From NCBI GenBank assembly GCA_947441055.1, contig CANETC010000001.1, positions 1 to 50,083 on the forward strand: a stretch of 50,083 nucleotides of DNA. The letters run 5' to 3'. Each line of letters starts with the position of its first letter. The first letter of the stretch is position 1. The position numbers and the translations under genes were made by a program. This document shows positions 1-50,083 of this stretch, piece after piece. The notes under the pieces were generated by a model, which was not told the DNA's origin, did no database searches, and was given only the letters and a program-made list of their open reading frames with translations. The DNA is from Cytophagaceae bacterium (lineage in GTDB: Bacteria > Bacteroidota > Bacteroidia > Cytophagales > Flexibacteraceae).

Positions 1-260
1 AGCAGAATCCATTCTCGATTCTGAAAACCTTCCTTGTGCCAGGGATCCTGGCCGGATTGTTTCTCAACCTCTTCCAAAACGGAGTCGGCGATGGCATTTA
101 CCTGTGTATCGGAAGTGCCTGAACAAATGATGAAATAATCGGCAATGGCGTTTTTTACATCACGGAGGTCCAGAACTGCAATGTTCTGGCCTTTTTTCTC
201 CAGCATTCCTTGCACAACGAGGTCGGCGAGCTGGCTGGAGCTGATTTCGGATTTAATCAA
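1..260 (-). CDS. rsfS: ribosomal silencing factor RsfS (iojap family); 3' end runs off the window; probable TTG start at 260
   Basis: Own translation of the minus strand from 260 gives (M)IKSEISSSQLADLVVQGMLEKKGQNIAVLDLRDVKNAIADYFIICSGTSDTQVNAIADSVLEEVEKQSGQDPWHKEGFQNREWIL, a typical RsfS pattern. An in-frame TAA at 300-302 closes the frame upstream. It is absent from the ORF track because it is edge-truncated and has no ATG. Confidence 0.75.
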   Translation of the reverse strand, partial: MIKSEISSSQLADLVVQGMLEKKGQNIAVLDLRDVKNAIADYFIICSGTSDTQVNAIADSVLEEVEKQSGQDPWHKEGFQNREWIL

Positions 261-306
261 AAGCGTAGGAAAAACTGTATTTTTGAAGCAGGTACAATAT
301 TACCTC

Positions 307-1071
307 ATGCAGAGCAATATTTCAACCAAATACAAAACAGAATTTCCTGAGCGGATTCATCTGCCAGAGTGTCAGTCAACAAACGATGAATTAATGGCTT
401 TGGCACAGTCGAAACGGGAAGAAATTCCCGAAGGCTTTGTGCTGAGCACTGATTTTCAATCGGCAGGCAGGGGCCAGCGGGGCTCCGTCTGGGTATCAGA
501 TCCGGCTTGCAACCTTTTGTTTTCCATTTATTTACGACCTCAATTTCTGGAAGCAAGGTTTGCCTTTCGTTTATCGGCTTCCATCGCCCTTGGCATTGCC
601 CTTGTTTTGGAGGAGCATTGTCCGGACCTAAAACTTAAGTGGCCCAATGACATCTTCAGCGGAAACCGGAAGATGGGTGGAATTCTGATTGAGACGGCGC
701 TGTCGGGTATGTTTGTTGACCGGGCAGTGGCCGGAATCGGATTAAATATCAACCAGGTTGGGTTGCCCGAAAATGCAGTTTCGCTTTTGGACATAACAGG
801 AAAAACCAGCGACCGGGAGGAATTGCTGAACTTAATCCGGAACTCAGTACTGAACCAGTATCAGCTGCTCCGCGATGGTGGCTGGGAAGCAATCCGATCC
901 AAATACATCGCCCGATTATACCGTCTGGCAATGCCTGCCAAATATTCCCTTCCGGATGGCAGCCGCTTTACGGCGGTGCTCAAGAGCATTGGAGAGCAGG
1001 GCGAACTAATTCTTATTTGTCAGGATGGCGAGAAGAATTTTCAGTTCAAGGAGGTGGTGTTTGAGGTGTGA
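307..1071 (+). CDS. birA: biotin--[acetyl-CoA-carboxylase] ligase (BirA, catalytic type)
   Basis: Same frame as track ORF 145..1071. The family-like sequence starts at the internal ATG at 307 (MQSNIS...). Motifs seen: QSAGRGQRGSVW, KWPNDI, GIGLNINQ. The 54 upstream codons overlap the divergent rsfS 5' end and are treated as a spurious extension. Confidence 0.85.
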   Translation: MQSNISTKYKTEFPERIHLPECQSTNDELMALAQSKREEIPEGFVLSTDFQSAGRGQRGSVWVSDPACNLLFSIYLRPQFLEARFAFRLSASIALGIALVLEEHCPDLKLKWPNDIFSGNRKMGGILIETALSGMFVDRAVAGIGLNINQVGLPENAVSLLDITGKTSDREELLNLIRNSVLNQYQLLRDGGWEAIRSKYIARLYRLAMPAKYSLPDGSRFTAVLKSIGEQGELILICQDGEKNFQFKEVVFEV

Positions 1072-1137
1072 GATGAAGTCTGAAGAAAAACAGCATTCCG
1101 CCTAATTTACCTTGGCGATTTGTCCGTATTTATTTTT

Positions 1138-1145
1138 TATTTTTG
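1138..1145 (+). promoter_or_regulatory. candidate Bacteroidota sigma-A -7 box (TATTTTTG = TAnnTTTG)
   Basis: Matches the TAnnTTTG consensus 19 nt upstream of the ATG at 1164. No other support. Confidence 0.3.
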
Positions 1146-1163
1146 CACGTAAAATAAAAAGCT

Positions 1164-1406
1164 ATGGATACCAAACTCACTTTAAAACTCGAACATGCTG
1201 TGATAGAAAAGGCGAAAGAGTATGCCAAGAAACAAAAGACCAGTCTATCCCGGCTCATCGAAAACTACCTTAATCACCTTACCAGCGAAACTGGGGATGA
1301 CAAGGAGATTACTCCCTTAGTAAAAAGCCTAAGTGGAATCCTGGATTTACCTGCGGATTTCGACCACAAGAAAGCCTACGGTGAATACCTGTCAAAGAAA
1401 TACTAA
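1164..1406 (+). CDS. small antitoxin-like protein (RHH/DUF6364-like) paired with a PIN toxin
   Basis: 80-aa ORF ending 4 nt before the PIN gene. The N-terminus KLTLKLEHAVIEKAKEYAKKQKTSLSRLIENYL shows a strand-helix-helix pattern. Confidence 0.6.
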   Translation: MDTKLTLKLEHAVIEKAKEYAKKQKTSLSRLIENYLNHLTSETGDDKEITPLVKSLSGILDLPADFDHKKAYGEYLSKKY

Positions 1407-1409
1407 GAC

Positions 1410-1820
1410 ATGCAGCGCATTTTTGTAGACACCGATATACTGCTGGATTTATTGGCCGAACGCGAACCTTTTTATGAGTTTTCGGCATGCTTGTTTTCAC
1501 AGGCTGACCGCAATTCCATAGAAATCGTAGTTTCATCTTTGTCGTTTGGCACCCTCAACTACCTGCTTTCAAAAATATATTCGGCTGAGCAGGCCAGAAT
1601 GAAATTACTGAAGTTCAAGACCCTTGTCAAAGTTTTAGCAGTAAGCGACAAAATTGTGGAACTGGCACTTTCATCTGATTTCAAGGATTTCGAAGATGCT
1701 CTTCAGTATTACACAGCCATAGAAAACAACATCAAAGTTCTTTTAACCCGCAACCTCAAAGATTTCAGAAAAGCAGAAATTACAGTATTGACTGCAGAGC
1801 AATTTCTTAAATCAAACTAA
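1410..1820 (+). CDS. PIN-domain toxin (VapC-like ribonuclease)
   Basis: Starts IFVDTDILLDLL (first PIN acidic residue). Later acidic positions occur in FKDFEDALQYYTA and LLTRNLKDF. Size (136 aa) and tight pairing with a small upstream ORF fit a type II TA module. Confidence 0.75.
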   Translation: MQRIFVDTDILLDLLAEREPFYEFSACLFSQADRNSIEIVVSSLSFGTLNYLLSKIYSAEQARMKLLKFKTLVKVLAVSDKIVELALSSDFKDFEDALQYYTAIENNIKVLLTRNLKDFRKAEITVLTAEQFLKSN

Positions 1821-1863
1821 GGTCGGTTTCCCTTCTTTTTCCATTTCATCAACCCAAATAATC

Positions 1864-2322
1864 ATGATTCCCCGCCTCCTGCTATTCCTCCTCCTCAATT
1901 TTCTGGCCCTAGGCATCGGCGGCTATTTCACCGGTGCGGGTGTGCGTTCCGATTGGTATATTAATATGGCTAAAGCACCTTGGACTCCACCGGGCTGGGT
2001 ATTCGGCTTTGCCTGGACGAGCATCATGATTTGCTTCAGTATTTACCTTGCCTTTTTGTGGAAAATCTGTGCGGATAAAAAGCGGCTGGTTTTCATGTAC
2101 AGCCTGCAGTGGATTTTGAATGTAATCTGGAATCCGTTGTTTTTCCATTTCCACCAGACCGGTCTCAGCATGGTTGACATCAGCGCACTCACCATCCTTG
2201 TTGCTTGGTTCCTTTTTCATTACCGCAATGATTTACAATGGAAATCTGCTTTGATTTTACCCTACCTGATTTGGCTGCTGATTGCCAGCTCGCTGAATGG
2301 GTTTATTGTGGTGGGGAATTGA
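1864..2322 (+). CDS. tspO: TspO/MBR family tryptophan-rich sensory protein
   Basis: 152 aa with five hydrophobic segments. Trp-rich motifs include WYINMAKAPWTPPGWVFGFAWTSIM and LNVIWNPLFF. Confidence 0.85.
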   Translation: MIPRLLLFLLLNFLALGIGGYFTGAGVRSDWYINMAKAPWTPPGWVFGFAWTSIMICFSIYLAFLWKICADKKRLVFMYSLQWILNVIWNPLFFHFHQTGLSMVDISALTILVAWFLFHYRNDLQWKSALILPYLIWLLIASSLNGFIVVGN

Positions 2323-2496
2323 GGGAATTGCAGAGGTAAATTCCATGTTTTTCCAGAATTGGTGAAGCTCAATGGAATCCCCAAAAAACACTTTTTTTAG
2401 GACAGGATTAAAACCCTTAAAATCGTTTTTTAGATTTTCGCATCCAAAAAAATGATTTTATCGCTATTTTCGCATCCAAAAAACAGTATTTAAGCC

Positions 2497-3846
2497 ATGA
2501 ATTCGCCCAAGGAAAACGGATTTTATCTGAAAAGATTGATCGATACGCACCTATTGGACTGGGCACAGACAAAGGAAAGAAAACCCCTGCTGCTCCGTGG
2601 AGCCAGGCAGGTGGGAAAGTCTTCTGCCATCCGAAATCTCTCCGGTTTTTTCGAACATTTTCTGGAAGTCAATTTTGAAATGGATGCAGATGCATACGCT
2701 GTTTTCACTACACAAAAGGATCCTTTGCTGATTATAGAAAGGCTTTCCGTATTGTACCGGATACCTGTTATAGAGGGCAAAACCTTGTTGTTCCTGGATG
2801 AAATTCAGGCCTGTCCCGAGGCCATATCCCGTCTGCGTTTCTTTTATGAAAAAATGCCTGGCCTTCATGTAGTGGCCGCTGGTTCCCTGCTGGAATTTGC
2901 CCTATCAGAAATACCTTCCTTTGGCGTAGGAAGGATTAGATCTCTTTTTATGTATCCCTTTTCGTTTGAGGAATTTCTTGCTGCTTCAGGTGAGGAAACG
3001 CTTCTTGGAATGATTAAAAAGGCAGGATCAACGGTTCCATTGGATTTGCCTTTGCACAATAAACTGGAACGCTATCTCCGGACTTTTCTTGTATTGGGCG
3101 GCATGCCCGAAGTAGTATCCGCCTATCTGCGGGGCAAATCCTTATTGGAAACGCAGGCCATTCTCGATGACCTGATTATTTCCTTCCGCAGCGATTTTGC
3201 AAAATATAAAAAAAGGGTGCCAACAGGGAGAATCAGGGAGGTGTTTGAATCGGTGGTGGCTCAGATGGGTGGTAAATTTGTTTTTGCCAAAGGGGGTAGC
3301 GGCCTTAACCTGAAACAAGTAAAAGAAGCACTCGATCTGCTCATTCTGAGCGGACTTGTTCTTCCGGTAATTCACAGCTCGGGGAACGGAATTCCTCTTG
3401 GGGCTGAAATCAATCCGAAAAAGCAAAAAATGTTGTTGCTGGATACAGGTCTATTCCAGCGTATTCTGGGTTTAAAAATTTCGGATGTGCTCATTTCAGA
3501 AGATTTTAGCGCCGTAAACAAAGGCGCTCTGGCAGAACTGTTTGTAGGACTTGAGTGGCTTAAATCACAAAATCCTTTTCATCAGGAAAACCTCTATTAC
3601 TGGTCTAAAGAGGCTGGAACCGGAAATGCCGAAATCGACTACCTGATTGATGTGGACGGGGAAGTTGTACCAATAGAAGTAAAATCTTCCGGTACGGGCT
3701 CAATGCAAAGTATGCATATATTTTTACATCAGAAGAATCGAAAGAAAGGCCTTCGAGTTTCCTTGGAAAACTTTGGAAGAACAGGCAACATAGAGATTAT
3801 TCCTCTGTATGCTTTCGGAGTAAAAATAAGGGGAGTGCAAGTCTAG
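2497..3846 (+). CDS. AAA family ATPase with DUF4143-like C-terminal domain
   Basis: Walker A GARQVGKSS and Walker B LLFLDEIQ. The C-terminal segment AEIDYLIDVDGEVVPIEVKSS looks like a restriction-endonuclease fold. Confidence 0.8.
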   Translation: MNSPKENGFYLKRLIDTHLLDWAQTKERKPLLLRGARQVGKSSAIRNLSGFFEHFLEVNFEMDADAYAVFTTQKDPLLIIERLSVLYRIPVIEGKTLLFLDEIQACPEAISRLRFFYEKMPGLHVVAAGSLLEFALSEIPSFGVGRIRSLFMYPFSFEEFLAASGEETLLGMIKKAGSTVPLDLPLHNKLERYLRTFLVLGGMPEVVSAYLRGKSLLETQAILDDLIISFRSDFAKYKKRVPTGRIREVFESVVAQMGGKFVFAKGGSGLNLKQVKEALDLLILSGLVLPVIHSSGNGIPLGAEINPKKQKMLLLDTGLFQRILGLKISDVLISEDFSAVNKGALAELFVGLEWLKSQNPFHQENLYYWSKEAGTGNAEIDYLIDVDGEVVPIEVKSSGTGSMQSMHIFLHQKNRKKGLRVSLENFGRTGNIEIIPLYAFGVKIRGVQV

Positions 3847-4028
3847 CCTTTACATAATTGCAGCATTTCTATTTTTACCAACCTGCTTTCGAAGGCATAA
3901 TTCAGAAATCAATTATTAAAAAACAGGAAAGAGACAGCCTTGCAGAACTTGCAAAGTTTGCAGACTTCCTTTCAATTTTACCCTTTTCTTTGTTTTGGAA
4001 ATGGCCTTATCAAATACCAAGGGGTAAT

Positions 4029-5429
4029 ATGATTTCAGCAGACGACATCAGGCTTCTGGTTCAGGCCGGAGAAGGCTACAACGCCGAATTCAAGAAGGCT
4101 GTTCCCACCAAGGTAAAAGATATCTCCGAAGAAGTATGCGCCTTTGCCAATGCCGCCGGCGGCACGCTGCTCATCGGTGTAGACGACCAGAACCGCCTGG
4201 TTGGAGTAAAAGTGGATAATGCCCGGCGCTCTGCACTTCAGAACAGCCTTGGCGAAATTTCCCCTCATCTTTCTTGCCACTTGGAAATGGTTGAGGTAGA
4301 TGGCAAGACCATAGCGGTTATCGAAGTACCCTCCGGTCCTAAAAAGCCCTATGTCCTTTCCGGCGCAATCTATGTGCGCATTGGGCCCAATACCCAAAAG
4401 CTCACTACGGCCGAGCAGATGCGCGACTTCTTTCAGCAGGCAGGAAAAATCTATTTTGATGAAGTGCCCTGCCGGGACTTCCTCCCGGCCAGCATGATTG
4501 ATGCCTCCTTTTTGCCCATATTCAAGGCAGAATCCGGTATCAGTGCAGGTGTGTCCGATGAGCAGCTGTTTCAGAACCTTCGGGTTTATTCCGAAGATCA
4601 GCATTTCAAGAACGGCGCAGTATTATTTTTTGGAAAGCAACCCGAAGAAATTTTGGATAAGGCCATTATCCGCTGCATTGCTTTTCAGGATAAAGACAAA
4701 CGCTTTATCATCGACGACAAGGTATTTGGTGGCAACCTATGGCAACAATACCGCCAGGGCATGCAATGGCTTCGGGGCAAACTCAACGTGCGCTACGATA
4801 TTGAAGGCCAGGGCGGCGGTCCAAGAAAAGAGTACTGGGAGATTCCGGAAACCGTTTTTAAGGAAGCCATCATCAACGCCCTTTCACACCGCGATTATTA
4901 TGAGAAAGGCGCGGTTATTCACATCGAAGTATTTCAAAACCGGGTAGAGATCAGCAATCCGGGCGGGTTGGTAAGCGCCATTTCTGAGAAAGATTTCGGC
5001 AGGAAAAGCCATTCCCGCAATCCATTGATATTTGGTCTTTTTGCGCGGATGCAGCTGGTAGAGCAGGTGGGCTCCGGCATAGGCCGCATACAGGAATTGA
5101 TGGAGAAGGCCGGGCTTCCCGAGGCTAGCTTCAGTAAGGAAGGCATGTTTACCGTAATCCTTCAGCGGCCGGATCAATCCGAAGTAGATCAGAAAGAAAC
5201 TGGTTCGGAGAAAAGTTCGGAGAAAAGTTCGGAGAAAGGTTCGGAGAAAATTCTCGAACTGTTGAGAGAGAATCCAAATATGACAATCGCTGAAATAGCA
5301 GAGGCTATATCCATCAGCACCCGCGCAGTAGAGAAAAAAATCGCCAAGTTGAAGGAAAAAGGCATCCTCATTCGCCAAGGCCCCGACCGAGGCGGTGAGT
5401 GGCAGGTAATACCCAAACCGCAGAAATAA
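4029..5429 (+). CDS. AlbA_2 ('divergent AAA'/Schlafen-like) domain protein with HATPase_c_4-like region and C-terminal wHTH
   Basis: Same frame as track ORF 3858..5429. The family-like sequence begins at the ATG at 4029 (MISADDIRLLVQAGEGYNAEFKK). Motifs: FANAAGGTLLIGVDD, AIINALSHRDY. C-terminal wHTH: ILELLRENPNMTIAEIAEAISISTRAVEKKIAKLKEKGIL. Confidence 0.7.
   Translation: MISADDIRLLVQAGEGYNAEFKKAVPTKVKDISEEVCAFANAAGGTLLIGVDDQNRLVGVKVDNARRSALQNSLGEISPHLSCHLEMVEVDGKTIAVIEVPSGPKKPYVLSGAIYVRIGPNTQKLTTAEQMRDFFQQAGKIYFDEVPCRDFLPASMIDASFLPIFKAESGISAGVSDEQLFQNLRVYSEDQHFKNGAVLFFGKQPEEILDKAIIRCIAFQDKDKRFIIDDKVFGGNLWQQYRQGMQWLRGKLNVRYDIEGQGGGPRKEYWEIPETVFKEAIINALSHRDYYEKGAVIHIEVFQNRVEISNPGGLVSAISEKDFGRKSHSRNPLIFGLFARMQLVEQVGSGIGRIQELMEKAGLPEASFSKEGMFTVILQRPDQSEVDQKETGSEKSSEKSSEKGSEKILELLRENPNMTIAEIAEAISISTRAVEKKIAKLKEKGILIRQGPDRGGEWQVIPKPQK
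5203..5250 (+). repeat. 4 x 12-nt tandem repeat (GTTCGGAGAAAA) inside the CDS, encoding an (S/G)SEK linker
   Basis: Read directly from the sequence. Three degenerate 12-mers (AGTAGGGTGAAA x2, AGTTCGGAGAAA) recur after the stop codon at 5451-5486. Confidence 0.9.
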
Positions 5430-5518
5430 GGTCTGTTTTCTCCCTCAAAAAGTAGGGTGAAAAGTAGGGTGAAAAGTTCGGAGAAAGATATGGGCTGAAT
5501 TTTCAGTATAAGGCAATT

Positions 5519-5777
5519 GTCTGGACTATGATTAAGCTGATTAAGTGATTTACGAAAAATCAAAAAATCAAGTCAATCACAGGAATCATAAAAATCAGAG
5601 TCAAGACTATGATTAAGCTGATTAATTGATTAATATGATTTTCGGATATTTATAGAATCAAGGCAATCACAGAAATCAATGTCTGGACTATGATTAGTTG
5701 ATTAATATGATTTTCGGATATTTATAAAATCAAGTCAATCACAGAAATCATAAAAATCAGAGTCTGGACAATTGATT
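5519..5777 (+). repeat. three tandem copies of an 81-bp unit plus a partial fourth; same family as the repeats at 15247-15497 and 16660-16747 but inverted
   Basis: Units start with GTCTGGACTATGATT / GTCAAGACTATGATT at 5519, 5600, 5681 and 5762. Each contains AATCACAG(A/G)AATCA. The exact 14-mer AATCACAGAAATCA is present reverse-complemented near 15331. Confidence 0.85.
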
Positions 5778-5808
5778 ACTGTGCTTTAGCAACCCTTCCT
5801 CCATGCCC

Positions 5809-5839
5809 AAAAAAAAGCCCCGTCCGGTGAGGACGAGGC
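5809..5839 (-). terminator. rho-independent terminator downstream of the 5863..6282 gene
   Basis: Minus-strand RNA reads GCCUCGUCC-UCACC-GGACGGGGC followed by UUUUUUUU: a 9-bp stem with one G.U pair. Confidence 0.6.
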
Positions 5840-5862
5840 CGTGGATTGGAAAATGAATTGGA

Positions 5863-6282
5863 TTAAGCCATGCCGGCAATTTTGGTGTTCAAAAGATCGA
5901 TCAGCTGCGCATTGAGCGCCACCGCGGCCTCAGAAACCAATATTTCCTGGGCTACTTCCACCAGAATGTCGGCTCCCCTGGTTTTATCCCGGGATTCGAA
6001 CACGTTTTTCTGGAATTCCAGGCGCAGGATGCGGGTTTCCAGTTTATCCCGTGTGTCCGAGCCTTCTACAAGACTGCCGACCACATTCTGAAGGCCAGTT
6101 AGCTCCGCATTGACTTGAATGAGACCATTGGCAATGTCTTCCCGGGAGCCCGTGAAGTTCTTGATCCTCTGGTTCAGGTTGGCAATACGAAGTTTCTCCT
6201 TGTCATTCTCTTCGACCACCCGGGCCTTAAGAGATTCGGCTACGCTTTTCAGCGTGATGCCATTGATGAATGATTGTAACAT
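5863..6282 (-). CDS. hypothetical protein, predicted helical/coiled-coil
   Basis: Track ORF 5863..6318. The ATG at 6282 (MLQSFINGITLK) is preferred. No family was recognised by eye. A terminator follows. Confidence 0.45.
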   Translation of the reverse strand: MLQSFINGITLKSVAESLKARVVEENDKEKLRIANLNQRIKNFTGSREDIANGLIQVNAELTGLQNVVGSLVEGSDTRDKLETRILRLEFQKNVFESRDKTRGADILVEVAQEILVSEAAVALNAQLIDLLNTKIAGMA

Positions 6283-6401
6283 TTTTATAAAAGCCTTTTG
6301 TTTAGTTAGGCATTGCAAATGTATGGGCTAAAAATTATATGATGCAACATTTATTTTAATTATTTTTAATTATAATATATATAAAAGCAATATAAAATAG
6401 C

Positions 6402-6421
6402 CCATATTTTTTAAAATATGG
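6402..6421 (-). terminator. AT-rich perfect hairpin (CCATATTTT-TT-AAAATATGG) after the HTH gene; terminator or operator
   Basis: 9-bp perfect inverted repeat read directly from the sequence. It is followed on the minus strand by a U-rich tract and lies between two co-directional genes. Confidence 0.3.
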
Positions 6422-6466
6422 TGATTAAAAAAATGTTAATGATATTTAGAGGTAGTTCTTAATCAA

Positions 6467-7021
6467 CTATAATGTTGTATTTTGATAGGTTTGCGATAAT
6501 TTTTGGTATTCATATTCGGAAGATTCCACTTCTGAGCGGAGCCGGATGATGCTGACCCTGATCACCGACAAAGCTTCGGGTCCGCAGATCTGCATTTCCA
6601 CTTTTTTCTCTGCAAGAAGAAAATCGATTTTTAACTTAATCAGCGGATCATGGTCCTGCTGCTTTGTCTTCCAGCTATGGCAAACCCTTTGAAATAAAGC
6701 CAGATTGGCATAGCGGATTTCGAGCGAAGCAAGCTTCTTTTCTAGGCGGTCCAGTTGGGCCTTCTTTTTTTCGATGGCATTCAGGAGTTGCGAAAGGCGC
6801 TTTTGCTGCTGGACGGGATGGGACTGTGGGGCCAGGGCCTCTTGTATAGCGCTGGCAGATTCAAACTCTATTTCCAGATTGACAAGCAGGCGTTCCAGGG
6901 AAGCGGGTATTTCCGAACGGCCCTCTAATAAAGCAATGTAATTGCGGGTAACACCGGCAAAACGGGCAAGTTGAGATTGAGTAAGGCCATAGCGTAGCCT
7001 GAAATTTTTTATCCACGACAT
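6467..7021 (-). CDS. XRE-family helix-turn-helix protein with long coiled-coil C-terminal region
   Basis: N-terminus LRYGLTQSQLARFAGVTRNYIALLEGRSEIP is a classic HTH_3 pattern. The remainder is heptad-like. Confidence 0.7.
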   Translation of the reverse strand: MSWIKNFRLRYGLTQSQLARFAGVTRNYIALLEGRSEIPASLERLLVNLEIEFESASAIQEALAPQSHPVQQQKRLSQLLNAIEKKKAQLDRLEKKLASLEIRYANLALFQRVCHSWKTKQQDHDPLIKLKIDFLLAEKKVEMQICGPEALSVIRVSIIRLRSEVESSEYEYQKLSQTYQNTTL

Positions 7022-7140
7022 GTAAATCCTTCAATAGTTAATGCGAAGGAAAATAAAATCGGGAAAAATACCAACAGCGTGTAAAAAAAATTTCGATAGA
7101 CAAGCAATGCTCAAACACCATTCATTTTAACGGCGATTGT

Positions 7141-7258
7141 TTGTTGCACATTTGAAATTTTTTGAAAATGTGCAACAGATCTTGTTGCTCTTTTTTATTT
7201 TTTTGAAAATGTGCAACAAAATTTGTTGCACAAAATAATTTTTTTTCAAAAGTGCAAC
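7141..7258. promoter_or_regulatory. operator-like array of TGTGCAACA / TTGTTGCACA half-sites
   Basis: Inverted pair TTGTTGCACATTT (7141-7153) / AAAATGTGCAACA (7165-7177). Perfect 11+1+11 palindrome TGTGCAACAAA-A-TTTGTTGCACA at 7210-7232. The direct repeat TTTTTGAAAATGTGCAACA recurs at about 41-nt spacing (starts near 7159, 7199, 7241). It sits upstream of the HTH gene in a divergent intergenic region. Confidence 0.5.
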
Positions 7259-7310
7259 AAATGGATTGGGTAGATTATTTACGAAAGCACAACGAGCTGT
7301 TCGGGTTTGA

Positions 7311-7396
7311 AAAAGTAGGGTGAAAGGTTGGGAGAAAATTCTCGAACTGTTGAGAGAGAATCCAAAATTGACAATCGAAGAAATAGAAGGCCAAAT
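7311..7396 (+). pseudogene. orphan fragment homologous to the linker plus wHTH-coding 3' part of the AlbA_2 gene (compare 5234-5304)
   Basis: GAAAGGTTGGGAGAAAATTCTCGAACTGTTGAGAGAGAATCCAAAATTGACAATCGAAGAAATAGAAGG aligns with GAAAGGTTCGGAGAAAATTCTCGAACTGTTGAGAGAGAATCCAAATATGACAATCGCTGAAATAGCAGAGG at about 90% identity by eye over about 70 nt. There is no start codon and no upstream domains. Confidence 0.6.
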
Positions 7397-7540
7397 CAAT
7401 CATAACCATATCTGTGTGAAAATAAAATTCCTTATACAAAGCACGAAATCCTTTTCCTTCAGCTTGGTTTGAATTGCTTGATCAAAAAAATATTATGAAC
7501 CTATTTCTTTCGAGTTACATTTGAATCTATCGCAAGTAAA

Positions 7541-7927
7541 ATGAAAAAACTTTACACTCTCATAAGCCTTGTTTTTATCCTTGGGTTAATTCAAACTCTA
7601 GCTGCTCAGAACACTATTTATGTTCAAGGCCACACCAAGAAGAATGGTACTTATGTCCAGCCCCATTATAAAACATCGCCCAATAATACCAAGCTGGACA
7701 ATTTCAGTACCAAGCCAAACATAAATCCCTACACAGGCCAAACAGGAACAATTGTGGTTCCACAGTCCAATTTATTTTCTCAGCCAAGCTTCACAACACC
7801 AAATTCAAATTCCTCCGATTCTGAATATGAGGATGTGGCTACCCAATGCCTTGGACTAACAAGAGCTGGGAATCAGTGCAGGCGAATGACAAAAAATGCT
7901 TCAGGTTATTGTTACCAGCATGAATAA
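7541..7927 (+). CDS. secreted hypothetical protein (signal peptide; Cys-rich C-terminal motif)
   Basis: Signal peptide MKKLYTLISLVFILGLIQTLAAQ. C-terminus QCLGLTRAGNQCRRMTKNASGYCYQH is zinc-ribbon-like. No family was recognised. Confidence 0.5.
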   Translation: MKKLYTLISLVFILGLIQTLAAQNTIYVQGHTKKNGTYVQPHYKTSPNNTKLDNFSTKPNINPYTGQTGTIVVPQSNLFSQPSFTTPNSNSSDSEYEDVATQCLGLTRAGNQCRRMTKNASGYCYQHE

Positions 7928-8342
7928 GCAAGTATTTATCAATTTATTCAGGCCTTCGCTAAAGATGGCAATTCTGGTTTTTTACCAAATCCTCAGTTCG
8001 TGCACACCGGGAAAAACAGATGATAAAAAAACCTCTCAAATTTCAACCAATATTCAAGCTCCCTTACCTGCTAATCCCCAACTTCAGCAAACTCAGCCAA
8101 GCACAGGTGTTTATTACTATTCAAATGACGATGACACAGATGAAGAGGAAGAAACCCGACCGGATGGAACCTACCCTGCAACTGTACACTATTATAACAG
8201 AAGCACAGGATATACGGCAGATTATGACCTTGAAGTTGAAGTGGTAGATGGTGAAGCCGAAACCATTTACTGGCCAAATGGTGGTTACTCAGAAATTGGG
8301 GCTGACCCAGATAAAGAATATGAGGTAGAAATTGAGGATTAA
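7920..8342 (+). CDS. hypothetical lipoprotein, acidic C-terminal half
   Basis: Same frame as track ORF 7896..8342. The internal ATG at 7920 gives MNKQVFINLFRPSLKMAILVFYQILSSC (lipobox-like) and overlaps the previous stop codon. Confidence 0.45.
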   Translation: MNKQVFINLFRPSLKMAILVFYQILSSCTPGKTDDKKTSQISTNIQAPLPANPQLQQTQPSTGVYYYSNDDDTDEEEETRPDGTYPATVHYYNRSTGYTADYDLEVEVVDGEAETIYWPNGGYSEIGADPDKEYEVEIED

Positions 8343-8389
8343 AATTTACGACTTCTTCTCAACAAAAGGATTGCAGGGGCATTATATCA

Positions 8390-11300
8390 TTAAGTAAATT
8401 GTGCAATAGGGCCTCCTGGATATTGCATTTTAAAATGTTCAAATAGCATACTTGTTTTAATGCCTATTTCATTTTCCGAGTATGCAGGATAAGGAAGAGA
8501 TTGAAAAAGGGTATCATTTACAAACCGATAAACTGAGGCTGCAGTTTCAGATTTATCAGACCACATTTCAACTTTCAGCTTTTCCTTCTTTAATTCATTA
8601 AGAAGTTGAATAGATATCTTTTTAATTTCATTTTTTTCTTTTTCATCTAAACTGATACCCTGTCTTAAAATATCAAAAACTGCTTTCTGCTCTTCATTTA
8701 AGCCTTCTCGACGCATTTCGGCCTCTCTTTCCGAGAAAGAACCCACAAGCTCGATCAGCTTCCGGAAAGTTTCATTCAGCGTTGCTTCATCTTTACCTTT
8801 GTTGTATGCTTCGATTATTTCTTGATAACGCTGGTAAAAATCAATATTCATCGGATTTGCAGAAAGCATCCTGTTCAACTGTTTTTCAACTTTATCTTTT
8901 AAAACCTGAACAGTGGTCTGCTTATTTTTCATTTTTAAAAAATACCGCTCAAGTTGCTGGAAATCCAGCCCGCTTAAATCAATGAGATTGCCTGTATTTT
9001 GACCTCCTTCTGCAGCAATATCAACAATAGAACCATCTACCACATCCTGAATTTTGCGCATTATGTCGGCAACATCAACATTTTTAAACTGCTCTACAAT
9101 GGCAGCATAAATGGCATCAACTGCATTTTTACGGGATGCAAATTCCTTCAGAAATTTATGGGGTTGTAAGGCCTTATATTTTTTAAAAACCTCTCTCGCC
9201 AGGATCTGGAATTTTCTGCGGGTTTCATCATTTGTATTTACAGCATTCTGCCCTCTTTCCAAAGCTGCGATTTTATCAATACCTACTGAATTAACCAGAT
9301 CTTCAAGATGATAATTCAGTTCATCTATTAGGAAATTCTCAATTGCAGACAATACCTCCTCCAGCTGGCGGTAAAGTTCATCGCTTGGTTTTAATGGAGG
9401 ATCCACAATATCTTTTCCTCCATTTCCTCCATTTCCAGTGTCAGCACCATAAATTGAAAGGGCATCCAATAGGGCTGTGTAGGTTTCTATGTAATCAACG
9501 ATCAGGCCATTATTTTTTCCCTCGCTGATCCGGTTGGCCCTTGCAATTGCCTGCATCAGGGTATGAGATTTCAGTGGTTTATCAAGGTAAAGTGTGGAAA
9601 GCGTTGGAACATCAAAGCCTGTAATCCACATGGCACAAACAATTACCAGGCGAAATGGGTCGTTTTCATCTTTAAACCGACTCTCGAGATCCTGACTGTT
9701 CATCTTTTCCCGGTGGGGCTCTATGTCCAGATTCCAGTTCCGGAATTTTTGAATTTCATTTTGCTCGGGACTCACTACAACGCATATTTCTGTAGCGCGG
9801 ATCCACTGCAATTCCCTTTTTTTCTCAAGGGTTTCCTGGTCACCAAATTTTGATTTCCGGATTTCTTTTTCAAAGTCATCTGCGTATTGCTTCCACTGGA
9901 CAGAAATAAGGTCATACATGCGCACAGCAGTGAGCTTATCGAGCGCTATGAACATGCCCTTTCCTTTGTAACCCCGGTTGCAGAAGTGCCACACCGCATC
10001 CCTTGCAATCGCTTCCAACCGCTTTTTTGAAGTTAATATTGGATACTCCCTTGCTATTAGCTGCTCAACACGACTACGCTGAATGTCGTCCAACTCATCG
10101 CCTTCTTCATCCAGCACTGCACGGATTTGCGCGTTGATATCAGGATTCTGAAGGCCCAGGTATTCTCCCCTGTTTTCATAAAAAAGTGGAACTGTGGCAC
10201 CATCATCTACGCTTCGTTTGAAATCATAACGGGAAACATAATCACCAAAAATTCGGCGGGTGATTTCATCATCCTTAAACAAGGGTGTTCCGGTAAATCC
10301 GATGAATGAGGCATTTGGTAATGCATTCCGGAGGTTCATGGCCAGACTTCCCCCCTGCGTACGATGAGCCTCATCTGAAATTACAATGATGTTGTCCCTT
10401 CGGGTAATTTCTTGGTCAAAATTGAATTTATGAATCAGTGTAAAAAGATATCGGTGATCCGAGGCGAGTAAATCTTTCAGATGCCTGCCGCTGTTTGCTC
10501 TAAGGGAATCCGCAGAACCAGACCTGACATTTGGCACGGCACCAACTCCAGCGAATGTTCCGTAAATCTGAGTGTCCAGTTCATTTCGGTCAGTCACCAC
10601 AAGAAAGGTGTAGCTACCTCGGAAGGTTTGGTGAATTTTCTGGCAGAAAAAAACCATGGAATAGGATTTCCCGCTCCCTTGGGTGTGCCAGAAAACACCT
10701 AGTTTCTGTTTTTCCTCCAGACTTATTTTCCCTGCCTGATAAAGCAGTTCTTTCTGGCGGATGTTGTCTATTGCCTTATTTACGCCAATGAACTGATGAT
10801 TTCTTGCAATTAGTTTTACTACCTTACCAGCGGAATTGTCGAAAAGGATAAAGTTCTCAAATAAATCGAGAAAGCGGCTTTTCTCACATACTCCAACCAA
10901 AATCCGGTCAAGGGCAATGGTTCCCTCATCTTCTTCACTGATTCGCTTCCACTCGTGAAAATGCTGGTATTTGCCGGTAATGCTGCCTATCCTGCTTCCT
11001 ATGCCATTGCTCAGAATAACAAAAGCATTGAAATGAAACAGTTCCGGAATAACATCCAGATAATCGCTGAAATTATCTGAATGGGCACTCTCCAGATTTC
11101 GATGCGCTGCCTTGAGTTCTATGAATAAAAGGGGAATTCCATTTACAAAACCAATGATATCCGGCCTCCGGTCGCGGCTGCTTTTTCCCTTTATCCAAAG
11201 TTGCCTTACTGCAGTAAAATCATTATTTTCCGGAAGTTCAAAGTCAATAATTTTCAGACGCTTGTTGCGCACATGTTCTCCTTGTTCATTCAGGTAATCA

Positions 11301-11614
11301 ACCAGAATTCCGTTGCGGATGAGATTGTGTTTTTCAAAATTAATTTCTGCAATGCTCTTGCTGCTGCTGAATTCAATGAGACGCTGAAACGCCTCTTCGT
11401 AAGCTTTTACAGGCAATCCGGGATTTAAGTCCGTGAGCTTTTGAAGAATCTTTGGCTTGAGTAAAATTTCTTTTTTGCTGTTTCTGCCTAAAGTACCGGC
11501 TTCACCGAAAACTTCTGAATTGTAGGCCAGAATGGTTTTCCATTTCAGTTTTTCTTCAAACAGCTGAATGGCGGTCTGTTCTATCAGTTTATCTTCTGAA
11601 TATTCCCAGGACAT
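8390..11614 (-). CDS. hsdR: type I restriction endonuclease subunit R
   Basis: 1074 aa. N-terminal PD-(D/E)xK segment PDIIGFVNGIPLLFIELK. SF2 motifs: HTQGSGKS, VISDEAHR (DEAH), IGFTGTP, QAIARANR. Long helical C-terminal region. Confidence 0.92.
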   Translation of the reverse strand: MSWEYSEDKLIEQTAIQLFEEKLKWKTILAYNSEVFGEAGTLGRNSKKEILLKPKILQKLTDLNPGLPVKAYEEAFQRLIEFSSSKSIAEINFEKHNLIRNGILVDYLNEQGEHVRNKRLKIIDFELPENNDFTAVRQLWIKGKSSRDRRPDIIGFVNGIPLLFIELKAAHRNLESAHSDNFSDYLDVIPELFHFNAFVILSNGIGSRIGSITGKYQHFHEWKRISEEDEGTIALDRILVGVCEKSRFLDLFENFILFDNSAGKVVKLIARNHQFIGVNKAIDNIRQKELLYQAGKISLEEKQKLGVFWHTQGSGKSYSMVFFCQKIHQTFRGSYTFLVVTDRNELDTQIYGTFAGVGAVPNVRSGSADSLRANSGRHLKDLLASDHRYLFTLIHKFNFDQEITRRDNIIVISDEAHRTQGGSLAMNLRNALPNASFIGFTGTPLFKDDEITRRIFGDYVSRYDFKRSVDDGATVPLFYENRGEYLGLQNPDINAQIRAVLDEEGDELDDIQRSRVEQLIAREYPILTSKKRLEAIARDAVWHFCNRGYKGKGMFIALDKLTAVRMYDLISVQWKQYADDFEKEIRKSKFGDQETLEKKRELQWIRATEICVVVSPEQNEIQKFRNWNLDIEPHREKMNSQDLESRFKDENDPFRLVIVCAMWITGFDVPTLSTLYLDKPLKSHTLMQAIARANRISEGKNNGLIVDYIETYTALLDALSIYGADTGNGGNGGKDIVDPPLKPSDELYRQLEEVLSAIENFLIDELNYHLEDLVNSVGIDKIAALERGQNAVNTNDETRRKFQILAREVFKKYKALQPHKFLKEFASRKNAVDAIYAAIVEQFKNVDVADIMRKIQDVVDGSIVDIAAEGGQNTGNLIDLSGLDFQQLERYFLKMKNKQTTVQVLKDKVEKQLNRMLSANPMNIDFYQRYQEIIEAYNKGKDEATLNETFRKLIELVGSFSEREAEMRREGLNEEQKAVFDILRQGISLDEKEKNEIKKISIQLLNELKKEKLKVEMWSDKSETAASVYRFVNDTLFQSLPYPAYSENEIGIKTSMLFEHFKMQYPGGPIAQFT

Positions 11615-11619
11615 GTTAT

Positions 11620-12786
11620 TTATACCGGTAAGTGCAGAATTGAATCGTTCCTTGCAAATTTAACCGGCTTTCCGTTAACAACCCTTACCTGCGGATTTTT
11701 CTTTAATGCTGCACCAAGCTTTCGCACATCCCAGTCTGGCATTTTCAAGGCCAGAATCAATTCTTTTGCGGTTAAAGGGCCCGATTGCAATAGTCGCAGT
11801 ACCTCATGCAGCATATCCGTTTTTCCAGCCTGAAATTCCTGTTTTTCTTCACTTAGAATTTCAACATTAGAGACGGTTTCTTTTTGGTAAACTGTAGGAC
11901 TTTGTACCGGATTGCCTTCCTGATCCACCGCAAATGCTCCCATGGCAATCAGCCGGTCATTGGCATTTTTTTCGCCTTTCAAGGGTTGGCGGACATAAAT
12001 TTTGCGCTGCCTTTTCAGTCCATCCATCACGCCCTCCCAGGTTCCGCCCTTGCTGTCGGATTCTGCTGCGTATATTTCAGTGGCCTGTCCGTAGATGTAT
12101 GCATTTCTGGCCATGGCCAGACCAACCTCCCATCCGGCTTTGGGAAAAAATGTACTGATTACCAGAAGCTTTCCATTTACAATGGCCTCATAGTGCTTTT
12201 TGAATCCTGATTGAAATGTAAGAATGCCTTGTGGAAGAACAATGATGCTTTTCCCTCCGGCAGCAAGGGCACTATCCATGGCCTGTTGGTCAACTCCTTT
12301 GGCATACCCACTCACCACCACCTTCCCTTCTGAAGCACATTTAGCGGCTACCTTATCGGTAAAGGCCAGGGCGGCATTGCCCGCTTTTCGGGAACCCACA
12401 ATGGCTACAGCCTCTCCATGCAGCAATTCTATTTTTCCCTTTGCATACAAGAGTGGAGGGCAGCTTTTAACTTTTAAATTTGATTTCAGGGCAGCGGGGA
12501 AATCCGGAGAATTGATTGGAATCAGACGGTAACCCTCATTGTGCAATTGCTCTGCGAGAAAGGCAAGCCGCGGAAAATCCTCTTGCACCTTATCCATGGC
12601 AGCAGCTTCTTTAGGTTGCAGAGGAAAAATCTCCTGCCGTTCAGATGAAGAAAGAGTGAAATATTCAGAAAGTAAAAGCCCTTTTTCTTTCAGGATTACC
12701 GAAAGCAACTGGTTGGTTCGCTCGGTAGTCAGGCCGGAGAGATGGGCAATGGCCATCCAGTAGGCGTTTTCGGTATTTGCATTCAT
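11620..12786 (-). CDS. DprA/Smf-like (SLOG Rossmann) protein with C-terminal wHTH; PsyrA/ShosA-like partner
   Basis: VAIVGSRKAGNAALAFTDKVAAKCASEGKVVVSGYAKGVDQQAMDSAL matches the DprA Rossmann core. The usual GIDxxAH reads GVDQQAM here. C-terminal wHTH-like segment: LLQSGPLTAKELILALKM. Gaps are 5 nt to hsdR and 11 nt to the RecQ fusion. Confidence 0.8.
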   Translation of the reverse strand: MNANTENAYWMAIAHLSGLTTERTNQLLSVILKEKGLLLSEYFTLSSSERQEIFPLQPKEAAAMDKVQEDFPRLAFLAEQLHNEGYRLIPINSPDFPAALKSNLKVKSCPPLLYAKGKIELLHGEAVAIVGSRKAGNAALAFTDKVAAKCASEGKVVVSGYAKGVDQQAMDSALAAGGKSIIVLPQGILTFQSGFKKHYEAIVNGKLLVISTFFPKAGWEVGLAMARNAYIYGQATEIYAAESDSKGGTWEGVMDGLKRQRKIYVRQPLKGEKNANDRLIAMGAFAVDQEGNPVQSPTVYQKETVSNVEILSEEKQEFQAGKTDMLHEVLRLLQSGPLTAKELILALKMPDWDVRKLGAALKKNPQVRVVNGKPVKFARNDSILHLPV

Positions 12787-12797
12787 TGTTTTGCGCT

Positions 12798-14813
12798 TTA
12801 AATATCTCCGCCAACCGTGCGGGCAATAACCAGTGGTGCAATCATTTCAGCTCCCTGATTTGTGAGGTACAAACCTATTTCCTTTATGGTTACGCCACTA
12901 TCGAAAATATCATCAAACAGCAGAACCCTTTTACCCCGAACAATCCGGGTATCCTGCAAGGTAAATTTGCCCTGTACATTCTCCTTCTTCGTAATTCCGC
13001 TCTGAAACATTTTCTGTGGTGAAGTGGGTGCCGATTTTATCAGATCGTGAGAGAGTGGAACGCCCAAGGTCTTCGATATTTTCTCTGCAAAATTTCGCAC
13101 CAGATTTCCCGATTCGGTGGGTGGCACATACAGGAGCACATCGAAACGGAGATTTCCATAGTGTTTTCTGAAAGCCTTCAGGCAAAGACGCAACAGCCAG
13201 TCGGGGAAATCGCCACCGCCTTCGTATTTAGAATGGCGCAGGGCAGCACCCACATTTGATACTCCATAGTAGGATGCTGCTACTCCATTCACGATGTTAC
13301 TTCTTTGTGTTTCTACTTCGAGCAATGGAAAAAAAGTTTCCCGGAATTCCTGCAGCTTAAGCTTGATGGATTCATCCGGCTGTACCTTCATAAATTCGCG
13401 GCGGTCGTTATCGCAAACACCGCAATTGCCCGAATGTGCATCACCAAGGTAATCGCAGAGGTACTCCATGCGGCAGGATTGAATCTCTGTATATTCAAGC
13501 ATCCTTTCAAGTTCGGCGGTTTGCGCATCGCGGAGCCGGTCAAAAGCCGAATAATCCAGTTCTGGGGCATCCGGATTGTAAAAGTACTTTTTGCTGGCGC
13601 CCTGCTGCTGCACATTCAGGATGCCCTGTTCGACAAGATCAGCCAGAATAATGCCAACCGTGGTTTGCTTGAGGTTGGTTGCCCTAATGATTTCATTTCT
13701 GCCCATCAGCGCCCTCTTGGTGGCTTTTATTACCCGCTGATAAGTGGCAGCGGCTGGTTTGCTGCCATCAATAAAGGCCCGGGGCAGGGTATCGTCGGTT
13801 TCGGGATTATAGAGTAAAACAACAAATGATTCTTCACCATCGCGTCCTGCACGGCCAATTTCCTGATAGTAGTGAATGGGCGATTGCGGCACCTGGGTAT
13901 GGATGATAAATCGGATGTCTGGCTTGTCTATCCCCATTCCAAGCGCATTGGTTGAAACCACACAATCAAAACGGCTGGCAATAAAATCAGATTCCACCCG
14001 CACCCGGCTATCAGAATCCAGGCGGGCGCTGTATGCCGCAGAATTGATGCCGAGAAACTGCAGCCAGTTGGAAAAGACATCCGTCTCTACCTGGGTGCCG
14101 GTGTACACGATACCAGTCTTCCTGAAACTTGGTATATAACGGGCGAGCCAATAGAATTTTTCATCCTCGCTTGCTACCTGTACCACAAACAGGCGCAGGT
14201 TATTCCGCATCAGTTGTCCCCGGATGGGAATCAGCTGGCCACCTACCTGCCGCAGAATATCTTCTTCTACCCGGGGTGTGGCAGTTGCAGTAGTAGCCAG
14301 AACCGGGAAATTGGTAGGCAGAAAACGCACCAGATCCACAATGCGGCGGTAGTTGGGCCTGAAACTCTGCCCCCACATGGAAATGCAGTGTGCTTCATCG
14401 ATTACCACCATGGCTATTTTCATTTGCCTCGCTGCCGTAATCCATGCGGCATTTTCCATGCGCTCGGGTGCGATGTAAAGAATATCAATCTTGTTTTGGG
14501 AGGCTTTCTCAATAATCGCCCGGTTTTCGTCAGGTTCCTGATTGGAATTAATTGCCGCAGCACGGATGCCTTTTTTTTGCATACTTCGTACCTGGTCTCG
14601 CATCAAAGCAATGAGCGGAGAAAATACAATGGTGACTCCATCCAGCTGGGTAGCAGGAAACTGAAAGCAGAGGGATTTGCCAAAACCGGTTTTCTCGATA
14701 AACAAAACCCGGCGGCCGGCCATTAGGTTTTCAATTACCTTCCACTGCAAATCATGGAAACTGGAAAACCCAAACAGGCGCTGAAGTTGTATTTCGGCTT
14801 GCTGTCTGTTCAT
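12798..14813 (-). CDS. RecQ-family SF2 DNA helicase fused to a C-terminal ComF/type-I phosphoribosyltransferase-like domain
   Basis: RecQ motifs: EKTGFGKSLCFQ, VIDEAHCISMWG, ATTATATP, QEIGRAGRDG, and a Cys cluster CRMEYLCDYL..CGVC. The last ~170 aa resemble ComF: VLLYVPPTESG, ENVQGKF, and the PRPP loop GKRVLLFDDIFDSGVTIKE. Confidence 0.85.
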   Translation of the reverse strand: MNRQQAEIQLQRLFGFSSFHDLQWKVIENLMAGRRVLFIEKTGFGKSLCFQFPATQLDGVTIVFSPLIALMRDQVRSMQKKGIRAAAINSNQEPDENRAIIEKASQNKIDILYIAPERMENAAWITAARQMKIAMVVIDEAHCISMWGQSFRPNYRRIVDLVRFLPTNFPVLATTATATPRVEEDILRQVGGQLIPIRGQLMRNNLRLFVVQVASEDEKFYWLARYIPSFRKTGIVYTGTQVETDVFSNWLQFLGINSAAYSARLDSDSRVRVESDFIASRFDCVVSTNALGMGIDKPDIRFIIHTQVPQSPIHYYQEIGRAGRDGEESFVVLLYNPETDDTLPRAFIDGSKPAAATYQRVIKATKRALMGRNEIIRATNLKQTTVGIILADLVEQGILNVQQQGASKKYFYNPDAPELDYSAFDRLRDAQTAELERMLEYTEIQSCRMEYLCDYLGDAHSGNCGVCDNDRREFMKVQPDESIKLKLQEFRETFFPLLEVETQRSNIVNGVAASYYGVSNVGAALRHSKYEGGGDFPDWLLRLCLKAFRKHYGNLRFDVLLYVPPTESGNLVRNFAEKISKTLGVPLSHDLIKSAPTSPQKMFQSGITKKENVQGKFTLQDTRIVRGKRVLLFDDIFDSGVTIKEIGLYLTNQGAEMIAPLVIARTVGGDI

Positions 14814-14822
14814 ATGTCTTAA

Positions 14823-15242
14823 CTATGATTGATTTAATTTTTGTGATTCTGTTGATTCATACTTTTTGTTGGTAAGGCGTTTAAAATTTAAACTGGTTTC
14901 CCCAAAATTAATCAGCAAACCAATTTCCAGATTATATGCCTCCAGGTAATTTATGGCTTGAGCAAAATGAACATCCTCTAATTTGCTTATTGCTTTTAAC
15001 TCTACCGATAGATTGCCTTCTATTAAAAAATCTACCCTTCTGGTGCCTATTTGTTCTTCTCTATAGAAAATAGGCATTTCAAACTCTCTGCTAAATTCAA
15101 TTCCAGCCAACCTCAATTCGATTGCAAGAGCCCGCTGGTAAATTACTTCCTGAAAACCATTGCCCAATGTTTTATGAACAGTCATGGCACATCCGATTAT
15201 TTTGGATGTCAATTCTGAATATTTGTATTCCTCTTTAATCAT
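14823..15242 (-). CDS. GxxExxY protein (PD-(D/E)xK-like small protein common in R-M operons)
   Basis: GNGFQEVIYQRAL carries the GxxExxY motif; RVDFLIEGNLSVELK also seen. The start is taken at ATG 15242 (MIKEEYKY). The track's 22-codon extension to 15308 runs into the tandem repeats. Confidence 0.8.
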   Translation of the reverse strand: MIKEEYKYSELTSKIIGCAMTVHKTLGNGFQEVIYQRALAIELRLAGIEFSREFEMPIFYREEQIGTRRVDFLIEGNLSVELKAISKLEDVHFAQAINYLEAYNLEIGLLINFGETSLNFKRLTNKKYESTESQKLNQS

Positions 15243-15246
15243 TGCA

Positions 15247-15497
15247 ATTGTCTTAACTGTGATTCTTTTGATATTAATTTTTTCTTTCGAATCATCGCGA
15301 ATTTCCACATTGTCTTAACTGTGATTCTTTTGATTTCTGTGATTTTGGTGATATTAATTTTTTCGTTTCTAATTATCGTGAATATCCTCATTGTCTTAAC
15401 TGTGATTCTTTTGATTTAAGTGATTTCAATGAAATCTATCTTTTCTTCCTATTATCATATTAATCAAAAAATCACAAAAATCATAGTTCAGACATTT
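15247..15497 (-). repeat. three tandem repeat units (62, 81 and ~105 nt) with terminal inverted repeats TGTCTTAACTGTGATT ... AATCATAGTTCAGACA
   Basis: ATTGTCTTAACTGTGATTCTTTTGAT starts at 15247, 15309 and 15390. The last unit ends ...AATCATAGTTCAGACATT near 15497. The family is shared with 16660-16747 and, inverted, with 5519-5777. Confidence 0.8.
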
Positions 15498-15504
15498 TCC
15501 TGAT

Positions 15505-16629
15505 TCAGACCTCTACTTCACCATTCATCAGCCTTGGCAATAAAATATCCCGTGCCTCCCGGAGTTTGGTGTTTTGTTTTGTCAAGTTTAATATCAAGTT
15601 ATACATCTGTTCCGCCTCAACTTCAAATTCTTGTTGTATTTTATCACTTGGTGTTTTCAACTTGACTTTCATCAGTTCTACTTTTGTAACAGCATTAAAT
15701 ATTGCTCCATTTCCGATAACATCCTCTGCAAAAAAGAATTCTTTCAATTGATGATAGAAATAATTCTGAAAACCTTTTTTGCTCCTAAATGCACATAAAC
15801 CCCGACCAATGCAGATTTTATCACTTGTGAAATTAATTCTTCCTACTGGGGCTCTTACTGAAAATAAAATATCTCCTTCTTCTGCAATTTTAATTGGTGC
15901 ATTACAATAGATTCTGTGTTCTACAAAGTAGTTTGAAAAATTAGTTACTCCTTGGTGAAAGGGCAAATTATCTTCCTTTTCATTGGTATATGTATCAGAA
16001 GTTGGACTTTGGCCCATAATAACATATGCCAATTCCTCAATGGTAAATTCTTCCAACTTTTCAGTTTGAACAATCAACTTATAAATCAAAAACGCCTTCT
16101 CCTCCAGCAACTTTATCCGCTTCAAATTATTCTCTATCAAATCATCATAAGCCGATAAAATGGAAGCGATTTTGCGCTGGGTGGGGAGTGGGGGGAATTC
16201 TATCGGTTTGCCACCAATAATATCAGGATTAACTGCCGGGTAATTAGCCCCTTGTTCATACGCAACTAAATATGCAGTAAAACCGGGTTCGCTAATCAAA
16301 TAGTATAAAAACCTTGGATCTGTTTTATTTGCTTTAGGTCTTAAAACAGCAAATCCAGTTGACACAATTGAATTTTCAAAAGGAGATTTAAAGTAATAAA
16401 ATGACCTATTGCCTGGTCTAACTGTGGCTAAAATTGTGTCATCTTTTCTAACAACTCTCTTAGCTCTTAAAGGTGCTTCGCTTAATGGAATCTCATCATT
16501 AGATGTCACAACACCACTTCCAACAGAAGTAATGTCAAAGTATCGGATAAAATCGTGCGGATAGTTCCTTGAAATATTTTCAGGGTTTATATCGCACAGG
16601 TCAAAAACATTTCCTTTCTCCCATTTCAT
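15505..16629 (-). CDS. hsdS: type I R-M specificity subunit
   Basis: Two variable halves are separated by the conserved helix LPTQRKIASILSAYDDLIENNLKRIKLLEE, with a C-terminal helix TKLREARDILLPRLMNGE. The gene is AT-rich relative to its neighbours. Confidence 0.88.
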   Translation of the reverse strand: MKWEKGNVFDLCDINPENISRNYPHDFIRYFDITSVGSGVVTSNDEIPLSEAPLRAKRVVRKDDTILATVRPGNRSFYYFKSPFENSIVSTGFAVLRPKANKTDPRFLYYLISEPGFTAYLVAYEQGANYPAVNPDIIGGKPIEFPPLPTQRKIASILSAYDDLIENNLKRIKLLEEKAFLIYKLIVQTEKLEEFTIEELAYVIMGQSPTSDTYTNEKEDNLPFHQGVTNFSNYFVEHRIYCNAPIKIAEEGDILFSVRAPVGRINFTSDKICIGRGLCAFRSKKGFQNYFYHQLKEFFFAEDVIGNGAIFNAVTKVELMKVKLKTPSDKIQQEFEVEAEQMYNLILNLTKQNTKLREARDILLPRLMNGEVEV

Positions 16630-16659
16630 ATCGCCAACTCTTTATAGTTTTCAGAAATG

Positions 16660-16747
16660 CTTGTCTTCACTGTGATTTTTATGATTAAAGGATTACCCTG
16701 ATTAATCATACAATCATACCAATCAGATGAATCATAGTTCAGACATT
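16660..16747 (-). repeat. single ~88-nt copy of the TIR-bounded repeat family, between hsdM and hsdS
   Basis: CTTGTCTTCACTGTGATT...AATCATAGTTCAGACATT. The ends are mutually complementary and match those of the 15247-15497 units. Confidence 0.7.
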
Positions 16748-16750
16748 GTT

Positions 16751-18823
16751 TCATAGTGCAAGCTCTTTGTAATTGTTCATAATGATTTGGGCCAGTTGAG
16801 TGGCTTCTTCATTCAATCCTTCCAACTCAATGTGTATTTCGTTCAGGCGTTCTTCGTAGTCAGAGTCATCATCAGTAGCGGTATCCACGCCAACATATCG
16901 GCCCGGGCTCAGGCTCCAGTCTTTGGCTTCAATTTCTTTTTGCGTAACTACTTTACATAATCCTTCCACATCGGTATAAACGCCTTCGGGGAAACGGTTT
17001 GTAAGCCAATGGGCTTGTTTGTAGAAATATTCGGTTTCGTGCAGCAATCCGGGTTCTTCTTCATCGGGGTTGCCGCTGAGTTGCTGTTGCAGGTCTTTCA
17101 GGATATCCAGTTTTTCTTTGATACCAAGGTCTTTCCAATCTCTGTTTTTGGCCAGCTGATATTCTTTATTTGCTGTTGAGATAACATCCAGCAATTGTTT
17201 TATCAGCTTATCCTGTGGTTTGCGGATTGCTTTGCATTGCCGGGCAATTTCTTCCAGGATCTGGTGGTCGGGCATTGCTTTCTCGGCAACCGAGATCAAT
17301 TGCTTTTGCAAATCAGCCATTTCTGGCATACCTGCCAGATTCAAGGCCTCAACCCATTTTTCGGCAGCCGGTATTTCTTTGGTAAAACGCGCTGCAAATT
17401 CAAATACAGCACGATAAGTCACTTGTAAATGCTCCTGTAATGCCCGAGTTGCATCTGCAGTTTCCTTGGCCAGGGCAGTAGTCTGCTCCAAATATCCGGA
17501 AACTGTTTTTTCAAATTTTTCGGCATGGCCGCGGTATAAGCCAACAATACAAATCAGGTTTTGCAATTGCTCGGGGCTAAAGTCGTTTACCTTGCTGGTA
17601 ACCTTGCGGTAAATTTTTCGGGCATCAAGCATCAGTACTTTATCTTTTTTTGCTTCGTCCTGTTCTTTGGCTCTGTCAAAAAACCACAGGGTGCAAGGCA
17701 ATGAACGGGTATAAAAAAAGTTGTTGCCAATGGCCATCATCACATCTACCGCACCTGTTTTTACCAGCTTTTCCCGTATGTCTTTCTCGCTATGGCCTGC
17801 ATCGCTGGCAGACGAAGCCATTACAAAACCTGCTCTGCCGGTTGGCTTCAGGTAGTTGTAGAAGTATTGAATCCACAGATAATTGGCATTGTCGTTTTTG
17901 GGCAGGTTAACGGTCCCGTCCAGTTTCAGCCGGGGATCTTTTTTAACGGCATCCTTTGCCTTATCCACTCCATCCACATTAAAGGGAGGATTGGCCATTA
18001 CAAAATCGGCACCACCTACAATGTTGTGTTTGTCTTCGTAAAAAGTATTGCCTTCCTGAATATTGCCTTCCAGTCCGTGAACGGTTAAGTTCATCTTTGC
18101 CAGTTTGGTATTGAGGTCGGCTTTTTCCTGTCCGTAGAAGGTAACTTTTTCGGCAGGCTTTAGTCCTTCGCTTTCTATGAAATAGCCCGTTTGCACAAAC
18201 ATACCTGCACTTCCGCAGGCCGGATCGAACACTATGCCGTGGTCGGGTTCAATTACATTTACAATGGTTTGCACAAGGCTCATTGGTGTAAAAAATTCTC
18301 CGCCTTCCTGCGCACCGGACATGGCAAATTTGCCCAGGAAGTATTCATAAATCTTCCCGAACAAATCGCCTTCGGCTTTTTGCAACACTTCTTTATTGAA
18401 AATGCGGAGCAGTTCGCGCAAGAGGTCTTTGCTGAAAATGGAATAGTTTTTTGGCAAAACACCTCTGAGGGTTTCATATTCCTCTTCAATCAGTCTCATG
18501 GCATTGTCTATGGCCTGACCGGTGTCTGCACTTTCGGGCAGGTTAACCAGAAAGTCGAACCGGGCTCCTTCAGGAAGAAACATGGCATTTTGCTCCAGAA
18601 AATCATTTTTTTCTATTGCCCTCCTGCCTCTTTGAGGATGAAAGGGCAGGGTTTGCTCTACCAGGGCCTGAACTTTTACAAATCGGTTAAAGGCATGCCG
18701 CAGAAAAATTAAGCCCAGCACGGGCATGGAATATTCTGATGCCGTTAGTTTGGAATTGGCTCTAAGCTGGTCGGCGGCTCGCCAAAGTTCTGCCTCCAGT
18801 TGTCTTAATTGTTTACCCTGCAT
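16751..18823 (-). CDS. hsdM: type I R-M N6-adenine DNA methyltransferase subunit M
   Basis: HsdM_N segment LWRAADQLRANSKLTASEYSMPVLGLIFLR. SAM motif VFDPACGSAGMF. Catalytic motif VMANPPFN. About 200 aa of helical C-terminal extension. Confidence 0.92.
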   Translation of the reverse strand: MQGKQLRQLEAELWRAADQLRANSKLTASEYSMPVLGLIFLRHAFNRFVKVQALVEQTLPFHPQRGRRAIEKNDFLEQNAMFLPEGARFDFLVNLPESADTGQAIDNAMRLIEEEYETLRGVLPKNYSIFSKDLLRELLRIFNKEVLQKAEGDLFGKIYEYFLGKFAMSGAQEGGEFFTPMSLVQTIVNVIEPDHGIVFDPACGSAGMFVQTGYFIESEGLKPAEKVTFYGQEKADLNTKLAKMNLTVHGLEGNIQEGNTFYEDKHNIVGGADFVMANPPFNVDGVDKAKDAVKKDPRLKLDGTVNLPKNDNANYLWIQYFYNYLKPTGRAGFVMASSASDAGHSEKDIREKLVKTGAVDVMMAIGNNFFYTRSLPCTLWFFDRAKEQDEAKKDKVLMLDARKIYRKVTSKVNDFSPEQLQNLICIVGLYRGHAEKFEKTVSGYLEQTTALAKETADATRALQEHLQVTYRAVFEFAARFTKEIPAAEKWVEALNLAGMPEMADLQKQLISVAEKAMPDHQILEEIARQCKAIRKPQDKLIKQLLDVISTANKEYQLAKNRDWKDLGIKEKLDILKDLQQQLSGNPDEEEPGLLHETEYFYKQAHWLTNRFPEGVYTDVEGLCKVVTQKEIEAKDWSLSPGRYVGVDTATDDDSDYEERLNEIHIELEGLNEEATQLAQIIMNNYKELAL

Positions 18824-18858
18824 GGAAATGTTAATACGATATCAAATGTTGTAGCCAC

Positions 18859-18880
18859 AAAAAAAGGCTTTTCAGCCTTT
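18859..18880 (-). terminator. rho-independent terminator closing the RT/helicase/TPR transcription unit
   Basis: Minus-strand RNA reads AAAGGCU-GAAA-AGCCUUU followed by UUUU. It lies 73 nt after the stop at 18953 and 36 nt before the hsdM ATG. Confidence 0.55.
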
Positions 18881-18952
18881 CAAATCTAATTGCTTTCTGT
18901 TAAACAGAAGTCCAGAGCAGGCTTATTAAATCTTCTGCATGAAAACCCGGTC

Positions 18953-20437
18953 CTACACCAGCCTCCAGCCCCATTGCTTCTTTTCCTTGTTGTAGGATTT
19001 TATGGCATGGCCGGTGAGGTCGCTTCCATCGCTCAGCTGGTATTTCGCTACCAGTGCGGGGGGGATAAATGCATCTTCCAGAAATCCGAAGGTCTTGCCT
19101 TCCAGTATTTTTACCTGGCCGGCAACATACTTGTAAAAGCGGCTTTTGAATTCTTCATCCTGCACCTTTTCTGCTGTGTAGACCTGATGCATGCCTTCTT
19201 TGCTTCCACCCTGAAATCGCACGCTCAATACATCGCCCGGTTTAACATCCGGGAGCAAGCGGTCATATTTGAAGTAGCCAAGCCGGTTTTCTGATGCTAT
19301 AAAGTTGAGCATCTTCTTGTCCTTGTTAACGAACTCCACAAAAATCCGCTCTTCCGGCACATCGCTGTACAGAATAGCATCGGCCCGGAAAGCATGCTGT
19401 TTGTAAAACTTCAGGTTGGATGGCAAATCGCTTGCCTGCTGGTACCAATCTTCAAGAATCCAGCTAACCACTTCCGGTGGGATTTTAAAGCCCATATCGG
19501 AGCGAACCTCTACCAGCGTGTTGATTTCGGTTCTGGCCTCGTTGTAAAATCCTTTTTCCATCATTAACCCAGCCATTTTCTGGCGCAGGCTCACCAGCAT
19601 TTCTTTCGGGCTTTTACAAAGTAGGGCCCGGCAATAACAGGCAAGCACAGTATCCGGATCTTCGGAAAAAGCCTCGGCAATTACCTCCCAAACCCAGAAG
19701 TCATTTTTCTTTTTCCGGGCAAAAGGCAGCAAGGCCTCTAGCACATTATTTCTGTTTCCAAGCGCTAGTAATAGCTTTGCCTGAAAATAGGGTGGGTATT
19801 GATATTCTGGGTGATTCTCGACCACTTCTTCCAGCCGGGGTAAAAAGGCGGCCGCCTTACCCCGGTCAAATCCTGCTTGTCCGGGTAGCAATTGTTTGGC
19901 ATAGGCAATGTAGGCCTGCTCTACAAGCGCCATCATATCCTTGCCATTTTCTAATTTTTCCTTTTGCCAGTCTTCCGGCCGGAAATGGTTGAAATTCCAC
20001 CAGTCGGCAAAAGGTATGTAATGAGCGCTACCCTTGAGCAATTTATGAAATGCCTTGTAGAGAAAACTGTAGCCTTCTTCTCCTTTTGGGAAATGGAACG
20101 ATTTTATTGCCTCAAAAAGCTGAACGGTCTGCTGCTGCGGGAGTGGGTTAAGCTTTGCCATACTCATACCCATACGGCCGATTTGCCAAGCAACATTGCC
20201 AAACAGCAGTTTTTCATCTACTGTAAGTTCGAGTTCACGAATCGCATTCAGCCAAACAAGAAATTCGTTGAAAGCTCCGGCATGGGCATTGAGTTTCAGG
20301 TAATCGTAGTACACCCAGCTGATGTTGCGTTTCGGCCAGATGTTATCCGGTTCGGCAATACACTCCGCCTTTGCCATTTCAAGTGCGGCTTCCAGATTGC
20401 CTTGTTGACGTAGTTCTTTTATTTCTTTAGACGGCAT
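18953..20437 (-). CDS. hypothetical protein: N-terminal TPR-like helical repeats, C-terminal tandem OB/S1-like segments
   Basis: 494 aa. The helical-repeat N-terminal part includes QQGNLEAALEMAKAECIAEP. The C-terminal beta-rich segments are GDVLSVRFQGGSKEGMHQVYTAEKV and GQVKILEGKTFGFLEDAFIPPALV...GHAIKSYNK. The start overlaps the helicase stop by 11 nt. The domain calls are by eye only. Confidence 0.45.
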   Translation of the reverse strand: MPSKEIKELRQQGNLEAALEMAKAECIAEPDNIWPKRNISWVYYDYLKLNAHAGAFNEFLVWLNAIRELELTVDEKLLFGNVAWQIGRMGMSMAKLNPLPQQQTVQLFEAIKSFHFPKGEEGYSFLYKAFHKLLKGSAHYIPFADWWNFNHFRPEDWQKEKLENGKDMMALVEQAYIAYAKQLLPGQAGFDRGKAAAFLPRLEEVVENHPEYQYPPYFQAKLLLALGNRNNVLEALLPFARKKKNDFWVWEVIAEAFSEDPDTVLACYCRALLCKSPKEMLVSLRQKMAGLMMEKGFYNEARTEINTLVEVRSDMGFKIPPEVVSWILEDWYQQASDLPSNLKFYKQHAFRADAILYSDVPEERIFVEFVNKDKKMLNFIASENRLGYFKYDRLLPDVKPGDVLSVRFQGGSKEGMHQVYTAEKVQDEEFKSRFYKYVAGQVKILEGKTFGFLEDAFIPPALVAKYQLSDGSDLTGHAIKSYNKEKKQWGWRLV

Positions 20438-22616
20438 ATTCTTCTTGTTTCAGGGTTTGAATTGCTAACTGTATTTCGGACAGTAAAGCCGGGCTATTGG
20501 ATTTATTGGTCAGTGGCAGAACTCGGCCAAAAAAGCCATGCTGGTTGTATTCAAAATCGAGCATCGCACGCTGGCTGCCTTTGGTAAAAGTGTATCGTTC
20601 CCGGTAATCAAAGTGCTCTACGGCTTCAATGGCAATATCGCTTGAATCAAACAATGATTTTAAATCGTCGTATAAGTAGCGGGTAAAAGGAAATTTCTCT
20701 TCCTGCTCTACTTCAAAGGCCAATTTACTCAGAATGGTTTCCGGGCTATTCCGCTGAATGGTCAGTTTTGGGAGTTCTTGTAAAATACCGGCGATTTCGC
20801 TGTTGAATGCAGCATGGGGGGAGGCTCCCGGAATTAAAGCAAACTGTTTCTTAAATTCGTTTTGTCCATTTATCCAGGTTTTAAGGCTTGCCCGCTCCTG
20901 CTCCCGTTGAAAAGTGTACCAGATTTCATAGGCCTTTCTCTCCCAGGCCACAATTTCAATATACTTGTTTCGTACAGCATGCCGTACCTGAATGAAATGA
21001 TCCTGGAGTTGAGCAGGTTGTTCTGCAAGACCCATTTCGCTGAGTGCTTTTAGTATGTCGGGATCAATTGAGATGTCTTCAGGTTGAAGGACTTTACCGC
21101 TCAGTTCTTCCAAACCTTTTATCACCGGCATTTCCAAAAAGGATAAAGTGGAATAAGAGTTGAAAAAGGGTGGATTTAGAGCAAAATGTTTTTTTGAACT
21201 GCGGGTTACAGCCGTATAGGCCCAGCGATAAAACTCTTTATTGGTCTTACCGGCCTTTCGCTGCTTATCCGTGAGGTAGTTGAAGTTATCCGCATTTTCA
21301 TGATCCCAGATGCTGAATACCTGTTCCCACTCTCCACCCTGCGCTTTATGACAGGTTACAGCATAGCCATATTTTAACCGCAGGCAGTTAAAATACCCAT
21401 CATTCATTATGGCATCTTTAAACTCGGGCGTCTCCGATCTAAGCCCTGGATGCCTTTGCGTGAAATCCACATACAAGGCCTGGGTTTCTTCAGGAGTCAG
21501 GTAATTATCTCCGAAAAGGAAATTCTCCAGCATCAAGCCTTTTACCAACTTGTTGCTGCTTTCGCCATCAGGAAAAACAAGTTCCACATTGCGCCAGACC
21601 AAATTTACAGGGGCTTTCCCCTTCAGGTAAATTGTGCGTCGGATTGGGGAATCATCTGCAGAATTCACTACAGCAAATTCACCATTAAAAACACCCTTGC
21701 GGTAGTTATTGGCCCCAATAATCACAATTTCACCTTTCTGGGGCGGAAGCATCCGGCTGCCATATTTTCTTTCCCTGATCCTTAAATTGATATCAAGACA
21801 GGTTTTGTTTTTACTGGCAATAATGATTTTTGTGCTTTTCACACCTTCCCATATACTCAAAAAATCATCACCTGCGAGATTGAAAACATCCCGGTTGTTT
21901 GCCTTCAGATTAAAGTCGTTGAAATAGCCGGCCGAAATACTCTTTCGGATTTTAGTCGCCGCAAGCAGGATACCGCTTTCGCCCTCCTGGCGCAAAACTT
22001 CTTTTAGCTCCGCCTCCTGACAGGAAAGTTTAAATTTTTCCCTGAAATAATCGGGTTCAAAAGCTTTGGAACTGTTATCGCCAACGGGAGCAAGCTGGCA
22101 GGGATCTCCAACAAAAATAATCTTGGAATGAACATTGGGTTCCTTAACCCGAGTATATTCGATTAGGTCATCAAGCAAAAATCCAGATCCAAACCGAAAA
22201 AATTCGCCTTCACTTTTGGCATTCGAAACCATGGAAGCCTCATCCACAATAAAAACTTTGCCAGCCACATCAATGTTATTGCGCAAAGCATACGAATAGA
22301 AAAAGGAGTCTCCTTCATTAACTTCTACCAGGCGATCAAAGCAATAAATGCCTTTATGGATGGTTACAGCTTCCTGGCCTGTCTTTTCCCGAATTACTTT
22401 GGCGGCCCGCCCGGTTGGGGCCAGAAGAGCAAAATCTTTTGAAATGGAATTCAGGTATTGAACAAGTCCTTTGAGAATGGTGGTTTTACCACTACCGGCA
22501 TACCCTTTTAGCATAAACACAGGATCTGAACCTTGGAAAAAGCGCTCCAATTTGCCCAGGGCTTCTTCCTGCGAAGGGGTTAATTGCAGTTCCTCAAAAT
22601 GACTGAAAATACGCAT
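20427..22616 (-). CDS. SF1 (RecD/Dda/Pif1-like) helicase with ~260-aa unknown C-terminal extension
   Basis: Walker A GYAGSGKTT. Motif II FIVDEASMV. Motif III IFVGDPCQLAPV. Motifs V/VI YAVTCHKAQGGEW and YTAVTRS. The start lies 8 nt after the upstream ORF's stop. Confidence 0.8.
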   Translation of the reverse strand: MRIFSHFEELQLTPSQEEALGKLERFFQGSDPVFMLKGYAGSGKTTILKGLVQYLNSISKDFALLAPTGRAAKVIREKTGQEAVTIHKGIYCFDRLVEVNEGDSFFYSYALRNNIDVAGKVFIVDEASMVSNAKSEGEFFRFGSGFLLDDLIEYTRVKEPNVHSKIIFVGDPCQLAPVGDNSSKAFEPDYFREKFKLSCQEAELKEVLRQEGESGILLAATKIRKSISAGYFNDFNLKANNRDVFNLAGDDFLSIWEGVKSTKIIIASKNKTCLDINLRIRERKYGSRMLPPQKGEIVIIGANNYRKGVFNGEFAVVNSADDSPIRRTIYLKGKAPVNLVWRNVELVFPDGESSNKLVKGLMLENFLFGDNYLTPEETQALYVDFTQRHPGLRSETPEFKDAIMNDGYFNCLRLKYGYAVTCHKAQGGEWEQVFSIWDHENADNFNYLTDKQRKAGKTNKEFYRWAYTAVTRSSKKHFALNPPFFNSYSTLSFLEMPVIKGLEELSGKVLQPEDISIDPDILKALSEMGLAEQPAQLQDHFIQVRHAVRNKYIEIVAWERKAYEIWYTFQREQERASLKTWINGQNEFKKQFALIPGASPHAAFNSEIAGILQELPKLTIQRNSPETILSKLAFEVEQEEKFPFTRYLYDDLKSLFDSSDIAIEAVEHFDYRERYTFTKGSQRAMLDFEYNQHGFFGRVLPLTNKSNSPALLSEIQLAIQTLKQEEYAV

Positions 22617-22624
22617 AGCTCATT

Positions 22625-24511
22625 TTACTGAGGCAAAGGTGAAATGGAAGTGTGCGGTGGAGGTGCATAGGAAAAAATCTTAAGAAAAATCTTAAAGAAG
22701 AATAAAACATCCGTTGAATTAATTTTATTATCAGCCTTTACTCTACCTGTATAATGTGCAGCTACATTGCTTCTAAAATACCTAAGAGCAATTATCTTCT
22801 CAATATCTACTTTCGGCACAGAGTGGCGGAAATGCAAAACAGAAATTATTTTGACTAATGAGGTTGCATCGATACCACTTGAAAATGTGGTTTTTAACTC
22901 GCTCTTCTCAAAAGCATTAAATGACTTTATAGTTTCCGCTTCATTTTCGTTTTGAAATTCAATTCGACCTCTTACAAGTTCTAATTTAGTCAATATGTTC
23001 TTATTGTCGGATGATTGAGTAAAAATGTCAATTAATATTTCCTTATCAATTGAACAAACCTTACCGGAAGAGTTCTTAAAATCAAAAACCCCAACAAATG
23101 GCAAATCACAGTAATTCTCCAATACCTGAAAAGAAATTAAAAGACATTGATTTATTATTAATTCATTGGAAGATGATAGAGAAAGTAAATTAAAAATTTG
23201 GTCGAGAAATCCATTTTTTCCAAAAGTTAAATCAGCAAATTCTTTTCCATCAACCCGATTTGAAAAAATATTGACCCTTTTTAAGTTATAAATATTCCGA
23301 AAAAGTTCGGCTAAAAAAATATTATTTGCAGCTTCAGAAACCTGTTTAGTAAAATGCAGAAAAGTTGTCCGCGTTTGATTTCTGTTATTAAACGTTTCAG
23401 GCGACTCCTTTATTGTGAAGTATTTTACACCTTGCTCTAAACAATTTTGATAATTCCACACCTTATTTGATGCGGTTGAAACAATAATTTGAATTCCCGG
23501 ATTTTGTTTCTTAATAAACTTAATAATTTGAATTCCTGTTAAACTTTCAAATTCCTGCTCTATAAAATCATCATCATGTAATCTGAGATCAATGATAAAA
23601 ATATCAATTGGCTGACTTGAATTAATTACATCGAACACCCAATTTGTAATTTCAAATATCAATTGTTCTTTACTCTTATCCTTCTGAAAATTAATATATG
23701 GGACAATTGAAGCTTTTGATTTATCAAAAATATAGCTATAAAATTCAAACCATCCTTTATATGCTTCATCATCAATGAGCCCAAAATTTAATCCATCAAT
23801 ATTTTTAATTAAAAAATTGCCAGTATGCTTTCTTGAATTGAATATTTGTCGGTTTGCTTTTGCTTCTAAATGTTTAAAATGTAATGTTTTTAAATATTCT
23901 AAATCGAATAATTTTTTTCGAAAACTAGAATAAAAAAAATTACTTTCATCTTTCTCTAACATTGTAAAATATCTTGCAAGCGCCCATTCATTTGCTACAT
24001 TATGATGGTTTTGGTAATTCGCAGGCGGGTTAATAGTAATTGATTTATAAAAGGAAGATAAATCATAAAGCTTCTGTATTCGACCTTCAGAAAACATATT
24101 AAGAACATTATAGTAATCTTCTAAGGACTCTTTCATCAGATAGAGGCCATTTGTAAAAAGGATTGAAGGTTCCGGATAAATCAAGCCCAAATACTGAAAG
24201 CTTTCTTCGCAAATTATTATAATTGGAATTTTAGCTTTTTCACCTAAACCTTTAGACATCCTAATATGATAAGCTAATCTAAGTCCAAGATATTCTAAAT
24301 AGTTCTGGGAAAGTGCTGCCTTAATAAAAACAATATCGCTCCTTTCAATCTTTTTCTTAAGACCAACATCATGCTCTTCATCTAGGCTTTCAGTAATATA
24401 TAAATCTATATCCTTATCGAAATCAAGATCAAATCGGAATGATTCAGAAACTGGGAAAAAAATATCTTTATTAAATGAGGTGTTGTCAGAATGAACTAAT
24501 AACTTTTTCAT
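22625..24511 (-). CDS. uncharacterised 628-aa protein: N-terminal pseudo-receiver-like region, central CheY-like receiver domain, C-terminal HEPN-like Rx5H motif
   Basis: The REC pattern spans residues ~241-370 (23402-23791): FGLIDDE, IDIFIIDLRL (candidate Asp308), IQIIVSTAS, GVKYFTIKE. The C-terminus LRYFRSNVAAHYTG gives Rx5H at 22754-22774. About 30% GC. The start forms an ATGA overlap with the upstream ORF's stop. Confidence 0.5.
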   Translation of the reverse strand: MKKLLVHSDNTSFNKDIFFPVSESFRFDLDFDKDIDLYITESLDEEHDVGLKKKIERSDIVFIKAALSQNYLEYLGLRLAYHIRMSKGLGEKAKIPIIIICEESFQYLGLIYPEPSILFTNGLYLMKESLEDYYNVLNMFSEGRIQKLYDLSSFYKSITINPPANYQNHHNVANEWALARYFTMLEKDESNFFYSSFRKKLFDLEYLKTLHFKHLEAKANRQIFNSRKHTGNFLIKNIDGLNFGLIDDEAYKGWFEFYSYIFDKSKASIVPYINFQKDKSKEQLIFEITNWVFDVINSSQPIDIFIIDLRLHDDDFIEQEFESLTGIQIIKFIKKQNPGIQIIVSTASNKVWNYQNCLEQGVKYFTIKESPETFNNRNQTRTTFLHFTKQVSEAANNIFLAELFRNIYNLKRVNIFSNRVDGKEFADLTFGKNGFLDQIFNLLSLSSSNELIINQCLLISFQVLENYCDLPFVGVFDFKNSSGKVCSIDKEILIDIFTQSSDNKNILTKLELVRGRIEFQNENEAETIKSFNAFEKSELKTTFSSGIDATSLVKIISVLHFRHSVPKVDIEKIIALRYFRSNVAAHYTGRVKADNKINSTDVLFFFKIFLKIFSYAPPPHTSISPLPQ

Positions 24512-25191
24512 GCTATTTCAAGTATTAATCTATCTAGAATTTGCTTAATCTGCTTAATCTCGTCAATAGAGACAAGATTAAACTCATTTCCTGAAAGAGT
24601 TTTTTCTGTTTTCTCGTTCAATAAATCGCTTTTAATAACTTCATTAATTTTCAGATCTCTTACCCTTTTAATAATTTCACTTTCATCTATTTGCGCATTT
24701 GGAATTTGCGTTTTGATTACTTGCTTGTTTATAGCGACGGCTAAATAATTCCGTAGGTTAAGAAGCAGACTCAATTTCCACTTTCTCCCGAATTGAAGTA
24801 CTAGTAAATTGATATTACTATTTTCCTCAAATTTCTCTATAAACAATTTAAGATTTTCAGAATAAAAATCTCTTGAATTAATATGAAGGAAGGGAAATTC
24901 TACATCCTTAATTACACTTGATGTAATTCCACCAGAAAAGAAAATTAATGGTTTTCTTTTTGATCTACAATAATCCTTTAATGTATCTCTAACTTCAGTT
25001 GAAAATGCAGATCGGTGAGAGGCAATACATTCAAATTGATCGAGTATACTGGTGTCATTAATCTTTAAGGAGTTAACTAGGGTGTCAAATTCAGAACCGG
25101 TAATTATTGAAACTGATTTATAACTTTTCAAATCAAAATCAGCATACTGTTCAAGTCGGCCTATTCTATCTTCAATTATTGAAATTTTCAT
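24508..25191 (-). CDS. uncharacterised 227-aa protein (weak flavodoxin/receiver-like pattern)
   Basis: MKISIIEDR... and KRKPLIFFSGG weakly resemble the beta1 and beta4 strands of a CheY-like fold. ATGA overlaps occur at both ends (25188-25191 and 24508-24511). About 30% GC. No family was recognised. Confidence 0.45.
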   Translation of the reverse strand: MKISIIEDRIGRLEQYADFDLKSYKSVSIITGSEFDTLVNSLKINDTSILDQFECIASHRSAFSTEVRDTLKDYCRSKRKPLIFFSGGITSSVIKDVEFPFLHINSRDFYSENLKLFIEKFEENSNINLLVLQFGRKWKLSLLLNLRNYLAVAINKQVIKTQIPNAQIDESEIIKRVRDLKINEVIKSDLLNEKTEKTLSGNEFNLVSIDEIKQIKQILDRLILEIA

Positions 25192-27365
25192 TTATAAAAA
25201 GTTAAGATGTGCTTGAAACCATCTGCCGAAACAATTTTTTCAAAGGCTGGAGTCTTTTCATCCGAAACCAGGTAGTTAATCCGGTATGCACCTTCAGAAA
25301 ATTCAGACTCAATACTCCAATCGCAGAGATTTTTTAATTTGTCTTTTATTGTACTAAAGTCTCCTCTCTTTAGGTTGAGCTTGTCATCATGAATCGACAA
25401 TCCCTTCTTTATTGAATTCTGATGTAAAATCTCAAGAACCATTTTCTCAGAATTACTTACAGTTATTGCATATTCTACATCGGGATGTTGCGGATACTTT
25501 TGGATTCCTTCAAAAATTAAATCAAGAGCTTTACTGAGCCATTGGATATCAGCATAGAATGTTTTGTTTTCCAAATTGGAAATCTTTGGAGGGGAAAAAC
25601 TGATTAAGTAACTATCATGTTTTTGAAGTATTAGGTTTAGCAATGCAGAGTTTTCATCCCTAACTTCAATTTCATTTTTGAACACATCAATTATGTGCTT
25701 AAATTTTTGAAGTGTTTTGCCGGACCGCTGAATCTGAAACTTTTCAGGTAAAATAAAATCTTCTGGATTCAATGAAGTATCATTTTTACAGGCCGCAATT
25801 AACTCTGGTGAGCTCCATCCAAAATAAATGCGCTTTTTTGGATTAATATCTCCCCATCCAGTATTTTCTATCTTACTATTGAAAATAAAATTATAAATTT
25901 TCCCATTAAGATTTGGACTTAACTCCTTAAGCCTAAAGCTAAAAGAATTATATCTCTTTTTTGCTTGATCAATAAAATCATTCAAATCTTTAAATAAATT
26001 TGAATCCCTGCCGGCATCCCAACTATGAGTTGTATATTTCAATGGACTATTATTAATTGAGAAATTTTTTAATAAGTTAACAAGTTCCTTGGGGCAATGA
26101 AAAATTGGAATTATTCCGATTTCTATTTGTTCAATATTTTTTTCTTGAGGCCTCTTTTCAAAGGCATCAAAAATACTGTCTAAATCTATTCCGCTAAAGT
26201 CTTCTTCTAAGTCAAAATCGTTGGATATGCCATCCATTGATTTTGCTTTATTTGAGTTTACAGTAGAAATATCAATCAGTCTTTTTGATAATTTATTAAA
26301 TACAGAGCTACTTGGACTCTTCACCATCTTCAAAAACTCCAGCTTGCCAGCCAGTACATTTTCCATTGCAGGAGCGCCTTTTTTTACATGGCCTTTATCA
26401 TCCAGGTATTGCCTGGAAAAGATGGCAGATGCTTTTTCATATCCATACCGTTCCCAATAATACAGCCACATACGAAGTTGTTTGATGTAGCGTTTTGGCA
26501 CATTGGGTTTTTCGTGCACAAGCAGCCCGGTTACCTCTTTCCGGTAGCCGTCTTTCTGGAGGCGGGTCTTGCTCTCCTTGATGTAAAATCCCTGTTCTAC
26601 TATTATTCGCCTGAGTTCCGTTAGAAAATCGCCTTCTGCATGGTAAACACTGTGCATGGAACTGAAGGTTATGTCATCTGCATAGCGGCTGTATGTTAAA
26701 CCAAATCTTTTGGCTACCCCGCTAAGAAGATGATCTAAACGCTGGCAAACCATATTTGTAATTACAGGGGATGTAGGGGCGCCCTGCGGCAGGACTTTTC
26801 GTTTCACTTTTTCCCATTCGCCGTTTGCATTCGGGCGCTCCACTTCCATTTCTGTACAACATAGCCCTGCAATAACGGAGGCAAGTTTTATTCTTTCCCC
26901 AACCAGGTTAAACGGTTTCAGTTGGAGGCATTTCCAAACTCGTGCCTGTTCAATGGTAGGAAAAAAATCTTTTAAATCTATGTTGTATACATAATACTTG
27001 CCAACATGAGGCAGGGCATTATCTACAATGGATTTATCTCGAACAAATCCCGTTGCAGCCTTGTGTGGTTCAAATACACACTGCAATATAAATGCCATTG
27101 TACGCTGTATGGCTTTTAACCCTTTCACCGGTGCATGTATGCTTCGTTCGCCACCCGACTTTTTCTGGATTTTAAATTCGGCATATCGCTTTCCTCCCAG
27201 ATTGGCATTTGCATACCAGGTAAGCTGTTTTATCTGAAAAGCAACCGCCTTTTCACCGAAAATCAGAGGTTTTACTTCATTCAGCAACTGAAGCAAATCT
27301 TCCCGGGTCTGCATTTTTGAGAATGCATCCTTGATTTGGTCGATATTTTCCTGTTGCGGTTTCAT
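25188..27365 (-). CDS. retron-type reverse transcriptase fused to a ~375-aa C-terminal region of unknown function
   Basis: RT residues ~60-345 carry retron hallmarks: KSIVDNALPH (NAxxH), DLKDFFPTI, LPQGAPTSPVITN, YSRYADDITFSS (YADD at 26673-26684), RKEVTGLLV (VTG at 26526-26534). No recognised family after about residue 350. Confidence 0.85.
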   Translation of the reverse strand: MKPQQENIDQIKDAFSKMQTREDLLQLLNEVKPLIFGEKAVAFQIKQLTWYANANLGGKRYAEFKIQKKSGGERSIHAPVKGLKAIQRTMAFILQCVFEPHKAATGFVRDKSIVDNALPHVGKYYVYNIDLKDFFPTIEQARVWKCLQLKPFNLVGERIKLASVIAGLCCTEMEVERPNANGEWEKVKRKVLPQGAPTSPVITNMVCQRLDHLLSGVAKRFGLTYSRYADDITFSSMHSVYHAEGDFLTELRRIIVEQGFYIKESKTRLQKDGYRKEVTGLLVHEKPNVPKRYIKQLRMWLYYWERYGYEKASAIFSRQYLDDKGHVKKGAPAMENVLAGKLEFLKMVKSPSSSVFNKLSKRLIDISTVNSNKAKSMDGISNDFDLEEDFSGIDLDSIFDAFEKRPQEKNIEQIEIGIIPIFHCPKELVNLLKNFSINNSPLKYTTHSWDAGRDSNLFKDLNDFIDQAKKRYNSFSFRLKELSPNLNGKIYNFIFNSKIENTGWGDINPKKRIYFGWSSPELIAACKNDTSLNPEDFILPEKFQIQRSGKTLQKFKHIIDVFKNEIEVRDENSALLNLILQKHDSYLISFSPPKISNLENKTFYADIQWLSKALDLIFEGIQKYPQHPDVEYAITVSNSEKMVLEILHQNSIKKGLSIHDDKLNLKRGDFSTIKDKLKNLCDWSIESEFSEGAYRINYLVSDEKTPAFEKIVSADGFKHILTFYK

Positions 27366-27377
27366 TATCTTTTAAAA

Positions 27378-27615
27378 ATGTTCCTTGATGCCTGCTGCGT
27401 ATTCTTTGTTTATGAATCATGAAAAATTAATTCATAATAATATAAGAATATTTCATAATAATATAAGATCTTCAGTTTTCACTTACTGATGAACTATTAA
27501 TTACCAGGAGACATTCATTCCGGATTACTCCGGAACACCAGCCGATTTGAAATTGCCTTGCGGCAACCTCCAGCTGGCACGAGTCAATATCTTGCAGCAG
27601 GCATTCAATGAACAT
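27378..27615 (-). ncRNA. candidate retron-like msr/msd non-coding RNA bounded by an a1/a2-type inverted repeat
   Basis: The arms are 27594-27615 (GCAGCAGGCATTCAATGAACAT, + strand) and 27378-27398 (ATGTTCCTTGATGCCTGCTGC). They pair over 11 + 3 + 6 bp with one bulge and one mismatch. The arm nearest the RT lies 12 nt from its ATG. The 195-nt interior contains nested hairpins at 27538-27577, 27518-27535 and 27410-27437. This is a prediction only. Confidence 0.5.
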
Positions 27616-27671
27616 GGTGCAAAGTAATCAGGCAATAGTGCAATGTAGCTGCACAGTTGAAAAATAATCTA

Positions 27672-27679
27672 TAAATTTG
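27672..27679 (+). promoter_or_regulatory. candidate -7 box (TAAATTTG) for the WYL regulator gene
   Basis: Matches TAnnTTTG 67 nt upstream of ATG 27747. Confidence 0.3.
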
Positions 27680-27693
27680 TTCTGAGAAATTTC

Positions 27694-27705
27694 GGAATGC
27701 ATTCC
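27694..27705. promoter_or_regulatory. perfect 12-bp palindrome GGAATGCATTCC between the candidate -7 box and the WYL gene start; possible operator
   Basis: Read directly from the sequence. Its position downstream of the putative promoter fits an autoregulatory site. Confidence 0.3.
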
Positions 27706-27746
27706 ATGCTGTCTTTTCAGCTTACATAAAGAGTTTTACACAATTA

Positions 27747-28763
27747 ATGGCAACCAATAAGAACGCTTTAATCCGATACAAGGTACTGGATGCCTGCTTC
27801 CGCAATACGGGCAGAAAATTCTTCTTTCAGGATTTGATGGATGAAATGGAAAAGGTGTTGAATGAAATTGACCCCGGTAGCAGTGGAATAAGTCGCCGTC
27901 AGCTGTTTGACGACATTGCCTTTATGGAAAGCGGCGAAGGCTGGAGCATTGACCTTGCTCGCCACAGGGATGTCAAGAAGGTTTATTACCGGTATGCCGA
28001 CCCTGATTTTTCAATCAACAATATGCCATTGAGTGAGATTGAAATTCAGCAACTGAAAACGGCCTTGGAAATTCTTACCCAATTTAAAGGCATGCCCCAG
28101 TTCGACTGGATTCATGAAATGGTGCCAAAACTTCAACAGGGCCTTTCTAGCCCGGAAAGTAATGCTTCAGCCATCATTGAGTTTGACAGCAACCAATATC
28201 TGCGTGGCATTGAGTTTCTGGGACAGATTTATATTTCCATTTTCTATAAAAAGGTTCTGTCTATCGGTTATCAGCCATTTGGTACAAGTCAGCCCTTTGA
28301 GATTGTGATTCACCCATACTACCTTAAGCAGTATAATAACCGTTGGTTTCTATTTGGCTACAATCCCGATAAAAGCAAATACGACTGGAATCTTGCCCTC
28401 GACCGTATTTCCTCTATCAGAGAATTGAATACGCGGTATCAGCCTAATTTATCCATCGACTGGCAGGAGTATTTTGAAGATATGATTGGGGTTACCAAGT
28501 CAACTGAAGCCAGAGTTGAAAAAGTCGTCTTGCACTTCAAGGGTGGCACCGGATTTTACATAGAAACGAAGCCCTTGCATGGGTCTCAAAAATCCAGGTG
28601 GCTTGATGAGGACACGCTGGAAGTAAGTATGGAAGTTGTCATCAATTATGAGCTCGAACGGCTTATTCTTTCTTATTCCGACACGGTTACCGTTTTGGAA
28701 CCAAGCAGTTTGTCTGATTTAATCCGCAAGAGGCTGGAGAATTCTCTTGGCACATACTTATAA
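27747..28763 (+). CDS. WYL-domain transcriptional regulator (N-terminal wHTH, central WYL, C-terminal WCX-like)
   Basis: N-terminus NALIRYKVLDACFRN...ISRRQLFDDI looks like a wHTH. HPYYLKQYNNRWFLFGY is the WYL-type motif. It is transcribed divergently from the RT operon. Confidence 0.8.
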   Translation: MATNKNALIRYKVLDACFRNTGRKFFFQDLMDEMEKVLNEIDPGSSGISRRQLFDDIAFMESGEGWSIDLARHRDVKKVYYRYADPDFSINNMPLSEIEIQQLKTALEILTQFKGMPQFDWIHEMVPKLQQGLSSPESNASAIIEFDSNQYLRGIEFLGQIYISIFYKKVLSIGYQPFGTSQPFEIVIHPYYLKQYNNRWFLFGYNPDKSKYDWNLALDRISSIRELNTRYQPNLSIDWQEYFEDMIGVTKSTEARVEKVVLHFKGGTGFYIETKPLHGSQKSRWLDEDTLEVSMEVVINYELERLILSYSDTVTVLEPSSLSDLIRKRLENSLGTYL

Positions 28764-28950
28764 GTTTTTTTTGAGACCTATTTCTGCACTACTGTTACAC
28801 CAGCACACCTCCCCAAACCCCACCTCAACCCAAAACCATCGCTCCTGTTTTTTCACCCTTGCGTAGCAACAGAAAATTGTAATATAGCCTTTCAAATCGC
28901 GGAAGAATATTTCCCGCATAACACGATTAACCCGATATATCAGACCTAAT

Positions 28951-30246
28951 ATGAACAACATCGTTTGCCCCAAATGCAGGGAAACATTCAAGGTGGATGA
29001 GGCCAGTTTTGCCGACATCCTGAAGCAAGTGCGCGACCGGCAGTTTAATGAAGAACTGCAAAGCCGCATGGAAATGGCAGAAAGGGATAAGGAAAGCGCC
29101 CTGAAACTGGCAGAAGCCAAACTCCGGAATTCTTTTCAGGAGTACCTCTCCAAAAAGGACAAGGAACTTTCGGATTTGCATTTGCAAAATTAGCGTCAAC
29201 TCAATGAGCAACTCGCCAAAAGAGAAATTGAACTCGCTGAAATGAAATCCAAAATTGAACATGCCGAAACTGAGAAGAAGTTGTCGGTGGCGGAGGCGGT
29301 TCAACGGATTGAAATAGAACGAAACAATCTGGTGAATGATGTAAAAATGAAGGACGCGGAAAAGGAGTTGCTTGAAAAAGCCCTGACCGAAAAATACAAG
29401 TCTGAACTTCAGTTGAAAAACGACATCATCCGCATGAAGGATGATGAAATTGCGCTCCGCAAAGACATGAAGCTGAAGCTCTCAACCAAAATGCTGGGTG
29501 AAACACTTGAGCAGCATTGCGAGACGGAGTTCAATAAAATTCGCTCCATGGCTTTTCCCAATGCCTATTTTGAAAAGGACAATGATTCAAGTTCGGGCAG
29601 CAAAGGCGATTTTATTTTCCGTGAAACAGATGCGGCAGGCAATGAAATTGTCTCCATCATGTTTGAAATGAAAAACGAAGGCGATGAAACCGCCACAAAA
29701 AAAAGAAACGAAGATTTTTTTAAAGAGCTCGACAAGGACCGCAACGAAAAGAAGTGCGAATATGCCGTGCTGGTAACGCTGTTGGAATCGGAAAGCGAAC
29801 TGTACAACGGCGGCATTGTGGATGTGTCGCACAAGTACCCGAAGATGTATGTAATCCGGCCTCAGTTTTTCATTCCCATCATCACCTTGCTGCGCAATGC
29901 CGCTTTGAATTCGTTGAAATACAAAGCAGAGCTGGCCCTGGTGCGCAACCAGAGCATTGACATCACCAATTTTGAGGATGATTTGAATAAATTTAAGGAG
30001 GGATTTGCCCGGAATTATGAACTGGCAAGCCGGAAATTTATGACAGCCATTGAGGAAATAGACAAGACCATCAGTCACCTCCAGAAAACCAAGGAGGCCC
30101 TGCTTTCCTCCGAAAACAACCTTCGCCTGGCCAACAACAAAGCGGAAGACATCTCCATCAAAAAACTCACCCGCGACAATCCCACCATGATGGCAAGGTT
30201 CTCGGCATTGTCGGATGATGCTTCAAATCAACCAACTGTAAACTAA
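28951..30246 (+). pseudogene. DUF2130-family protein (zinc-ribbon N-terminus, coiled coil, RmuC/PD-(D/E)xK-like C-terminal part) interrupted by an in-frame TAG at 29191-29193
   Basis: Track ORFs 28951..29193 and 29242..30246 share one frame (29242 - 29191 = 51). The sequence across the stop reads LHLQN*RQLNEQLAKREIELAEMKSK with a continuous coiled-coil character. N-terminus CPKC. C-terminal part GDFIFRE...IMFEMKNE. Confidence 0.7.
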
Positions 30247-30467
30247 TTTCAGGACTATTTATTAGTTCCGGGGTCTGAACCAATGGAGGTGGTATTTCAC
30301 CTGCCGTCCATTAAACAGGGGCGAAAATAGTAAATTTTTGCCCTCGTTTTAGCGATAAGGGCAAAACTTACCTTGGTTTTTTCTTACGGATTTGGGTTTT
30401 CGATATCCGAAAACGCTCTGTGTAGAACAATTCATAAAAATGAAAATCCGCGTTGAAGCAAGGCTTT

Positions 30468-30632
30468 GCCTTGATGCAACATTCGGATTTTCTTGATTTT
30501 TTGTTTCTTTTTCATCAAGTTGAGTGCCGCAAACCTCGGCACGAAACCCCGCTTTGCGGGGAAAAAAGAAAATAAAGATAAGCAGCTAAGATGATAGTTT
30601 TCTGATCGGCGCTGCAAAGCCAGCTTGAATAT
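30468..30632. repeat. dispersed repeat, copy 1 (partner at 37047-37155), with an extra ~50-nt insert
   Basis: Shared blocks: GCCTTGATGCAACATTCGGA, CCGC(T)TTGCGG..AAAAAGAAAATAAAGA, GCAGC.A..ATGAT.GTTTTC, CAAAGCCAGC. Confidence 0.55.
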
Positions 30633-30823
30633 ATAAAATATTGATTGTCAATCGCCCAGTGTTTAGTTGTATGGAAGGCCTACATTTGTAAACCAGGATT
30701 AGAGCTATCAACCATTTGTAAACTCAGGTCTGGATTAATCAAATAAACTGTAAACTTTTTTTAGGACGAGTCAACCAATAACATGTCGCTCCTCTGGAGC
30801 TTTGGCCTTTCCTAATTCGCTTT

Positions 30824-31025
30824 CTATTAACATACGACACCGCTGGTGCCAGAAATGCAAACTCTGTTGAATAACAATTCCACCACTACTTAGAAAATTC
30901 TTGTGACTTCCTATTAACATACGGCACTGCTGGTGCCAGAAATGCAAACTCTGTTTAATAACAATTCCACCACTGCTTAGAAATTTCTTGTGACTTCCAA
31001 TTTAACATACGGCACCACTGTTGCC
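30824..31025. repeat. 87-bp tandem repeat, about 2.3 copies
   Basis: Units start at 30824, 30911 and 30998. The first two are about 93% identical by eye. Each begins (T)TAACATAC followed by a short GC hairpin. Confidence 0.85.
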
Positions 31026-31247
31026 ATATTACCGCAAATGTGCGGAATCAAATCCCCCTGCCCTGCGCCCCGGATAGCAACGAAAAGCCCGTAGGGAGGA
31101 ATGTGCGGCTGGCGGGTTCCTGGCCACAGGAACACGAAACGGACTTGTAGTGGATAGCCGGAATTGGCGCCCAAAAATCCCAAAAAACCCGCGTTGCTTT
31201 TCACGACACGGCTCGGTACTTTTGCCCACTGATACCAAATCCGAATT

Positions 31248-31808
31248 ATGGCAACTACCGCAGACCTTTCCAGGGGACAATTTCTCCGATACAACAATGA
31301 CCTGGTGCAGGTAATTGAATATGAACACCGTACACCTGGAAATCTTCGCGCTTTCTATCAGGTGAAAATGCGGAACATCAAATCCGGTAAACTCCTGGAA
31401 AACCGCTTCCGCGCCGGTGAGGAAATTTTCCCCGTGCGGGTGGATGTGAAAGACATGCAGTATCTCTACGAAGAAGGCAATGCCTTGATTTGCATGGATA
31501 CGGAAACCTACGATCAGGTGCTGGTTGACAAGGTGCTTTTCGGTGATTCCATCTCTTTCCTCAAAGAAGGCATGAGTCTGAGAATCAGTTTTGATGACCA
31601 AACGCCGCTCATGGGTGAACTTCCTTCCACTGTGGAACTTGAGGTAACTTACACCGAACCAGGAATCAGAGGCGATACTGCTACCCGTACCCTAAAACCG
31701 GCAACGGTTGAAACGGGTGCCACGGTGAATATTCCGCTTTTTGTGGAAACCGGCGAGAAAATCCGTATCAACACCCAAACGGGTGAGTACATGGAAAGGG
31801 TAAAATAA
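31248..31808 (+). CDS. efp: translation elongation factor P
   Basis: 186 aa. DLSRGQFLRYNNDLVQVIEYEHRTPGNLRAFYQVKMRNIKSGK, plus the C-terminal OB domains TGATVNIPLFVETGEKIRINTQTGEYMERV. Confidence 0.95.
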   Translation: MATTADLSRGQFLRYNNDLVQVIEYEHRTPGNLRAFYQVKMRNIKSGKLLENRFRAGEEIFPVRVDVKDMQYLYEEGNALICMDTETYDQVLVDKVLFGDSISFLKEGMSLRISFDDQTPLMGELPSTVELEVTYTEPGIRGDTATRTLKPATVETGATVNIPLFVETGEKIRINTQTGEYMERVK

Positions 31809-31825
31809 TAAACCATTTTCTTAAA

Positions 31826-32371
31826 ATGGGTCTCATCCTTCCTGTAAATGGAATTCATCCTTCCTGGGGTGAAGACTGCTTTATTGCACCCAATGCCACC
31901 ATCACGGGTGATGTGGTGATGGGCAACAATTGCAGCGTCTGGTTTAATGCCGTCATCCGGGGAGATGTACACAGCATTCGAATCGGGGATTTTACCAACA
32001 TTCAGGATGGCGCGGTTATCCACTGCACCTACAAACATGCGCCAACTGTGATCGGTTCCGGCGTGAGCATCGGGCACCAGGCCATGGTTCACGGATGCAC
32101 GATTGAAGACGATGTCCTGATCGGCATGGGCGCCACCATCCTCGACCATGCGGTGGTGCAGAAAGGCTGTCTGGTGGGCGCTGGTTCTGTGGTAACAGAA
32201 CGCTCTGTTCTGGAAGCCGGCTGGTTGTATGCCGGAATCCCTGCCAGAAAAATCAAACTTGTGGGAGAAGACCGGCAGGAACTCATGAAGAGAACGGCCA
32301 TCCGCTACCCTGAGTACGGAAAAATGTACAGCATTTCGGAAAATCCGGATGCTGAAAATGAAAACAGATAA
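31826..32371 (+). CDS. gamma carbonic anhydrase family / hexapeptide-repeat protein (YrdA/PaaY-like)
   Basis: Left-handed beta-helix repeats: ATITGDVVMGNNCSVWFNAVIRGDVHSIRIGDFTNIQDGAVIH...IGHQAMVHGCTIEDDVLIGMGA. Confidence 0.85.
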   Translation: MGLILPVNGIHPSWGEDCFIAPNATITGDVVMGNNCSVWFNAVIRGDVHSIRIGDFTNIQDGAVIHCTYKHAPTVIGSGVSIGHQAMVHGCTIEDDVLIGMGATILDHAVVQKGCLVGAGSVVTERSVLEAGWLYAGIPARKIKLVGEDRQELMKRTAIRYPEYGKMYSISENPDAENENR

Positions 32372-32402
32372 CTTACGCGCATTAAAGCGGTAAAAGATAA
32401 AA

Positions 32403-33479
32403 ATGAACCAAAACAATTATGTAGTCATTATGGCCGGGGGCATCGGCAGCCGGTTCTGGCCTTTCAGCCGCAGTGGCTTCCCTAAGCAGTTTCACGATAT
32501 ACTTGGCACGGGCAAAACCCTGATTCAGCAAACGGCTGACCGTTATGCAGATGTTTGCCCGAAAGAGAACATTTTCGTTGTGACCAACAGCAATTATGCA
32601 GATCTGGTGAAAGCACAATTGCCATGGATGCAGGATGACCAGATTTTGCTGGAACCAATGGGCAGGAACACGGCACCCTGCGTGGCCTATGCTGCATTTA
32701 AAATCCATGCGAAAAATCCGGTTGCCAATCTGGTGGTTTGTCCTGCCGATCATGTAATTCTGAAGGAAGATATTTTTGTACAGGTAATCAAAGAAGCACT
32801 GGCTTCCACCCAGGCGGAAAACAAACTTCTGACCCTTGGAATGAAGCCCACCCGGCCCGACACCGGGTATGGATATATTCAGTTTCACGAGGTTGCTGAT
32901 AAGGTGAAAAAGGTGAAAACCTTCACCGAAAAACCGGAACTGGCCATCGCAAGGACTTTTCTGGAAAGTGGAGATTTCGTTTGGAATGCAGGCATTTTTA
33001 TCTGGAATGCCAAAGCCATTCTCGCTTCTTTTGAGGAGCACCAGACGGAGTTGTATGACATTTTCAACGATGGAATGCAGCATTTCTGGAAGGACACGGA
33101 GCAGGCATTCATCAACAAATCGTATCCCCAGTGCAAAAGCATTTCTGTGGATAACGGGATTATGGAAAAAGCCTCCAATGTGTATGTAATGCTGGCTGAT
33201 TTTGGCTGGAGTGACCTCGGCACCTGGAAATCACTGTATGAATTGTCGGAGAAGGATGAAAATGGAAATGTGGTGAATGCCAATGCCATGCTCTACGACA
33301 CATACAATTCTGTAGTTCGCGTGGGTAAAGATAAATTGGTTGTTTTGGAAGGTGTTGATAATCTCATAGTAGCTGAGGCTGATGGTGTTATCATGATTTG
33401 CCACAAGGACCACGAACAAAGGGTAAAGGATTTTGTCGCCGACGCGAAACAATCACCACAGAATAAGAAGTTTATTTAA
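32403..33479 (+). CDS. manC: mannose-1-phosphate guanylyltransferase (nucleotidyltransferase family)
   Basis: VVIMAGGIGSRFWPFSRSGFPKQF carries the GGxGxRxxPxS motif. Also LEPMGRNTAP, GYGYIQ, FVWNAGIFIW. Confidence 0.8.
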   Translation: MNQNNYVVIMAGGIGSRFWPFSRSGFPKQFHDILGTGKTLIQQTADRYADVCPKENIFVVTNSNYADLVKAQLPWMQDDQILLEPMGRNTAPCVAYAAFKIHAKNPVANLVVCPADHVILKEDIFVQVIKEALASTQAENKLLTLGMKPTRPDTGYGYIQFHEVADKVKKVKTFTEKPELAIARTFLESGDFVWNAGIFIWNAKAILASFEEHQTELYDIFNDGMQHFWKDTEQAFINKSYPQCKSISVDNGIMEKASNVYVMLADFGWSDLGTWKSLYELSEKDENGNVVNANAMLYDTYNSVVRVGKDKLVVLEGVDNLIVAEADGVIMICHKDHEQRVKDFVADAKQSPQNKKFI

Positions 33480-33521
33480 TTTGGCAGACCGGAGAAGGAC
33501 TCCGGAATCCCAGGTGCAGCA

Positions 33522-34124
33522 ATGAACTTCCCCACCAGACTAGTAGAAGAAGCGGTCAACGAAATTTCGAGGCTTCCCGGAATCGGGAAGAAAACAGCCA
33601 TGCGACTGGCGCTTCACCTGCTGAAAGCAGAGGAGTCGGTGACGGTTGATCTGGCCTCCGCCCTTGTAAACCTTCGCACCAAAACGCTGTATTGCAAGCA
33701 TTGCCACCATATTTCCGAGGAGGAAGTTTGTGGAATTTGCAGCGGAAACAGGCGCGATAAATCCATTCTTTGCGTGGTGGAAGACAGCCGGGATGTGATT
33801 GCAATTGAAGAAACCACCCAGTACCAGGGCCTCTATCATGTGCTCGGCGGAATCATTTCTCCAATGGCCGGCATTGGTCCGGATGAATTAAATATTTCTT
33901 CTTTGGTGGAAAGGGCAACTTCACCTGATATTGCTGAAGTAATCATGGCCATTAGTCCAACCATGGAAGGCGACACAACTGTATTTTATCTCAGCAAAAA
34001 ACTCCGCGAATGCGGCGTTAGAATCAGCTCTATTGCCAGAGGTGTTCCACTTGGCGGTGATTTGGAATATGCTGATTCATTAACTTTGGGCCGGAGCATC
34101 ATTACAAGAACAGAATATCTTTAA
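33522..34124 (+). CDS. recR: recombination protein RecR
   Basis: HhH segment LPGIGKKTAMRLALHLL. C4 zinc finger CKHCHHISEEEVCGIC. Toprim segments LCVVEDSRDV and GLYHVLGG. Confidence 0.95.
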   Translation: MNFPTRLVEEAVNEISRLPGIGKKTAMRLALHLLKAEESVTVDLASALVNLRTKTLYCKHCHHISEEEVCGICSGNRRDKSILCVVEDSRDVIAIEETTQYQGLYHVLGGIISPMAGIGPDELNISSLVERATSPDIAEVIMAISPTMEGDTTVFYLSKKLRECGVRISSIARGVPLGGDLEYADSLTLGRSIITRTEYL

Positions 34125-34131
34125 TCACCAG

Positions 34132-34602
34132 ATGAGAATCGCTTTATTAACCATCATTGCGCCAATTCTTTTGCTTACTGCTTCATGTAAAGCCAGGTGG
34201 AGCGAGGAAGACAAACAGGCACTCAAGCAAAGGTGCATCGAACAGGATGCTGCCCGCTTTGGTTTTTCTGATCCTGAGAAACATTGCGATTGCATTGTGA
34301 AGAAAATCATCAGCAAATACCCCAACCCCAATCAGTTTGAAAACATGGAACTGGGCGAGTACGGGCAAATGGTGGCCGAATGTCAGGGAATGGACAGAAG
34401 TACCCGGGTAATCTGGCCGGAAAGTACCCAGCAGGCATTTGTGGATTCTTGTACTTCCATGGCCCGCAAGGAGGCGCGTCCGGATCCCGCGGGATATTGC
34501 AAATGCGTGCTCAATGGCATCATGACAAAATATCCAACCAACGATAGTCTGGAAAAAATGTCACCTCAGGTGCTCAAGGAAATTTCAGACAATTGCCATT
34601 AA
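34132..34602 (+). CDS. hypothetical lipoprotein
   Basis: Lipobox-like LLLTASC. Two internal repeats of the C..C(I/V) motif (HCDCIVKKIISKYPN and YCKCVLNGIMTKYPT). Confidence 0.5.
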   Translation: MRIALLTIIAPILLLTASCKARWSEEDKQALKQRCIEQDAARFGFSDPEKHCDCIVKKIISKYPNPNQFENMELGEYGQMVAECQGMDRSTRVIWPESTQQAFVDSCTSMARKEARPDPAGYCKCVLNGIMTKYPTNDSLEKMSPQVLKEISDNCH

Positions 34603-34624
34603 TCGCTTATTTACTTAGCGCATT

Positions 34625-36274
34625 ATGATCTCCAGGCTCAGTATTTCCAATTACATTCTGATTACCGAACTGGAGATTCAATTCGATTCCGGACTCAATA
34701 TCGTAACGGGAGAAACTGGTGCAGGAAAGTCCATTTTGATGGATGCCCTCGGACTACTGGCGGGTGAGCGGGCAGACCCCAAAGCACTTCGAAATCCCGA
34801 AAAAAAATGCACCATCGAGGCTTGGTTTTTAGGTTTTTCCGCAGGCTTGAAACTGTTTCTGGAATCCAATCAACTTGATTTTGAGGATGAAAACATCATC
34901 CGCAGGGAAATCCTTCCGGGTGGAAAAAGTCGGGCTTTCATCAATGACAGTCCTGTTACACTCGACATCCTGAAACAGGTTGCTTACCTGCTTTTTGATA
35001 TTCACGGTCAGCAGGATACCCGCCTGCTTGGAAGTGCTGAAATTCAATTTGAATCTCTGGACATCCTTGCCGGAACCACTGACTTGCAGCAAAAATTTGC
35101 AGAGGTTTTTCAACAGTGGAGAACCGCTGCCAAAAGTCTGGAAACGGCCCGCAACCGAAGCCGGAATGAAATTGCAGAAATTGAGTTCAAGGGATTTATC
35201 TGGAATGAACTTTCTGCCGCTGCGCTTGTAGAAGGCGAACAGGAAGAACTGGAATCCAGGCTTGAACTCCAGAAAAATGCAGGTGATATAAAATCCCGTT
35301 TGGCCCAGGCAACAGAGGCCTTGGACGGAAGTCAGGACATTGTGTCGGTGGTGAAAAACATGTCGAACATCCTGGCAAAAGTGGCTTCCTATGCACCAGC
35401 GCTGGAATCTGTTTCGCAAAGACTCAGCAGCGTGCACCTTGAATTGAAAGACATCGCTGCGGAAATTGGAAATCTGGATGCCGAACTGGAAATCGATCCG
35501 AGGCAAATGCAAGTAGATGAGGAACGATTGTCCAAGATTTATGCCCTGCAGAAAAAGCACGGACTAAACAGCATTTCAGAACTCATTGCAATGCAAAACG
35601 AGCTGGACGAATTTCTCCGGGCTTCTGTTTTAAATGAAGATGGCATTGCCTTGTTGGAAAAAGAACTGGCACGACTTCACAGCCTTGTTGAAACTTCCGC
35701 AGAACATTTACATGCCTCAAGACTGGAAAAAGTAGATGGCATTTCGGCAGAAATTCAGTCCCTTCTGACGGAAATGGCCATGCCAAACGCGCGTTTCTTG
35801 ATTGAATTGAAACCTTCCGGTCTTGGTCCTTTTGGCCTTGCGAACATTCGTTTTCTTTTTTCAGCCAATCCGGGTCTTGCCCTTGCTGATATGAAAAGTG
35901 CCGCCTCGGGTGGGGAATTCTCGAGGTTAATGCTGGCCTTCAAATGCTTGCTTGCTTCCAGGGCTGAAATGCCTTCTTTGATTTTTGATGAGATTGATAC
36001 CGGCATTTCCGGAGAAGTGGCCATGCGTGTCGGGAAACTGATAAAAGCAATGGCAACCCGGCACCAGGTTTTGGTCATAACCCATTCTGCGCAGATGGCG
36101 AGTCGGGCCGATGCCCATTTTCTGGTGGAAAAAGTTCAGACCGAAAATCAGACTAATACGCTTGTTCGCCGGCTCAATCCGGAGGAACAGATTTCTGAAA
36201 TTGCAGGAATGATTTCGGGGCACGGACCCGGAAAAGCTGCCATGGAGGCCGCCCGCGAACTTTTAAATGCTTAA
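34625..36274 (+). CDS. recN: DNA repair protein RecN
   Basis: Walker A GETGAGKS, long coiled coil, signature ASGGEFSRLMLAFK, Walker B LIFDEIDTGISG. Confidence 0.93.
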   Translation: MISRLSISNYILITELEIQFDSGLNIVTGETGAGKSILMDALGLLAGERADPKALRNPEKKCTIEAWFLGFSAGLKLFLESNQLDFEDENIIRREILPGGKSRAFINDSPVTLDILKQVAYLLFDIHGQQDTRLLGSAEIQFESLDILAGTTDLQQKFAEVFQQWRTAAKSLETARNRSRNEIAEIEFKGFIWNELSAAALVEGEQEELESRLELQKNAGDIKSRLAQATEALDGSQDIVSVVKNMSNILAKVASYAPALESVSQRLSSVHLELKDIAAEIGNLDAELEIDPRQMQVDEERLSKIYALQKKHGLNSISELIAMQNELDEFLRASVLNEDGIALLEKELARLHSLVETSAEHLHASRLEKVDGISAEIQSLLTEMAMPNARFLIELKPSGLGPFGLANIRFLFSANPGLALADMKSAASGGEFSRLMLAFKCLLASRAEMPSLIFDEIDTGISGEVAMRVGKLIKAMATRHQVLVITHSAQMASRADAHFLVEKVQTENQTNTLVRRLNPEEQISEIAGMISGHGPGKAAMEAARELLNA

Positions 36275-36277
36275 ATC

Positions 36278-36850
36278 ATGCTGGTAATTGGAAATACCCT
36301 TGTCTCTGACGATGTCATAACTGAGCGCTTTGTTTGCAACATCGAGGCCTGTAAAGCTGCATGTTGCATTGAAGGCGATGCTGGCGCTCCGCTTTTGGAG
36401 GAAGAGTCCGCAATACTGGACAGGATTTACCCGCAGGTGGCTCCGTTTTTAAACGACAAAGGCCGCGCTGCCATTGAAGCACAAGGCAAGTGGGTGGTGG
36501 ACATTGATGATGGGGAAAAATGTACGCCCCTGGTTGCTGGAAGAGAATGTGCCTACGCCCTATTTGATGAAAAAGGCGTTTTGCATTGTGGCATTGAACG
36601 GGCATGGGAAGCAGGCGCTGTTGATTTCAGAAAACCATCTTCCTGCCATCTTTATCCAATTCGCATCAAAGAGCACAAAGAGTTTACTGCAGTGAACTAC
36701 CACCGATGGCCAATATGCCAACCCGCATGTGCACTGGGAACGAAGCTTGGAGTACCGGTTTTTCGATTCCTGAAAGATGCCCTGGTAAACCGTTTCGGCG
36801 CCGAATGGTATGCAGAACTTGAAGTTCTGGCCGAACACATGAAGAAGTAG
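36278..36850 (+). CDS. DUF3109 family protein
   Basis: The N-terminal Cys pattern FVCNIEACKAACC and the conserved HCGIERAW and CHLYPIR are as I recall for DUF3109. Confidence 0.7.
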   Translation: MLVIGNTLVSDDVITERFVCNIEACKAACCIEGDAGAPLLEEESAILDRIYPQVAPFLNDKGRAAIEAQGKWVVDIDDGEKCTPLVAGRECAYALFDEKGVLHCGIERAWEAGAVDFRKPSSCHLYPIRIKEHKEFTAVNYHRWPICQPACALGTKLGVPVFRFLKDALVNRFGAEWYAELEVLAEHMKK

Positions 36851-37046
36851 GGAAAATAGATTGGCTGCTTCTTTCTTATTGCAGCGTGTCGCTTTCCAGA
36901 ATTCTTTTCAGGTTTTCTAAGCTTTTGTCCATGTCTTTAGGGAACTGTTTTTCTGCAAATGGAATAAACCCAGAAAACGCATCAGAAAATCCCTGTCTGC
37001 CACAGGCAGGTATTCCTAGCCTAACCTGCTTCAAATCAGAGGCTTC

Positions 37047-37155
37047 GCCTTGATGCAACATTCGGACTTTTCCCGCCTTGCGGAACAAAAAGAAAATAAA
37101 GAATAGCAGCAACAATGATTGTTTTCATATTGAAGCTACAAAGCCAGCATGCAAA
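37047..37155. repeat. dispersed repeat, copy 2 (partner at 30468-30632)
   Basis: See copy 1. On the minus strand it could encode a 30-aa signal-peptide-like peptide MKTIIVAAILYFLFVPQGGKSPNVASRRSL. Copy 1 has lost the ATG. Confidence 0.55.
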
Positions 37156-37561
37156 AAATGAAATAATCCATTTAAACAATTGCCCAATTTTTAGTTATAT
37201 AAAAGAATTATTCCTAATAAGGATAATCAATATCCTTGTGACAATACGCACAATAAAAATCGCCTTCCCGGAATTTGTCTTGATATTCAACAACTTTGTG
37301 AAGACCAATTAGGCAAAGCAGTTTTCTTAATGGTTTGAATAGTTTCATGATTTTGTTATCGGTTTTTCTGATTTCAAATTGTGCTATTTTTTGGGATCCT
37401 AGAATATTAATACCTGCCTCCGTTTATTTATTGTTTTGCGAAAATGTTGTCCGTGTTTGCATAAAGTATTTTGATTTTTCTCTTAAGCTCTAGTTTACAG
37501 TTATCTTGAACAAATCGAATCAATCTCTTGCTTTGTCTTCCCATAAATCTGTTCCAATAAA

Positions 37562-38041
37562 CTACCACAACATAGTGTAACTGTCGCTGGAAAATTCTGC
37601 TAACTGAGTAAGAGGTTTTAAATATTTCTTTTGTATTTCAAATGGAACAATACTGTCAACAGGCGCTTGTTGTTTGGGTGGAAAAATCGACATAATTTCA
37701 TCTTTTTCCCAATTTAAATTAGGAAAACCACCTGCATAGCAAGTTACCTGAAATGATGTCAAATGGCCTGATTTGTCATAATAAAGTGCTTGCAGTGCTT
37801 GATAATGATTTTTTATTTGTGATTTATATTTAGCAGTGTCAAGTGAGAATAAATATGAAAAATAGGCTGTGTCAAGCTGGTAATTGTCAGCAGAAGGAAT
37901 GTTATATTTTTTCGCAAATTTAAGAATTGTCTTTTCGTCAATATTCTTAATTTTTTTCATTCCGTAAAGACCAGTGAAAATTGAAGAGCAACTTGTCAGT
38001 CCGACGCTTGTCAGAATGAAAATTAAAATTCGTATGCGCAT
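37562..38041 (-). CDS. hypothetical lipoprotein
   Basis: Same frame as track ORF 37562..38134. The internal ATG at 38041 gives MRIRILIFILTSVGLTSCSS (lipobox). No family was recognised. Confidence 0.5.
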   Translation of the reverse strand: MRIRILIFILTSVGLTSCSSIFTGLYGMKKIKNIDEKTILKFAKKYNIPSADNYQLDTAYFSYLFSLDTAKYKSQIKNHYQALQALYYDKSGHLTSFQVTCYAGGFPNLNWEKDEIMSIFPPKQQAPVDSIVPFEIQKKYLKPLTQLAEFSSDSYTMLW

Positions 38042-38356
38042 TAATTTTTGATTTTGTTTTGCGGTTGAACTTTGTGTTTCTTGGTTTTGCCATCTGTGAG
38101 ATAACCGTCTCAAATGTATCAAAGTGTACAGCAAGTTCTAAATAACCGGATGATTATGAGGGTTTCAGAGGCCCTTATCGAGGATAGTTGCTCTTGGTGT
38201 TTGCTTTGCTGTCGACCTTTATGGTTTGATTTTATTTTTTGATTTCCAATTAAAAAATAAAGGCCCCTTGTGGGGAATTTGTCCCAAAAATTTCTCTTTT
38301 GAAAATTGACAATTCCGTAACAAAGTGGCAATTAACTTGCCATTAAACTATTTTTC

Positions 38357-40219
38357 ATGTTCCGGCTATTTTCATTTTTCTGTTGTCTGTTTCTCCCATT
38401 TGCAGCATTTTCCCAATCTGTGGGTGGTCCCAGTAGTCCTAATCGCATCTTATTGGATAGTATGTATGCACCGTTTTTTCATGGTGTTGCCTCGGGAGAT
38501 CCATTGCAGGACAAAATTATTTTATGGACTCGGCTCACTACCCCGCTCACAGAGGACACCGTATTTTGGGAAATAGCAAAGGATACCTTGTTTCAACAGG
38601 ATTTGCAAACCGGTACGGCTTTCACAAGTATTGAAAGAGACCATACTGTAAAAGTAGATGTGGGCGGATTACAACCAGCAACCTGGTACTATTACCGCTT
38701 CCGGAACAAAACCAGATTCAGCGTGATGGGACGAACGCGCACCGCACCTTCTGGTGTTCTAGCCAATGCACGTTTCGCGGTGCTTGCGTGCTCCAATTAT
38801 CAAGATGGGTTTTTCAATGCCTACCGAGATATTGCCAACAAAAACGATGTGGATGCCATTATCCATCTTGGTGATTACATTTATGAATATGGAATTGATG
38901 ATTTTTCGCCAGGTGTTGACACTGCAAGGCTACATGAGCCAGAAAATGAAATTCTGTCTCTTGGGGAGTACCGAATTCGACATTCTCATTACAAACTAGA
39001 TCCAGACCTGAGGGCAATTCACAGGCAGTTCCCATTTATTTGTATTTGGGACGACCATGAAACTGCAAATGATTCGTGGAAAGGAGGAGCTGGCAACCAC
39101 ACGCCTGGATCGGAAGGTGATTGGGAAATTCGGAAAAATGCAGGTAGGAAAGCGTATTTTGAATGGATGCCTGTTCGAGAAAGCAATTCCGGCAATGCTG
39201 ATACGATTCGGCGTGAACTGCATTGGGGAAATTTGGCGGATCTTATCCTTCTTGATACTAGGCTTGAAGGAAGGGAAGAACAATTGGGAACCTCGGGCCC
39301 GCAAGTAAGCGATACCAGCCGTACACTTTTGGGCCCGGCTCAAAGAGATTGGTTAAAAGCCAGGCTTAGTGCATCAACTGCGCGATGGAAACTAATTGGC
39401 AACCAAGTGATGATTTCTCCATTGCGTCTTTTTGGAAATCCTTTAAACCAGGACCAATGGGATGGATATCCAGCCGAACGAAATAAAATTTTGTCCTTCA
39501 TTTCGACTAACAATATTTCCAATACGGTTTTTCTTACTGGTGACATTCACACTTCTTGGGCCAATGATGTACCATTGGATATTGCCAATTATAATTCCAG
39601 CACTGGCCAGGGTTCAGTAGCCTCCGAATTTGTTTGTACAAGCGTTACCTCTTCCAGTTTTATTAATTTTTCAGTTCCGGTGGCATTGATCAGAACATTT
39701 AATCCGAATGTAAAATATGCCGATCTCAGTAAAAAAGGCTACCTTTTACTTGATCTGAACAACAGCCGGGTTCAGGGTGACTGGAAGTATATGAGTACAA
39801 TTCAGAACCGGAATTTCACGGTGACGACAGGTGCATCCTGGCAAACCCTTCATCAATCCAATAAACTGAGTCAGGCCACCTCTGCCCTCAATCCACGAGG
39901 AAACCTTCCTGCATTAGCACCTGAATTTCTATTTGTGCCAACCAATTCCAGGCCAAAGGTTTCAATGCCACTTGCTTTGGCCGTTCACTTTAATCCGCAA
40001 TTCAGAACTCTTAGTCTGCAGGGTTACAGACATGGTAATGAGGCTGTGTGGATTCAGGCCAGTAACCCGGACGGAAAAATTCTATTCAGTCATAAACTGG
40101 AGCCTGCTCAAACTGGACTTTGGGAAGCGGATTTCCGCTTGTCTTCCCCTTCAGGGAATTTTTTAATTGTCTCCGTTTCTAACGGGCATCAAAAGGAAAC
40201 AAGGAAAATTGCTTGGTAG
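38357..40219 (+). CDS. phoD: PhoD-like alkaline phosphatase/phosphodiesterase with signal peptide and T9SS-type C-terminal sorting domain
   Basis: Signal peptide ending AFSQS. Metallophosphatase motifs HLGDYIYEY, IWDDHE, GDIHTSWA. The last ~80 aa form a beta-sandwich-like tail ending SNGHQKETRKIAW. Confidence 0.82.
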   Translation: MFRLFSFFCCLFLPFAAFSQSVGGPSSPNRILLDSMYAPFFHGVASGDPLQDKIILWTRLTTPLTEDTVFWEIAKDTLFQQDLQTGTAFTSIERDHTVKVDVGGLQPATWYYYRFRNKTRFSVMGRTRTAPSGVLANARFAVLACSNYQDGFFNAYRDIANKNDVDAIIHLGDYIYEYGIDDFSPGVDTARLHEPENEILSLGEYRIRHSHYKLDPDLRAIHRQFPFICIWDDHETANDSWKGGAGNHTPGSEGDWEIRKNAGRKAYFEWMPVRESNSGNADTIRRELHWGNLADLILLDTRLEGREEQLGTSGPQVSDTSRTLLGPAQRDWLKARLSASTARWKLIGNQVMISPLRLFGNPLNQDQWDGYPAERNKILSFISTNNISNTVFLTGDIHTSWANDVPLDIANYNSSTGQGSVASEFVCTSVTSSSFINFSVPVALIRTFNPNVKYADLSKKGYLLLDLNNSRVQGDWKYMSTIQNRNFTVTTGASWQTLHQSNKLSQATSALNPRGNLPALAPEFLFVPTNSRPKVSMPLALAVHFNPQFRTLSLQGYRHGNEAVWIQASNPDGKILFSHKLEPAQTGLWEADFRLSSPSGNFLIVSVSNGHQKETRKIAW

Positions 40220-40463
40220 TGCCAATTGGATTGTCAAGGGGCTTGGCATTTTCCGCAACATTCAGGATTCGGTATTATTCCAGATTCAAGGGGGCAACTA
40301 TTCAAAGGTCATTGGTCTTTTTTTGTTACTAAAAATGGGGAGCCTATAGTTGTCCCGTTTTCTTTTTGCGTTCGATTTGTTTATCGGATATATATCATAA
40401 AGTTTTATTATTTTTTTACTTAGTTATGAATTGAATTATGTGTTGGTTGCTTAATTATATCTA

Positions 40464-41180
40464 ATGAGTTCCATCACCACGCTTACTTTATTTCGTTTTG
40501 ATAATTTAAGGTCTAAAATATGGGCTTTCCGGCAAATGCAACTTGCACATGCTTATATCAGCAAAACGCCTGGCTTGCAATTTTACAAACTCATGGGCAG
40601 CGGTCGCGATCGCGGTTTTAGCCCATTTCCCGACTGGGGCGTATATGCAATGTTGGGTATTTGGGATAGCGAAAATTGCGCGGATAATTTTTTTAAGGAT
40701 GCTGAAATTTTTGGGCGTTACCAGGCGTTCGCCTGCGAACAGTGGACCATTTATATGAAACCCAAACAAGCCAAGGGCCTTTGGTCGGGCATTAATCCTT
40801 TTACCCCCTCTACCGAATTAGATAAGGACAACCCACTTATTGCCGTAATTACGCGGGCTAGCGTTAAAGTGGCTAAACTGATAAAGTTTTGGGAATATGT
40901 ACCGATATCCCAGCGTCCCATTTTGAAAGGTTGTAAAGGGCTGATTTACACCAAAGGAATTGGCGAAATACCGCTGCTTGAAATGGCTACTTTCAGTTTA
41001 TGGGAAAATATTGATGCGTTGAAAAACTTTGCCTACAACAGCCCCGAGCATCAAGAGGCCATCCAAAAAACAAGAAAAATAGATTGGTACAAAGAAGAAT
41101 TATTTGTGCGTTTTCAGCCATACCGTTCAGTAGGTACTTGGGCCGGTGAAAATGTTTTGGCTCCCTATTTAAACCATTGA
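40464..41180 (+). CDS. CrtA (spheroidene monooxygenase)-like / DUF3291-like protein
   Basis: N-terminus TTLTLFRFDNLRSKIWAFRQMQLAH...FYKLMGSGRDRGFSPFPDWGVYAM matches my recollection of the CrtA-like family. The functional assignment is uncertain. Confidence 0.5.
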   Translation: MSSITTLTLFRFDNLRSKIWAFRQMQLAHAYISKTPGLQFYKLMGSGRDRGFSPFPDWGVYAMLGIWDSENCADNFFKDAEIFGRYQAFACEQWTIYMKPKQAKGLWSGINPFTPSTELDKDNPLIAVITRASVKVAKLIKFWEYVPISQRPILKGCKGLIYTKGIGEIPLLEMATFSLWENIDALKNFAYNSPEHQEAIQKTRKIDWYKEELFVRFQPYRSVGTWAGENVLAPYLNH

Positions 41181-41280
41181 TGCTTTGCTTTGTGGCTTTG
41201 CTATCACTGATTTAAATCTCTCATCAAAAATACCATTCTGTTCAAGTAGCGTCTGCAATCTGTATTTCCGTTTGGTATGT

Positions 41281-41889
41281 TTAGTGCAAGATTGTCCTGA
41301 ATGTCAGGTTAATTCTTGGTGTCTTTATTTTTTTAGTTGGTGGAAGTCTGTGTAACCAATGCGTTTGAGTTGTGTCTTTCATTATCAGTAAACTGCCGTG
41401 TTCCAAGGTCAACTCTACTTTCTGGTTCGTCTGTTTGTGTTTGAATGCAAATTTCCGTTCTGCTCCGAAACTCAAGGAGGCGATTGCTCCGTCTTTCTTC
41501 AATTCTGTTTCTCCATCACTATGCCAGGCCATTCCTTCATCCCCGTTGTGGTACAAGTTGAGCAAGCACGAATTAAAGGTTTCTCCTGTTTCTTGTTCAA
41601 TTGCCGTTTTAAGTTCCATTAATTCCTTTGTCCAGGGCAAAGCAAATTTTGTTGTATTGGAATAGGTGTATTCAAACGGCTTTTCTCCATACCAGGCCAC
41701 TTTTCGTTTCGTGATGATTTTTTTGCCAAAAATCACCAGTTCGTCATTTTGCCATTCAATGGTATTGAGCAACTTTTCAAAATAATTGTCGGCTACTTTT
41801 TGATTAAACAGTTTGCCATAATAGTTCGCTGTTCCGTCTAGTGGCAGCCAATTTTTTGTTTTGTCGGTGATTTCGTCAAATAGTTTCAT
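41281..41889 (-). CDS. alkB: alpha-ketoglutarate-dependent dioxygenase AlkB
   Basis: NLYHNGDEGMAWHSDGE carries HxD. Also HGSLLIM, HWLHRLP, RINLTFR. Confidence 0.85.
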   Translation of the reverse strand: MKLFDEITDKTKNWLPLDGTANYYGKLFNQKVADNYFEKLLNTIEWQNDELVIFGKKIITKRKVAWYGEKPFEYTYSNTTKFALPWTKELMELKTAIEQETGETFNSCLLNLYHNGDEGMAWHSDGETELKKDGAIASLSFGAERKFAFKHKQTNQKVELTLEHGSLLIMKDTTQTHWLHRLPPTKKIKTPRINLTFRTILH

Positions 41890-42533
41890 TTAAGCGTTGA
41901 AATTCTTATTTCTTTTATGTGTTGATAAATGCTTTTTTTCTGTCTATTGAATTGTCTTGGTTTCTGGTTTTTGTCTGCAAGTTCTACAATTTCAGTTATT
42001 CTTTTTTCTCTGGTTTCCTTTCTTTTAGCAAGAAAAAGCCATTGTAAAATATTCCTTTTATCTGATCTGCTTAAACTTAAAAAATATTTTTTGGCATTGT
42101 TTCTTTTTTGAAATTCCTTGTCTAGATCCTCAGGAATAATTAATGCTTCGGCTTCATCTAAAATTGTCCATGAACCATTTCTCTTTGCTATTTCAATTGT
42201 TTCATAACCGGTTTTTGTCATGAGACCTTCTTTTGTCAGCCGTTCAATTTTTTCTTTATTCACTTTTGACCAGACACTTTTTTCTTTTCGTTTGCTAAAG
42301 AATTGTATAAATTTTTCATTGTCTAAAGGTTTTGCTTTGCTGTCTATCCAACCAAAACAAAGTGCTTCGTCTACCGCTTCGGGATAGTAAATTCTTGGGG
42401 TTTCACCTCCTTGTCTATAAATGATAAGCCAAATGGATTTTTCTGATTAGTGATTTTCTTCCAACCATTTACGCCATTCGATCCGTGTCTTAGCGTGAAA
42501 AGTTTTGATATTGTTATAGGTCTCCAAAACCAT
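41886..42533 (-). pseudogene. YdeI/OmpD-associated family gene interrupted by an in-frame TAA (codon 29, 42447-42449)
   Basis: Own translation from ATG 42533 gives MVLETYNNIKTFHAKTRIEWRKWLEENH*SEKSIWLIIYRQGGETPRIYYPEAVDEALCFGWIDSKAKPLDNEKFIQFFSKRKEKSVWSKVNKEKIERL..., continuous with track ORF 41886..42263 in the same frame. Its stop overlaps the alkB start (ATGA). Confidence 0.7.
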
Positions 42534-42637
42534 TTAAATTTCTTTTTGATGATAATTAACAGTTTGCGGCTTTCCGAACTGCTTGATTTATCGACATCAA
42601 GCTTGTCTGGAATGGCCGAAGCTCAATAAAACAAAAA

Positions 42638-42672
42638 AGCGTCAAACGAAGTTCTGAACCCCGTTTGACGCT
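42638..42672 (-). terminator. rho-independent terminator of katG
   Basis: Perfect 11-bp stem AGCGTCAAACG / CGTTTGACGCT with a 13-nt loop. On the minus strand it is followed by TTTTTTGTTTT. It begins 20 nt after the katG stop. Confidence 0.7.
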
Positions 42673-42691
42673 AAACCGCTTTTAGATGGTT

Positions 42692-45058
<2,367 letters not shown>

Positions 45059-45075
45059 TTTTATTGATAAAACAG

Positions 45076-46014
45076 ATGAACATCCAACAGTTTCATTACA
45101 TACTTGCTGTGGCAGAACTCAAACATTTTGAATCAGCTGCGGCAAAATGTTGTGTAAGTCAATCTACCTTAAGTACCATGATTTCAAAGTTCGAGGATGA
45201 AATAGAAATTAAGATTTTTGATAGAAGTAAAAAACCTGTGGCACTTACCATCGAAGGATCAATAATTCTAGAGCAATTGAAAATTATTTCAAATGACATA
45301 GATCAGTTGCTGGAAATCACAAAGGAAATTAAAGGAGAAGTTTCTGGTAAATTAAACCTGTCGGTTATAACCACGATTGCACCTTTTTTATTGCCTCTGT
45401 TTCTTCAGGATTTCGCTTTACAATTTCCTGAGTTGAACATTGTTGTAAAAGAGGAAACAACCGAAGAAATTTTGAAGAAAATTAAGTCAAGGGAAATAGA
45501 TATTGGAATTGTTTCTATTCCATTGATAGACAAAGAAATATTCGAAATAAAACTTTATGATGAGCCATTTGTGTATTATGACGCTCTGAATATTTCAAAA
45601 GGCAATGTTTCGATAAAAAGCAATATTTCAGAACGCATTTGTCTCATGGATGAAGGGCACTGTATGCGAACGCAGATGCTTGAGTTGTGCAATCTCTCTA
45701 AGAAAAAGTTGAAGTCTGTTTTGAATATTGAATACAAAGCGGGCTCTATTGATGGCCTTACTCGATTTGTCAAATCAAATAAATTAACTACCCTGCTGCC
45801 TTATTTGTCTGTTTTAAATTTTACCAAGGATGAAAGTAAGTATGTGAGCGTATTTGAATCACCTACACCATACCGAACAGTTGGGTTAATTGTTAATCGT
45901 CATTTTGTTAAAAGGAGGATATTAGACAAATTAAAGTTTAAGATTATCGAGAAAGTTTCAGAACATCTGCCCAGTATTAACTCAGAAGGGCAGTTGTTAA
46001 GTCCAAAAGAATAA
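45076..46014 (+). CDS. oxyR: LysR-family peroxide-sensing regulator OxyR
   Basis: HTH segment IQQFHYILAVAELKHFESAAAKCCVSQSTLSTMISKFE. DEGHCMRTQMLELC has two Cys nine residues apart, as in the OxyR C199/C208 pair. It is divergent from katG. ATG 45076 is preferred over the track's TTG at 45064. Confidence 0.8.
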   Translation: MNIQQFHYILAVAELKHFESAAAKCCVSQSTLSTMISKFEDEIEIKIFDRSKKPVALTIEGSIILEQLKIISNDIDQLLEITKEIKGEVSGKLNLSVITTIAPFLLPLFLQDFALQFPELNIVVKEETTEEILKKIKSREIDIGIVSIPLIDKEIFEIKLYDEPFVYYDALNISKGNVSIKSNISERICLMDEGHCMRTQMLELCNLSKKKLKSVLNIEYKAGSIDGLTRFVKSNKLTTLLPYLSVLNFTKDESKYVSVFESPTPYRTVGLIVNRHFVKRRILDKLKFKIIEKVSEHLPSINSEGQLLSPKE

Positions 46015-46020
46015 TTGATT

Positions 46021-46146
46021 GTAACGATTTTCGGCTAAAGTTGGGGAGCCTACAACACTGCCAATATTGAATCTAAAATAACGAGGTACAGAGCTTCAAT
46101 TTGCCACTTTAACGATAATTTCTTGTAGGTGCTGTTATGTGCTGCT
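46021..46146. repeat. MITE-like palindromic intergenic element, copy 1
   Basis: Left end GTAACGATTTTCGGCTAAAGTTGGGG. Right end TGTAGGTGCTGTTATGTGCTGC, almost identical to the right end of copy 5. Confidence 0.6.
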
Positions 46147-46190
46147 GTTTCAGTCAAAAGCCCGTTTTCAGGTCCTTATTTGATCGTCAG

Positions 46191-47249
46191 TTATTCTTTA
46201 ATTACAATCCCGTTTGGTTTTGAACCTACCGTAATGGTTTGAGAAACGGTGTGCGTAGACACATCAATCACTGAAACACTTCCTGAGCCTTGATTGGTAA
46301 CGAATGCTTTTGTTCCTTCATTGTTAAATGTTATTGCGTGGGCATCAGCACCAGTTACAATGGTGCCTTGCATGATCCAAACTCCGCCAACTAAAGTATA
46401 GTAAACAACTTTGCCGTTGCTTGCATCAGAGACCCATAATTCACCTTTTGAGGTATGGAAAGCAACATAACCAGGCTTGAATCCTAAATTTATGGTGCTT
46501 GTCACACTCATATCCGACACTGAAATTTCAGAAATTGTTTTGCTTTTTTCATTATCTACATACATTTTACCATTGCTGGCGCTCCAAGCACCAACAGGAT
46601 TTGCACCGACTGTAAGTGTGGTCTGTATCATTTTTGTATTCGCATCAATGAGCGTGACTGTCCCATCGATTGTATTGCAAGCAAATGCCATTGAACCATT
46701 GTTTGAAAAGGTTATTTCTGAAAGTCCTTTACCTATACCAATTGTGTTTTGAAGCGACCAGTCGGATGTTTTATAAACCAATACCTGGCTTTGAATCGTA
46801 TCCATTTGTCCAATCCAAAGTTCAGTACCAGCACTATTAAAAATGGCGTTGTGCGGTAATTTTGGAAGAAGAATTTCTTTGTCAATCATCCCTGTTAGTG
46901 CATCAATAATTTGAACTTTCAAACCTACAGTTGAACCACCGTGGTCACCGTGTCCGGCACTTAGGTCCTTAGAAGTAATGGCAACTGCTAACTTGGTTTT
47001 AGCTGGGTTGATGTAAATGTGATGTGGAAAAGTCGCACCGTTCAAACTTATAGTCTCTGTGACGGTATTGTCTGAAAGTTTGATTACTGATAAATTGTTT
47101 GATCCACCATTTACAACAAAAGCTGCCGGGTAATTAATGTTGAGCAAGGTATTTCCACCGTGGTCCATATCATGTTTCATGCAAGATGAAATTGTGAATA
47201 CAAAAATTGTTGCAGCAATGATTGCTAATATTGAAGTTGATATTTTCAT
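46191..47249 (-). CDS. YVTN/YncE-like beta-propeller repeat lipoprotein
   Basis: Lipobox FTISSC. About 40-residue repeats recur, for example NNLSVIKLSDNTVTETISLN, GTVTLIDANTKMIQTTLTVG, GSVSVIDVSTHTVSQTITVG. Confidence 0.7.
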   Translation of the reverse strand: MKISTSILAIIAATIFVFTISSCMKHDMDHGGNTLLNINYPAAFVVNGGSNNLSVIKLSDNTVTETISLNGATFPHHIYINPAKTKLAVAITSKDLSAGHGDHGGSTVGLKVQIIDALTGMIDKEILLPKLPHNAIFNSAGTELWIGQMDTIQSQVLVYKTSDWSLQNTIGIGKGLSEITFSNNGSMAFACNTIDGTVTLIDANTKMIQTTLTVGANPVGAWSASNGKMYVDNEKSKTISEISVSDMSVTSTINLGFKPGYVAFHTSKGELWVSDASNGKVVYYTLVGGVWIMQGTIVTGADAHAITFNNEGTKAFVTNQGSGSVSVIDVSTHTVSQTITVGSKPNGIVIKE

Positions 47250-47345
47250 TGAGTTTTTCGTTAAAATTGCTATTTAAATTAAAATAACATTTTTTTTATC
47301 TTTTGTTATTCTTTAGGCTATGATTAATTTGCATCCACCATGCTT

Positions 47346-47485
47346 GCAGCTAACGGTTCGCGGCTTTGCGTAGTTCTGGAATTCTAGCACAAAATTGCAA
47401 TAGATTATAGCAATTGAACCTACCATTAAACTGTTTTAAGAAGTACTGAACTGTTTTATTTGCCAAACCCGTGATATTAGTTAGG
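47346..47485. repeat. MITE-like palindromic intergenic element, copy 2 (diverged)
   Basis: Left end GCAGCTAACGGTTCGCGGCTTTGCG. Right end TTGCCAAACCCGTGATATTAGTTAGG. Confidence 0.45.
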
Positions 47486-47497
47486 CTTACTTCTCTG

Positions 47498-47824
47498 TCA
47501 GACGAGTTTGACAAAGTTGTCTTCTAGTTTGACATTAAAGTTTATCTCTGCTTTCAATGCTTTAAACACTTTTAAAATGGTGTCAATTGTCGCGCTGTTG
47601 GCACTGCTTTCAAGTTTTGAAATTTGAGCTTTCTGAACGCCAACAAGTCGCCCAAGTTCTTCTTGTGTCAAGTTTCTTTCCTGTCTGGCTGTCTTAATCA
47701 TTTTGCCCAAAACATCCATACGAAGTTCGTACTCGTATTCGTCTCGTTCAATCGTTCCGGTTTTACCGATATACTTGTCTTTCATCTCGGCAAGTGAGTA
47801 AGTCTTTAATTCTTTAGTTGCCAT
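47498..47824 (-). CDS. XRE-family HTH antitoxin (HigA-like)
   Basis: RQERNLTQEELGRLVGVQKAQISKLESS is an HTH_3 pattern. It starts 4 nt downstream of the toxin gene, the toxin-first order typical of HigBA. Confidence 0.75.
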   Translation of the reverse strand: MATKELKTYSLAEMKDKYIGKTGTIERDEYEYELRMDVLGKMIKTARQERNLTQEELGRLVGVQKAQISKLESSANSATIDTILKVFKALKAEINFNVKLEDNFVKLV

Positions 47825-47828
47825 AGGA

Positions 47829-48170
47829 TTACTTGTTTTGGTTGTTGTTAAAATATTTGTCTCTTAGTTTTATTACCCGGTCAATTTCGTTTGAAGGAAC
47901 TTTGTCGATTTTCTTTATAAATCCGTGGGTAGCTATTACCAATGTTTCTTTGTTGTCTGACTTGTCCCAAAATGCAAGAAGTCTGATTTGAAGTCCTGCG
48001 AACTTTGTGCGAAACTCCCAAATGTCATTTTGTAATTTCTTGAAAAGTTTTGGGTCATTGGTCTGCTCTGCAAGGTCAATGTTGTAGAAGATTTTCTTAA
48101 TTGTTTTAGAGTCAAGTTTTGAAATGAATTCGTCCACTTCTTCTAAAAATTTTGTCTCAAAAAATCTCAT
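47829..48170 (-). CDS. RelE/ParE-superfamily toxin (Gp49/HigB-like)
   Basis: 113 aa. DIWEFRTKFAGLQIRLLAFWDK and ATHGFIKKIDKVP are typical of Gp49-like killer proteins. Confidence 0.75.
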   Translation of the reverse strand: MRFFETKFLEEVDEFISKLDSKTIKKIFYNIDLAEQTNDPKLFKKLQNDIWEFRTKFAGLQIRLLAFWDKSDNKETLVIATHGFIKKIDKVPSNEIDRVIKLRDKYFNNNQNK

Positions 48171-48267
48171 TCAATACGCTCTTATTCCTCTGCCCAAAGA
48201 TAGCGAAGGTTTCTAAAAATAGAAACAATATTTTTTCCTTGTCTTTAAAAGTGTAGGTCTTTTAAGC

Positions 48268-48300
48268 TGATACATAACGGTTTCGGGCTTGGGAAGTAAG
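48268..48300. repeat. partial MITE-like element (left end only), copy 3
   Basis: GCTGATACATAACGGTTTCGGGCTTGGGAAGTAAGC matches the left ends of copies 2, 4 and 5. No clear right end was found. Confidence 0.35.
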
Positions 48301-48410
48301 CATTTTTTGCATCCAAATTTGATCCCCTGCCCGTCTGCGACCAGCAGGCAGGTACGCACCGAATCCGCCTTTAAGCCAATCCTCTATGTTTGCGGTTCGT
48401 TTTTTTTCGC

Positions 48411-48590
48411 TCAGCTCTTTTTAATTGAAAAATCGAATATTGCTCCAAGGGTAACACCAATAGCAAGTCCAAGAGCGATGCTTTGTGAAAAATTTCCATG
48501 TGAATTACCGTAAGCCGCTCCAAAAGCAACTCCTAATGCAGCACCGATTCCAATTCCATTTCCAACATTTCGTTTTTTATTATCGGTCAT
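48411..48590 (-). CDS. small (59 aa) glycine-zipper membrane protein, not in the ORF track
   Basis: Own translation gives MTDNKKRNVGNGIGIGAALGVAFGAAYGNSHGNFSQSIALGLAIGVTLGAIFDFSIKKS, with GxxxG/A repeats in two hydrophobic stretches. The track ORF 48289..48513 on the opposite strand is judged spurious. Confidence 0.5.
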   Translation of the reverse strand: MTDNKKRNVGNGIGIGAALGVAFGAAYGNSHGNFSQSIALGLAIGVTLGAIFDFSIKKS

Positions 48591-48650
48591 AAGCTCTGAA
48601 TTTTTCGTTCTTTTTTCTGAATCTGGGTAGTGAGGATTTATTTAAGAACG

Positions 48651-48790
48651 ATTGCTAACGTTTTTGGGCTTGCCGAAGTTGGGGTTTAGAAGTACAAATG
48701 TTCATTTTAGTACAAATGCTCAATAGAAGCATTATGCTCAAATTTAGTACAAATGCCCCAATTTTGGCAAACCCATGTTATGGGCTGGTT
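48651..48790. repeat. MITE-like palindromic intergenic element, copy 4
   Basis: GCTAACGTTTTTGGGCTTGCCGAAGTTGGGG ... CCCCAATTTTGGCAAACCCATGTTATGGGCTGG. The arms are mutually complementary. Internal direct repeats of TTTAGTACAAATGC are present. Confidence 0.7.
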
Positions 48791-48813
48791 TTCTATTTTT
48801 AATCGTTCAGTCA

Positions 48814-49848
48814 TTACGGTATTACAATTAATTTTGTCAAAGTTGCATGCTTGGTATAAAATTTAACAAAATAAAGACCACTTGTTTTACCATTGCTAAA
48901 TTCAACTTCAGATTTTTGATTTGTAATAGCTGACTGATAAATTTTTTGTCCAAGTGCATTATAAATTTCTAGTATTCCTTTTTCGGTAAAATTATTTAAC
49001 AGTAAAGTAAATTTTCCATTGTTAGGATTAGGATAAATTTCAAATTGGTTTTGGAAATTAATTTCATTCACTGATAGCACTTGTGAACACAAATTGTTAA
49101 AAATTGGAGTGAAATAGCTTTCAATGTCGGCTGTATAGTGTTCATTATTGGGTATTCCATTAGCAGTGATGCAATTCGGATTTTGATCGCAACGAACTAC
49201 TTGGTAGTTTAAACTATTAAAAGCACTTATTGGTATAGGAAACATATAAGGAATCCAAGGGTCACCAGGACTGCCCCACAAATAATAAGTTGAGTCATTA
49301 CATATAAAAATTCCACGATGATTTGAAAACATAGAGCTTTCTATCCATCGTTCCCAGGTATTTCCTCCGTCATTCGTTCTTAGAACATCAGAAGTATAAT
49401 ATCCGTCAAACAAAAAGGCTCTCTGATTGTCCACAATTTGAACTTGATTTAAACTTTGATGTTGGCTTTGACTATAATATGATGTATCAATTGTCCAATT
49501 TATTCCTGCATTATTTGTTTTATATAAAATAGTGCTTCCCCCATCATAGCGCCACCCTAATAAAACATACCAGTTTTGAGCATCCCAAAAATCAAAATCT
49601 CTAATCCAAGCTCTTTCAGTAGATCCTAGAACTCCTAACATATTATTAAATTCAGCAATAAGGTTTAATGAAGTTCCTTGTTTTTTGTAAAGTTTATGTT
49701 TACCTGCTATTACAGTGTCAATTGAGTTTATTACATAGGTTGTGCTATCTCGAACTCCATACACTCGTTGTGCATTGATTTCAGTATTAGAAAAACAAAA
49801 TACAAACAAACAACAAAAAACGATATTTAATAAATTAGTTTTCAACAT
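48814..49848 (-). CDS. secreted beta-propeller (BNR/sialidase-like) protein with T9SS C-terminal sorting domain
   Basis: Signal peptide, NNAGINW and NDGGNTW repeats, and a C-terminal tail FEIYPNPNNGKFTLLL...GLYFVKFYT...KLIVIP. Confidence 0.75.
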   Translation of the reverse strand: MLKTNLLNIVFCCLFVFCFSNTEINAQRVYGVRDSTTYVINSIDTVIAGKHKLYKKQGTSLNLIAEFNNMLGVLGSTERAWIRDFDFWDAQNWYVLLGWRYDGGSTILYKTNNAGINWTIDTSYYSQSQHQSLNQVQIVDNQRAFLFDGYYTSDVLRTNDGGNTWERWIESSMFSNHRGIFICNDSTYYLWGSPGDPWIPYMFPIPISAFNSLNYQVVRCDQNPNCITANGIPNNEHYTADIESYFTPIFNNLCSQVLSVNEINFQNQFEIYPNPNNGKFTLLLNNFTEKGILEIYNALGQKIYQSAITNQKSEVEFSNGKTSGLYFVKFYTKHATLTKLIVIP

Positions 49849-49925
49849 AAAATTATTTAATTTAATTATTTTCTAAAAGTGTTAAATTTTTTGTCATCCT
49901 ATTTCAGTTTGACTTGTTTTAAACT

Positions 49926-50063
49926 AGCCCATAACGTTTTGCAGCTACCCGAAGGTGGCGATTTAGAAGCACTTCACTGTCAACCAAGCACGAATTTTGA
50001 TAGAAGCACAAAGCTTGATTTAACCACTGAATCGCCACTTTTGGGTAGGTGCTGTTATGGGCT
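49926..50063. repeat. MITE-like palindromic intergenic element, copy 5
   Basis: AGCCCATAACG...TACCCGAAGGTGGCGAT ... ATCGCCACTTTTGGGTAGGTGCTGTTATGGGCT. The terminal and subterminal arms are complementary. The interior shares TTTAGAAG.AC and ATAGAAGCA with copy 4. Confidence 0.7.
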
Positions 50064-50083
50064 GGTTTCATTTCTTAATTACT

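Follow-up and report, generated by a model that had tools for sequence, protein, structure and literature searches.

The PsyrTA toxin-antitoxin (TA) system, also called RqlHI and known from RqlH-RqlI of E. coli F11, RqlH of M. smegmatis and the work of Millman et al. 2022, consists of a toxin gene followed by its antitoxin gene. The toxin joins a RecQ-like helicase and a four-cysteine zinc module to a C-terminal PRTase, and the antitoxin combines a DprA-like Rossmann domain with a C-terminal HTH. RqlI physically binds RqlH and neutralises it (PMC4670107), and PsyrTA is reported to act in phage defence, with the stand-alone pair defending a heterologous host (10.1101/2022.05.11.491447); in the native host E. 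coli NILS69, protection was not detectable (10.1101/2024.12.20.629700). Defence and TA genes such as PrrC, DarTG2 and TgvAB have also been found embedded in restriction-modification (R-M) operons, among other places between hsdS and hsdR, an arrangement described as ‘guilt-by-embedding’ (10.1101/2024.01.29.577857, PMC12255303, 10.1101/2024.04.04.588119). In the literature searched, which extended to the supplementary files of the guilt-by-embedding preprint, no type I system with an embedded PsyrTA pair is mentioned, an absence that does not prove the arrangement undescribed.

The DNA analysed here, hereafter the window, is a 50,083-nucleotide stretch assigned to a Cytophagaceae bacterium; it originates from a lake-water metagenome and its matching runs are in DNA metagenomes only. 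It is very probable that the gene pair studied is a standard PsyrTA (RqlHI) anti-phage TA system, carried as cargo at the point where hsdS meets hsdR in a type I R-M operon, within a Bacteroidia defence island. All genes of the operon lie on the minus strand, in the order hsdM, hsdS, GxxExxY, psyrT, psyrA, hsdR, so that psyrTA and GxxExxY sit between hsdS and hsdR as originally predicted. The methyltransferase subunit HsdM (16751..18823, 690 aa) is recognised by Pfam HsdM_N and N6_Mtase (4.8e-77) and by PADLOC MTase_I PDLC03035 (7.3e-238), the specificity subunit HsdS (15505..16629, 374 aa) by two stretches of Pfam Methylase_S and by PADLOC Specificity_I (2.5e-47), and the restriction subunit HsdR (8390..11614, 1074 aa) by Pfam HSDR_N, SWI2_SNF2, T1R_D3-like and T1RH-like_C, PADLOC REase_I PDLC03040 (7.4e-159) and NCBIfam hsdR (2.8e-139). 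The type I set is thus complete, with three full-length subunits on one strand and a predicted activity. Between hsdS and the pair, a spacer (15243..15504) precedes a gene for a small GxxExxY / PD-(D/E)XK_3 protein (14823..15242; Pfam PDDEXK_3, 7.4e-39; NCBIfam TIGR04256, 1.3e-40), whose listed reading frame begins at a GTG at 15308, the ATG at 15242 being the likelier start. The psyrT gene occupies 12798..14813 and psyrA 11620..12786. The predicted gaps of 9, 11 and 5 nt agree with the reading-frame coordinates: 14814-14822 between GxxExxY and psyrT, 12787-12797 between psyrT and psyrA, and 11615-11619 between psyrA and hsdR. The original prediction took these gaps to mean that the pair is co-transcribed with the restriction subunit; co-expression is plausible, and co-transcription itself, which we infer, is consistent with the tiny gaps and with terminator-like sites that do not rise above the level of shuffled sequence. 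The neighbourhood of psyrTA is a defence island that includes a TOTE and a reverse-transcriptase system (Pfam, PADLOC).

The window's toxin follows the described architecture along its whole length, with residues 1-670 aligning to positions 1-688 of the 689 in the PADLOC PsyrT profile (PDLC03928, E 3.9e-245). A RecQ-like SF2 helicase at about residues 10-340 (Pfam DEAD, 1.2e-26; Helicase_C, 1.5e-21) keeps its motifs intact, with Walker A GFGKS at 43, DEAH at 139 and motif VI QEIGRAGR at 317. It is followed by the four-cysteine zinc module at residues 447-467 (nt 13413-13475; C447/C453/C464/C467; Pfam RecQ_Zn_bind, 4e-8) and by a C-terminal PRTase at about residues 526-666 (nt 12816-13238; Pfam Pribosyltran, 9.5e-9, 35.2 bits over a cut-off of 26.3). 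The PRPP loop VLLFDDIFDSGVTIKE spans residues 630-645 (nt 12879-12926), with the acidic PRPP-binding stretch VLLFDDIFDSGVT at 630-642. RqlH toxicity maps to the PRTase domain and needs D663, which lies in the equivalent DIVD loop (PMC4670107), and the PsyrTA toxin is likewise stated to carry a PRTase (Millman 2022 preprint, 10.1101/2022.05.11.491447). In NCBIfam the protein exceeds the cut-off of the recQ_fam subfamily (323.9 bits over 219.8) and falls under that of recQ (368.8 bits vs 640.2); for the C-terminal domain the top matches are GntX/ComF-type PRTases at about 1e-7 to 1e-8, also under their cut-offs (comF, 25.8 bits vs 233.55; GntX, 31.3 vs 304).

The partner protein scores far better on the PADLOC PsyrA model (4.4e-80) than on the ShosA model (1.6e-33), and matches Pfam DNA_processg_A (4.4e-39) while staying under the NCBIfam dprA cut-off (107.6 bits vs 191.15). 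Among its motifs are GSR (residue 131) and GVDQQAM (residue 164). The AlphaFold2 model (mean pLDDT 87) predicts a helical domain at the N-terminus, then a Rossmann/SLOG domain (residues 87-290; nt 11917-12528) and, after a linker that is disordered, a winged helix of three helices and a beta-hairpin at the C-terminus (residues 325-379; nt 11650-11814). Its top PDB fold matches in Foldseek are ShosA 8zva (1e-17) and DprA 3maj/3uqz. Both domain assignments of the original prediction, a RecQ core running into a ComF/PRTase-like domain and a full-length DprA-like partner with a winged HTH, hold in profile searches and, for the partner, in structure searches, and its link to PsyrTA/RqlHI is borne out by the PADLOC matches of the two proteins. 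The proposal that the locus merges two toxin types in one polypeptide fails, because RqlH/PsyrT is already known in just this canonical form, a RecQ-like helicase with a C-terminal PRTase (PMC4670107; 10.1101/2022.05.11.491447). ShosTA shares with the window a PRTase toxin and a DprA-like antitoxin, but ShosT has no helicase; the full RecQ helicase of the window's toxin and the higher score of its antitoxin on the PsyrA model rule out identity with ShosTA, and the ShosT model is not among the best 25 of the toxin's 39 PADLOC matches.

The distribution of the pair was followed in a sample of related loci on genome and metagenome contigs that is biased to relatives of the query. Homologous pairs stand alone in about 42 of the 48 informative loci of the tree set, and embedding at hsdS/hsdR is confined, within the sample, to one Bacteroidia subclade with PsyrT identity of at least 75%. 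Eight loci are embedded (the window, L001, L008, L026, L081, L084, L085 and the P0003 contig), and four further members of the subclade (L082, L002, L003 and L087) lie outside the operon. Outside the subclade no HsdR-, HsdM- or HsdS-like neighbours were found by phmmer with the window's proteins at E < 0.01, a search that very different type I families could escape; single R-M neighbours could also stay hidden in the Pfam and PADLOC neighbour tallies, which give the 25 most frequent families. The operon appears to be co-inherited within the subclade, to judge from protein identities of 75-78% for PsyrT, 72-74% for HsdR and 78-81% for HsdM; HsdS is only 32-41% identical in these related operons. 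PsyrTA as a whole has a patchy, mobile range that takes in Bacteroidota, Thermodesulfobacteriota, Ignavibacteriota, Pseudomonadota, archaea and plasmids.

What occupies the junction varies from locus to locus. GxxExxY is present in five of the eight embedded loci (the window, L008, L026, L084 and L085) and absent from L001, which has a Schlafen-AlbA regulator, from L081, which carries Kiwa together with PsyrTA, and from the P0003 contig, with an HTH gene and unknown genes. In L085 RhuM/Fic lies between psyrA and hsdR, and in the P0003 contig and L125 other cargo parts psyrT from psyrA. The hsdS/hsdR slot is thus a mosaic cargo site and GxxExxY an optional part of its cargo. In both Bacteroidota and Enterobacteria, the hsdS/hsdR junction of this one type I family (PDLC03040, with a HindI-like C-terminus) takes several kinds of cargo, among them PsyrTA, Kiwa, GxxExxY, RhuM/Fic and HTH genes.

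The enterobacterial side is represented by E. coli, in which hsdM-hsdS-psyrT-psyrA-hsdR occurs in 53 of 5,426 complete genomes (about 1%; for example on plasmid NZ_OX030731.1). The order of the five genes is identical to that of the window, and the type I systems are homologous (HsdR 44% and HsdM 46% identical), both giving PADLOC PDLC03040 as best match. The E. coli operon differs in lacking the GxxExxY gene and the repeat-filled spacer, and in having a gene for a 74-aa HTH_17 protein before hsdM. Its PsyrT belongs to another lineage, only about 32% identical to the window's, whereas non-embedded PsyrTs reach 50-58%, which indicates that the pair was captured independently or that the cassette was replaced. 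Unlike the window's pair, the common copy in E. coli lies between gntU and yhgN (rqlHI in about 1,620 complete genomes). Two further copies are associated with other systems, one following the mod and res genes of a type III system (L082) and one within BREX-1 genes carried by an Acinetobacter plasmid (L165), so that PsyrTA has been taken up next to or inside R-M-like systems repeatedly: twice with type I, once with type III and once with BREX-1.

The window fits the class of embedded defence genes, having non-R-M defence genes between R-M subunit genes in one orientation. A close parallel in layout is DarTG2 in the type I R-M island of EPEC (PMC12255303), which is also a two-gene TA system at the hsdS/hsdR junction of an hsdM-hsdS-hsdR operon and in the same orientation. 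The DarTG2 toxin, however, ADP-ribosylates DNA, whereas the window's toxin is a helicase-PRTase, and the small regulator RptR that controls the EPEC island has no counterpart found before hsdM in the window. The find is an ordinary one, a divergent Bacteroidia member of a known family in a known type of arrangement, and as a comparative result it is of modest interest.

The pair most likely works on its own as an abortive-infection module that is expressed together with restriction; autonomy is favoured because most homologous pairs stand alone, both in the tree set and at gntU/yhgN in E. coli. PsyrT would be a RecQ-like DNA helicase of 3'-5' polarity, with its C-terminal PRTase as the genotoxic effector that arrests growth, and PsyrA, a putative ssDNA-binding winged-helix protein of DprA type, would bind PsyrT and hold it inactive. 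Phage infection could free PsyrT, for instance when intermediates of replication or recombination act on the pair or PsyrA is lost, and the freed PRTase would then upset nucleotide or DNA metabolism, so that the infection is aborted; the trigger and the PRTase substrate are putative in this scheme. The position in the operon would provide co-expression and co-transfer with restriction, that is, a layered defence and not a new composite enzyme. Nothing was found here in support of the ssDNA-directed or backup role for restriction suggested in the original prediction, though such a role is possible, and a functional link with HsdR, while also possible, lacks support.

Nevertheless, repeated capture by R-M-like systems and the tight psyrA-hsdR junction mean that PsyrTA could be more than passive cargo. 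It could be wired to HsdR as PrrC is to EcoprrI and form a second line of defence, triggered by phage anti-restriction or failed restriction, or by the DNA ends and ssDNA that result from HsdR translocation and cleavage. We regard this as unlikely. PrrC is, like the window's pair, an abortive-infection effector within a type I operon, but this anticodon nuclease is hardly ever found outside such operons and is under the control of the R-M complex, while PsyrTA mostly stands alone, has no known regulatory link to HsdR and shares with PrrC-like guards only the embedded position. In the embedded Bacteroidia and E. coli loci psyrA ends 1-12 nt before hsdR (12 nt in E. coli), L085 being the exception, and two very different PsyrT lineages sit in this one slot in type I systems that are homologous to each other. 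Both points favour such wiring, as do the apparent co-inheritance of the operon and the copies near type III and BREX-1 genes; yet cargo can split psyrA from hsdR or psyrT from psyrA, the slot is a general cargo hotspot, most pairs are without an R-M neighbour, and the stand-alone pair is reported to defend a heterologous host. The broader idea that PsyrTA is functionally tied to translocating restriction or BREX-type machines, and is fired by restriction products or by restriction failure, is likewise improbable, but if true it would explain why unrelated lineages are found directly upstream of hsdR in one type I family (in both Bacteroidia and E. coli), after type III res and inside BREX-1. 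An R-M-linked variant could offer a handle on the PsyrTA trigger, and the E. coli hsdMS-psyrTA-hsdR operon provides a tractable natural test case for whether embedded TA systems cooperate with restriction.

Still less probable, it seems to us, is that the pair mainly stabilises the restriction operon or its defence island, in that cells which have lost them are killed, and that phage defence comes second. RqlH is toxic without RqlI, a psyrA deletion mutant could not be transformed, possibly because of toxicity (Millman preprint, 10.1101/2022.05.11.491447), and the composite operon has been kept across about 25% protein divergence. Addiction of this kind is harder to reconcile with an antitoxin gene placed downstream of the toxin gene, with a large and stable-looking PsyrA and no evidence for differential stability of PsyrT and PsyrA, or with the subclade members that have left the operon. 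A housekeeping role in repair or transformation, where a RecQ helicase and DprA would handle ssDNA of the chromosome or ssDNA entering the cell, is suggested by domain families common to RecQ, ComFC/GntX and DprA but is very improbable, given the missed NCBIfam equivalog cut-offs for RecQ, DprA and ComF, the patchy and mobile spread that includes plasmids and archaea, and the location beside TOTE and reverse-transcriptase systems in a defence island. Of the housekeeping recQ-dprA arrangement unrelated to R-M loci that was originally raised as an objection, one part stands, as most relatives do lie outside R-M loci, and the other does not, the pair being a mobile TA defence pair.

Returning to the PsyrTA operon of the window, no full Bacteroidota promoter (TTTG-N-TAnnTTTG) was found within it. 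A TAnnTTTG box precedes the hsdM start by 65 nt, at 18888, and is weak evidence. Single boxes are about as frequent as expected by chance (10 seen vs about 9 expected), and sigma-70-like and terminator-like sites are also at chance level. The spacer between hsdS and GxxExxY consists of short tandem repeat copies (about 81 nt) with the 16-nt motif AATCACAGTTAAGACA, which occurs seven times, always within 14815-16745, against 0.03 expected. As a candidate recombination site for the cassette this motif was rejected, being absent from most related operons and part of a dispersed MITE-like repeat, which is also present at 5518-5760 of the window and is multi-copy in other metagenomes.

The helicase-PRTase gene of the window, a sequence from a lake-water metagenome, and the gene of its DprA-like partner lie within a type I R-M operon, in a region where every gene is on the minus strand. 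Here hsdM (16751-18823) and hsdS (15505-16629) are followed, across a repeat-filled spacer of ~260 nt, by a GxxExxY/PD-(D/E)XK_3 gene (14823-15242), psyrT (12798-14813, 671 aa), psyrA (11620-12786, 388 aa) and hsdR (8390-11614). The nesting of the pair, proposed from a reading of the sequence, is real, and the gaps of 9, 11 and 5 nt that had been quoted between the GxxExxY gene, the RecQ fusion, the DprA-like gene and hsdR proved exact on re-measurement. In the helicase-PRTase all the reported motifs were found, namely DEAH (residue 139), a set of four cysteines (447-467) and the PRPP loop VLLFDDIFDSGVTIKE (630-645); the DprA-like protein likewise has the variant GVDQQAM, at its residue 164. 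Pfam places DEAD, Helicase_C, RecQ_Zn_bind and Pribosyltran domains in the helicase-PRTase and DNA_processg_A in its partner, and since gaps, motifs and domains were all recovered, the underlying observation is confirmed.

Both proteins match PADLOC models over their whole length, PsyrT at 3.9e-245 (its residues 1-670 align with positions 1-688 of the 689-position profile) and PsyrA at 4.4e-80. The nearest NCBIfam families of the C-terminal domain of PsyrT are GntX/ComF-type PRTases, and PsyrA, as modelled by AlphaFold2 (pLDDT 87), combines a DprA-type Rossmann domain with a C-terminal winged helix, the model's closest PDB matches being ShosA and DprA. A housekeeping RecQ/DprA/ComF set is very unlikely, as the NCBIfam equivalog cut-offs were missed by wide margins. 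By these profile matches, the window pair belongs to the known PsyrTA (RqlHI) family, as a divergent locus of standard architecture.

In the literature, RqlH is a RecQ-family helicase whose toxicity is carried by its C-terminal PRTase domain, and RqlI, which pairs a region homologous to DprA with a C-terminal HTH, binds and counteracts it (PMC4670107). The PRTase domain is described as genotoxic, causing SOS induction and filamentation, with a DprA-like partner that binds and neutralises it. Millman et al. list PsyrTA (RqlHI), together with ShosTA, among the toxin-antitoxin systems that defend against phage, with PRTase domains in the toxins and DprA-like antitoxins. An analogous case is the ShosTA toxin, which binds PRPP and interferes with purine metabolism (PMC11961720). 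The original prediction holds in its domain calls, the PsyrTA link and the R-M nesting, but not in its proposal that both toxin types are merged in one polypeptide: RqlH was described with the same RecQ and PRTase architecture, and the supposed merger is the defining trait of the PsyrT/RqlH family.

Embedding is concentrated among the closest relatives. In the species-representative genomes, ~35 loci carry a full-length PsyrT homologue, and only the three closest (L001, L008 and L026; 76-81% PsyrT identity) are flanked by window-like R-M genes, with hsdM/hsdS on the upstream side, hsdR on the downstream side, or the two together; two neighbours per side at all remaining loci were miscellaneous, mostly housekeeping genes in the Pfam tallies of the most frequent families. 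On metagenome contigs embedding was again limited to the closest relatives, L084 and L085 (76-78%), with no HsdR/M/S-like neighbours found elsewhere, either in the PADLOC tallies of the most frequent families or in a phmmer screen at E < 0.01; these sets of loci over-represent relatives of the query. An exact-protein look-up added a 94%-identical relative on the P0003 contig, ordered TOTE-hsdM-hsdS-(three small genes)-psyrT-(562-aa gene)-psyrA-hsdR, and a ~92-96% identical relative in another freshwater metagenome keeps the hsdR-psyrA-psyrT-GxxExxY order with hsdS replaced. L081, a 75% relative (3265-14432), reads hsdM-hsdS-KwaA-KwaB-psyrT-psyrA-hsdR, so that two defence systems, Kiwa and PsyrTA, are embedded in a single type I operon. 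At L082 (3332-11896), from an uncultured Proteiniphilum relative with 75% PsyrT identity, a type III mod-res pair immediately precedes psyrTA, and a UDG-family gene and an IS66 element come after it.

Of the 48 informative loci in the PsyrT tree, six are embedded (eight are known when L026 and the P0003 contig are added), and these fall within one 11-member clade (SH-aLRT 96), the embedding label changes twice, and none of 500 shuffles was equally clustered. Within the embedded clade PsyrT (75-78% identity), HsdR (72-74%) and HsdM (78-81%) diverge in step, while HsdS (32-41%) is variable, as are the small cargo genes. At the level of sequence, this indicates that the composite operon has been inherited as one piece, in which the stretch from hsdS to psyrT is a zone of variable cargo.

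Nine PLSDB plasmid records cover at least 80% of PsyrT by tblastn; seven full-length matches were inspected, six of them annotated. An E. coli IncF plasmid carries HTH-hsdM-hsdS-RecQ/PRTase-DprA-hsdR, the Acinetobacter plasmid NZ_CP090068.1 (3387-15082) has PsyrTA and a GmrSD-like (DUF262/DUF1524) gene inside BREX-1, in the pglX/pglZ interval, and the other four annotated plasmids have stand-alone PsyrTA. Among 5,426 complete E. coli genomes, 53 have the embedded operon at ≥ 99% identity. Compared with the window proteins, its HsdR shows 44% and its HsdM 46% identity, and the two HsdRs have their best match in one and the same PADLOC family; for PsyrT the identity is no more than 32%, below the 50-58% of non-embedded PsyrTs near the window clade. 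Judged by these identities, the slot of one type I family is occupied by different PsyrTA lineages. E. coli itself has two lineages, this one and a stand-alone one: classical rqlHI, between gntU and yhgN without an R-M neighbour, is present in ~1,620 of the 5,426 genomes, with rqlH frameshifted in the O157:H7 genome inspected. The embedded lineage, whose operon is preceded by a 74-aa HTH_17 protein, is known from the 53 genomes plus one IncF plasmid.

The classic example of a defence gene inside a type I operon is PrrC. In EPEC the hsdS-hsdR junction, which the authors regard as a potential recombination hotspot, holds DarTG2 (PMC12255303), and window psyrTA occupies the same junction; TgvAB lies within the type I cluster of V. 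cholerae VPI-2, and embedding has been surveyed systematically ("guilt-by-embedding") for type I, BREX and DISARM systems (10.1101/2024.01.29.577857). Window psyrTA is an instance of this documented class, and PsyrTA was not found named as embedded cargo in the literature searched. Both genes are intact, with complete catalytic motifs, co-oriented with the R-M genes and minimally spaced. The pair is read most simply as an abortive-infection layer that acts autonomously and is co-expressed and co-transferred with restriction; on this reading infection would relieve the inhibition of PsyrT by PsyrA and the freed helicase-PRTase would then arrest DNA metabolism. A guard-type coupling of PsyrTA to HsdR seems improbable; such coupling would, if true, be the outcome of interest, and it could be tested with the E. 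coli operon.

Directly upstream of hsdM, on the same strand (18953-27365), are a TOTE pair (PDC-M16A/B), an iREC/receiver protein and a reverse transcriptase joined in one protein to a histidine-kinase domain of the conflict type, and 8.4-27.4 kb is one defence island. A Schlafen-AlbA_2/HATPase_c_4/wHTH protein is encoded ~3 kb past hsdR (3858-5429, plus strand); in L001 a protein of the same domain architecture (2758-4134) separates hsdM from hsdS. The psyrA-hsdR junction is tight in all embedded loci except L085, where a RhuM/Fic-domain protein (3735-4748) is inserted.

A short, MITE-like repeat whose terminal motif is AATCA(C/T)AGT(T/G)(A/C)AGACA (14815-14830, 15249-15494, 16662-16745 and 5518-5760) fills the hsdM/hsdS and hsdS/GxxExxY spacers as tandem copies of 81 nt; one of its copies directly adjoins the psyrT ATG, and another array lies ~10 kb away. 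Contig depth over 15296-15679 in another metagenome (28x mean, up to ~120x at single positions) implies that it is multi-copy, and L008 and L085 have a single copy after the GxxExxY gene. Two loci are three-gene PsyrTA variants with an extra gene separating psyrT from psyrA: on the P0003 contig it is the 562-aa gene, which has no Pfam match, and in L125 (2605-4203) it encodes a 532-aa protein with a PRTase-like C-terminus, matching the PADLOC PsyrT C-terminus at 1.7e-11 and ShosT at 2.6e-6.

Follow-up and report, generated by a model that had tools for sequence, protein, structure and literature searches.

As judged from its sequence, the locus analysed here is a retron consisting of a reverse transcriptase (RT) and a small RNA, with the RT fused to a histidine-kinase-like domain. 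The fused domain probably signals to a receiver-controlled, putative RNA-cutting protein. A WYL regulator is a conserved part of the module, and the TOTE gene pair located downstream very probably belongs to the same system. Taken as a whole, a WYL-controlled retron with an in-frame RT-HisKin fusion acting through the phosphorelay mechanism outlined below is our best explanation of the locus, and we would give it about an even chance. The genes are arranged in the order divergent WYL gene, ncRNA, RT-HisKin, 227-aa protein, 628-aa iREC-REC protein, TOTE-A and TOTE-B in the window, i.e. the whole stretch of 50,083 nt that was analysed (Table 1).

The first-pass annotation described three overlapping ORFs on the minus strand, and direct reading bore out their coordinates as well as both ATGA stop/start overlaps, at 25188-25191 (725-aa and 227-aa ORFs) and at 24508-24511 (227-aa and 628-aa ORFs). 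The TOTE-A gene starts 8 nt past the 628-aa ORF, as was likewise read directly, and TOTE-B overlaps TOTE-A by 11 nt. Since the genes overlap or sit 8 nt apart, the stretch from RT-HisKin to TOTE-B is regarded as one operon. The type I R-M operon reported earlier as a neighbour is present, but the two TOTE genes (18953-22616), which had gone unmentioned, intervene. Since the TOTE pair very probably belongs to the unit, the boundaries given at that time (22625-27615) are too narrow. The proposed check for co-occurrence in other genomes revealed that the gene trio is kept beside homologous RTs in about 40 genomes.

Table 1. Features of the retron locus and its neighbouring genes in the window.
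Feature	Position	Strand	Details
TOTE-B / PDC-M16B	18953..20437	(-)	DUF7017 (TPR-like) and two S1/CSD-TOTE domains
TOTE-A / PDC-M16A	20427..22616	(-)	SF1 (RecD/PIF1-like) helicase with C-terminal TBP-TOTE
628-aa ORF, predicted effector	22625..24511	(-)	iREC, receiver and HEPN-like C-terminus
HEPN-like C-terminal domain	22667-23209	(-)	aa ~435-615; E465, R580-x5-H586
Receiver domain	23396-23791	(-)	aa ~241-372
Conserved HHSxANEW motif		(-)	aa 169-180 of the 628-aa protein
iREC domain	24137-24391	(-)	aa 41-125; Pfam iREC, E = 4e-15
227-aa ORF, putative adaptor	24508..25191	(-)	receiver-like alpha/beta domain and helical C-terminal half
RT-HisKin ORF, 725 aa	25188-27365	(-)	
HisKin-conflict domain	25194..26102	(-)	aa 422-724 of the 725-aa protein; Pfam PF22561
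Retron-type RT domain	26211..27233	(-)	aa ~45-385 of the 725-aa protein; Pfam RVT_1
Retron-type ncRNA (msr-msd)	27385..27612	(-)	
ncRNA a2 arm	27388-27398	(-)	
Conserved CATAAACAAAGAATA in ncRNA	immediately 5' of a2	(-)	
Variable msd region	~27400-27510	(-)	
Conserved TGAATGT in ncRNA	~27511-27517	(-)	
msr hairpin 2	~27517-27536	(-)	
msr stem 1	~27537-27578	(-)	
ncRNA a1 arm	27594-27604	(-)	
WYL/WCX transcription regulator	27747..28763	(+)	Pfam WYL and WCX, PADLOC WYL models

The retron RT hallmarks attributed earlier to the 725-aa ORF (SIVDNALPH, LPQGAPTSP, YSRYADDITFS and VTG) are all present. None of 16 homologues, the most distant of which share about 51% identity, deviates in these motifs, which include NAxxH of the fingers (VDNALPH), YADD and the VTG of motif 7. 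According to the PADLOC search the best matches of the RT were RT-Protease_XI, RT-TIR_XII, RT_XIII and RT-Toprim_I-C, which covered the RT part only, the models of fused-type RTs being aligned at model positions ~24-325 of 510. All 25 of the best PADLOC matches listed were retron RT models, with scores of 326 bits for RT-Protease_XI versus 160 bits for RT_IX. Among the NCBIfam models those of retrons ranked far above the group II intron and Drt2 models, every retron model scoring below its cut-off.

Other RT classes were considered and rejected. The group II intron maturase model reached 57 bits versus a cut-off of 300 and no Rfam intron family matched between 15 and 35 kb of the window, while the Drt2 model reached 29 bits and no DRT/UG model was among the best PADLOC matches listed. 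A group II intron, a DGR or a DRT/UG RT would be recognised by an intron RNA with a maturase, by a TR/VR repeat or by a best match to a UG or DRT model, respectively.

The a1/a2-like inverted repeat noticed earlier upstream of the RT has perfect arms of 11 nt each (100% complementary, 195 nt between them), for which we estimate a chance expectation of about 0.02 per 450-nt leader. Of 30 homologous loci, 20 have an exact repeat of 10-16 nt at the corresponding place, with a different sequence each time. About 130-260 nt upstream of the RT the covarying a1/a2 stem is accompanied by two covarying msr hairpins; compensatory changes occur in six of the eight base pairs of msr stem 1, and 33 of 35 distinct sequences fold into msr hairpin 2. 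The RNA model R1 scored 87.7 bits at 27507-27612 (-) in the window and matched 61 further related loci (35 + 26). All of these matches are on the same strand as the RT, and wherever the position of the RT is known (genome loci oriented on the RT) they lie a short way upstream of it. The model matched neither the two TOTE loci lacking an RT nor the LRR- and ankyrin-HisKin loci. The ncRNA folds with a z-score of -7.5 and is matched by no Rfam family, and the invariant G in a conserved ATTGA about 9-12 nt after a1 is a candidate for the branching guanosine whose 2'-OH would prime the msDNA. The pairing a1/a2 ends, the msr hairpins and the msd region expected of a retron ncRNA were all found, and this conserved retron-like ncRNA, together with the RT motifs and the best-scoring retron RT models, supports the earlier reading of the RT as retron-type.

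For the C-terminal ~375 aa of the RT protein no family had been recognised in the first-pass annotation. The final ~300 aa were now identified as the HisKin-conflict domain PF22561 (E = 9e-63, 213 bits versus a cut-off of 27, profile positions 2-303 of 303). Among 1.84 billion representatives searched, 804 clusters with a HisKin domain were obtained, and in nearly all of the best 150 of the 804 listed the match reaches the C-terminus or ends within a few residues of it. Some loci split the RT and HisKin into separate genes, so that fusions and fissions link the two. The residue H447 is invariant, also in lineages with a separate HisKin gene, and represents a candidate phospho-His.

The 227-aa gene always has the HisKin gene on one side and the iREC gene on the other, and its product is fused to the iREC protein in four loci (L082, L073, L053, L065). 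No match to this protein was detected in the PADLOC, Pfam or NCBIfam libraries. Its AlphaFold2 model (pLDDT 89.6, pTM 0.80) obtained only weak Foldseek matches to flavodoxin-like and receiver-like folds. The previous description as receiver-like holds for the fold of the model, yet an invariant histidine, His59, replaces the phospho-Asp of receivers; S61 and F85-S86-G87 are also invariant.

In the 628-aa protein the CheY-like receiver pattern and the C-terminal Rx5H motif pointed out earlier proved to be conserved. The receiver pocket DD247-248, D308, S348 (with T346) and K368, which comprises the acidic pair, phospho-Asp, Thr/Ser and Lys of two-component receivers, is invariant or nearly so in 30 homologues. 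The Pfam Response_reg model reached 21.7 bits versus a cut-off of 30.2 in the window protein and is recorded for many of its homologues. The RSNVAAH motif (R580-H586) is likewise conserved in 30 homologues, E465 and H586 being invariant and R580 nearly so, and divergent family members carry RNxxxH. The AlphaFold2 model (pLDDT 86.8) places the R/H pair on a helix end, in a C-terminal domain that is largely helical apart from a 65-residue beta insert. The C-terminus of the protein is probably a HEPN domain, a call that relies on the conserved sequence motif; members of the HEPN superfamily have an Rx4-6H motif and fold as a four-helix up-down bundle. In a Foldseek search the model obtained no match below E = 0.67 (Csm6 6tug E = 2.6, HepT 6m6w E = 8.8), the Pfam HEPN models remained far below threshold (HEPN_RiboL-PSP E = 0.005 in one of 15 members, Csm6_HEPN E = 0.11) and no PADLOC model matched the protein. 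The former designation "HEPN-like" thus agrees with the conserved Rx5H motif, but the structure model gave it no significant HEPN match.

For the function of the locus we tentatively propose the following phosphorelay mechanism. The WYL regulator would hold the operon repressed or tuned, and the RT would copy the msd of the ncRNA into msDNA and remain bound to it. The RT-msDNA particle would serve as infection sensor, a position taken by LRR or ankyrin repeats where this cassette occurs elsewhere. A phage product cutting, modifying or binding the msDNA would change the state of the kinase-like domain, which would autophosphorylate on H447, and the phosphoryl group would move to D308 of the 628-aa receiver. 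The 227-aa protein, presumably contacting the iREC domain, may serve as adaptor, relay or brake. The phosphorylated receiver would free the C-terminal HEPN-like RNase, whose cleavage of RNA would arrest the cell and abort the infection, while the nucleic-acid-binding TOTE proteins would most probably have this msDNA or phage nucleic acid as their target. In a wider reading, to which we give somewhat less than even probability, the state of the msDNA is reported by a His-to-Asp phosphorelay instead of stoichiometric toxin release, and the relay is one exchangeable cassette within a retron-TOTE supersystem. If true, this supersystem would be a previously unrecognised one in which WYL regulator, ncRNA, RT and TOTE pair are constant, and the 227-aa protein, with its His at the acceptor position, would represent a novel type of relay or brake.

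The kinase-like domain might instead be a catalytically dead docking or dimerisation scaffold, with the RT-msDNA, as known from characterised retrons, restraining the 628-aa effector through iREC and the 227-aa protein until phage damage to the msDNA sets it free. Two-component kinases combine a DHp phospho-His with an ATP-binding domain of the Bergerat fold. In agreement with this, no N, G1 and G2 ATP-binding boxes were recognised in the HisKin domain, a profile search with the domain matched no solved kinase and hhalign against the E. coli kinases EnvZ, PhoR, PhoQ, CpxA and BaeS gave a probability of 1.8%. The presence of an "inactive receiver" (iREC) and of an Asp-less receiver-like protein suggests protein-protein contacts rather than chemistry, and msDNA-scaffolded inhibition of a HEPN RNase is used by retron type IX. 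However, the full phospho-acceptor pocket is kept in 30 of 30 homologues, which only makes sense if it is phosphorylated, as it should otherwise decay. Taking furthermore into account that H447 is conserved without exception in all lineages, also in those with separate HisKin genes, such sequestration seems unlikely.

The WYL regulator had been recorded merely as a gene beside the trio. It is indeed present, but not as a mere neighbour, since most related loci have a divergent homologue at a distance of about 300-400 bp on the upstream side of the RT; a WYL homologue also adjoins one LRR-HisKin cassette. On the other side of the trio, TOTE-A (PADLOC PDC-M16A, E = 4e-262; Pfam AAA_30, PIF1 and TBP-TOTE) and TOTE-B (PADLOC PDC-M16B, E = 2.5e-209; Pfam DUF7017, S1CSD-TOTE-1 and S1CSD-TOTE-2 above cut-offs) are full-length members of TOTE / PDC-M16, i.e. 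a TBP-TOTE helicase and a TPR-like protein with two S1/CSD-TOTE domains. A retron RT was found upstream on the same strand in 25 of the 27 loci that had been identified through TOTE-B and were evaluable by having at least 8 kb of upstream sequence. Starting from the RT, TOTE genes are located downstream in 16-17 of 28 loci; about 40% of the RT-HisKin loci lack them, and TOTE is thus not required for the cassette.

Where RT and TOTE are linked, the order RT, variable genes, TOTE-A, TOTE-B is fixed, and the genes in between differ from locus to locus. Four operons combine the RT with a small protein and TOTE and lack the HK cassette (L067, L024, L029, L149). Conversely, in the arrangement of a sensor-HisKin protein, a protein of ~220 aa and an iREC-REC protein, the RT is elsewhere replaced by LRR, by ankyrin or by large N-termini that are uncharacterised. 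A HisKin-conflict match above the gathering score, followed by a ~215-227-aa protein and then by an iREC-REC protein, was found in the window, and the order of the latter two genes after HisKin was also seen in L001-L005 and L087-L089. The RT domain has a GC content of 42.5%, the HK cassette one of 30-32% and the TOTE genes one of 44-47%; the drop inside the RT gene, from 42% to 32% at ~26315, marks the HK cassette as a module that was swapped in. The RT half shares 89% identity with an RT-only protein, whereas the best full-length relatives reach 70-72%. The HK-227-628 cassette looks recently swapped in in this genome, and can be regarded as filling a variable "effector slot" that is flanked by the conserved front end of the retron and the conserved back end of TOTE. 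The flanking defence genes (pAgo, McrBC, Cap4) vary between loci.

The constancy of RT and TOTE around variable middle genes, and the operons that combine them with a small protein only, would also fit TOTE as the real effector, the retron and TOTE forming the core and HK-227-628 a front end gating TOTE or transcription. The C-terminal domain of the 628-aa protein would then be an output or regulatory domain rather than a nuclease, which is compatible with its HEPN assignment being unconfirmed by Foldseek or Pfam. We consider this improbable, since about 12 RT loci have the cassette and WYL yet no TOTE, and since the cassette is also found in the LRR- and ankyrin-HisKin loci, so that it must carry its own output; moreover, the conserved R...H pair and the invariant E465 look catalytic. 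The treatment of PDC-M16 as a stand-alone two-gene candidate system in PADLOC, the RT-HisKin loci without TOTE and the varying flanking genes may suggest that TOTE (PDC-M16) and the RT-HisKin trio represent two independent systems in one defence island. This is highly improbable in view of the constant gene order, the shared orientation with an 8-nt spacer and the 25 of 27 evaluable TOTE-B loci that are preceded on the same strand by an RT of this clade, plus ncRNA and WYL.

The proposed retron with a fused kinase-like domain was compared with known systems. A PADLOC run, as suggested previously, left the RT-HisKin trio untyped: no typed retron, DRT or other model of PADLOC and NCBIfam covers the partner genes, and the models of retron types I-XIII (Mestre et al. 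2020, PADLOC v2) match the RT part only. The words "kinase" and "WYL" are both absent from the text of the retron classification paper (PMC7736814). A retron of this design is absent from the classifications checked (PADLOC, NCBIfam and PMC7736814), and the literature searched yielded no experiments on it (msDNA, phosphotransfer, RNase, phage phenotype). The architecture is hence untyped in these, as had been suggested, but the words "undescribed" and "unknown" overstate the case because HisKin-conflict and iREC are existing Pfam families from conflict contexts.

The earlier list of retron effector classes omitted HEPN, which was already known as type IX (PMC7736814). Retrons of this type, e.g. 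Retron-Yin1, comprise an RT, an ncRNA, a KH-HTH protein and a HEPN RNase (PMC7736814; bioRxiv 10.64898/2026.07.14.737667), the RNase effector being freed by damage to the msDNA (bioRxiv 10.64898/2026.07.14.737667). The locus described here shares with type IX the retron RT with an msr-msd ncRNA, a predicted HEPN-type RNase as killer and the likely sensing of msDNA. In contrast to type IX, it lacks a KH-HTH partner, its RT scores far lower with RT_IX than with RT-Protease_XI and its HEPN-like domain is preceded by iREC and REC domains. Furthermore, the RT carries a fused kinase-like domain, implying covalent signalling instead of the DNA-scaffolded ring of type IX.

The best-scoring RT models belong to types such as XI, XII and I-C, in which a protease, TIR or Toprim domain is joined to the RT, giving it a C-terminal functional domain there as well. 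Retron types XI and XII occur mostly in Bacteroidota. Unlike in these types, the fused domain of the present locus is HisKin-conflict and not an effector enzyme, and two more proteins are needed. Type XI was reported to have no recognisable ncRNA (PMC7736814), whereas the ncRNA is well conserved in this clade.

Two-component systems resemble the locus in having an operon-encoded kinase-like protein with an invariant His and a partner with a complete receiver pocket, and the additional receiver-like modules recall multi-step phosphorelays. Unlike in two-component systems, the sensor would be a reverse transcriptase with RNA/DNA, the output a probable RNase rather than a DNA-binding domain, and the kinase domain is too divergent to be aligned with canonical kinases; of the further receivers one has His for Asp and another is annotated as inactive (iREC).

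By every feature tested the cassette of the window is a member of the HisKin-conflict/iREC cassettes (PF22561, PF22563), sharing genes and gene order with L087 (LRR), L088 (ankyrin) and L089 (1306-aa protein). Cassettes with such non-RT sensors often have a WYL/WCX regulator as well, but no RT, ncRNA or TOTE in the stretches seen, so that the RT-fused form gains a retron as sensor.

TOTE is spelled out as TPR, OB, TBP, Effector in PMC12458937, which cites Aravind, Iyer and Burroughs (2022). The word "Effector" in the name implies a variable effector partner. PADLOC PDC-M16 models the two core genes only and does not capture the near-obligate upstream retron and WYL of this TOTE-B subfamily. 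WYL-regulated defence operons include those of CapW with CBASS and of BrxR with BREX. As in these, a divergent WYL-domain regulator is located directly upstream of the defence operon; unlike in these, the regulated operon starts with a retron ncRNA.

The three minus-strand open reading frames (ORFs) of the defence system proposed in the first-pass annotation were recovered as described there, including the two ATGA stop/start overlaps that join them, which are genuine. The 725-aa product of the first gene (RT-HisKin) contains the reverse transcriptase (RT) motifs quoted in that annotation, and these are unchanged across 16 aligned homologues down to approximately 51% identity. A retron-type RT makes up its N-terminal half. 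All 25 best PADLOC matches listed for this protein were retron RT models, headed by RT-Protease_XI, RT-TIR_XII, RT_XIII and RT-Toprim_I-C, each covering the RT part only, and the NCBIfam retron models scored far above those of group II introns and Drt2, yet all below their own cut-offs. An identity as group II intron, DGR or DRT/UG enzyme was rejected: the group II maturase model reached 57 bits (cut-off 300) and Drt2 29 bits, and DRT/UG models were absent from the best PADLOC matches. The protein carries a retron RT which no typed retron covers. Many homologues (e.g. P0006; many of them 814 aa) contain an insertion of about 90 aa after the second conserved RT block (columns ~170-320 of the protein alignment A1), which the window protein does not have.

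Features of the window discussed in the text
Feature	Position	Strand	Remarks
AAA_14/DUF4143 ATPase	2497-3846		defence-associated domain
Schlafen AlbA_2 + HATPase_c_4 + HTH protein	3858-5429		defence-associated domains
hsdR	8390-11614		type I R-M operon (8390-18823)
DprA-like protein	11620-12786		between hsdS and hsdR
RecQ-like helicase fused to phosphoribosyltransferase domain	12798-14813		between hsdS and hsdR
hsdS	15505-16629		type I R-M operon
hsdM	16751-18823		type I R-M operon
TOTE-B (PDC-M16B)		minus	after TOTE-A; TPR-like protein with two S1/CSD-TOTE domains
TOTE-A (PDC-M16A)		minus	directly after 628-aa ORF; SF1 helicase with TBP-TOTE domain
628-aa ORF	22625-24511	minus	iREC-REC protein
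HHSxANEWxxxR motif	23972-24007	minus	aa 169-180 of 628-aa protein
227-aa ORF	24508-25191	minus	
RT-HisKin, 725-aa ORF	25188-27365	minus	
Inverted repeat arms	27594-27604 and 27388-27398	minus	perfect, 11 nt, 195 nt between arms
ncRNA covariance model match	27507-27612	minus	87.7 bits
80-aa ORF with CxxC motif	28951-29193		just upstream of DUF2130 ORF
DUF2130 ORF	29242-30246		
Flavo-1 (Rfam), sub-threshold	31063-31168		34.4 bits vs gathering score 42, E = 5e-4; upstream of EF-P-like ORF

The leader had been noted as structured and as bearing an a1/a2-like inverted repeat, and both observations held: the repeat is perfect and a stretch of 233 nt folds far better than shuffled controls (z = -7.5). 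A survey of the 450-nt leaders preceding the RT in 30 homologous loci detected, in 20 of them, an exact inverted repeat (10-16 nt) in the corresponding place, with its 5' arm ~195-295 nt and its 3' arm ~10-37 nt before the RT start codon. The repeat sequence varies between loci while its position is constant, which is the behaviour of the a1/a2 stem formed by the closing arms of a retron ncRNA. In the conserved 5' part of the ncRNA, a1 is followed by ATATTGA and by a stem in which 6 of 8 pairs carry compensatory changes. Next come a second hairpin, formed by 33 of the 35 distinct sequences, each in a sequence of its own, and TGAATGT. A long variable region follows, and the 3' end is conserved again with CATAAACAAAGAATA directly before a2. 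A covariance model built from this 5' part gave a single match in the window. It also matched 35 genome loci, in each case upstream of the RT and on its strand, and 26 additional metagenome loci, likewise on the RT strand without exception; it had no match in any scanned locus without an RT. The locus is a retron. In an Rfam search of window positions 15-35 kb at a permissive threshold, the leader matched no known family; Flavo-1, sub-threshold and outside the leader, was the only hit. The Flavo-1 match is consistent with a Bacteroidota origin of the window.

The C-terminal ~300 residues of the RT protein, which the first-pass annotation could not place, match the whole profile of Pfam PF22561 (E = 9e-63), entitled "Histidine Kinase domain observed in conflict contexts" (here HisKin). 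A profile search among 1.84 billion representative proteins retrieved 804 clusters, and in nearly all of the 150 best matches listed the matched stretch reaches the C-terminus or ends a few residues short of it. The N-terminal partners are an RT, ankyrin repeats, leucine-rich repeats (LRR) or a large uncharacterised region. In tblastn searches the domain had no match in plasmids and a single one in phages, in an unannotated 7-kb record from human faeces labelled "Bacteriophage sp." (GenBank MT837349.1, positions 2849-3718; 30% identity, 95% coverage), which may be a mis-binned bacterial fragment.

The 628-aa protein begins with the "inactive receiver" domain PF22563 (iREC). The CheY-like receiver pattern reported for this protein is borne out by 30 homologues, in which D247, D248, the acceptor D308, S348/T346 and K368 are invariant or nearly so. 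Between the two receiver domains lies the nearly invariant HHSxANEWxxxR motif, to which no family or function could be assigned. In the last domain, the Rx5H motif is likewise conserved as RSNVAAH, E465 is invariant, and in the most divergent homologues the RSNVAAH position reads RNxxxH, the classic HEPN signature. On the basis of this motif the domain is putatively assigned to HEPN. Its AlphaFold model (pLDDT 86.8) contains a beta insert; Foldseek of the 628-aa model against the PDB returned nothing significant (Csm6, E = 2.6; HepT, E = 8.8), the Pfam HEPN models remained sub-threshold, and a profile of the C-terminus against PDB sequences gave nothing relevant.

The 227-aa protein matched nothing in the PADLOC, Pfam and NCBIfam libraries. 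Its confident AlphaFold model (pLDDT 89.6) has an alpha/beta domain with five strands, of flavodoxin/receiver type, and helices C-terminal to it, and Foldseek against the PDB retrieved weak matches to such folds, none of them significant. As in receivers, the modelled strands 1, 4 and 5 are followed by E7-D8, S86 and R107, respectively, the last being Lys in most homologues. Precisely where receivers have their phospho-Asp stands an invariant histidine, H59, with the flanking pocket residues retained, and it is equally invariant in fusions with iREC proteins. As a check for an iREC paralogue, the family was compared by hhalign with the 628-aa family, which gave 1.2% probability.

The designation of PF22561 as a kinase rests on the name given by the Pfam curators, the invariant H447 and the intact receiver of the partner protein. 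H423 was rejected as phospho-His, since Tyr, Leu, Ile or Val occupies its position where HisKin is a separate gene. The main alternative holds that the kinase-like domain is dead and that the system works by sequestration. This would agree with the searches for known kinase features: no ATP-binding boxes were recognisable in the domain, hhalign of its family against EnvZ, PhoR, PhoQ, CpxA and BaeS of E. coli gave 1.8% probability, and its profile found nothing relevant and no solved kinase among PDB sequences. Taking into account H447 and the receiver, we consider a dead domain unlikely.

The trio recurs elsewhere: a divergent WYL gene followed by RT-HisKin, a ~220-aa protein and an iREC-REC protein was found in unrelated surroundings in Mucilaginibacter, Pedobacter, Chryseobacterium, Flavobacterium, Saprospiraceae, Chitinophagales, Spirosoma, Maribacter, Bacteroides xylanisolvens and a Balneolaceae MAG. 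Some genomes encode RT and HisKin separately, and some have the 227-aa protein joined to the N-terminal end of the iREC protein; both layouts argue for a physical partnership. Behind the LRR, ankyrin and 1306-aa versions of HisKin lie the same ~215-aa and iREC-REC genes, and two of these three loci contain a WYL- or WCX-domain gene as well. Since the same cassette stands behind RT, LRR and ankyrin heads, the RT with its predicted msDNA takes the place of a variable sensor head on a conserved cassette for signalling and effector function.

The extent assigned to the system in the first-pass annotation was very probably too small. Only 8 nt downstream of the 628-aa ORF begin two genes encoding full-length members of PADLOC PDC-M16A/B with Pfam TOTE domains, and the linkage holds in both directions. 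The TOTE pair lies directly downstream on the same strand in 16-17 of the 28 RT-clade loci with enough downstream sequence; conversely, a retron RT was detected upstream on the same strand in 25 of 27 metagenome loci retrieved through TOTE-B alone and having at least 8 kb of upstream sequence. The ncRNA was present in all but one of the scanned RT-bearing TOTE-B loci with at least 5.5 kb upstream. What lies between RT and TOTE differs among loci: the HisKin cassette (HisKin, the ~220-aa protein and the iREC-REC protein), a ~290-aa uncharacterised protein on its own, an 850-aa protein that weakly matches GHKL, a UvrD-type helicase with uncharacterised partners, or a PLD nuclease. A small DUF3127 gene is often located before TOTE-A or after the iREC-REC gene (L130, L149, L004, L001 and other related loci); it is absent from the window with its short spacer.

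The GC content is 42.5% (GC3 41%) in the RT domain, 30-32% (GC3 23-29%) from ~26315 through HisKin and the 227-aa gene to the end of the 628-aa ORF, and again 44-47% in the TOTE genes, the break at ~26315 being sharp and inside the RT-HisKin gene. Among relatives of the RT half, the closest (89% identity) is an RT-only protein whose locus contains, in order, WYL, RT and a 296-aa protein; the best full-length relatives share only 70-72% identity. In composition the HisKin cassette is foreign here, which suggests that it entered an older retron-TOTE operon recently, by exchange. We read the retron-TOTE frame as conserved and its effector slot as exchangeable, filled here by the HisKin cassette fused in frame to the RT. 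That TOTE is instead the true effector would also agree with RT and TOTE as the constant parts around varied middle genes, but we think it rather improbable; that it is a mere neighbour is hard to keep given the 25 of 27 loci, and we give this very little credence.

Six further loci (L041, L058 and L085 from Bacteroidales MAGs; L030, L067, L149) represent a large group of Bacteroidota retron-type RTs of 400-526 aa, followed by an uncharacterised protein of 260-298 aa without PADLOC match and, in L067 and L149, also without Pfam match. PADLOC leaves this RT group untyped too, and each of the six loci has a WYL homologue in its fetched flanks, but frequently at a distance of several kb from the RT. 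Elsewhere in the window, two extra genes separate hsdS from hsdR in the type I R-M operon, two further genes encode defence-associated domains, and the 80-aa CxxC ORF and the DUF2130 ORF may be a single gene broken by a frameshift or stop.

In the mechanism we favour, the operon would be under WYL control and the RT-msDNA particle would act as sensor. Perturbation of the msDNA by a phage would switch the fused kinase-like domain, phosphate would pass from H447 to D308, with the 227-aa protein acting on the iREC side as a putative relay, adaptor or brake, and the receiver would unleash the HEPN-like RNase, leading to cell arrest. If true, infection sensing by a retron would become testable by simple point mutants (H447, D308, R580/H586 and YADD). 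A cassette that takes LRR, ankyrin or RT sensors would furthermore serve bacteria as a general module for immune signalling whose pattern-recognition heads can be exchanged. The tight two-way linkage provides a first functional handle on TOTE, an uncharacterised candidate system. With the ncRNA model, a large Bacteroidota retron clade can be annotated that both tools tested (PADLOC v2 models, NCBIfam) leave untyped.

The PF22561 and iREC families are already contained in Pfam, labelled as conflict-associated, and TOTE was reportedly named by Aravind, Iyer and Burroughs in a 2022 review, so that some computational description of the parts may already exist. Searches of a literature library on retrons with a histidine kinase, on iREC, and on TOTE and PDC-M16 returned no retron-kinase fusion, no ncRNA of such a fusion, no TOTE linkage and no experiment. 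To our knowledge, characterised retrons all couple the msDNA to the effector via direct complex formation; wiring to a kinase-receiver pair, if true, would give retron immunity a signalling step that is enzymatic and can be amplified and reset. Type XI, which provided the best-scoring RT model here, was reported without a recognisable ncRNA in the classification paper (PMC7736814), whereas the clade of the window has a conserved one. In type IX retrons a HEPN RNase can serve as effector and is triggered by msDNA cleavage (bioRxiv 10.64898/2026.07.14.737667); in contrast, the signalling in the present system would be covalent.

Follow-up and report, generated by a model that had tools for sequence, protein, structure and literature searches.

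A receiver protein with a HEPN-like C-terminal domain encoded behind a retron-type reverse transcriptase in Bacteroidota: a candidate phosphorylation-switched defence effector

Here we describe a 628-residue protein, P0001, which most likely serves a putative anti-phage system of Bacteroidota as its killing enzyme, switched by phosphorylation, since its gene always lies behind a retron-type reverse transcriptase (RT) joined to a histidine-kinase-like domain. The protein has three parts: an inactive receiver (iREC) profile match at residues 41-125, a receiver (REC) fold at residues 241-371 and a helical, HEPN-like domain at residues 372-613. A sequence-only reading of the window, the whole 50,083-nucleotide stretch of DNA analysed here, had proposed that this gene encodes a signal-gated RNase effector, and the newly recognised RT and HisKin-conflict context strengthens that idea. 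The reading of P0001 as a receiver-gated HEPN RNase is supported, not proven. In known retron defences, the RT and its msDNA are coupled directly to a toxin. If our reading is true, a relay of kinase-like and receiver domains lies between sensing and killing, so that the step linking them can be taken apart and tested with two-component tools; response regulators gain an RNase among their known outputs, and some 250 residues outside the coverage of every domain library acquire a function.

The family itself is already catalogued, by Pfam and by a 2026 retron survey (Toro, mSystems 2026, PMC13712802). The PF22563 and PF22561 families and the type XI-like lineage TXI_C2like of that survey comprise the same proteins, share the Bacteroidota lineage and the WYL neighbour, and have an RT which, here too, is nearest to type XI, XII and XIII retron models. 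The survey mentions iREC and HisKin-conflict solely among its enriched accessory clusters, at 12 loci each, and is silent on a live receiver, a HEPN output and a signalling mechanism. Our literature search found no experiment on any family member and no published description of a REC-HEPN protein.

Gene order and neighbourhood

The reading frame of P0001 was present in the ORF list and its translation just as the sequence-only reading had given it, and all of the strings that it quoted (FGLIDDE, IFIIDLRL, IIVSTAS, YFTIKE, LLVHSD, DIVFIKAAL, KIPIIIICEE and LRYFRSNVAAHYTG) were found in the translated protein. The gene is translationally coupled behind that of the RT-HisKin-conflict protein, by way of an intervening gene for a 227-residue partner (Table 1).

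Table 1. Features of the operon and of P0001, with positions in the window
Feature	Position	Strand	Basis or detail
DUF7017 protein with two S1/CSD-TOTE OB domains, PADLOC PDC-M16B	18953..20437	-	Pfam, PADLOC
SF1 (RecD/Pif1-like) helicase with C-terminal TBP-TOTE, PADLOC PDC-M16A	20427..22616	-	Pfam, PADLOC
Gene for iREC-REC-HEPN-like protein P0001, 628 aa	22625..24511	-	ORF list and translation
HEPN-like domain, residues 372-613	22673..23398	-	AlphaFold models, sub-threshold Pfam HEPN matches, 3jrt profile match
Candidate HEPN catalytic motif R580-S-N-V-A-A-H586, end of third core helix	22754..22774	-	Conservation
Five-stranded beta insert, residues 474-541, between core helices 2 and 3	22889..23092	-	Both models
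REC domain, residues 241-371; D247, D248, D308 (23588-23590), T346, K368	23399..23791	-	Conservation, Foldseek
Helical linker, residues 131-240	23792..24121	-	Motif H170-x3-N174-E175-W176-x3-R180 at 23972-24004
Inactive receiver (iREC), residues 1-130	24122..24511	-	Pfam PF22563 at 41-125
227-aa partner protein	24508..25191	-	4-nt frame overlap with each of both neighbours
Retron-type RT (residues ~43-390) fused to HisKin-conflict (residues 422-724, 25194-26102)	25188..27365	-	RVT_1, PF22561
Structured leader upstream of RT, candidate retron non-coding RNA	27366..27746	-	Folding energy
WYL-WCX regulator, divergently transcribed	27747..28763	+	Pfam, PADLOC

The first protein of the operon matches PADLOC retron RT models of types XI, XII and XIII and the PDB retron RTs Ec67 and Ec86, and its C-terminal part matches PF22561 (HisKin-conflict) with E 9e-63 and 213 bits; among relatives, the two are fused in some and split in others. 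The leader upstream of it folds with a minimum free energy of -113.7 kcal/mol (z -6.8 against shuffles) and matches no Rfam family; a conserved RNA has been described for the TXI_C2like lineage (PMC13712802). The 227-residue partner, for which no Pfam family was found, is receiver-like and has no acceptor Asp, and its H59 and F85-S86 are invariant in a seven-sequence alignment. In each of the nine loci that include sequence upstream, this place is taken by a protein of about 200-236 residues. Counted over the window and the eight further loci whose upstream genes are readable, the order RT, HisKin-conflict, ~200-residue protein and P0001 gene is constant, and a ninth further locus, which is truncated, is compatible with it.

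Downstream, the helicase gene starts 8 nt past the stop codon of the P0001 gene. An SF1 helicase follows the P0001 homologue in six of the seven other loci with downstream sequence, usually as part of a TOTE helicase-TBP and TPR/OB pair. The window scores are 98.5 bits for TBP-TOTE, 71 for S1CSD-TOTE-1, 79 for S1CSD-TOTE-2 and 159 for DUF7017; a DUF7017/OB gene behind the helicase is confirmed by Pfam in L001, L002, L005, L008 and L009, with a partial gene at that place in L007. The window operon holds the gene content of a TOTE (TPR, OB, TBP, Effector) system, namely a TPR/OB protein, a TBP protein and a candidate effector, and P0001 may occupy the effector slot. The likeness to TOTE (Aravind, Iyer and Burroughs 2022, as relayed in PMC12458937) and to PADLOC PDC-M16 lies in this pair of genes directly downstream, here and in most relatives; it does not extend to L010, which has the core and no helicase pair, or fully to L003, where the TBP domain is absent. 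On the other side, a WYL gene stands upstream in all loci that reach that far, divergent in all of them except L008, whose WYL gene is co-oriented, and the surroundings include the type I restriction-modification, pAgo and McrBC genes of a defence island.

Receivers and the kinase-like domain

Homologues of P0001 number 403, mostly of about 610-620 residues and mostly from Bacteroidota, and neither NCBIfam nor PADLOC, both of which were searched, holds a model for the protein. Conservation was counted over 144 full-length relatives that are 23-64% identical. The N-terminal part, in which the sequence-only reading had seen a degenerate receiver, does match PF22563 significantly (E 4e-15, 56.2 bits against a cut-off of 27). 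Its acceptor position is K64, with K in 83, P in 40 and S in 10 of the 144 relatives, and its acidic-pair positions show no conservation; a profile score above cut-off together with loss of the acceptor Asp identify it as an iREC domain. The helical linker that follows carries a motif in which H170 and N174 are invariant (144/144), with W176 kept in 142 and R180 in 138. Directly after this linker lies a recombination junction, at which REC+HEPN cassettes have been exchanged between N-termini that are 98% identical, as would be expected of an immune effector.

The second receiver looks complete. D248, D308 and K368 are present in all 144 relatives, the D247 position is D in 135 and E in 9, and the T346 position is T in 133 and S in 11. 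The CheY-like order of conserved residues proposed for residues ~241-370 is borne out in essentially every relative, and D308 had been placed at the correct codon. The conserved Ser/Thr noticed in IIVSTAS also stands, with the correction that the equivalent of CheY Thr87-Ala88 is T346-A347; A347 is kept in 144 of 144, and S348 is likewise invariant. Pfam Response_reg (PF00072) matches P0001 with 21.7 bits (E 2.4e-4), below its gathering score of 30.2, a score that the relatives P0156 (42.7 bits), P0116 (39.4) and P0118 (35.4) exceed. An AlphaFold model containing the domain (pLDDT 86, pTM 0.83) confirms, at the level of prediction, that residues 241-371 adopt the (beta/alpha)5 flavodoxin-like receiver fold, and Foldseek matches it to PorX, PleD, ArlR, CpxR and CheY-type receivers (E 2e-5 to 3e-3, target TM at most 0.75).

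The identity of the switch is less firm than that of the fold. In a seven-sequence alignment, the HisKin-conflict domain has invariant H423 and H447 and neither a conserved N-box Asn nor a DxGxG motif, and its sole PDB hint is the YycG catalytic domain at E 0.32. Judged by its sequence, kinase activity is doubtful and the domain may not be a kinase, and we give phosphotransfer from it to the receiver about an even chance. The same architecture and RNase output could instead operate by other means, with HisKin-conflict a pseudokinase or GHKL-type ATPase and the receiver switching in response to a ligand or nucleotide, or to the RT complex through direct protein contact. This would suit the missing N-box Asn and G1 motif, the marginal similarity to a true kinase catalytic domain, and the presence in the system of two further receiver-like modules that lack the acceptor Asp (iREC and the 227-residue protein); conflict-system receivers have moreover been proposed by Aravind's group as nucleotide-responsive switches working without kinases (PMC8195603). 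Yet the phospho-acceptor set, invariant or conservatively substituted in 144 relatives, is difficult to account for unless the site takes part in phosphoryl chemistry or, at a minimum, binds Mg, H423 and H447 could carry phosphate, and a kinase-like domain and a receiver co-occur at every locus; we consider a switch other than phosphotransfer unlikely, if not negligibly so.

The C-terminal domain

No Pfam family covers residues 372-628. The sequence-only reading had pointed to an R-x5-H motif about 40 residues from the end of the protein; the position is right, 42 residues before the end, and its warning that a single short motif is weak evidence was well placed, since P0001 contains two Rx4-6H occurrences against 1.4 in shuffles (p 0.42). 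While the motif alone is not beyond chance, its conservation across relatives shows that it is real: H586 is found in 144 of 144, R580 in 140, N582 in 133 and, further upstream, E465 in 142, so that the proposed check of R580 and H586 among homologues came out in favour of the motif, as did that of D308 above. The pattern R-[NSDH]-x3-4-H occurs within the last 90 residues of all 144 full-length relatives, compared with 2.8% of shuffles, and persists where C-termini otherwise share only 10-25% identity, variant C-termini retaining RNTKAAH, RNGFIH, RNDLIH or RNDIAH. A candidate second motif, R381-x4-H386, was rejected because R381 is not conserved, the conserved Arg nearby being R377.

In the published HEPN layout, helix 2 carries an acidic residue, helices 2 and 3 are separated by an insert, and helix 3 ends with the motif (PMC3710099). 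AlphaFold models that include the C-terminal domain (pLDDT 86 and 85.5) predict helices at 377-396, 399-412, 423-430, 435-445 and 450-468 and, after the 68-residue beta insert, which is the least conserved segment, at 548-562, 567-584 and 599-613. The predicted order of elements (the helix with E465, a large insert, the R-x5-H helix and a last helix) is that of the HEPN layout: E465, in helix 450-468, corresponds to the conserved helix-2 acid, and RSNVAAH (580-586) falls within the motif definition of PMC3710099, with helix 567-584 stopping two residues short of H586.

Searches by profile and by structure were less decisive. Native C-terminal sequences gave only noise against Pfam, together with one Csm6_HEPN match at E 0.1, and their profile found nothing among PDB sequences. 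With the insert deleted, divergent members match five HEPN Pfam families, all below gathering score: HEPN_RiboL-PSP (best E 1.3e-5, 25.6 bits, cut-off 28.4), HEPN_MAE_28990 (E 8e-5, 23.4 bits, cut-off 26.8), DUF4145, HEPN_AbiU2 and HEPN_Apea. The corresponding mini-domain of P0001 itself has no Pfam match, and the insert-deleted profile, searched through a word index, returned fragments only. The sole PDB profile match is the integron HEPN protein 3jrt (E 0.75), whose LRNHCVAH aligns with the motif. As for the fold, the predicted helix order agrees with the published one, but the confident model of the C-terminal domain had no significant Foldseek match in either PDB (best E 1.6) or BFVD (best E 0.37), the top weak match by probability and TM-score being Csm6 (6tug, E 2.1, TM 0.29). 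Finally, a profile HMM search of 1.84 billion representatives returned 66 proteins, nearly all of the same ~600-residue architecture or shorter pieces of it (the exceptions are a stand-alone 221-residue protein and a repetitive 1240-residue protein), and so provided no bridge to annotated HEPN proteins. On the strength of the conserved motif, the predicted topology and the sub-threshold profile matches, which together support the HEPN-like assignment first made from the motif, the domain probably has the HEPN fold.

That no nuclease was matched significantly, by structure or by profile, would also suit a HEPN-like or novel helical module that binds RNA or protein, with P0001 an adaptor or regulator, perhaps of the helicase-TBP and TPR/OB proteins, and the true effector elsewhere. 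Non-catalytic HEPN domains do exist (PMC3710099), TOTE systems are said to come with effectors of their own, in many cases RNase H (PMC12458937), and the helicase gene lies behind that of P0001 in the window and six of seven informative loci. We find a non-nuclease role improbable all the same: in non-catalytic HEPN domains the R or the H has usually been lost, but nearly all relatives here retain R, H and the helix-2 acid, the conserved core includes no other enzyme of toxic activity, and L010 has that core with neither the helicase nor any other candidate effector.

Proposed mechanism and comparison with known systems

We lean towards P0001 being the effector of an RT-kinase retron-type defence system, switched on through D308. 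In the mechanism that we propose, the RT and its non-coding RNA or DNA product would sense phage infection, and the histidine-kinase-like domain, fused or adjacent to the RT, would change state and switch the receiver at D308. By analogy with other response regulators, the switched receiver may then lift autoinhibition or promote dimerisation, so that two R-x5-H motifs and E465 assemble into an active HEPN RNase site; the resulting RNA cleavage would arrest the infected cell (abortive infection). The domain architecture, the conservation of residues, the receiver fold, the order of the genes and their coupling are shown here; the HEPN fold, the RNase activity, the phosphotransfer, the trigger and this abortive outcome are what we infer. 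The helicase-TBP and TPR/OB proteins would act as accessory nucleic-acid-handling partners outside the core. A fuller and more tentative version, plausible to us but short of an even prospect, is that a non-canonical histidine kinase, fused to a retron-type RT, drives a phosphorelay of the infection signal to a receiver-HEPN RNase whose REC+HEPN cassette is exchanged between strains at a fixed junction; this would be the first two-component-wired retron and also the first case of an RNase as response-regulator output. Such a phosphorelay might include the His-bearing, receiver-like 227-residue protein and the invariant H170 motif.

We find it most improbable that P0001 instead serves ordinary housekeeping, as a response regulator or transcription factor: some relatives are named 'response regulator transcription factor' or 'CheY-like chemotaxis protein' in source records, but such names follow from the receiver domain alone, the linkage to a retron-type RT is strict and the location is a defence island, and the transcription-factor form of the idea was rejected because none of the libraries searched revealed a DNA-binding domain.

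Csm6/Csx1 (CARF) and the KEN domains of RNase L and Ire1 likewise place a regulatory domain N-terminal to a HEPN domain with R-x4-6-H, and by analogy a dimeric composite site may be expected for P0001 also. The sensor of P0001, however, is a phospho-acceptor receiver and not a cyclic-oligoadenylate or kinase-like sensor, and, compared with known HEPN families, its domain has the beta insert and no family match that reaches significance. With PorX, PleD and CheB, response regulators of enzymatic output, P0001 has in common the fold of its receiver and an intact acceptor site; the PleD-like tandem of pseudo-receiver and receiver, and PorX, are its top structural matches. It differs from them in its putative RNase output, none being found described for response regulators in the literature searched, and in a kinase-like partner that is fused to an RT and has no canonical ATP-binding motifs. 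Retrons with a fused or adjacent effector (type XI protease, type XII TIR, type I-C Toprim) have in common with this system a retron-type RT, a structured upstream RNA, a putative toxic effector and a defence-island setting; here, a kinase-like and receiver relay would stand between RT and effector in place of direct fusion or complex formation.

Members of the family occur in Bacteroidota of lakes, of guts and of marine fish-associated genera, and two identical metatranscriptome contigs map on the operon.

Receiver modules and residue conservation

The gene under study, the target, lies on the minus strand and codes for 628 residues according to the ORF list and its translation, in which all strings quoted by the sequence-only reading were found; that reading had proposed a receiver-gated, HEPN-like RNase effector, and its coordinates for D308 and R580-H586 are right. 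Pfam matches iREC (PF22563) in the N-terminal module (E 4e-15), while Response_reg falls below threshold in the second module (21.7 bits; cut-off 30.2) and residues 372-628 match no model in any domain library scanned.

Coordinates of the target, its notable elements and the adjoining operon features
Feature	Residues	Position	Strand	Remark
Target ORF	1-628	22625-24511	-	iREC-REC-HEPN-like
iREC match	41-125			PF22563
H-S-I-A-N-E-W-x3-R motif	170-180	23972-24004	-	between the two receiver modules
Response_reg match	301-370			below threshold
Acceptor Asp	308	23588-23590	-	D308
Beta insert	474-541	22889-23092	-	five strands
R-S-N-V-A-A-H motif	580-586	22754-22774	-	R580, N582, H586
Pro-rich tail	614-628	22628-22672	-	SYAPPPHTSISPLPQ
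227-aa partner	1-227	24508-25191	-	starts MKISIIEDR
HisKin-conflict domain	422-724	25194-26102	-	in the 725-aa protein
Low-GC block		22600-26300		kinase-like domain, 227-aa gene, target

Among 5.8 billion proteins searched, 403 homologues were found, nearly all of 600-625 residues and from Bacteroidota and metagenomes; pooled with the hits of a profile run against 1.84 billion representatives, they gave an alignment of 144 full-length members, 23-64% identical to the target. In it the receiver residues D248, D308, S348 and K368, together with A347, are invariant (144/144 each), the D247 position holds Asp in 135 and Glu in nine, and the T346 position Thr in 133 and Ser in 11. The acceptor position of iREC is instead Lys, Pro or Ser, so that this module is truly dead. 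Few stretches of the protein are as well conserved as the motif between the two modules (H170 and N174 in 144/144, W176 in 142/144).

An AlphaFold2 model built on a 38-sequence alignment (pLDDT 86.3, pTM 0.83) confirmed the receiver fold, with Foldseek matches in the PDB to PorX, PleD and many CheY-like receivers at E 2e-5 to 3e-3; PleD likewise carries a pseudo-receiver and a receiver in tandem.

A candidate HEPN domain at the C terminus

A single R-x4-6-H motif in a single protein carries no evidential weight: the target has two occurrences, and shuffles average 1.4. Across the family, R-[NSDH]-x3-4-H lies within the last 90 residues of 144/144 members against 2.8% of shuffles, and persists as RNTKAAH, RNGFIH, RNDLIH, RNDIAH or RNNKIAH where C-termini are otherwise only 10-25% identical. 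H586 is invariant (144/144), and R580 (140/144), N582 (133/144) and E465 (142/144) are nearly so.

Modelled separately (pLDDT 85.5), the domain is predicted to begin with two long and two short helices, followed by a helix (450-468) bearing E465, the beta insert, a helix (548-562), a helix (567-584) that closes in R580-S-N with H586 opening the next loop, and a last helix (599-613), an order that, as modelled, fits each point of the published HEPN description (PMC3710099). Foldseek found no significant match to this model in the PDB or BFVD; the 23 weak PDB matches were led in probability and TM-score by three chains of Csm6 (6tug; E 2.1-3.6, TM 0.29).

Native C-terminal sequences likewise matched no HEPN family in profile searches. 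Because HMMER penalises the insert of 70-90 residues, it was excised in 34 diverse members, so that residues 424-470 run directly into 545-628. Scanned singly against Pfam, these gave nine member-to-family matches across five HEPN families, all under the curated thresholds: HEPN_RiboL-PSP (three members, best E 1.3e-5, 25.6 bits against a cut-off of 28.4), HEPN_MAE_28990 (one, 8e-5, 23.4 against 26.8), DUF4145 (two, 0.0025), HEPN_AbiU2 (two, 0.012, 15.5 against 26.8) and HEPN_Apea (one, 0.016, 16.1 against 24.4). The target's own shortened domain had no Pfam match; the best HEPN scorer, the homologue P0171, is connected to the core family by a match covering almost the entire domain (E 3.9e-10). 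The sole PDB match of the insert-deleted profile was 3jrt (E 0.75), an integron-associated HEPN protein (PMC3710099) whose LRNHCVAH aligned to the motif. On balance, the C-terminal domain is probably a HEPN domain.

The beta insert itself gave non-significant Foldseek matches to coat proteins of ssRNA phages (Qbeta 5vly, E 1.9; a BFVD coat protein, E 1.0), and an RNA-binding role for it is conceivable. The Pro-rich tail is absent from most relatives and modelled at pLDDT <50.

The operon and a possible gating mechanism

The target start overlaps the stop of the 227-aa ORF by 4 nt, and the 227-aa ORF itself begins before the stop of the gene for a 725-aa protein, a retron-type RT fused to HisKin-conflict. 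This protein matches RVT_1 in Pfam, PADLOC retron types XI, XII and XIII (E 1e-97 to 2e-83), the retron RTs Ec67 and Ec86 in the PDB and, C-terminally, HisKin-conflict (E 9e-63). Eight nucleotides past the target stop begins the gene for an SF1 helicase that carries a TBP-TOTE domain (PADLOC candidate PDC-M16A), and next comes a DUF7017 protein containing two S1/CSD-TOTE OB domains (PDC-M16B); TOTE stands for TPR, OB, TBP, Effector (Aravind et al. 2022, as cited in PMC12458937). A WYL regulator diverges from the operon, and the 381-nt leader between them folds much more stably than shuffled sequences (z -6.8).

Neighbourhoods were read for nine relatives from across the family. In the window and eight loci (contigs L001-L006, three near-identical pairs, and L007-L010) the genes run RT, HisKin-conflict (either fused to the RT or a gene of its own), a protein of about 200-236 residues and iREC-REC-X; the truncated L011 is compatible with this order, and L012 contains the target homologue only. 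Several relatives carry a DUF3127 gene or a spacer before the helicase, in place of the 8-nt gap. A 2026 retron survey assigns RTs of this kind to 'TXI_C2like', a lineage confined to Bacteroidota and enriched in WYL, iREC and HisKin-conflict neighbours, and offers no functional reading, the terms receiver, kinase and HEPN being absent (PMC13712802). The family is already catalogued in domain databases and this survey; our literature search found no experiment on its members, nor any published account of a protein that combines a receiver with HEPN.

We somewhat favor the target as the predicted RNase effector of an RT-kinase defence system, gated through its receiver at D308. The RT, with its RNA or DNA product, would sense infection, and the kinase-like domain would flip the receiver. 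Dimerisation driven by the receiver, or relief of autoinhibition, would assemble the HEPN RNase site, which would then halt the infected cell. The weakest link is kinase activity. Seven aligned HisKin-conflict domains share H423, P425, K443, H447 and D450 (725-aa numbering), with neither a conserved N-box Asn nor DxGxG, and the PDB offers a single hint, the catalytic domain of YycG (E 0.32), aligned across the N-box region. HisKin-conflict is probably related to histidine kinases through a Bergerat fold and, if a kinase, is an atypical one, which grounds the main rival: the same RNase output with a receiver switch other than phosphotransfer, an unlikely alternative. The 227-aa partner, which matched nothing in Pfam, the PDB or NCBIfam, looks receiver-like, with an N-terminal hydrophobic strand followed by acidic residues, an invariant His59 (CIASHRS) at the acceptor-Asp position and invariant F85-S86 (LIFFSGG); it might serve as a second pseudo-receiver or as an intermediate in phosphotransfer.

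Less probable again is that the target is an adaptor of the helicase module and lacks catalytic activity. A helicase lies downstream of the gene in the window and six of seven further neighbourhoods for which downstream sequence exists (in L003 it lacks the TBP domain), but L010, the contig of homologue P0168, is a minimal version of the system, with WYL, RT, HisKin-conflict, a 198-aa protein and iREC-REC-HEPN and neither helicase nor TOTE pair; the four-gene set is therefore the core and the TOTE pair a frequent accessory. A tyrosine integrase directly after the L010 homologue suggests mobility. That the target is an ordinary response regulator is very improbable.

Cassette exchange and defence setting

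The window derives from a lake-water metagenome, and one freshwater metatranscriptome contains two short, identical contigs, of which one lies on the target and the other on the RT; this is weak evidence of transcription. The low-GC block (27-33% GC) stands against flanks of 42-48% that hold the RT core on one side and the helicase and TPR/OB genes on the other, suggesting that a signalling and effector cassette was acquired separately. Some homologues are mosaics. Over residues 1-176, P0005 and P0117 share 98% identity, against 13-38% beyond; comparing P0005 with P0117, P0110 and P0120 gives 90-98% and 13-40%, and each alternative C-terminus retains an RN..(.)H motif. The junction sits directly after the invariant HHSIANEW, which implies that REC+HEPN cassettes are swapped as units. 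Near the relatives lie type I R-M, pAgo, McrBC and GmrSD genes, and the GC contrast, cassette exchange and these neighbours are signs of an immune effector. Among the neighbours are a Piwi (pAgo) operon with a type I specificity subunit on L005/L006 (1-5458) and a DNA methylase with McrBC on L009 (14960-18964).

What the first reader, a model, noticed from the sequence alone, without database searches (positions are those of the whole stretch)
27366..27746. Structured ~380-nt leader with a 21/22-nt long-range inverted repeat resembling retron a1/a2, ending 12 nt before the RT start codon
Seen in sequence:
- ATGTTCCTTGATGCCTGCTGC (27378-27398) and GCAGCAGGCATTCAATGAACAT (27594-27615) are reverse complements over 11 + 3 + 6 bp, with one bulge and one mismatch. 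They enclose 195 nt.
- On the RT (minus) strand the interior holds a nested hairpin: CCAGC...GCUGG (27538-42 / 27573-77) around UUGCC-GCAA-GGCAA (27553-66).
- It also holds a perfect 7-bp hairpin UUCCGGA-GUAA-UCCGGAA (27518-35).
- It also holds an 8-bp AT hairpin (27410-37) and a 2 x 17-nt direct repeat at 21-nt spacing (27431-47 and 27452-68).
- A near-consensus -7 box (TTACTTTG, 27620-27627 on the minus strand) sits just 5' of the distal arm.

Established knowledge: in retrons the msr-msd RNA lies directly upstream of ret and is closed by a1/a2. The branching G follows a1.

Inference: the G at about 27591 (AAG after the arm) could be the priming guanosine. One caveat is that the putative msd part is AT-rich with direct repeats rather than one long hairpin, which is atypical.
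Basis: partly seen in the sequence, partly recalled or inferred. Interest (0 to 1): 0.82.

Follow-up and report, generated by a model that had tools for sequence, protein, structure and literature searches.

The report
Retron-type RNA upstream of reverse transcriptase
The stretch in front of this reverse-transcriptase gene encodes a conserved, folded RNA of about 235 bases that has the layout of a retron template RNA; it belongs to a Bacteroidota retron lineage that a 2026 preprint described by computation only, so it is a solid but not unprecedented find.

Summary
The RT strand folds far better than shuffles (z -7.2; element alone z -9.6).

About 75 homologous loci, nearly all labelled Bacteroidota, carry the same element, once each, on the RT strand upstream of the RT gene. 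All three helices covary strongly. The inner half of a1 is hypervariable, and each locus has its own matching a2, in most loci 7-20 nt before the RT ATG.

The RT has the retron motifs NAxxH, YADD and VTG, and its nearest solved relatives are retron RTs. The layout around a1 and a2 resembles experimentally validated type XI/XII retron RNAs.

Corrections:
- The RNA probably starts at a1, so it is about 235-250 nt, not 380.
- The upstream part holds a conserved operator palindrome and a promoter.
- The proposed priming G (27591) is G in only 56 of 71 sequences; G27585 is near-invariant.

The family matches the "TXI_C2like" type XI-like retron lineage (Toro, bioRxiv 2026). msDNA has not been shown for it. 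The operon also encodes an RT-histidine-kinase fusion, receiver, helicase-TBP and TPR-S1/CSD (TOTE) proteins, with a divergent WYL regulator.

The parts
27638..27654 (-). Operator-like palindrome GTGCAG-N5-TTGCAC (family consensus TGTGCAG-N5-CTGCACA). It overlaps the -33 region of the ncRNA/RT promoter and is the putative binding site of the divergent WYL regulator.
   Evidence: TGCA-N7-TGCA is present in 55 of 70 distinct loci, and most of the rest have a one-mismatch variant. It ends 22-24 nt before the first G of a1. Who binds it is inferred.
27620..27627 (-). Bacteroidetes-type -7 promoter box, TTACTTTG (consensus TAnnTTTG).
   Evidence: A -7-like box ends 4-6 nt before the first G of a1 in 50 of 70 loci. 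The consensus itself comes from my own knowledge of Bacteroidetes promoters. No sigma-70 promoter above chance was found.
27594..27613 (-). a1, the 5' arm of the closing helix P1 (GUUCAUUGAAUGCCUGCUGC). The outer half is invariant and the inner half is hypervariable between loci. The predicted transcript 5' end lies here.
27579..27593 (-). Single-stranded linker AAGAUAUUGACUCGU. It holds the two candidate priming guanosines, G27591 (G in 56 of 71) and G27585 (G in 69 of 71).
   Evidence: Column counts on the covariance-model alignment.
27537..27578 (-). P2, the first msr-like stem-loop: a conserved basal helix with invariant G.U and U.G pairs, an internal loop, and a variable apical helix.
   Evidence: 13 pairs, 95-99% paired, with compensatory changes in 10 of them. 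The G.U pairs make the structure specific to the RT strand.
27517..27536 (-). P3, the second msr-like hairpin (UUCCGGA-GUAA-UCCGGAA).
   Evidence: 8 pairs, all with compensatory changes across 71 sequences.
27499..27516 (-). Conserved unpaired block GAAUGUCUCCUGGUAAUU (family consensus GAAUGU...). By analogy to validated relatives, the RT is predicted to stop about here.
   Evidence: Sequence conservation. The stop position is inferred.
27416..27498 (-). Variable AT-rich region, the putative body of the msd template. In the window it forms two hairpins and contains a 21-nt tandem duplication.
   Evidence: Length ranges from 37 to 170 nt and GC is 0.25 across 70 loci. In 20 sampled loci it folds into one or two hairpins with z from +0.3 to -6.1. 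The direct repeats are (D2, D4).
27399..27415 (-). Conserved A-rich block UCAUAAACAAAGAAUAC just 5' of a2. By analogy, reverse transcription is predicted to start near G27404.
   Evidence: Columns are invariant or nearly invariant. The analogy to the mapped RT-DNA 5' ends of type XI/XII retrons is.
27380..27398 (-). a2, the 3' arm of P1 (GCAGCAGGCAUCAAGGAAC). With the extra A-U pairs at its outer end it finishes 12 nt before the RT start codon.
25188..27365 (-). Retron-type reverse transcriptase fused to a C-terminal HisKin-conflict (GHKL histidine-kinase-like) domain, 725 aa.
   Evidence: Pfam RVT_1 plus HisKin-conflict. The best PADLOC hits are retron RT types XI, XII, XIII and I-C. NAxxH at residue 116, YADD at 228, VTG at 278. 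The nearest solved structures are retron RTs.
24508..25191 (-). 227-aa protein of unknown family that overlaps the RT stop codon. It is conserved in 23 of 80 loci.
22625..24511 (-). 628-aa protein with an inactive receiver (iREC) domain, a receiver domain, and an uncharacterised C-terminal part.
   Evidence: Pfam iREC, E 4e-15; Response_reg, E 2e-4, which is below the curated cut-off. Weak matches to response regulators in PDB.
20427..22616 (-). SF1 (RecD/Pif1-like) helicase with two C-terminal TBP-TOTE (TATA-binding-protein-like) repeats.
   Evidence: Pfam AAA_30 and TBP-TOTE. PADLOC PDC-M16A, E 4e-262. Found in 55 of 80 loci within the DNA available.
18953..20437 (-). DUF7017 plus S1CSD-TOTE-1 and S1CSD-TOTE-2 protein, the OB-fold component of TOTE systems.
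   Evidence: Pfam. It follows the helicase in the 19 loci where a match was found in the downstream DNA held.
27747..28763 (+). Divergently transcribed WYL-WCX regulator.
   Evidence: Pfam WYL and WCX, PADLOC WYL. A homologue lies next to the RT in 60 of 80 loci.

Best explanation
The region encodes the msr-msd-type non-coding RNA of a type XI-like retron. The retron sits inside a TOTE-class conflict operon.

Shown here:
- A Bacteroidetes-type promoter (operator palindrome, then a -7 box) lies directly in front of a1.
- The RNA is closed by a covarying a1/a2 helix.
- It contains two covarying msr-like stem-loops (P2 and P3), conserved single-stranded blocks, and a variable AT-rich hairpin region.
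- a2 ends 12 nt before the start codon of a retron-clade RT.

Inferred:
- The RNA and the RT are co-transcribed, since no terminator lies between them.
- The RT binds P2, P3 and the conserved single-stranded motifs.
- It uses the 2'-OH of a guanosine in the linker after a1 as primer (G27591 by analogy to validated relatives, or the more conserved G27585).
- It copies the RNA from about G27404, just 5' of a2, back to about 27505, just 3' of P3.
- The product would be a branched, AT-rich msDNA of roughly 100 nt.
- The hypervariable inner a1/a2 pairing gives each locus its own self-matching closing helix.
- The msDNA-RT complex then acts as the sensor that keeps the operon's effector modules in check until infection. 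Those modules are the fused histidine kinase, the iREC/receiver protein, the helicase-TBP and the TPR-S1/CSD protein.
- The WYL regulator controls transcription through the palindrome.
For: Fold:
- z -7.2 for 27366-27640 and z -9.6 for the a1-to-a2 element on the RT strand. The opposite strand is 21 kcal/mol weaker.

Conservation:
- A covariance model of the 5' domain finds exactly one hit per source in 75 of 81 sources. All hits are on the RT strand and upstream of the RT.

Covariation:
- Full element, 21 sequences: 91.9% paired against 30-45% when slid; 22 of 40 pairs have double changes.
- P2 and P3, 71 sequences: 96.1% paired, 422 double-change cells.
- P1 core, 53 sequences, structure-blind alignment: 88% paired against 35-45%; 10 of 12 pairs have double changes.
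- There are 50 distinct inner-a1 11-mers. Each pairs with its own a2, which in most loci lies 7-20 nt before the ATG.
- Duplex energy of the inner a1 with the 3' region averages -17.2 kcal/mol for the cognate locus and -10.2 for non-cognate loci.
- Invariant G.U and U.G pairs in P2 fix the strand.

RT:
- PADLOC best hits are retron types XI, XII, XIII and I-C, with E values from 1e-97 to 1e-82.
- NCBIfam best hits are retron families.
- NAxxH, YADD and VTG are present.
- PDB best hits are retron RTs at 1e-31 to 1e-11, against 2e-4 for a group II intron RT.

Promoter geometry:
- The -7 box ends 4-6 nt before a1 in 50 of 70 loci. The palindrome ends 22-24 nt before a1. No terminator is found.

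Homology of layout to validated clade-8 retron ncRNAs with mapped RT-DNA (Khan et al. 2024, PMC10849725):
- a1, then xxG, then an AU-rich heptamer, then a hairpin.
- An A-rich tract (such as AAAACAAAG or AAAAGAG) 6-8 nt before a2, where the RT-DNA begins.

Literature:
- Toro 2026 (bioRxiv 10.64898/2026.05.14.725207) reports a Bacteroidota-only, protease-less, WYL-associated type XI-like lineage. It has a candidate a1/a2-flanked three-stem-loop ncRNA.
- Its table lists HisKin-conflict, iREC, AAA_30 and WYL as neighbours of Bacteroidota type XI RTs.
Against: - No msDNA, transcript or branch point has been shown for this lineage. The type XI retrons tested by Khan et al. are all Proteobacteria.
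- The guanosine at the position expected by analogy (27591) is A or C in 15 of 71 sequences. Either those loci differ or the primer is elsewhere.
- The presumed msd is AT-rich and usually folds into two modest hairpins rather than one long stem. In some loci it is not more stable than shuffles (z from +0.3 to -6.1 in 20 sampled loci).
- No Rfam family matches, so there is no independent curated model.
- The motif comparison with validated retrons was made by eye on short motifs.
Confidence: 0.8

Rival explanations
1. The folded RNA is only a cis-acting 5' leader of the RT operon. It would act as a regulatory or protein-binding structure, for example bound by the S1/CSD or WYL proteins, or tuning translation of the RT, and would not be reverse-transcribed.
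For: - It lies between the promoter and the start codon, and no terminator separates it from the RT gene.
- a2 ends 7-20 nt before the ATG in most loci, a position from which a helix could influence initiation.
- The operon encodes RNA-binding-type OB folds.
Against: - The adjoining gene is a retron-clade RT with all retron motifs.
- The closing helix is hypervariable yet self-complementary, and the interior is variable. That is the retron pattern rather than that of a ligand-sensing leader.
- The layout parallels validated type XI/XII retron RNAs.
- The element stays with the RT whatever the downstream genes are.
Confidence: 0.1
2. The RNA is a template for the RT, but the product is not a branched retron msDNA. 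It could instead be an unbranched, repetitive or protein-primed cDNA, as in the DRT-type defence reverse transcriptases.
For: - The expected branching G is not invariant.
- In a distant clade of the family the motif UAUUGA recurs 2-5 times in the template region, which hints at repeated recognition or pausing sites.
- From my own knowledge, a helix that closes the template ends is also used by DRT2-type RNAs.
Against: - The RT scores far better against retron models than against Drt2 (E 1e-78 to 1e-97 against 5e-7).
- Relatives in the same RT clade make conventional RT-DNA from the a2-proximal region.
Confidence: 0.08
3. The repeats are DNA-level binding sites (operators) of the WYL regulator and not RNA structure.
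For: A WYL-WCX regulator is encoded divergently. Palindromic DNA is present in the intergenic region.
Against: - The operator-like palindrome is a different element, 25 nt upstream of a1.
- The a1/a2, P2 and P3 pairs covary through G.U intermediates, and they include invariant G.U pairs that would be A.C on the other strand.
- The arms of the long-range repeat are 195 nt apart.
Confidence: 0.01

Closest known systems
Candidate msr/msd ncRNA of the 'TXI_C2like' type XI-like retron lineage (Toro, bioRxiv 2026, 10.64898/2026.05.14.725207)
   Same: - RTs restricted to Bacteroidota, type XI-like (clade 8), without a protease.
- A variable C-terminal extension on the RT.
- WYL genes next door.
- A conserved upstream RNA with three stem-loops flanked by a1/a2, supported by covariation.
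- Its supplementary table lists HisKin-conflict, iREC, AAA_30 and WYL as neighbours of Bacteroidota type XI RTs.
   Different: Identity of the two RNA families is therefore inferred from matching descriptions.
- The preprint does not mention the kinase fusion, the helicase-TBP and S1/CSD (TOTE) partners, the promoter and operator geometry, or the priming guanosine.
- It detected its model in only 37 of 120 loci. Here 75 of 81 sources match.
Experimentally validated clade-8 retrons: type XI (Pseudomonas sp., 'terminal' 1235 and 1278) and type XII (P. aeruginosa, 1195) (Khan et al. 2024, PMC10849725)
   Same: - RT clade.
- a1/a2 closure.
- a1 followed by xxG and an AU-rich heptamer (ACG-AUUUAAC, AAG-CUUUAAC, GG-UAUUAAU, against AAG-AUAUUGA here), then a hairpin.
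- An A-rich tract just before a2, where the mapped RT-DNA starts.
   Different: - Those RNAs are 125-150 nt with one short msr hairpin. This one is about 235 nt with two larger msr hairpins and a much more AT-rich template.
- Their effectors are a fused protease or TIR domain, not kinase, receiver and TOTE proteins.
- Their hosts are Proteobacteria.
- RT-DNA has been shown for them and not for this lineage.
Retron-Eco1 (Ec86) msr-msd, the textbook retron
   Same: The gene order promoter, a1, msr, msd, a2, ret. A retron RT with NAxxH, VTG and YADD (RT similarity E 5e-29).
   Different: - In Ec86 the branching G directly abuts the a1/a2 helix and the msd is one long hairpin (my own knowledge).
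- Here the candidate G lies 3 or 9 nt from the helix, and the msd region forms two AT-rich hairpins.
- No Rfam retron family matches.
TOTE (TPR, OB, TBP, Effector) conflict systems (Aravind, Iyer and Burroughs 2022, as cited in PMC12458937)
   Same: The operon encodes S1CSD-TOTE-1/2 and TBP-TOTE domains, together with HisKin-conflict and iREC domains from the same Pfam 'conflict system' set.
   Different: The source review could not be read here. I therefore cannot say whether an RT-linked structured RNA was described for TOTE systems.
WYL-domain repressors of defence operons (BrxR, CapW type; my own knowledge)
   Same: A divergent HTH-WYL-WCX gene, and a conserved palindrome over the promoter of the defence operon.
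   Different: Binding was not tested. The palindrome also occurs in loci where no WYL gene lies within about 4 kb.

Membership tests
Retron (RT plus msr-msd ncRNA) | The RT belongs to the retron clade and carries the NAxxH (region X), VTG (region Y) and YxDD motifs. | tested here: met
   - PADLOC retron RT models, E 1e-97 to 1e-82.
- NCBIfam best hits are retron families, though below their curated cut-offs.
- NALPH at residue 116, YADD at 228, VTG at 278.
- PDB best hits are all retron RTs.
Retron (RT plus msr-msd ncRNA) | A structured ncRNA gene directly upstream of the RT gene and on the same strand. | tested here: met
   One covariance-model hit per source in 75 of 81 sources, all on the RT strand and upstream of the RT. 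In the window it is 27498-27619(-), at 121.7 bits.
Retron (RT plus msr-msd ncRNA) | a1/a2 inverted repeats close the RNA. | tested here: met
   88% paired against 35-45% when slid. Ten of 12 core pairs have compensatory changes, and 0 of 500 shuffles reach the score. Cognate a2 found in every locus. Cognate against non-cognate duplex energy is -17.2 against -10.2 kcal/mol.
Retron (RT plus msr-msd ncRNA) | A conserved branching guanosine at the 3' end of a1. | tested here: inconclusive
   G27591 lies 3 nt after the helix and is G in 56 of 71 sequences. G27585 lies 9 nt after the helix and is G in 69 of 71. Neither abuts the helix.
Retron (RT plus msr-msd ncRNA) | An msd region that forms a stem-loop and varies between retrons. 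| tested here: inconclusive
   The region varies from 37 to 170 nt and has GC 0.25. In 20 sampled loci it usually forms one or two hairpins with z from +0.3 to -6.1. There is no single long stem.
Retron (RT plus msr-msd ncRNA) | Production of branched RNA-linked msDNA. | not testable with these tools
   This needs nucleic-acid extraction and branch mapping. Only proteobacterial type XI and XII relatives have been validated.
Type XI-like 'TXI_C2like' lineage (Toro 2026 preprint) | A clade-8, type XI-like RT without the C-terminal protease, carrying a variable C-terminal extension. | tested here: met
   The best PADLOC model is RT-Protease_XI, and it matches over the RT part only (positions 24-325 of 510). 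The C-terminus is HisKin-conflict instead. In homologues the kinase is either fused or a separate gene.
Type XI-like 'TXI_C2like' lineage (Toro 2026 preprint) | Bacteroidota host and a neighbouring WYL-domain gene. | tested here: met
   A WYL-WCX gene is divergent at 27747-28763. Nearly all of the 80 homologous loci are labelled Bacteroidota. The window's own organism was not identified; its GC content is 41%.
Type XI-like 'TXI_C2like' lineage (Toro 2026 preprint) | A match to that study's covariance model of the a1/a2-flanked three-stem-loop RNA. | not testable with these tools
   The model and its alignment are not available here. The description (25 pairs, three stem-loops, a1/a2, 38-388 bp upstream of the RT) agrees with what I see.
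TOTE conflict system | TPR/OB (S1/CSD) protein, TBP-like domain and effector in one operon. | tested here: met
   S1CSD-TOTE-1 and -2 plus DUF7017 at 18953-20437. Two TBP-TOTE repeats on the helicase at 20427-22616. Which protein is the effector is not established.
Any Rfam family | A score at or above the family's gathering threshold. | tested here: not met
   No match in the whole window at gathering thresholds. In 26800-28300 only chance-level matches appear (E 1.3-8.7).

The most novel reading that the evidence does not exclude
This is a retron whose msDNA feeds a phosphorelay. The RT is fused to a histidine-kinase-like domain, and a receiver-domain protein, a helicase with TATA-binding-protein-like repeats and an S1/CSD OB-fold protein follow it. 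In this reading, the state of the AT-rich msDNA hairpins (intact, degraded or modified by phage) is read by the TBP-like and OB-fold domains. That signal is then converted into kinase-to-receiver signalling that switches on the effector. This would be a retron mechanism not seen in the characterised toxin-antitoxin-like retrons.
Probability: 0.25. Interest if true: 0.8.

Novelty: new member of a known kind. Interest (0 to 1): 0.5.

Why it matters
Type XI was long one of the few retron types for which no template RNA could be recognised. The Bacteroidota branch has so far only a computational description, in one preprint.

This locus gives a fully delimited candidate: promoter, operator, a1/a2, two msr hairpins, a predicted template of about 100 nt, and two candidate priming guanosines. 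It can be cloned and tested directly.

It also ties that retron lineage to the TOTE and two-component 'conflict' gene sets. That raises a concrete question: are the DNA-binding TBP-like and OB-fold proteins and the fused kinase the readers of the msDNA? If msDNA is made, the AT-rich, length-variable template and the locus-specific a1/a2 pairing could also be useful for retron engineering in Bacteroidota.

Tried and rejected
- Rfam scans found nothing, both at a permissive E-value on 26800-28300 and at gathering thresholds on the whole window.
I modelled the 5' domain instead. I tested a1/a2 separately with duplex folding and with a structure-blind alignment of the two ends.
- By hand, I looked for pairing between the two conserved unpaired blocks, GAAUGUUUCUUGGUUAUU and UCAUAAACAAAGAAU. 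No register gives a convincing helix, and RNAalifold predicts none.
- CAAAGAA in the block before a2 is complementary to the invariant UUCUUUG of a1. I considered an alternative pairing between them. It would cross P1, and it is not kept in the distant clade (sequences), so I dropped it.
- The exact RT protein is not in the contig index, so the source organism was not identified.
- The review that defines TOTE systems could not be read. Literature searches for TOTE plus RT, and for PDC-M16, returned nothing useful.
- PDB sequence searches gave no useful hit for the 227-aa protein. For the 628-aa protein they gave only weak response-regulator matches.
- The sigma-70 promoter scan is at chance level and is not informative for a Bacteroidota-type promoter.
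Full report
**Checking the observation**

The intergenic region 27366-27746 lies between two genes. One is a minus-strand 725-aa ORF (25188-27365). The other is a divergent plus-strand 338-aa ORF (27747-28763).

- A perfect 11-bp inverted repeat at 27388-27398 / 27594-27604, with 195 nt between the arms. It extends outward with one bulge and one mismatch.
- The nested hairpin at 27537-27578 and the 7-bp hairpin at 27517-27536.
- An AT hairpin and 21-nt-spaced direct repeats in 27416-27498.
- TTACTTTG at 27620-27627.

Read as RNA on the RT strand, 27366-27640 folds to -94 kcal/mol. Shuffles give -57.8 +/- 5.0, so z is -7.2. The a1-to-a2 element alone gives z -9.6. The opposite strand is 21 kcal/mol weaker.

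**The neighbouring genes**

- The 725-aa protein is a reverse transcriptase fused to a HisKin-conflict domain.
- Its RT part scores best against retron RT models of types XI, XII, XIII and I-C, with E values from 1e-97 to 1e-82.
- It matches NCBIfam retron families best.
- Its nearest solved structures are all retron RTs (Ec67 at 1e-31, Ec86 at 5e-29, Ec78 at 7e-28). A group II intron RT scores only 2e-4.
- It carries NAxxH (residue 116), YADD (228) and VTG (278).

Downstream, in the same orientation and mostly overlapping or abutting, the operon runs as follows.
- A 227-aa protein of unknown family.
- A 628-aa iREC/receiver protein.
- An SF1 helicase with TBP-TOTE repeats (PADLOC PDC-M16A, E 4e-262).
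- A DUF7017 plus S1CSD-TOTE-1/2 protein.

[quoted passage not shown] The divergent gene encodes a WYL-WCX regulator. A type I restriction-modification cluster follows, so this is a defence island.

**Homologous loci**

A scan of one genome per species returned 80 loci encoding relatives of the RT. Nearly all are labelled Bacteroidota. The proteins are only 40-70% identical.

BLASTN nevertheless shows nucleotide-level conservation of two parts of the upstream region, directly in front of the RT, in more than 40 of these loci. Alignments show a fixed order of elements:
1. a palindrome, TGTGCAG-N5-CTGCACA;
2. a TAnnTTTG-like box;
3. a1;
4. a conserved single-stranded GAUAUUGA;
5. stem-loop P2;
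6. hairpin P3;
7. a conserved GAAUGU... block;
8. a region variable in length and sequence;
9. a conserved CAUAAACAAAGAAUA block;
10. a2;
11. about 13-15 nt further on, the ATG.

**Covariation**

- RNAalifold recovers the a1/a2 core, P2 and P3.
- On the 21-sequence full-length alignment, 91.9% of cells pair, against 30-45% when partners are slid. Twenty-two of 40 pairs show changes on both sides.
- A covariance model of the 5' domain finds exactly one hit per source in 75 of 81 sources. All are on the RT strand and upstream of the RT. The window's hit is 27498-27619(-), at 121.7 bits.
- On that alignment P2 and P3 are 96.1% paired over 71 distinct sequences, with 422 compensatory cells. The alignment is fitted to the structure, which inflates pairing somewhat. 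The number of distinct pair types per position is still large.
- For a1/a2 I used two tests that do not rely on the model.
  - Duplex folding: each locus's a1 was folded against its own downstream sequence. A complementary a2 was found in every locus, in most of them ending 7-20 nt before the ATG. There are 50 different inner-a1 11-mers among 70 elements. Mean duplex energy is -17.2 kcal/mol for cognate pairs and -10.2 for non-cognate pairs.
  - Structure-blind alignment: a MAFFT alignment of the two ends from 53 distinct loci gave 88% pairing, against 35-45% when slid. Ten of 12 pairs carried compensatory changes, and 0 of 500 shuffles reached the score.
- Invariant G.U and U.G pairs in P2 show that the constraint acts on the RT-strand RNA and not on duplex DNA.

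**Promoter and boundaries**

- A -7-like box ends 4-6 nt before the first G of a1 in 50 of 70 distinct loci.
- The palindrome TGCA-N7-TGCA is present in 55 of 70, and ends 22-24 nt before that G. Most of the rest have one-mismatch variants.
- With the Bacteroidetes promoter consensus (my own knowledge), this places the transcription start at or within a few nt of 27613.
- The RNA is therefore about 235-250 nt.
- No intrinsic terminator separates a2 from the RT gene, so co-transcription is likely.
- The palindrome is a good candidate operator for the WYL regulator, but it also occurs where no WYL gene lies within the DNA held.

**The priming guanosine**

In the family alignment that column is G in 56, A in 14 and C in 1 of 71 sequences. 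G27585, within AUAUUGA, is G in 69 of 71.

Validated clade-8 retrons from Khan et al. 2024 have the same local layout.
- Type XI '1278': a1-TACG-ATTTAAC-hairpin.
- Type XII '1195': a1-TCCAAG-CTTTAAC-hairpin.
- Type XI '1235': a1-GG-TATTAAT-hairpin.
- Here: a1-AAG-AUAUUGA-...-P2.

This favours 27591 by position. The loci without a G there argue for 27585, or for heterogeneity. I leave both as candidates.

The same paper maps RT-DNA 5' ends in two of these retrons (1278 and 1195) to an A-rich tract 6-8 nt before a2. It maps 3' ends to 9-12 nt after the msr hairpin. Transferred to this locus, the template would run from about G27404 back to about 27505. That gives an msDNA of roughly 100 nt. This is inference by analogy, made by eye on short motifs.

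**The variable region**

Across 70 elements it is 37-170 nt long with GC 0.25. In 20 sampled loci it usually folds into one or two hairpins, with z-scores from +0.3 to -6.1. The window's AT hairpin and its 21-nt tandem duplication are specific to this locus.

In a more distant clade, with a stand-alone RT of about 396 aa followed by an unknown 335-aa gene and the helicase, the region contains 2-5 copies of UAUUGA. That is the same hexamer that holds the near-invariant G in the linker. I have no explanation for this.

**What is known**

- Mestre et al. 2020 stated that type XI retrons lacked a recognisable ncRNA.
- Khan et al. 2024 validated ncRNAs and RT-DNA for proteobacterial type XI and XII retrons.
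- Toro (bioRxiv, May 2026) described a 'TXI_C2like' lineage. It is Bacteroidota-only and protease-less, has a variable C-terminal extension and is WYL-associated. It has a candidate a1/a2-flanked three-stem-loop RNA, 25 pairs of which 14 covary, lying 38-388 bp upstream of the RT.
- Its supplementary table lists HisKin-conflict, iREC, AAA_30 and WYL among the neighbours of Bacteroidota type XI RTs.

I therefore take the window's element to be a member of that family. This is new to Rfam and untested at the bench, but not a new kind of thing.

What this analysis adds:
- the full anatomy with coordinates;
- the promoter and operator geometry;
- the test of the priming G;
- the match of layout to validated relatives;
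- the recognition that the accessory genes form a TOTE/two-component set.

**Verdict**

- Confidence that this is a conserved functional RNA tied to the RT: about 0.97.
- Confidence that it is a retron template RNA that yields msDNA: about 0.8.
- Interest is moderate (0.5). A specialist would expect a retron RT to have such an RNA, and the lineage has been described computationally.
- The fused kinase and the TBP-like and OB-fold partners make the downstream mechanism open and testable.

Noticed in passing
window 18953-20437 (-): The gene after the helicase encodes DUF7017 plus S1CSD-TOTE-1 and S1CSD-TOTE-2. With the TBP-TOTE repeats on the helicase, this makes the RT operon a complete TOTE-type conflict system. 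A match to it follows the helicase in 19 homologous loci, those where a match lay within the downstream DNA held.
   Followed up: partly
window 8390-18823 (-): A type I restriction-modification cluster: HsdM 16751-18823, HsdS 15505-16629, HsdR 8390-11614. It is interrupted by a PDDEXK_3 nuclease gene (14823-15308), a RecQ-like helicase fused to a phosphoribosyltransferase domain (12798-14813) and a DprA-like gene (11620-12786). This is a defence island directly downstream of the retron operon.
   Followed up: no
L034, L038, L051, L019, L057, L049, L055, L029, L067 (variable region between P3 and a2): In a distant clade of the family the hexamer UAUUGA recurs 2-5 times in the putative template region, sometimes paired with UCAAUA as a hairpin. 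It is the same hexamer as in the conserved linker after a1. It is enriched over a Markov control (TATTGA in 31 of 70 loci against 9.5 expected). The window's own variable region has none.
   Followed up: partly
window 27336-27365 (-), and the first 30 nt of the RT ORF in many loci: The first 30 nt of the RT coding sequence (for example ATGAAAATTGAACAGGCACATATCGACCAA) are nearly identical at the nucleotide level, synonymous positions included, across loci whose RTs are only about 50% identical. This could reflect an RNA-level or translational constraint next to a2.
   Followed up: no
window 27399-27415 and 27606-27612 (-): CAAAGAA in the conserved block just before a2 is complementary to the invariant UUCUUUG at the 5' end of a1. 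It also repeats the sense of the outer half of a2. That allows an alternative pairing that would cross P1. It is not kept in all clades.
   Followed up: partly
L044 (covariance-model hit 3090-3216, RT match from 4001) and L045 (variable region): In L044 the RNA element lies about 900 nt upstream of the start of the RT match, so something is inserted or the start is mis-set. In L045 the variable region contains a second copy of the GAAUGUCGCUUAGGCAUUU block, which is an internal duplication.
   Followed up: no
L038 3050-4057 (+) and equivalent positions in about 20 loci: Loci with a stand-alone RT of about 396 aa have no kinase, 227-aa or receiver genes. In L038 a single 335-aa gene with no Pfam match above threshold sits between the RT and the helicase-TBP gene. 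The RNA-RT-helicase-S1/CSD core is therefore kept while the middle module is swapped.
   Followed up: partly
window 29242-30246 (+): A DUF2130 gene follows the WYL regulator. It has no counterpart in the 80 homologous loci, so it is probably not part of the system.
   Followed up: partly
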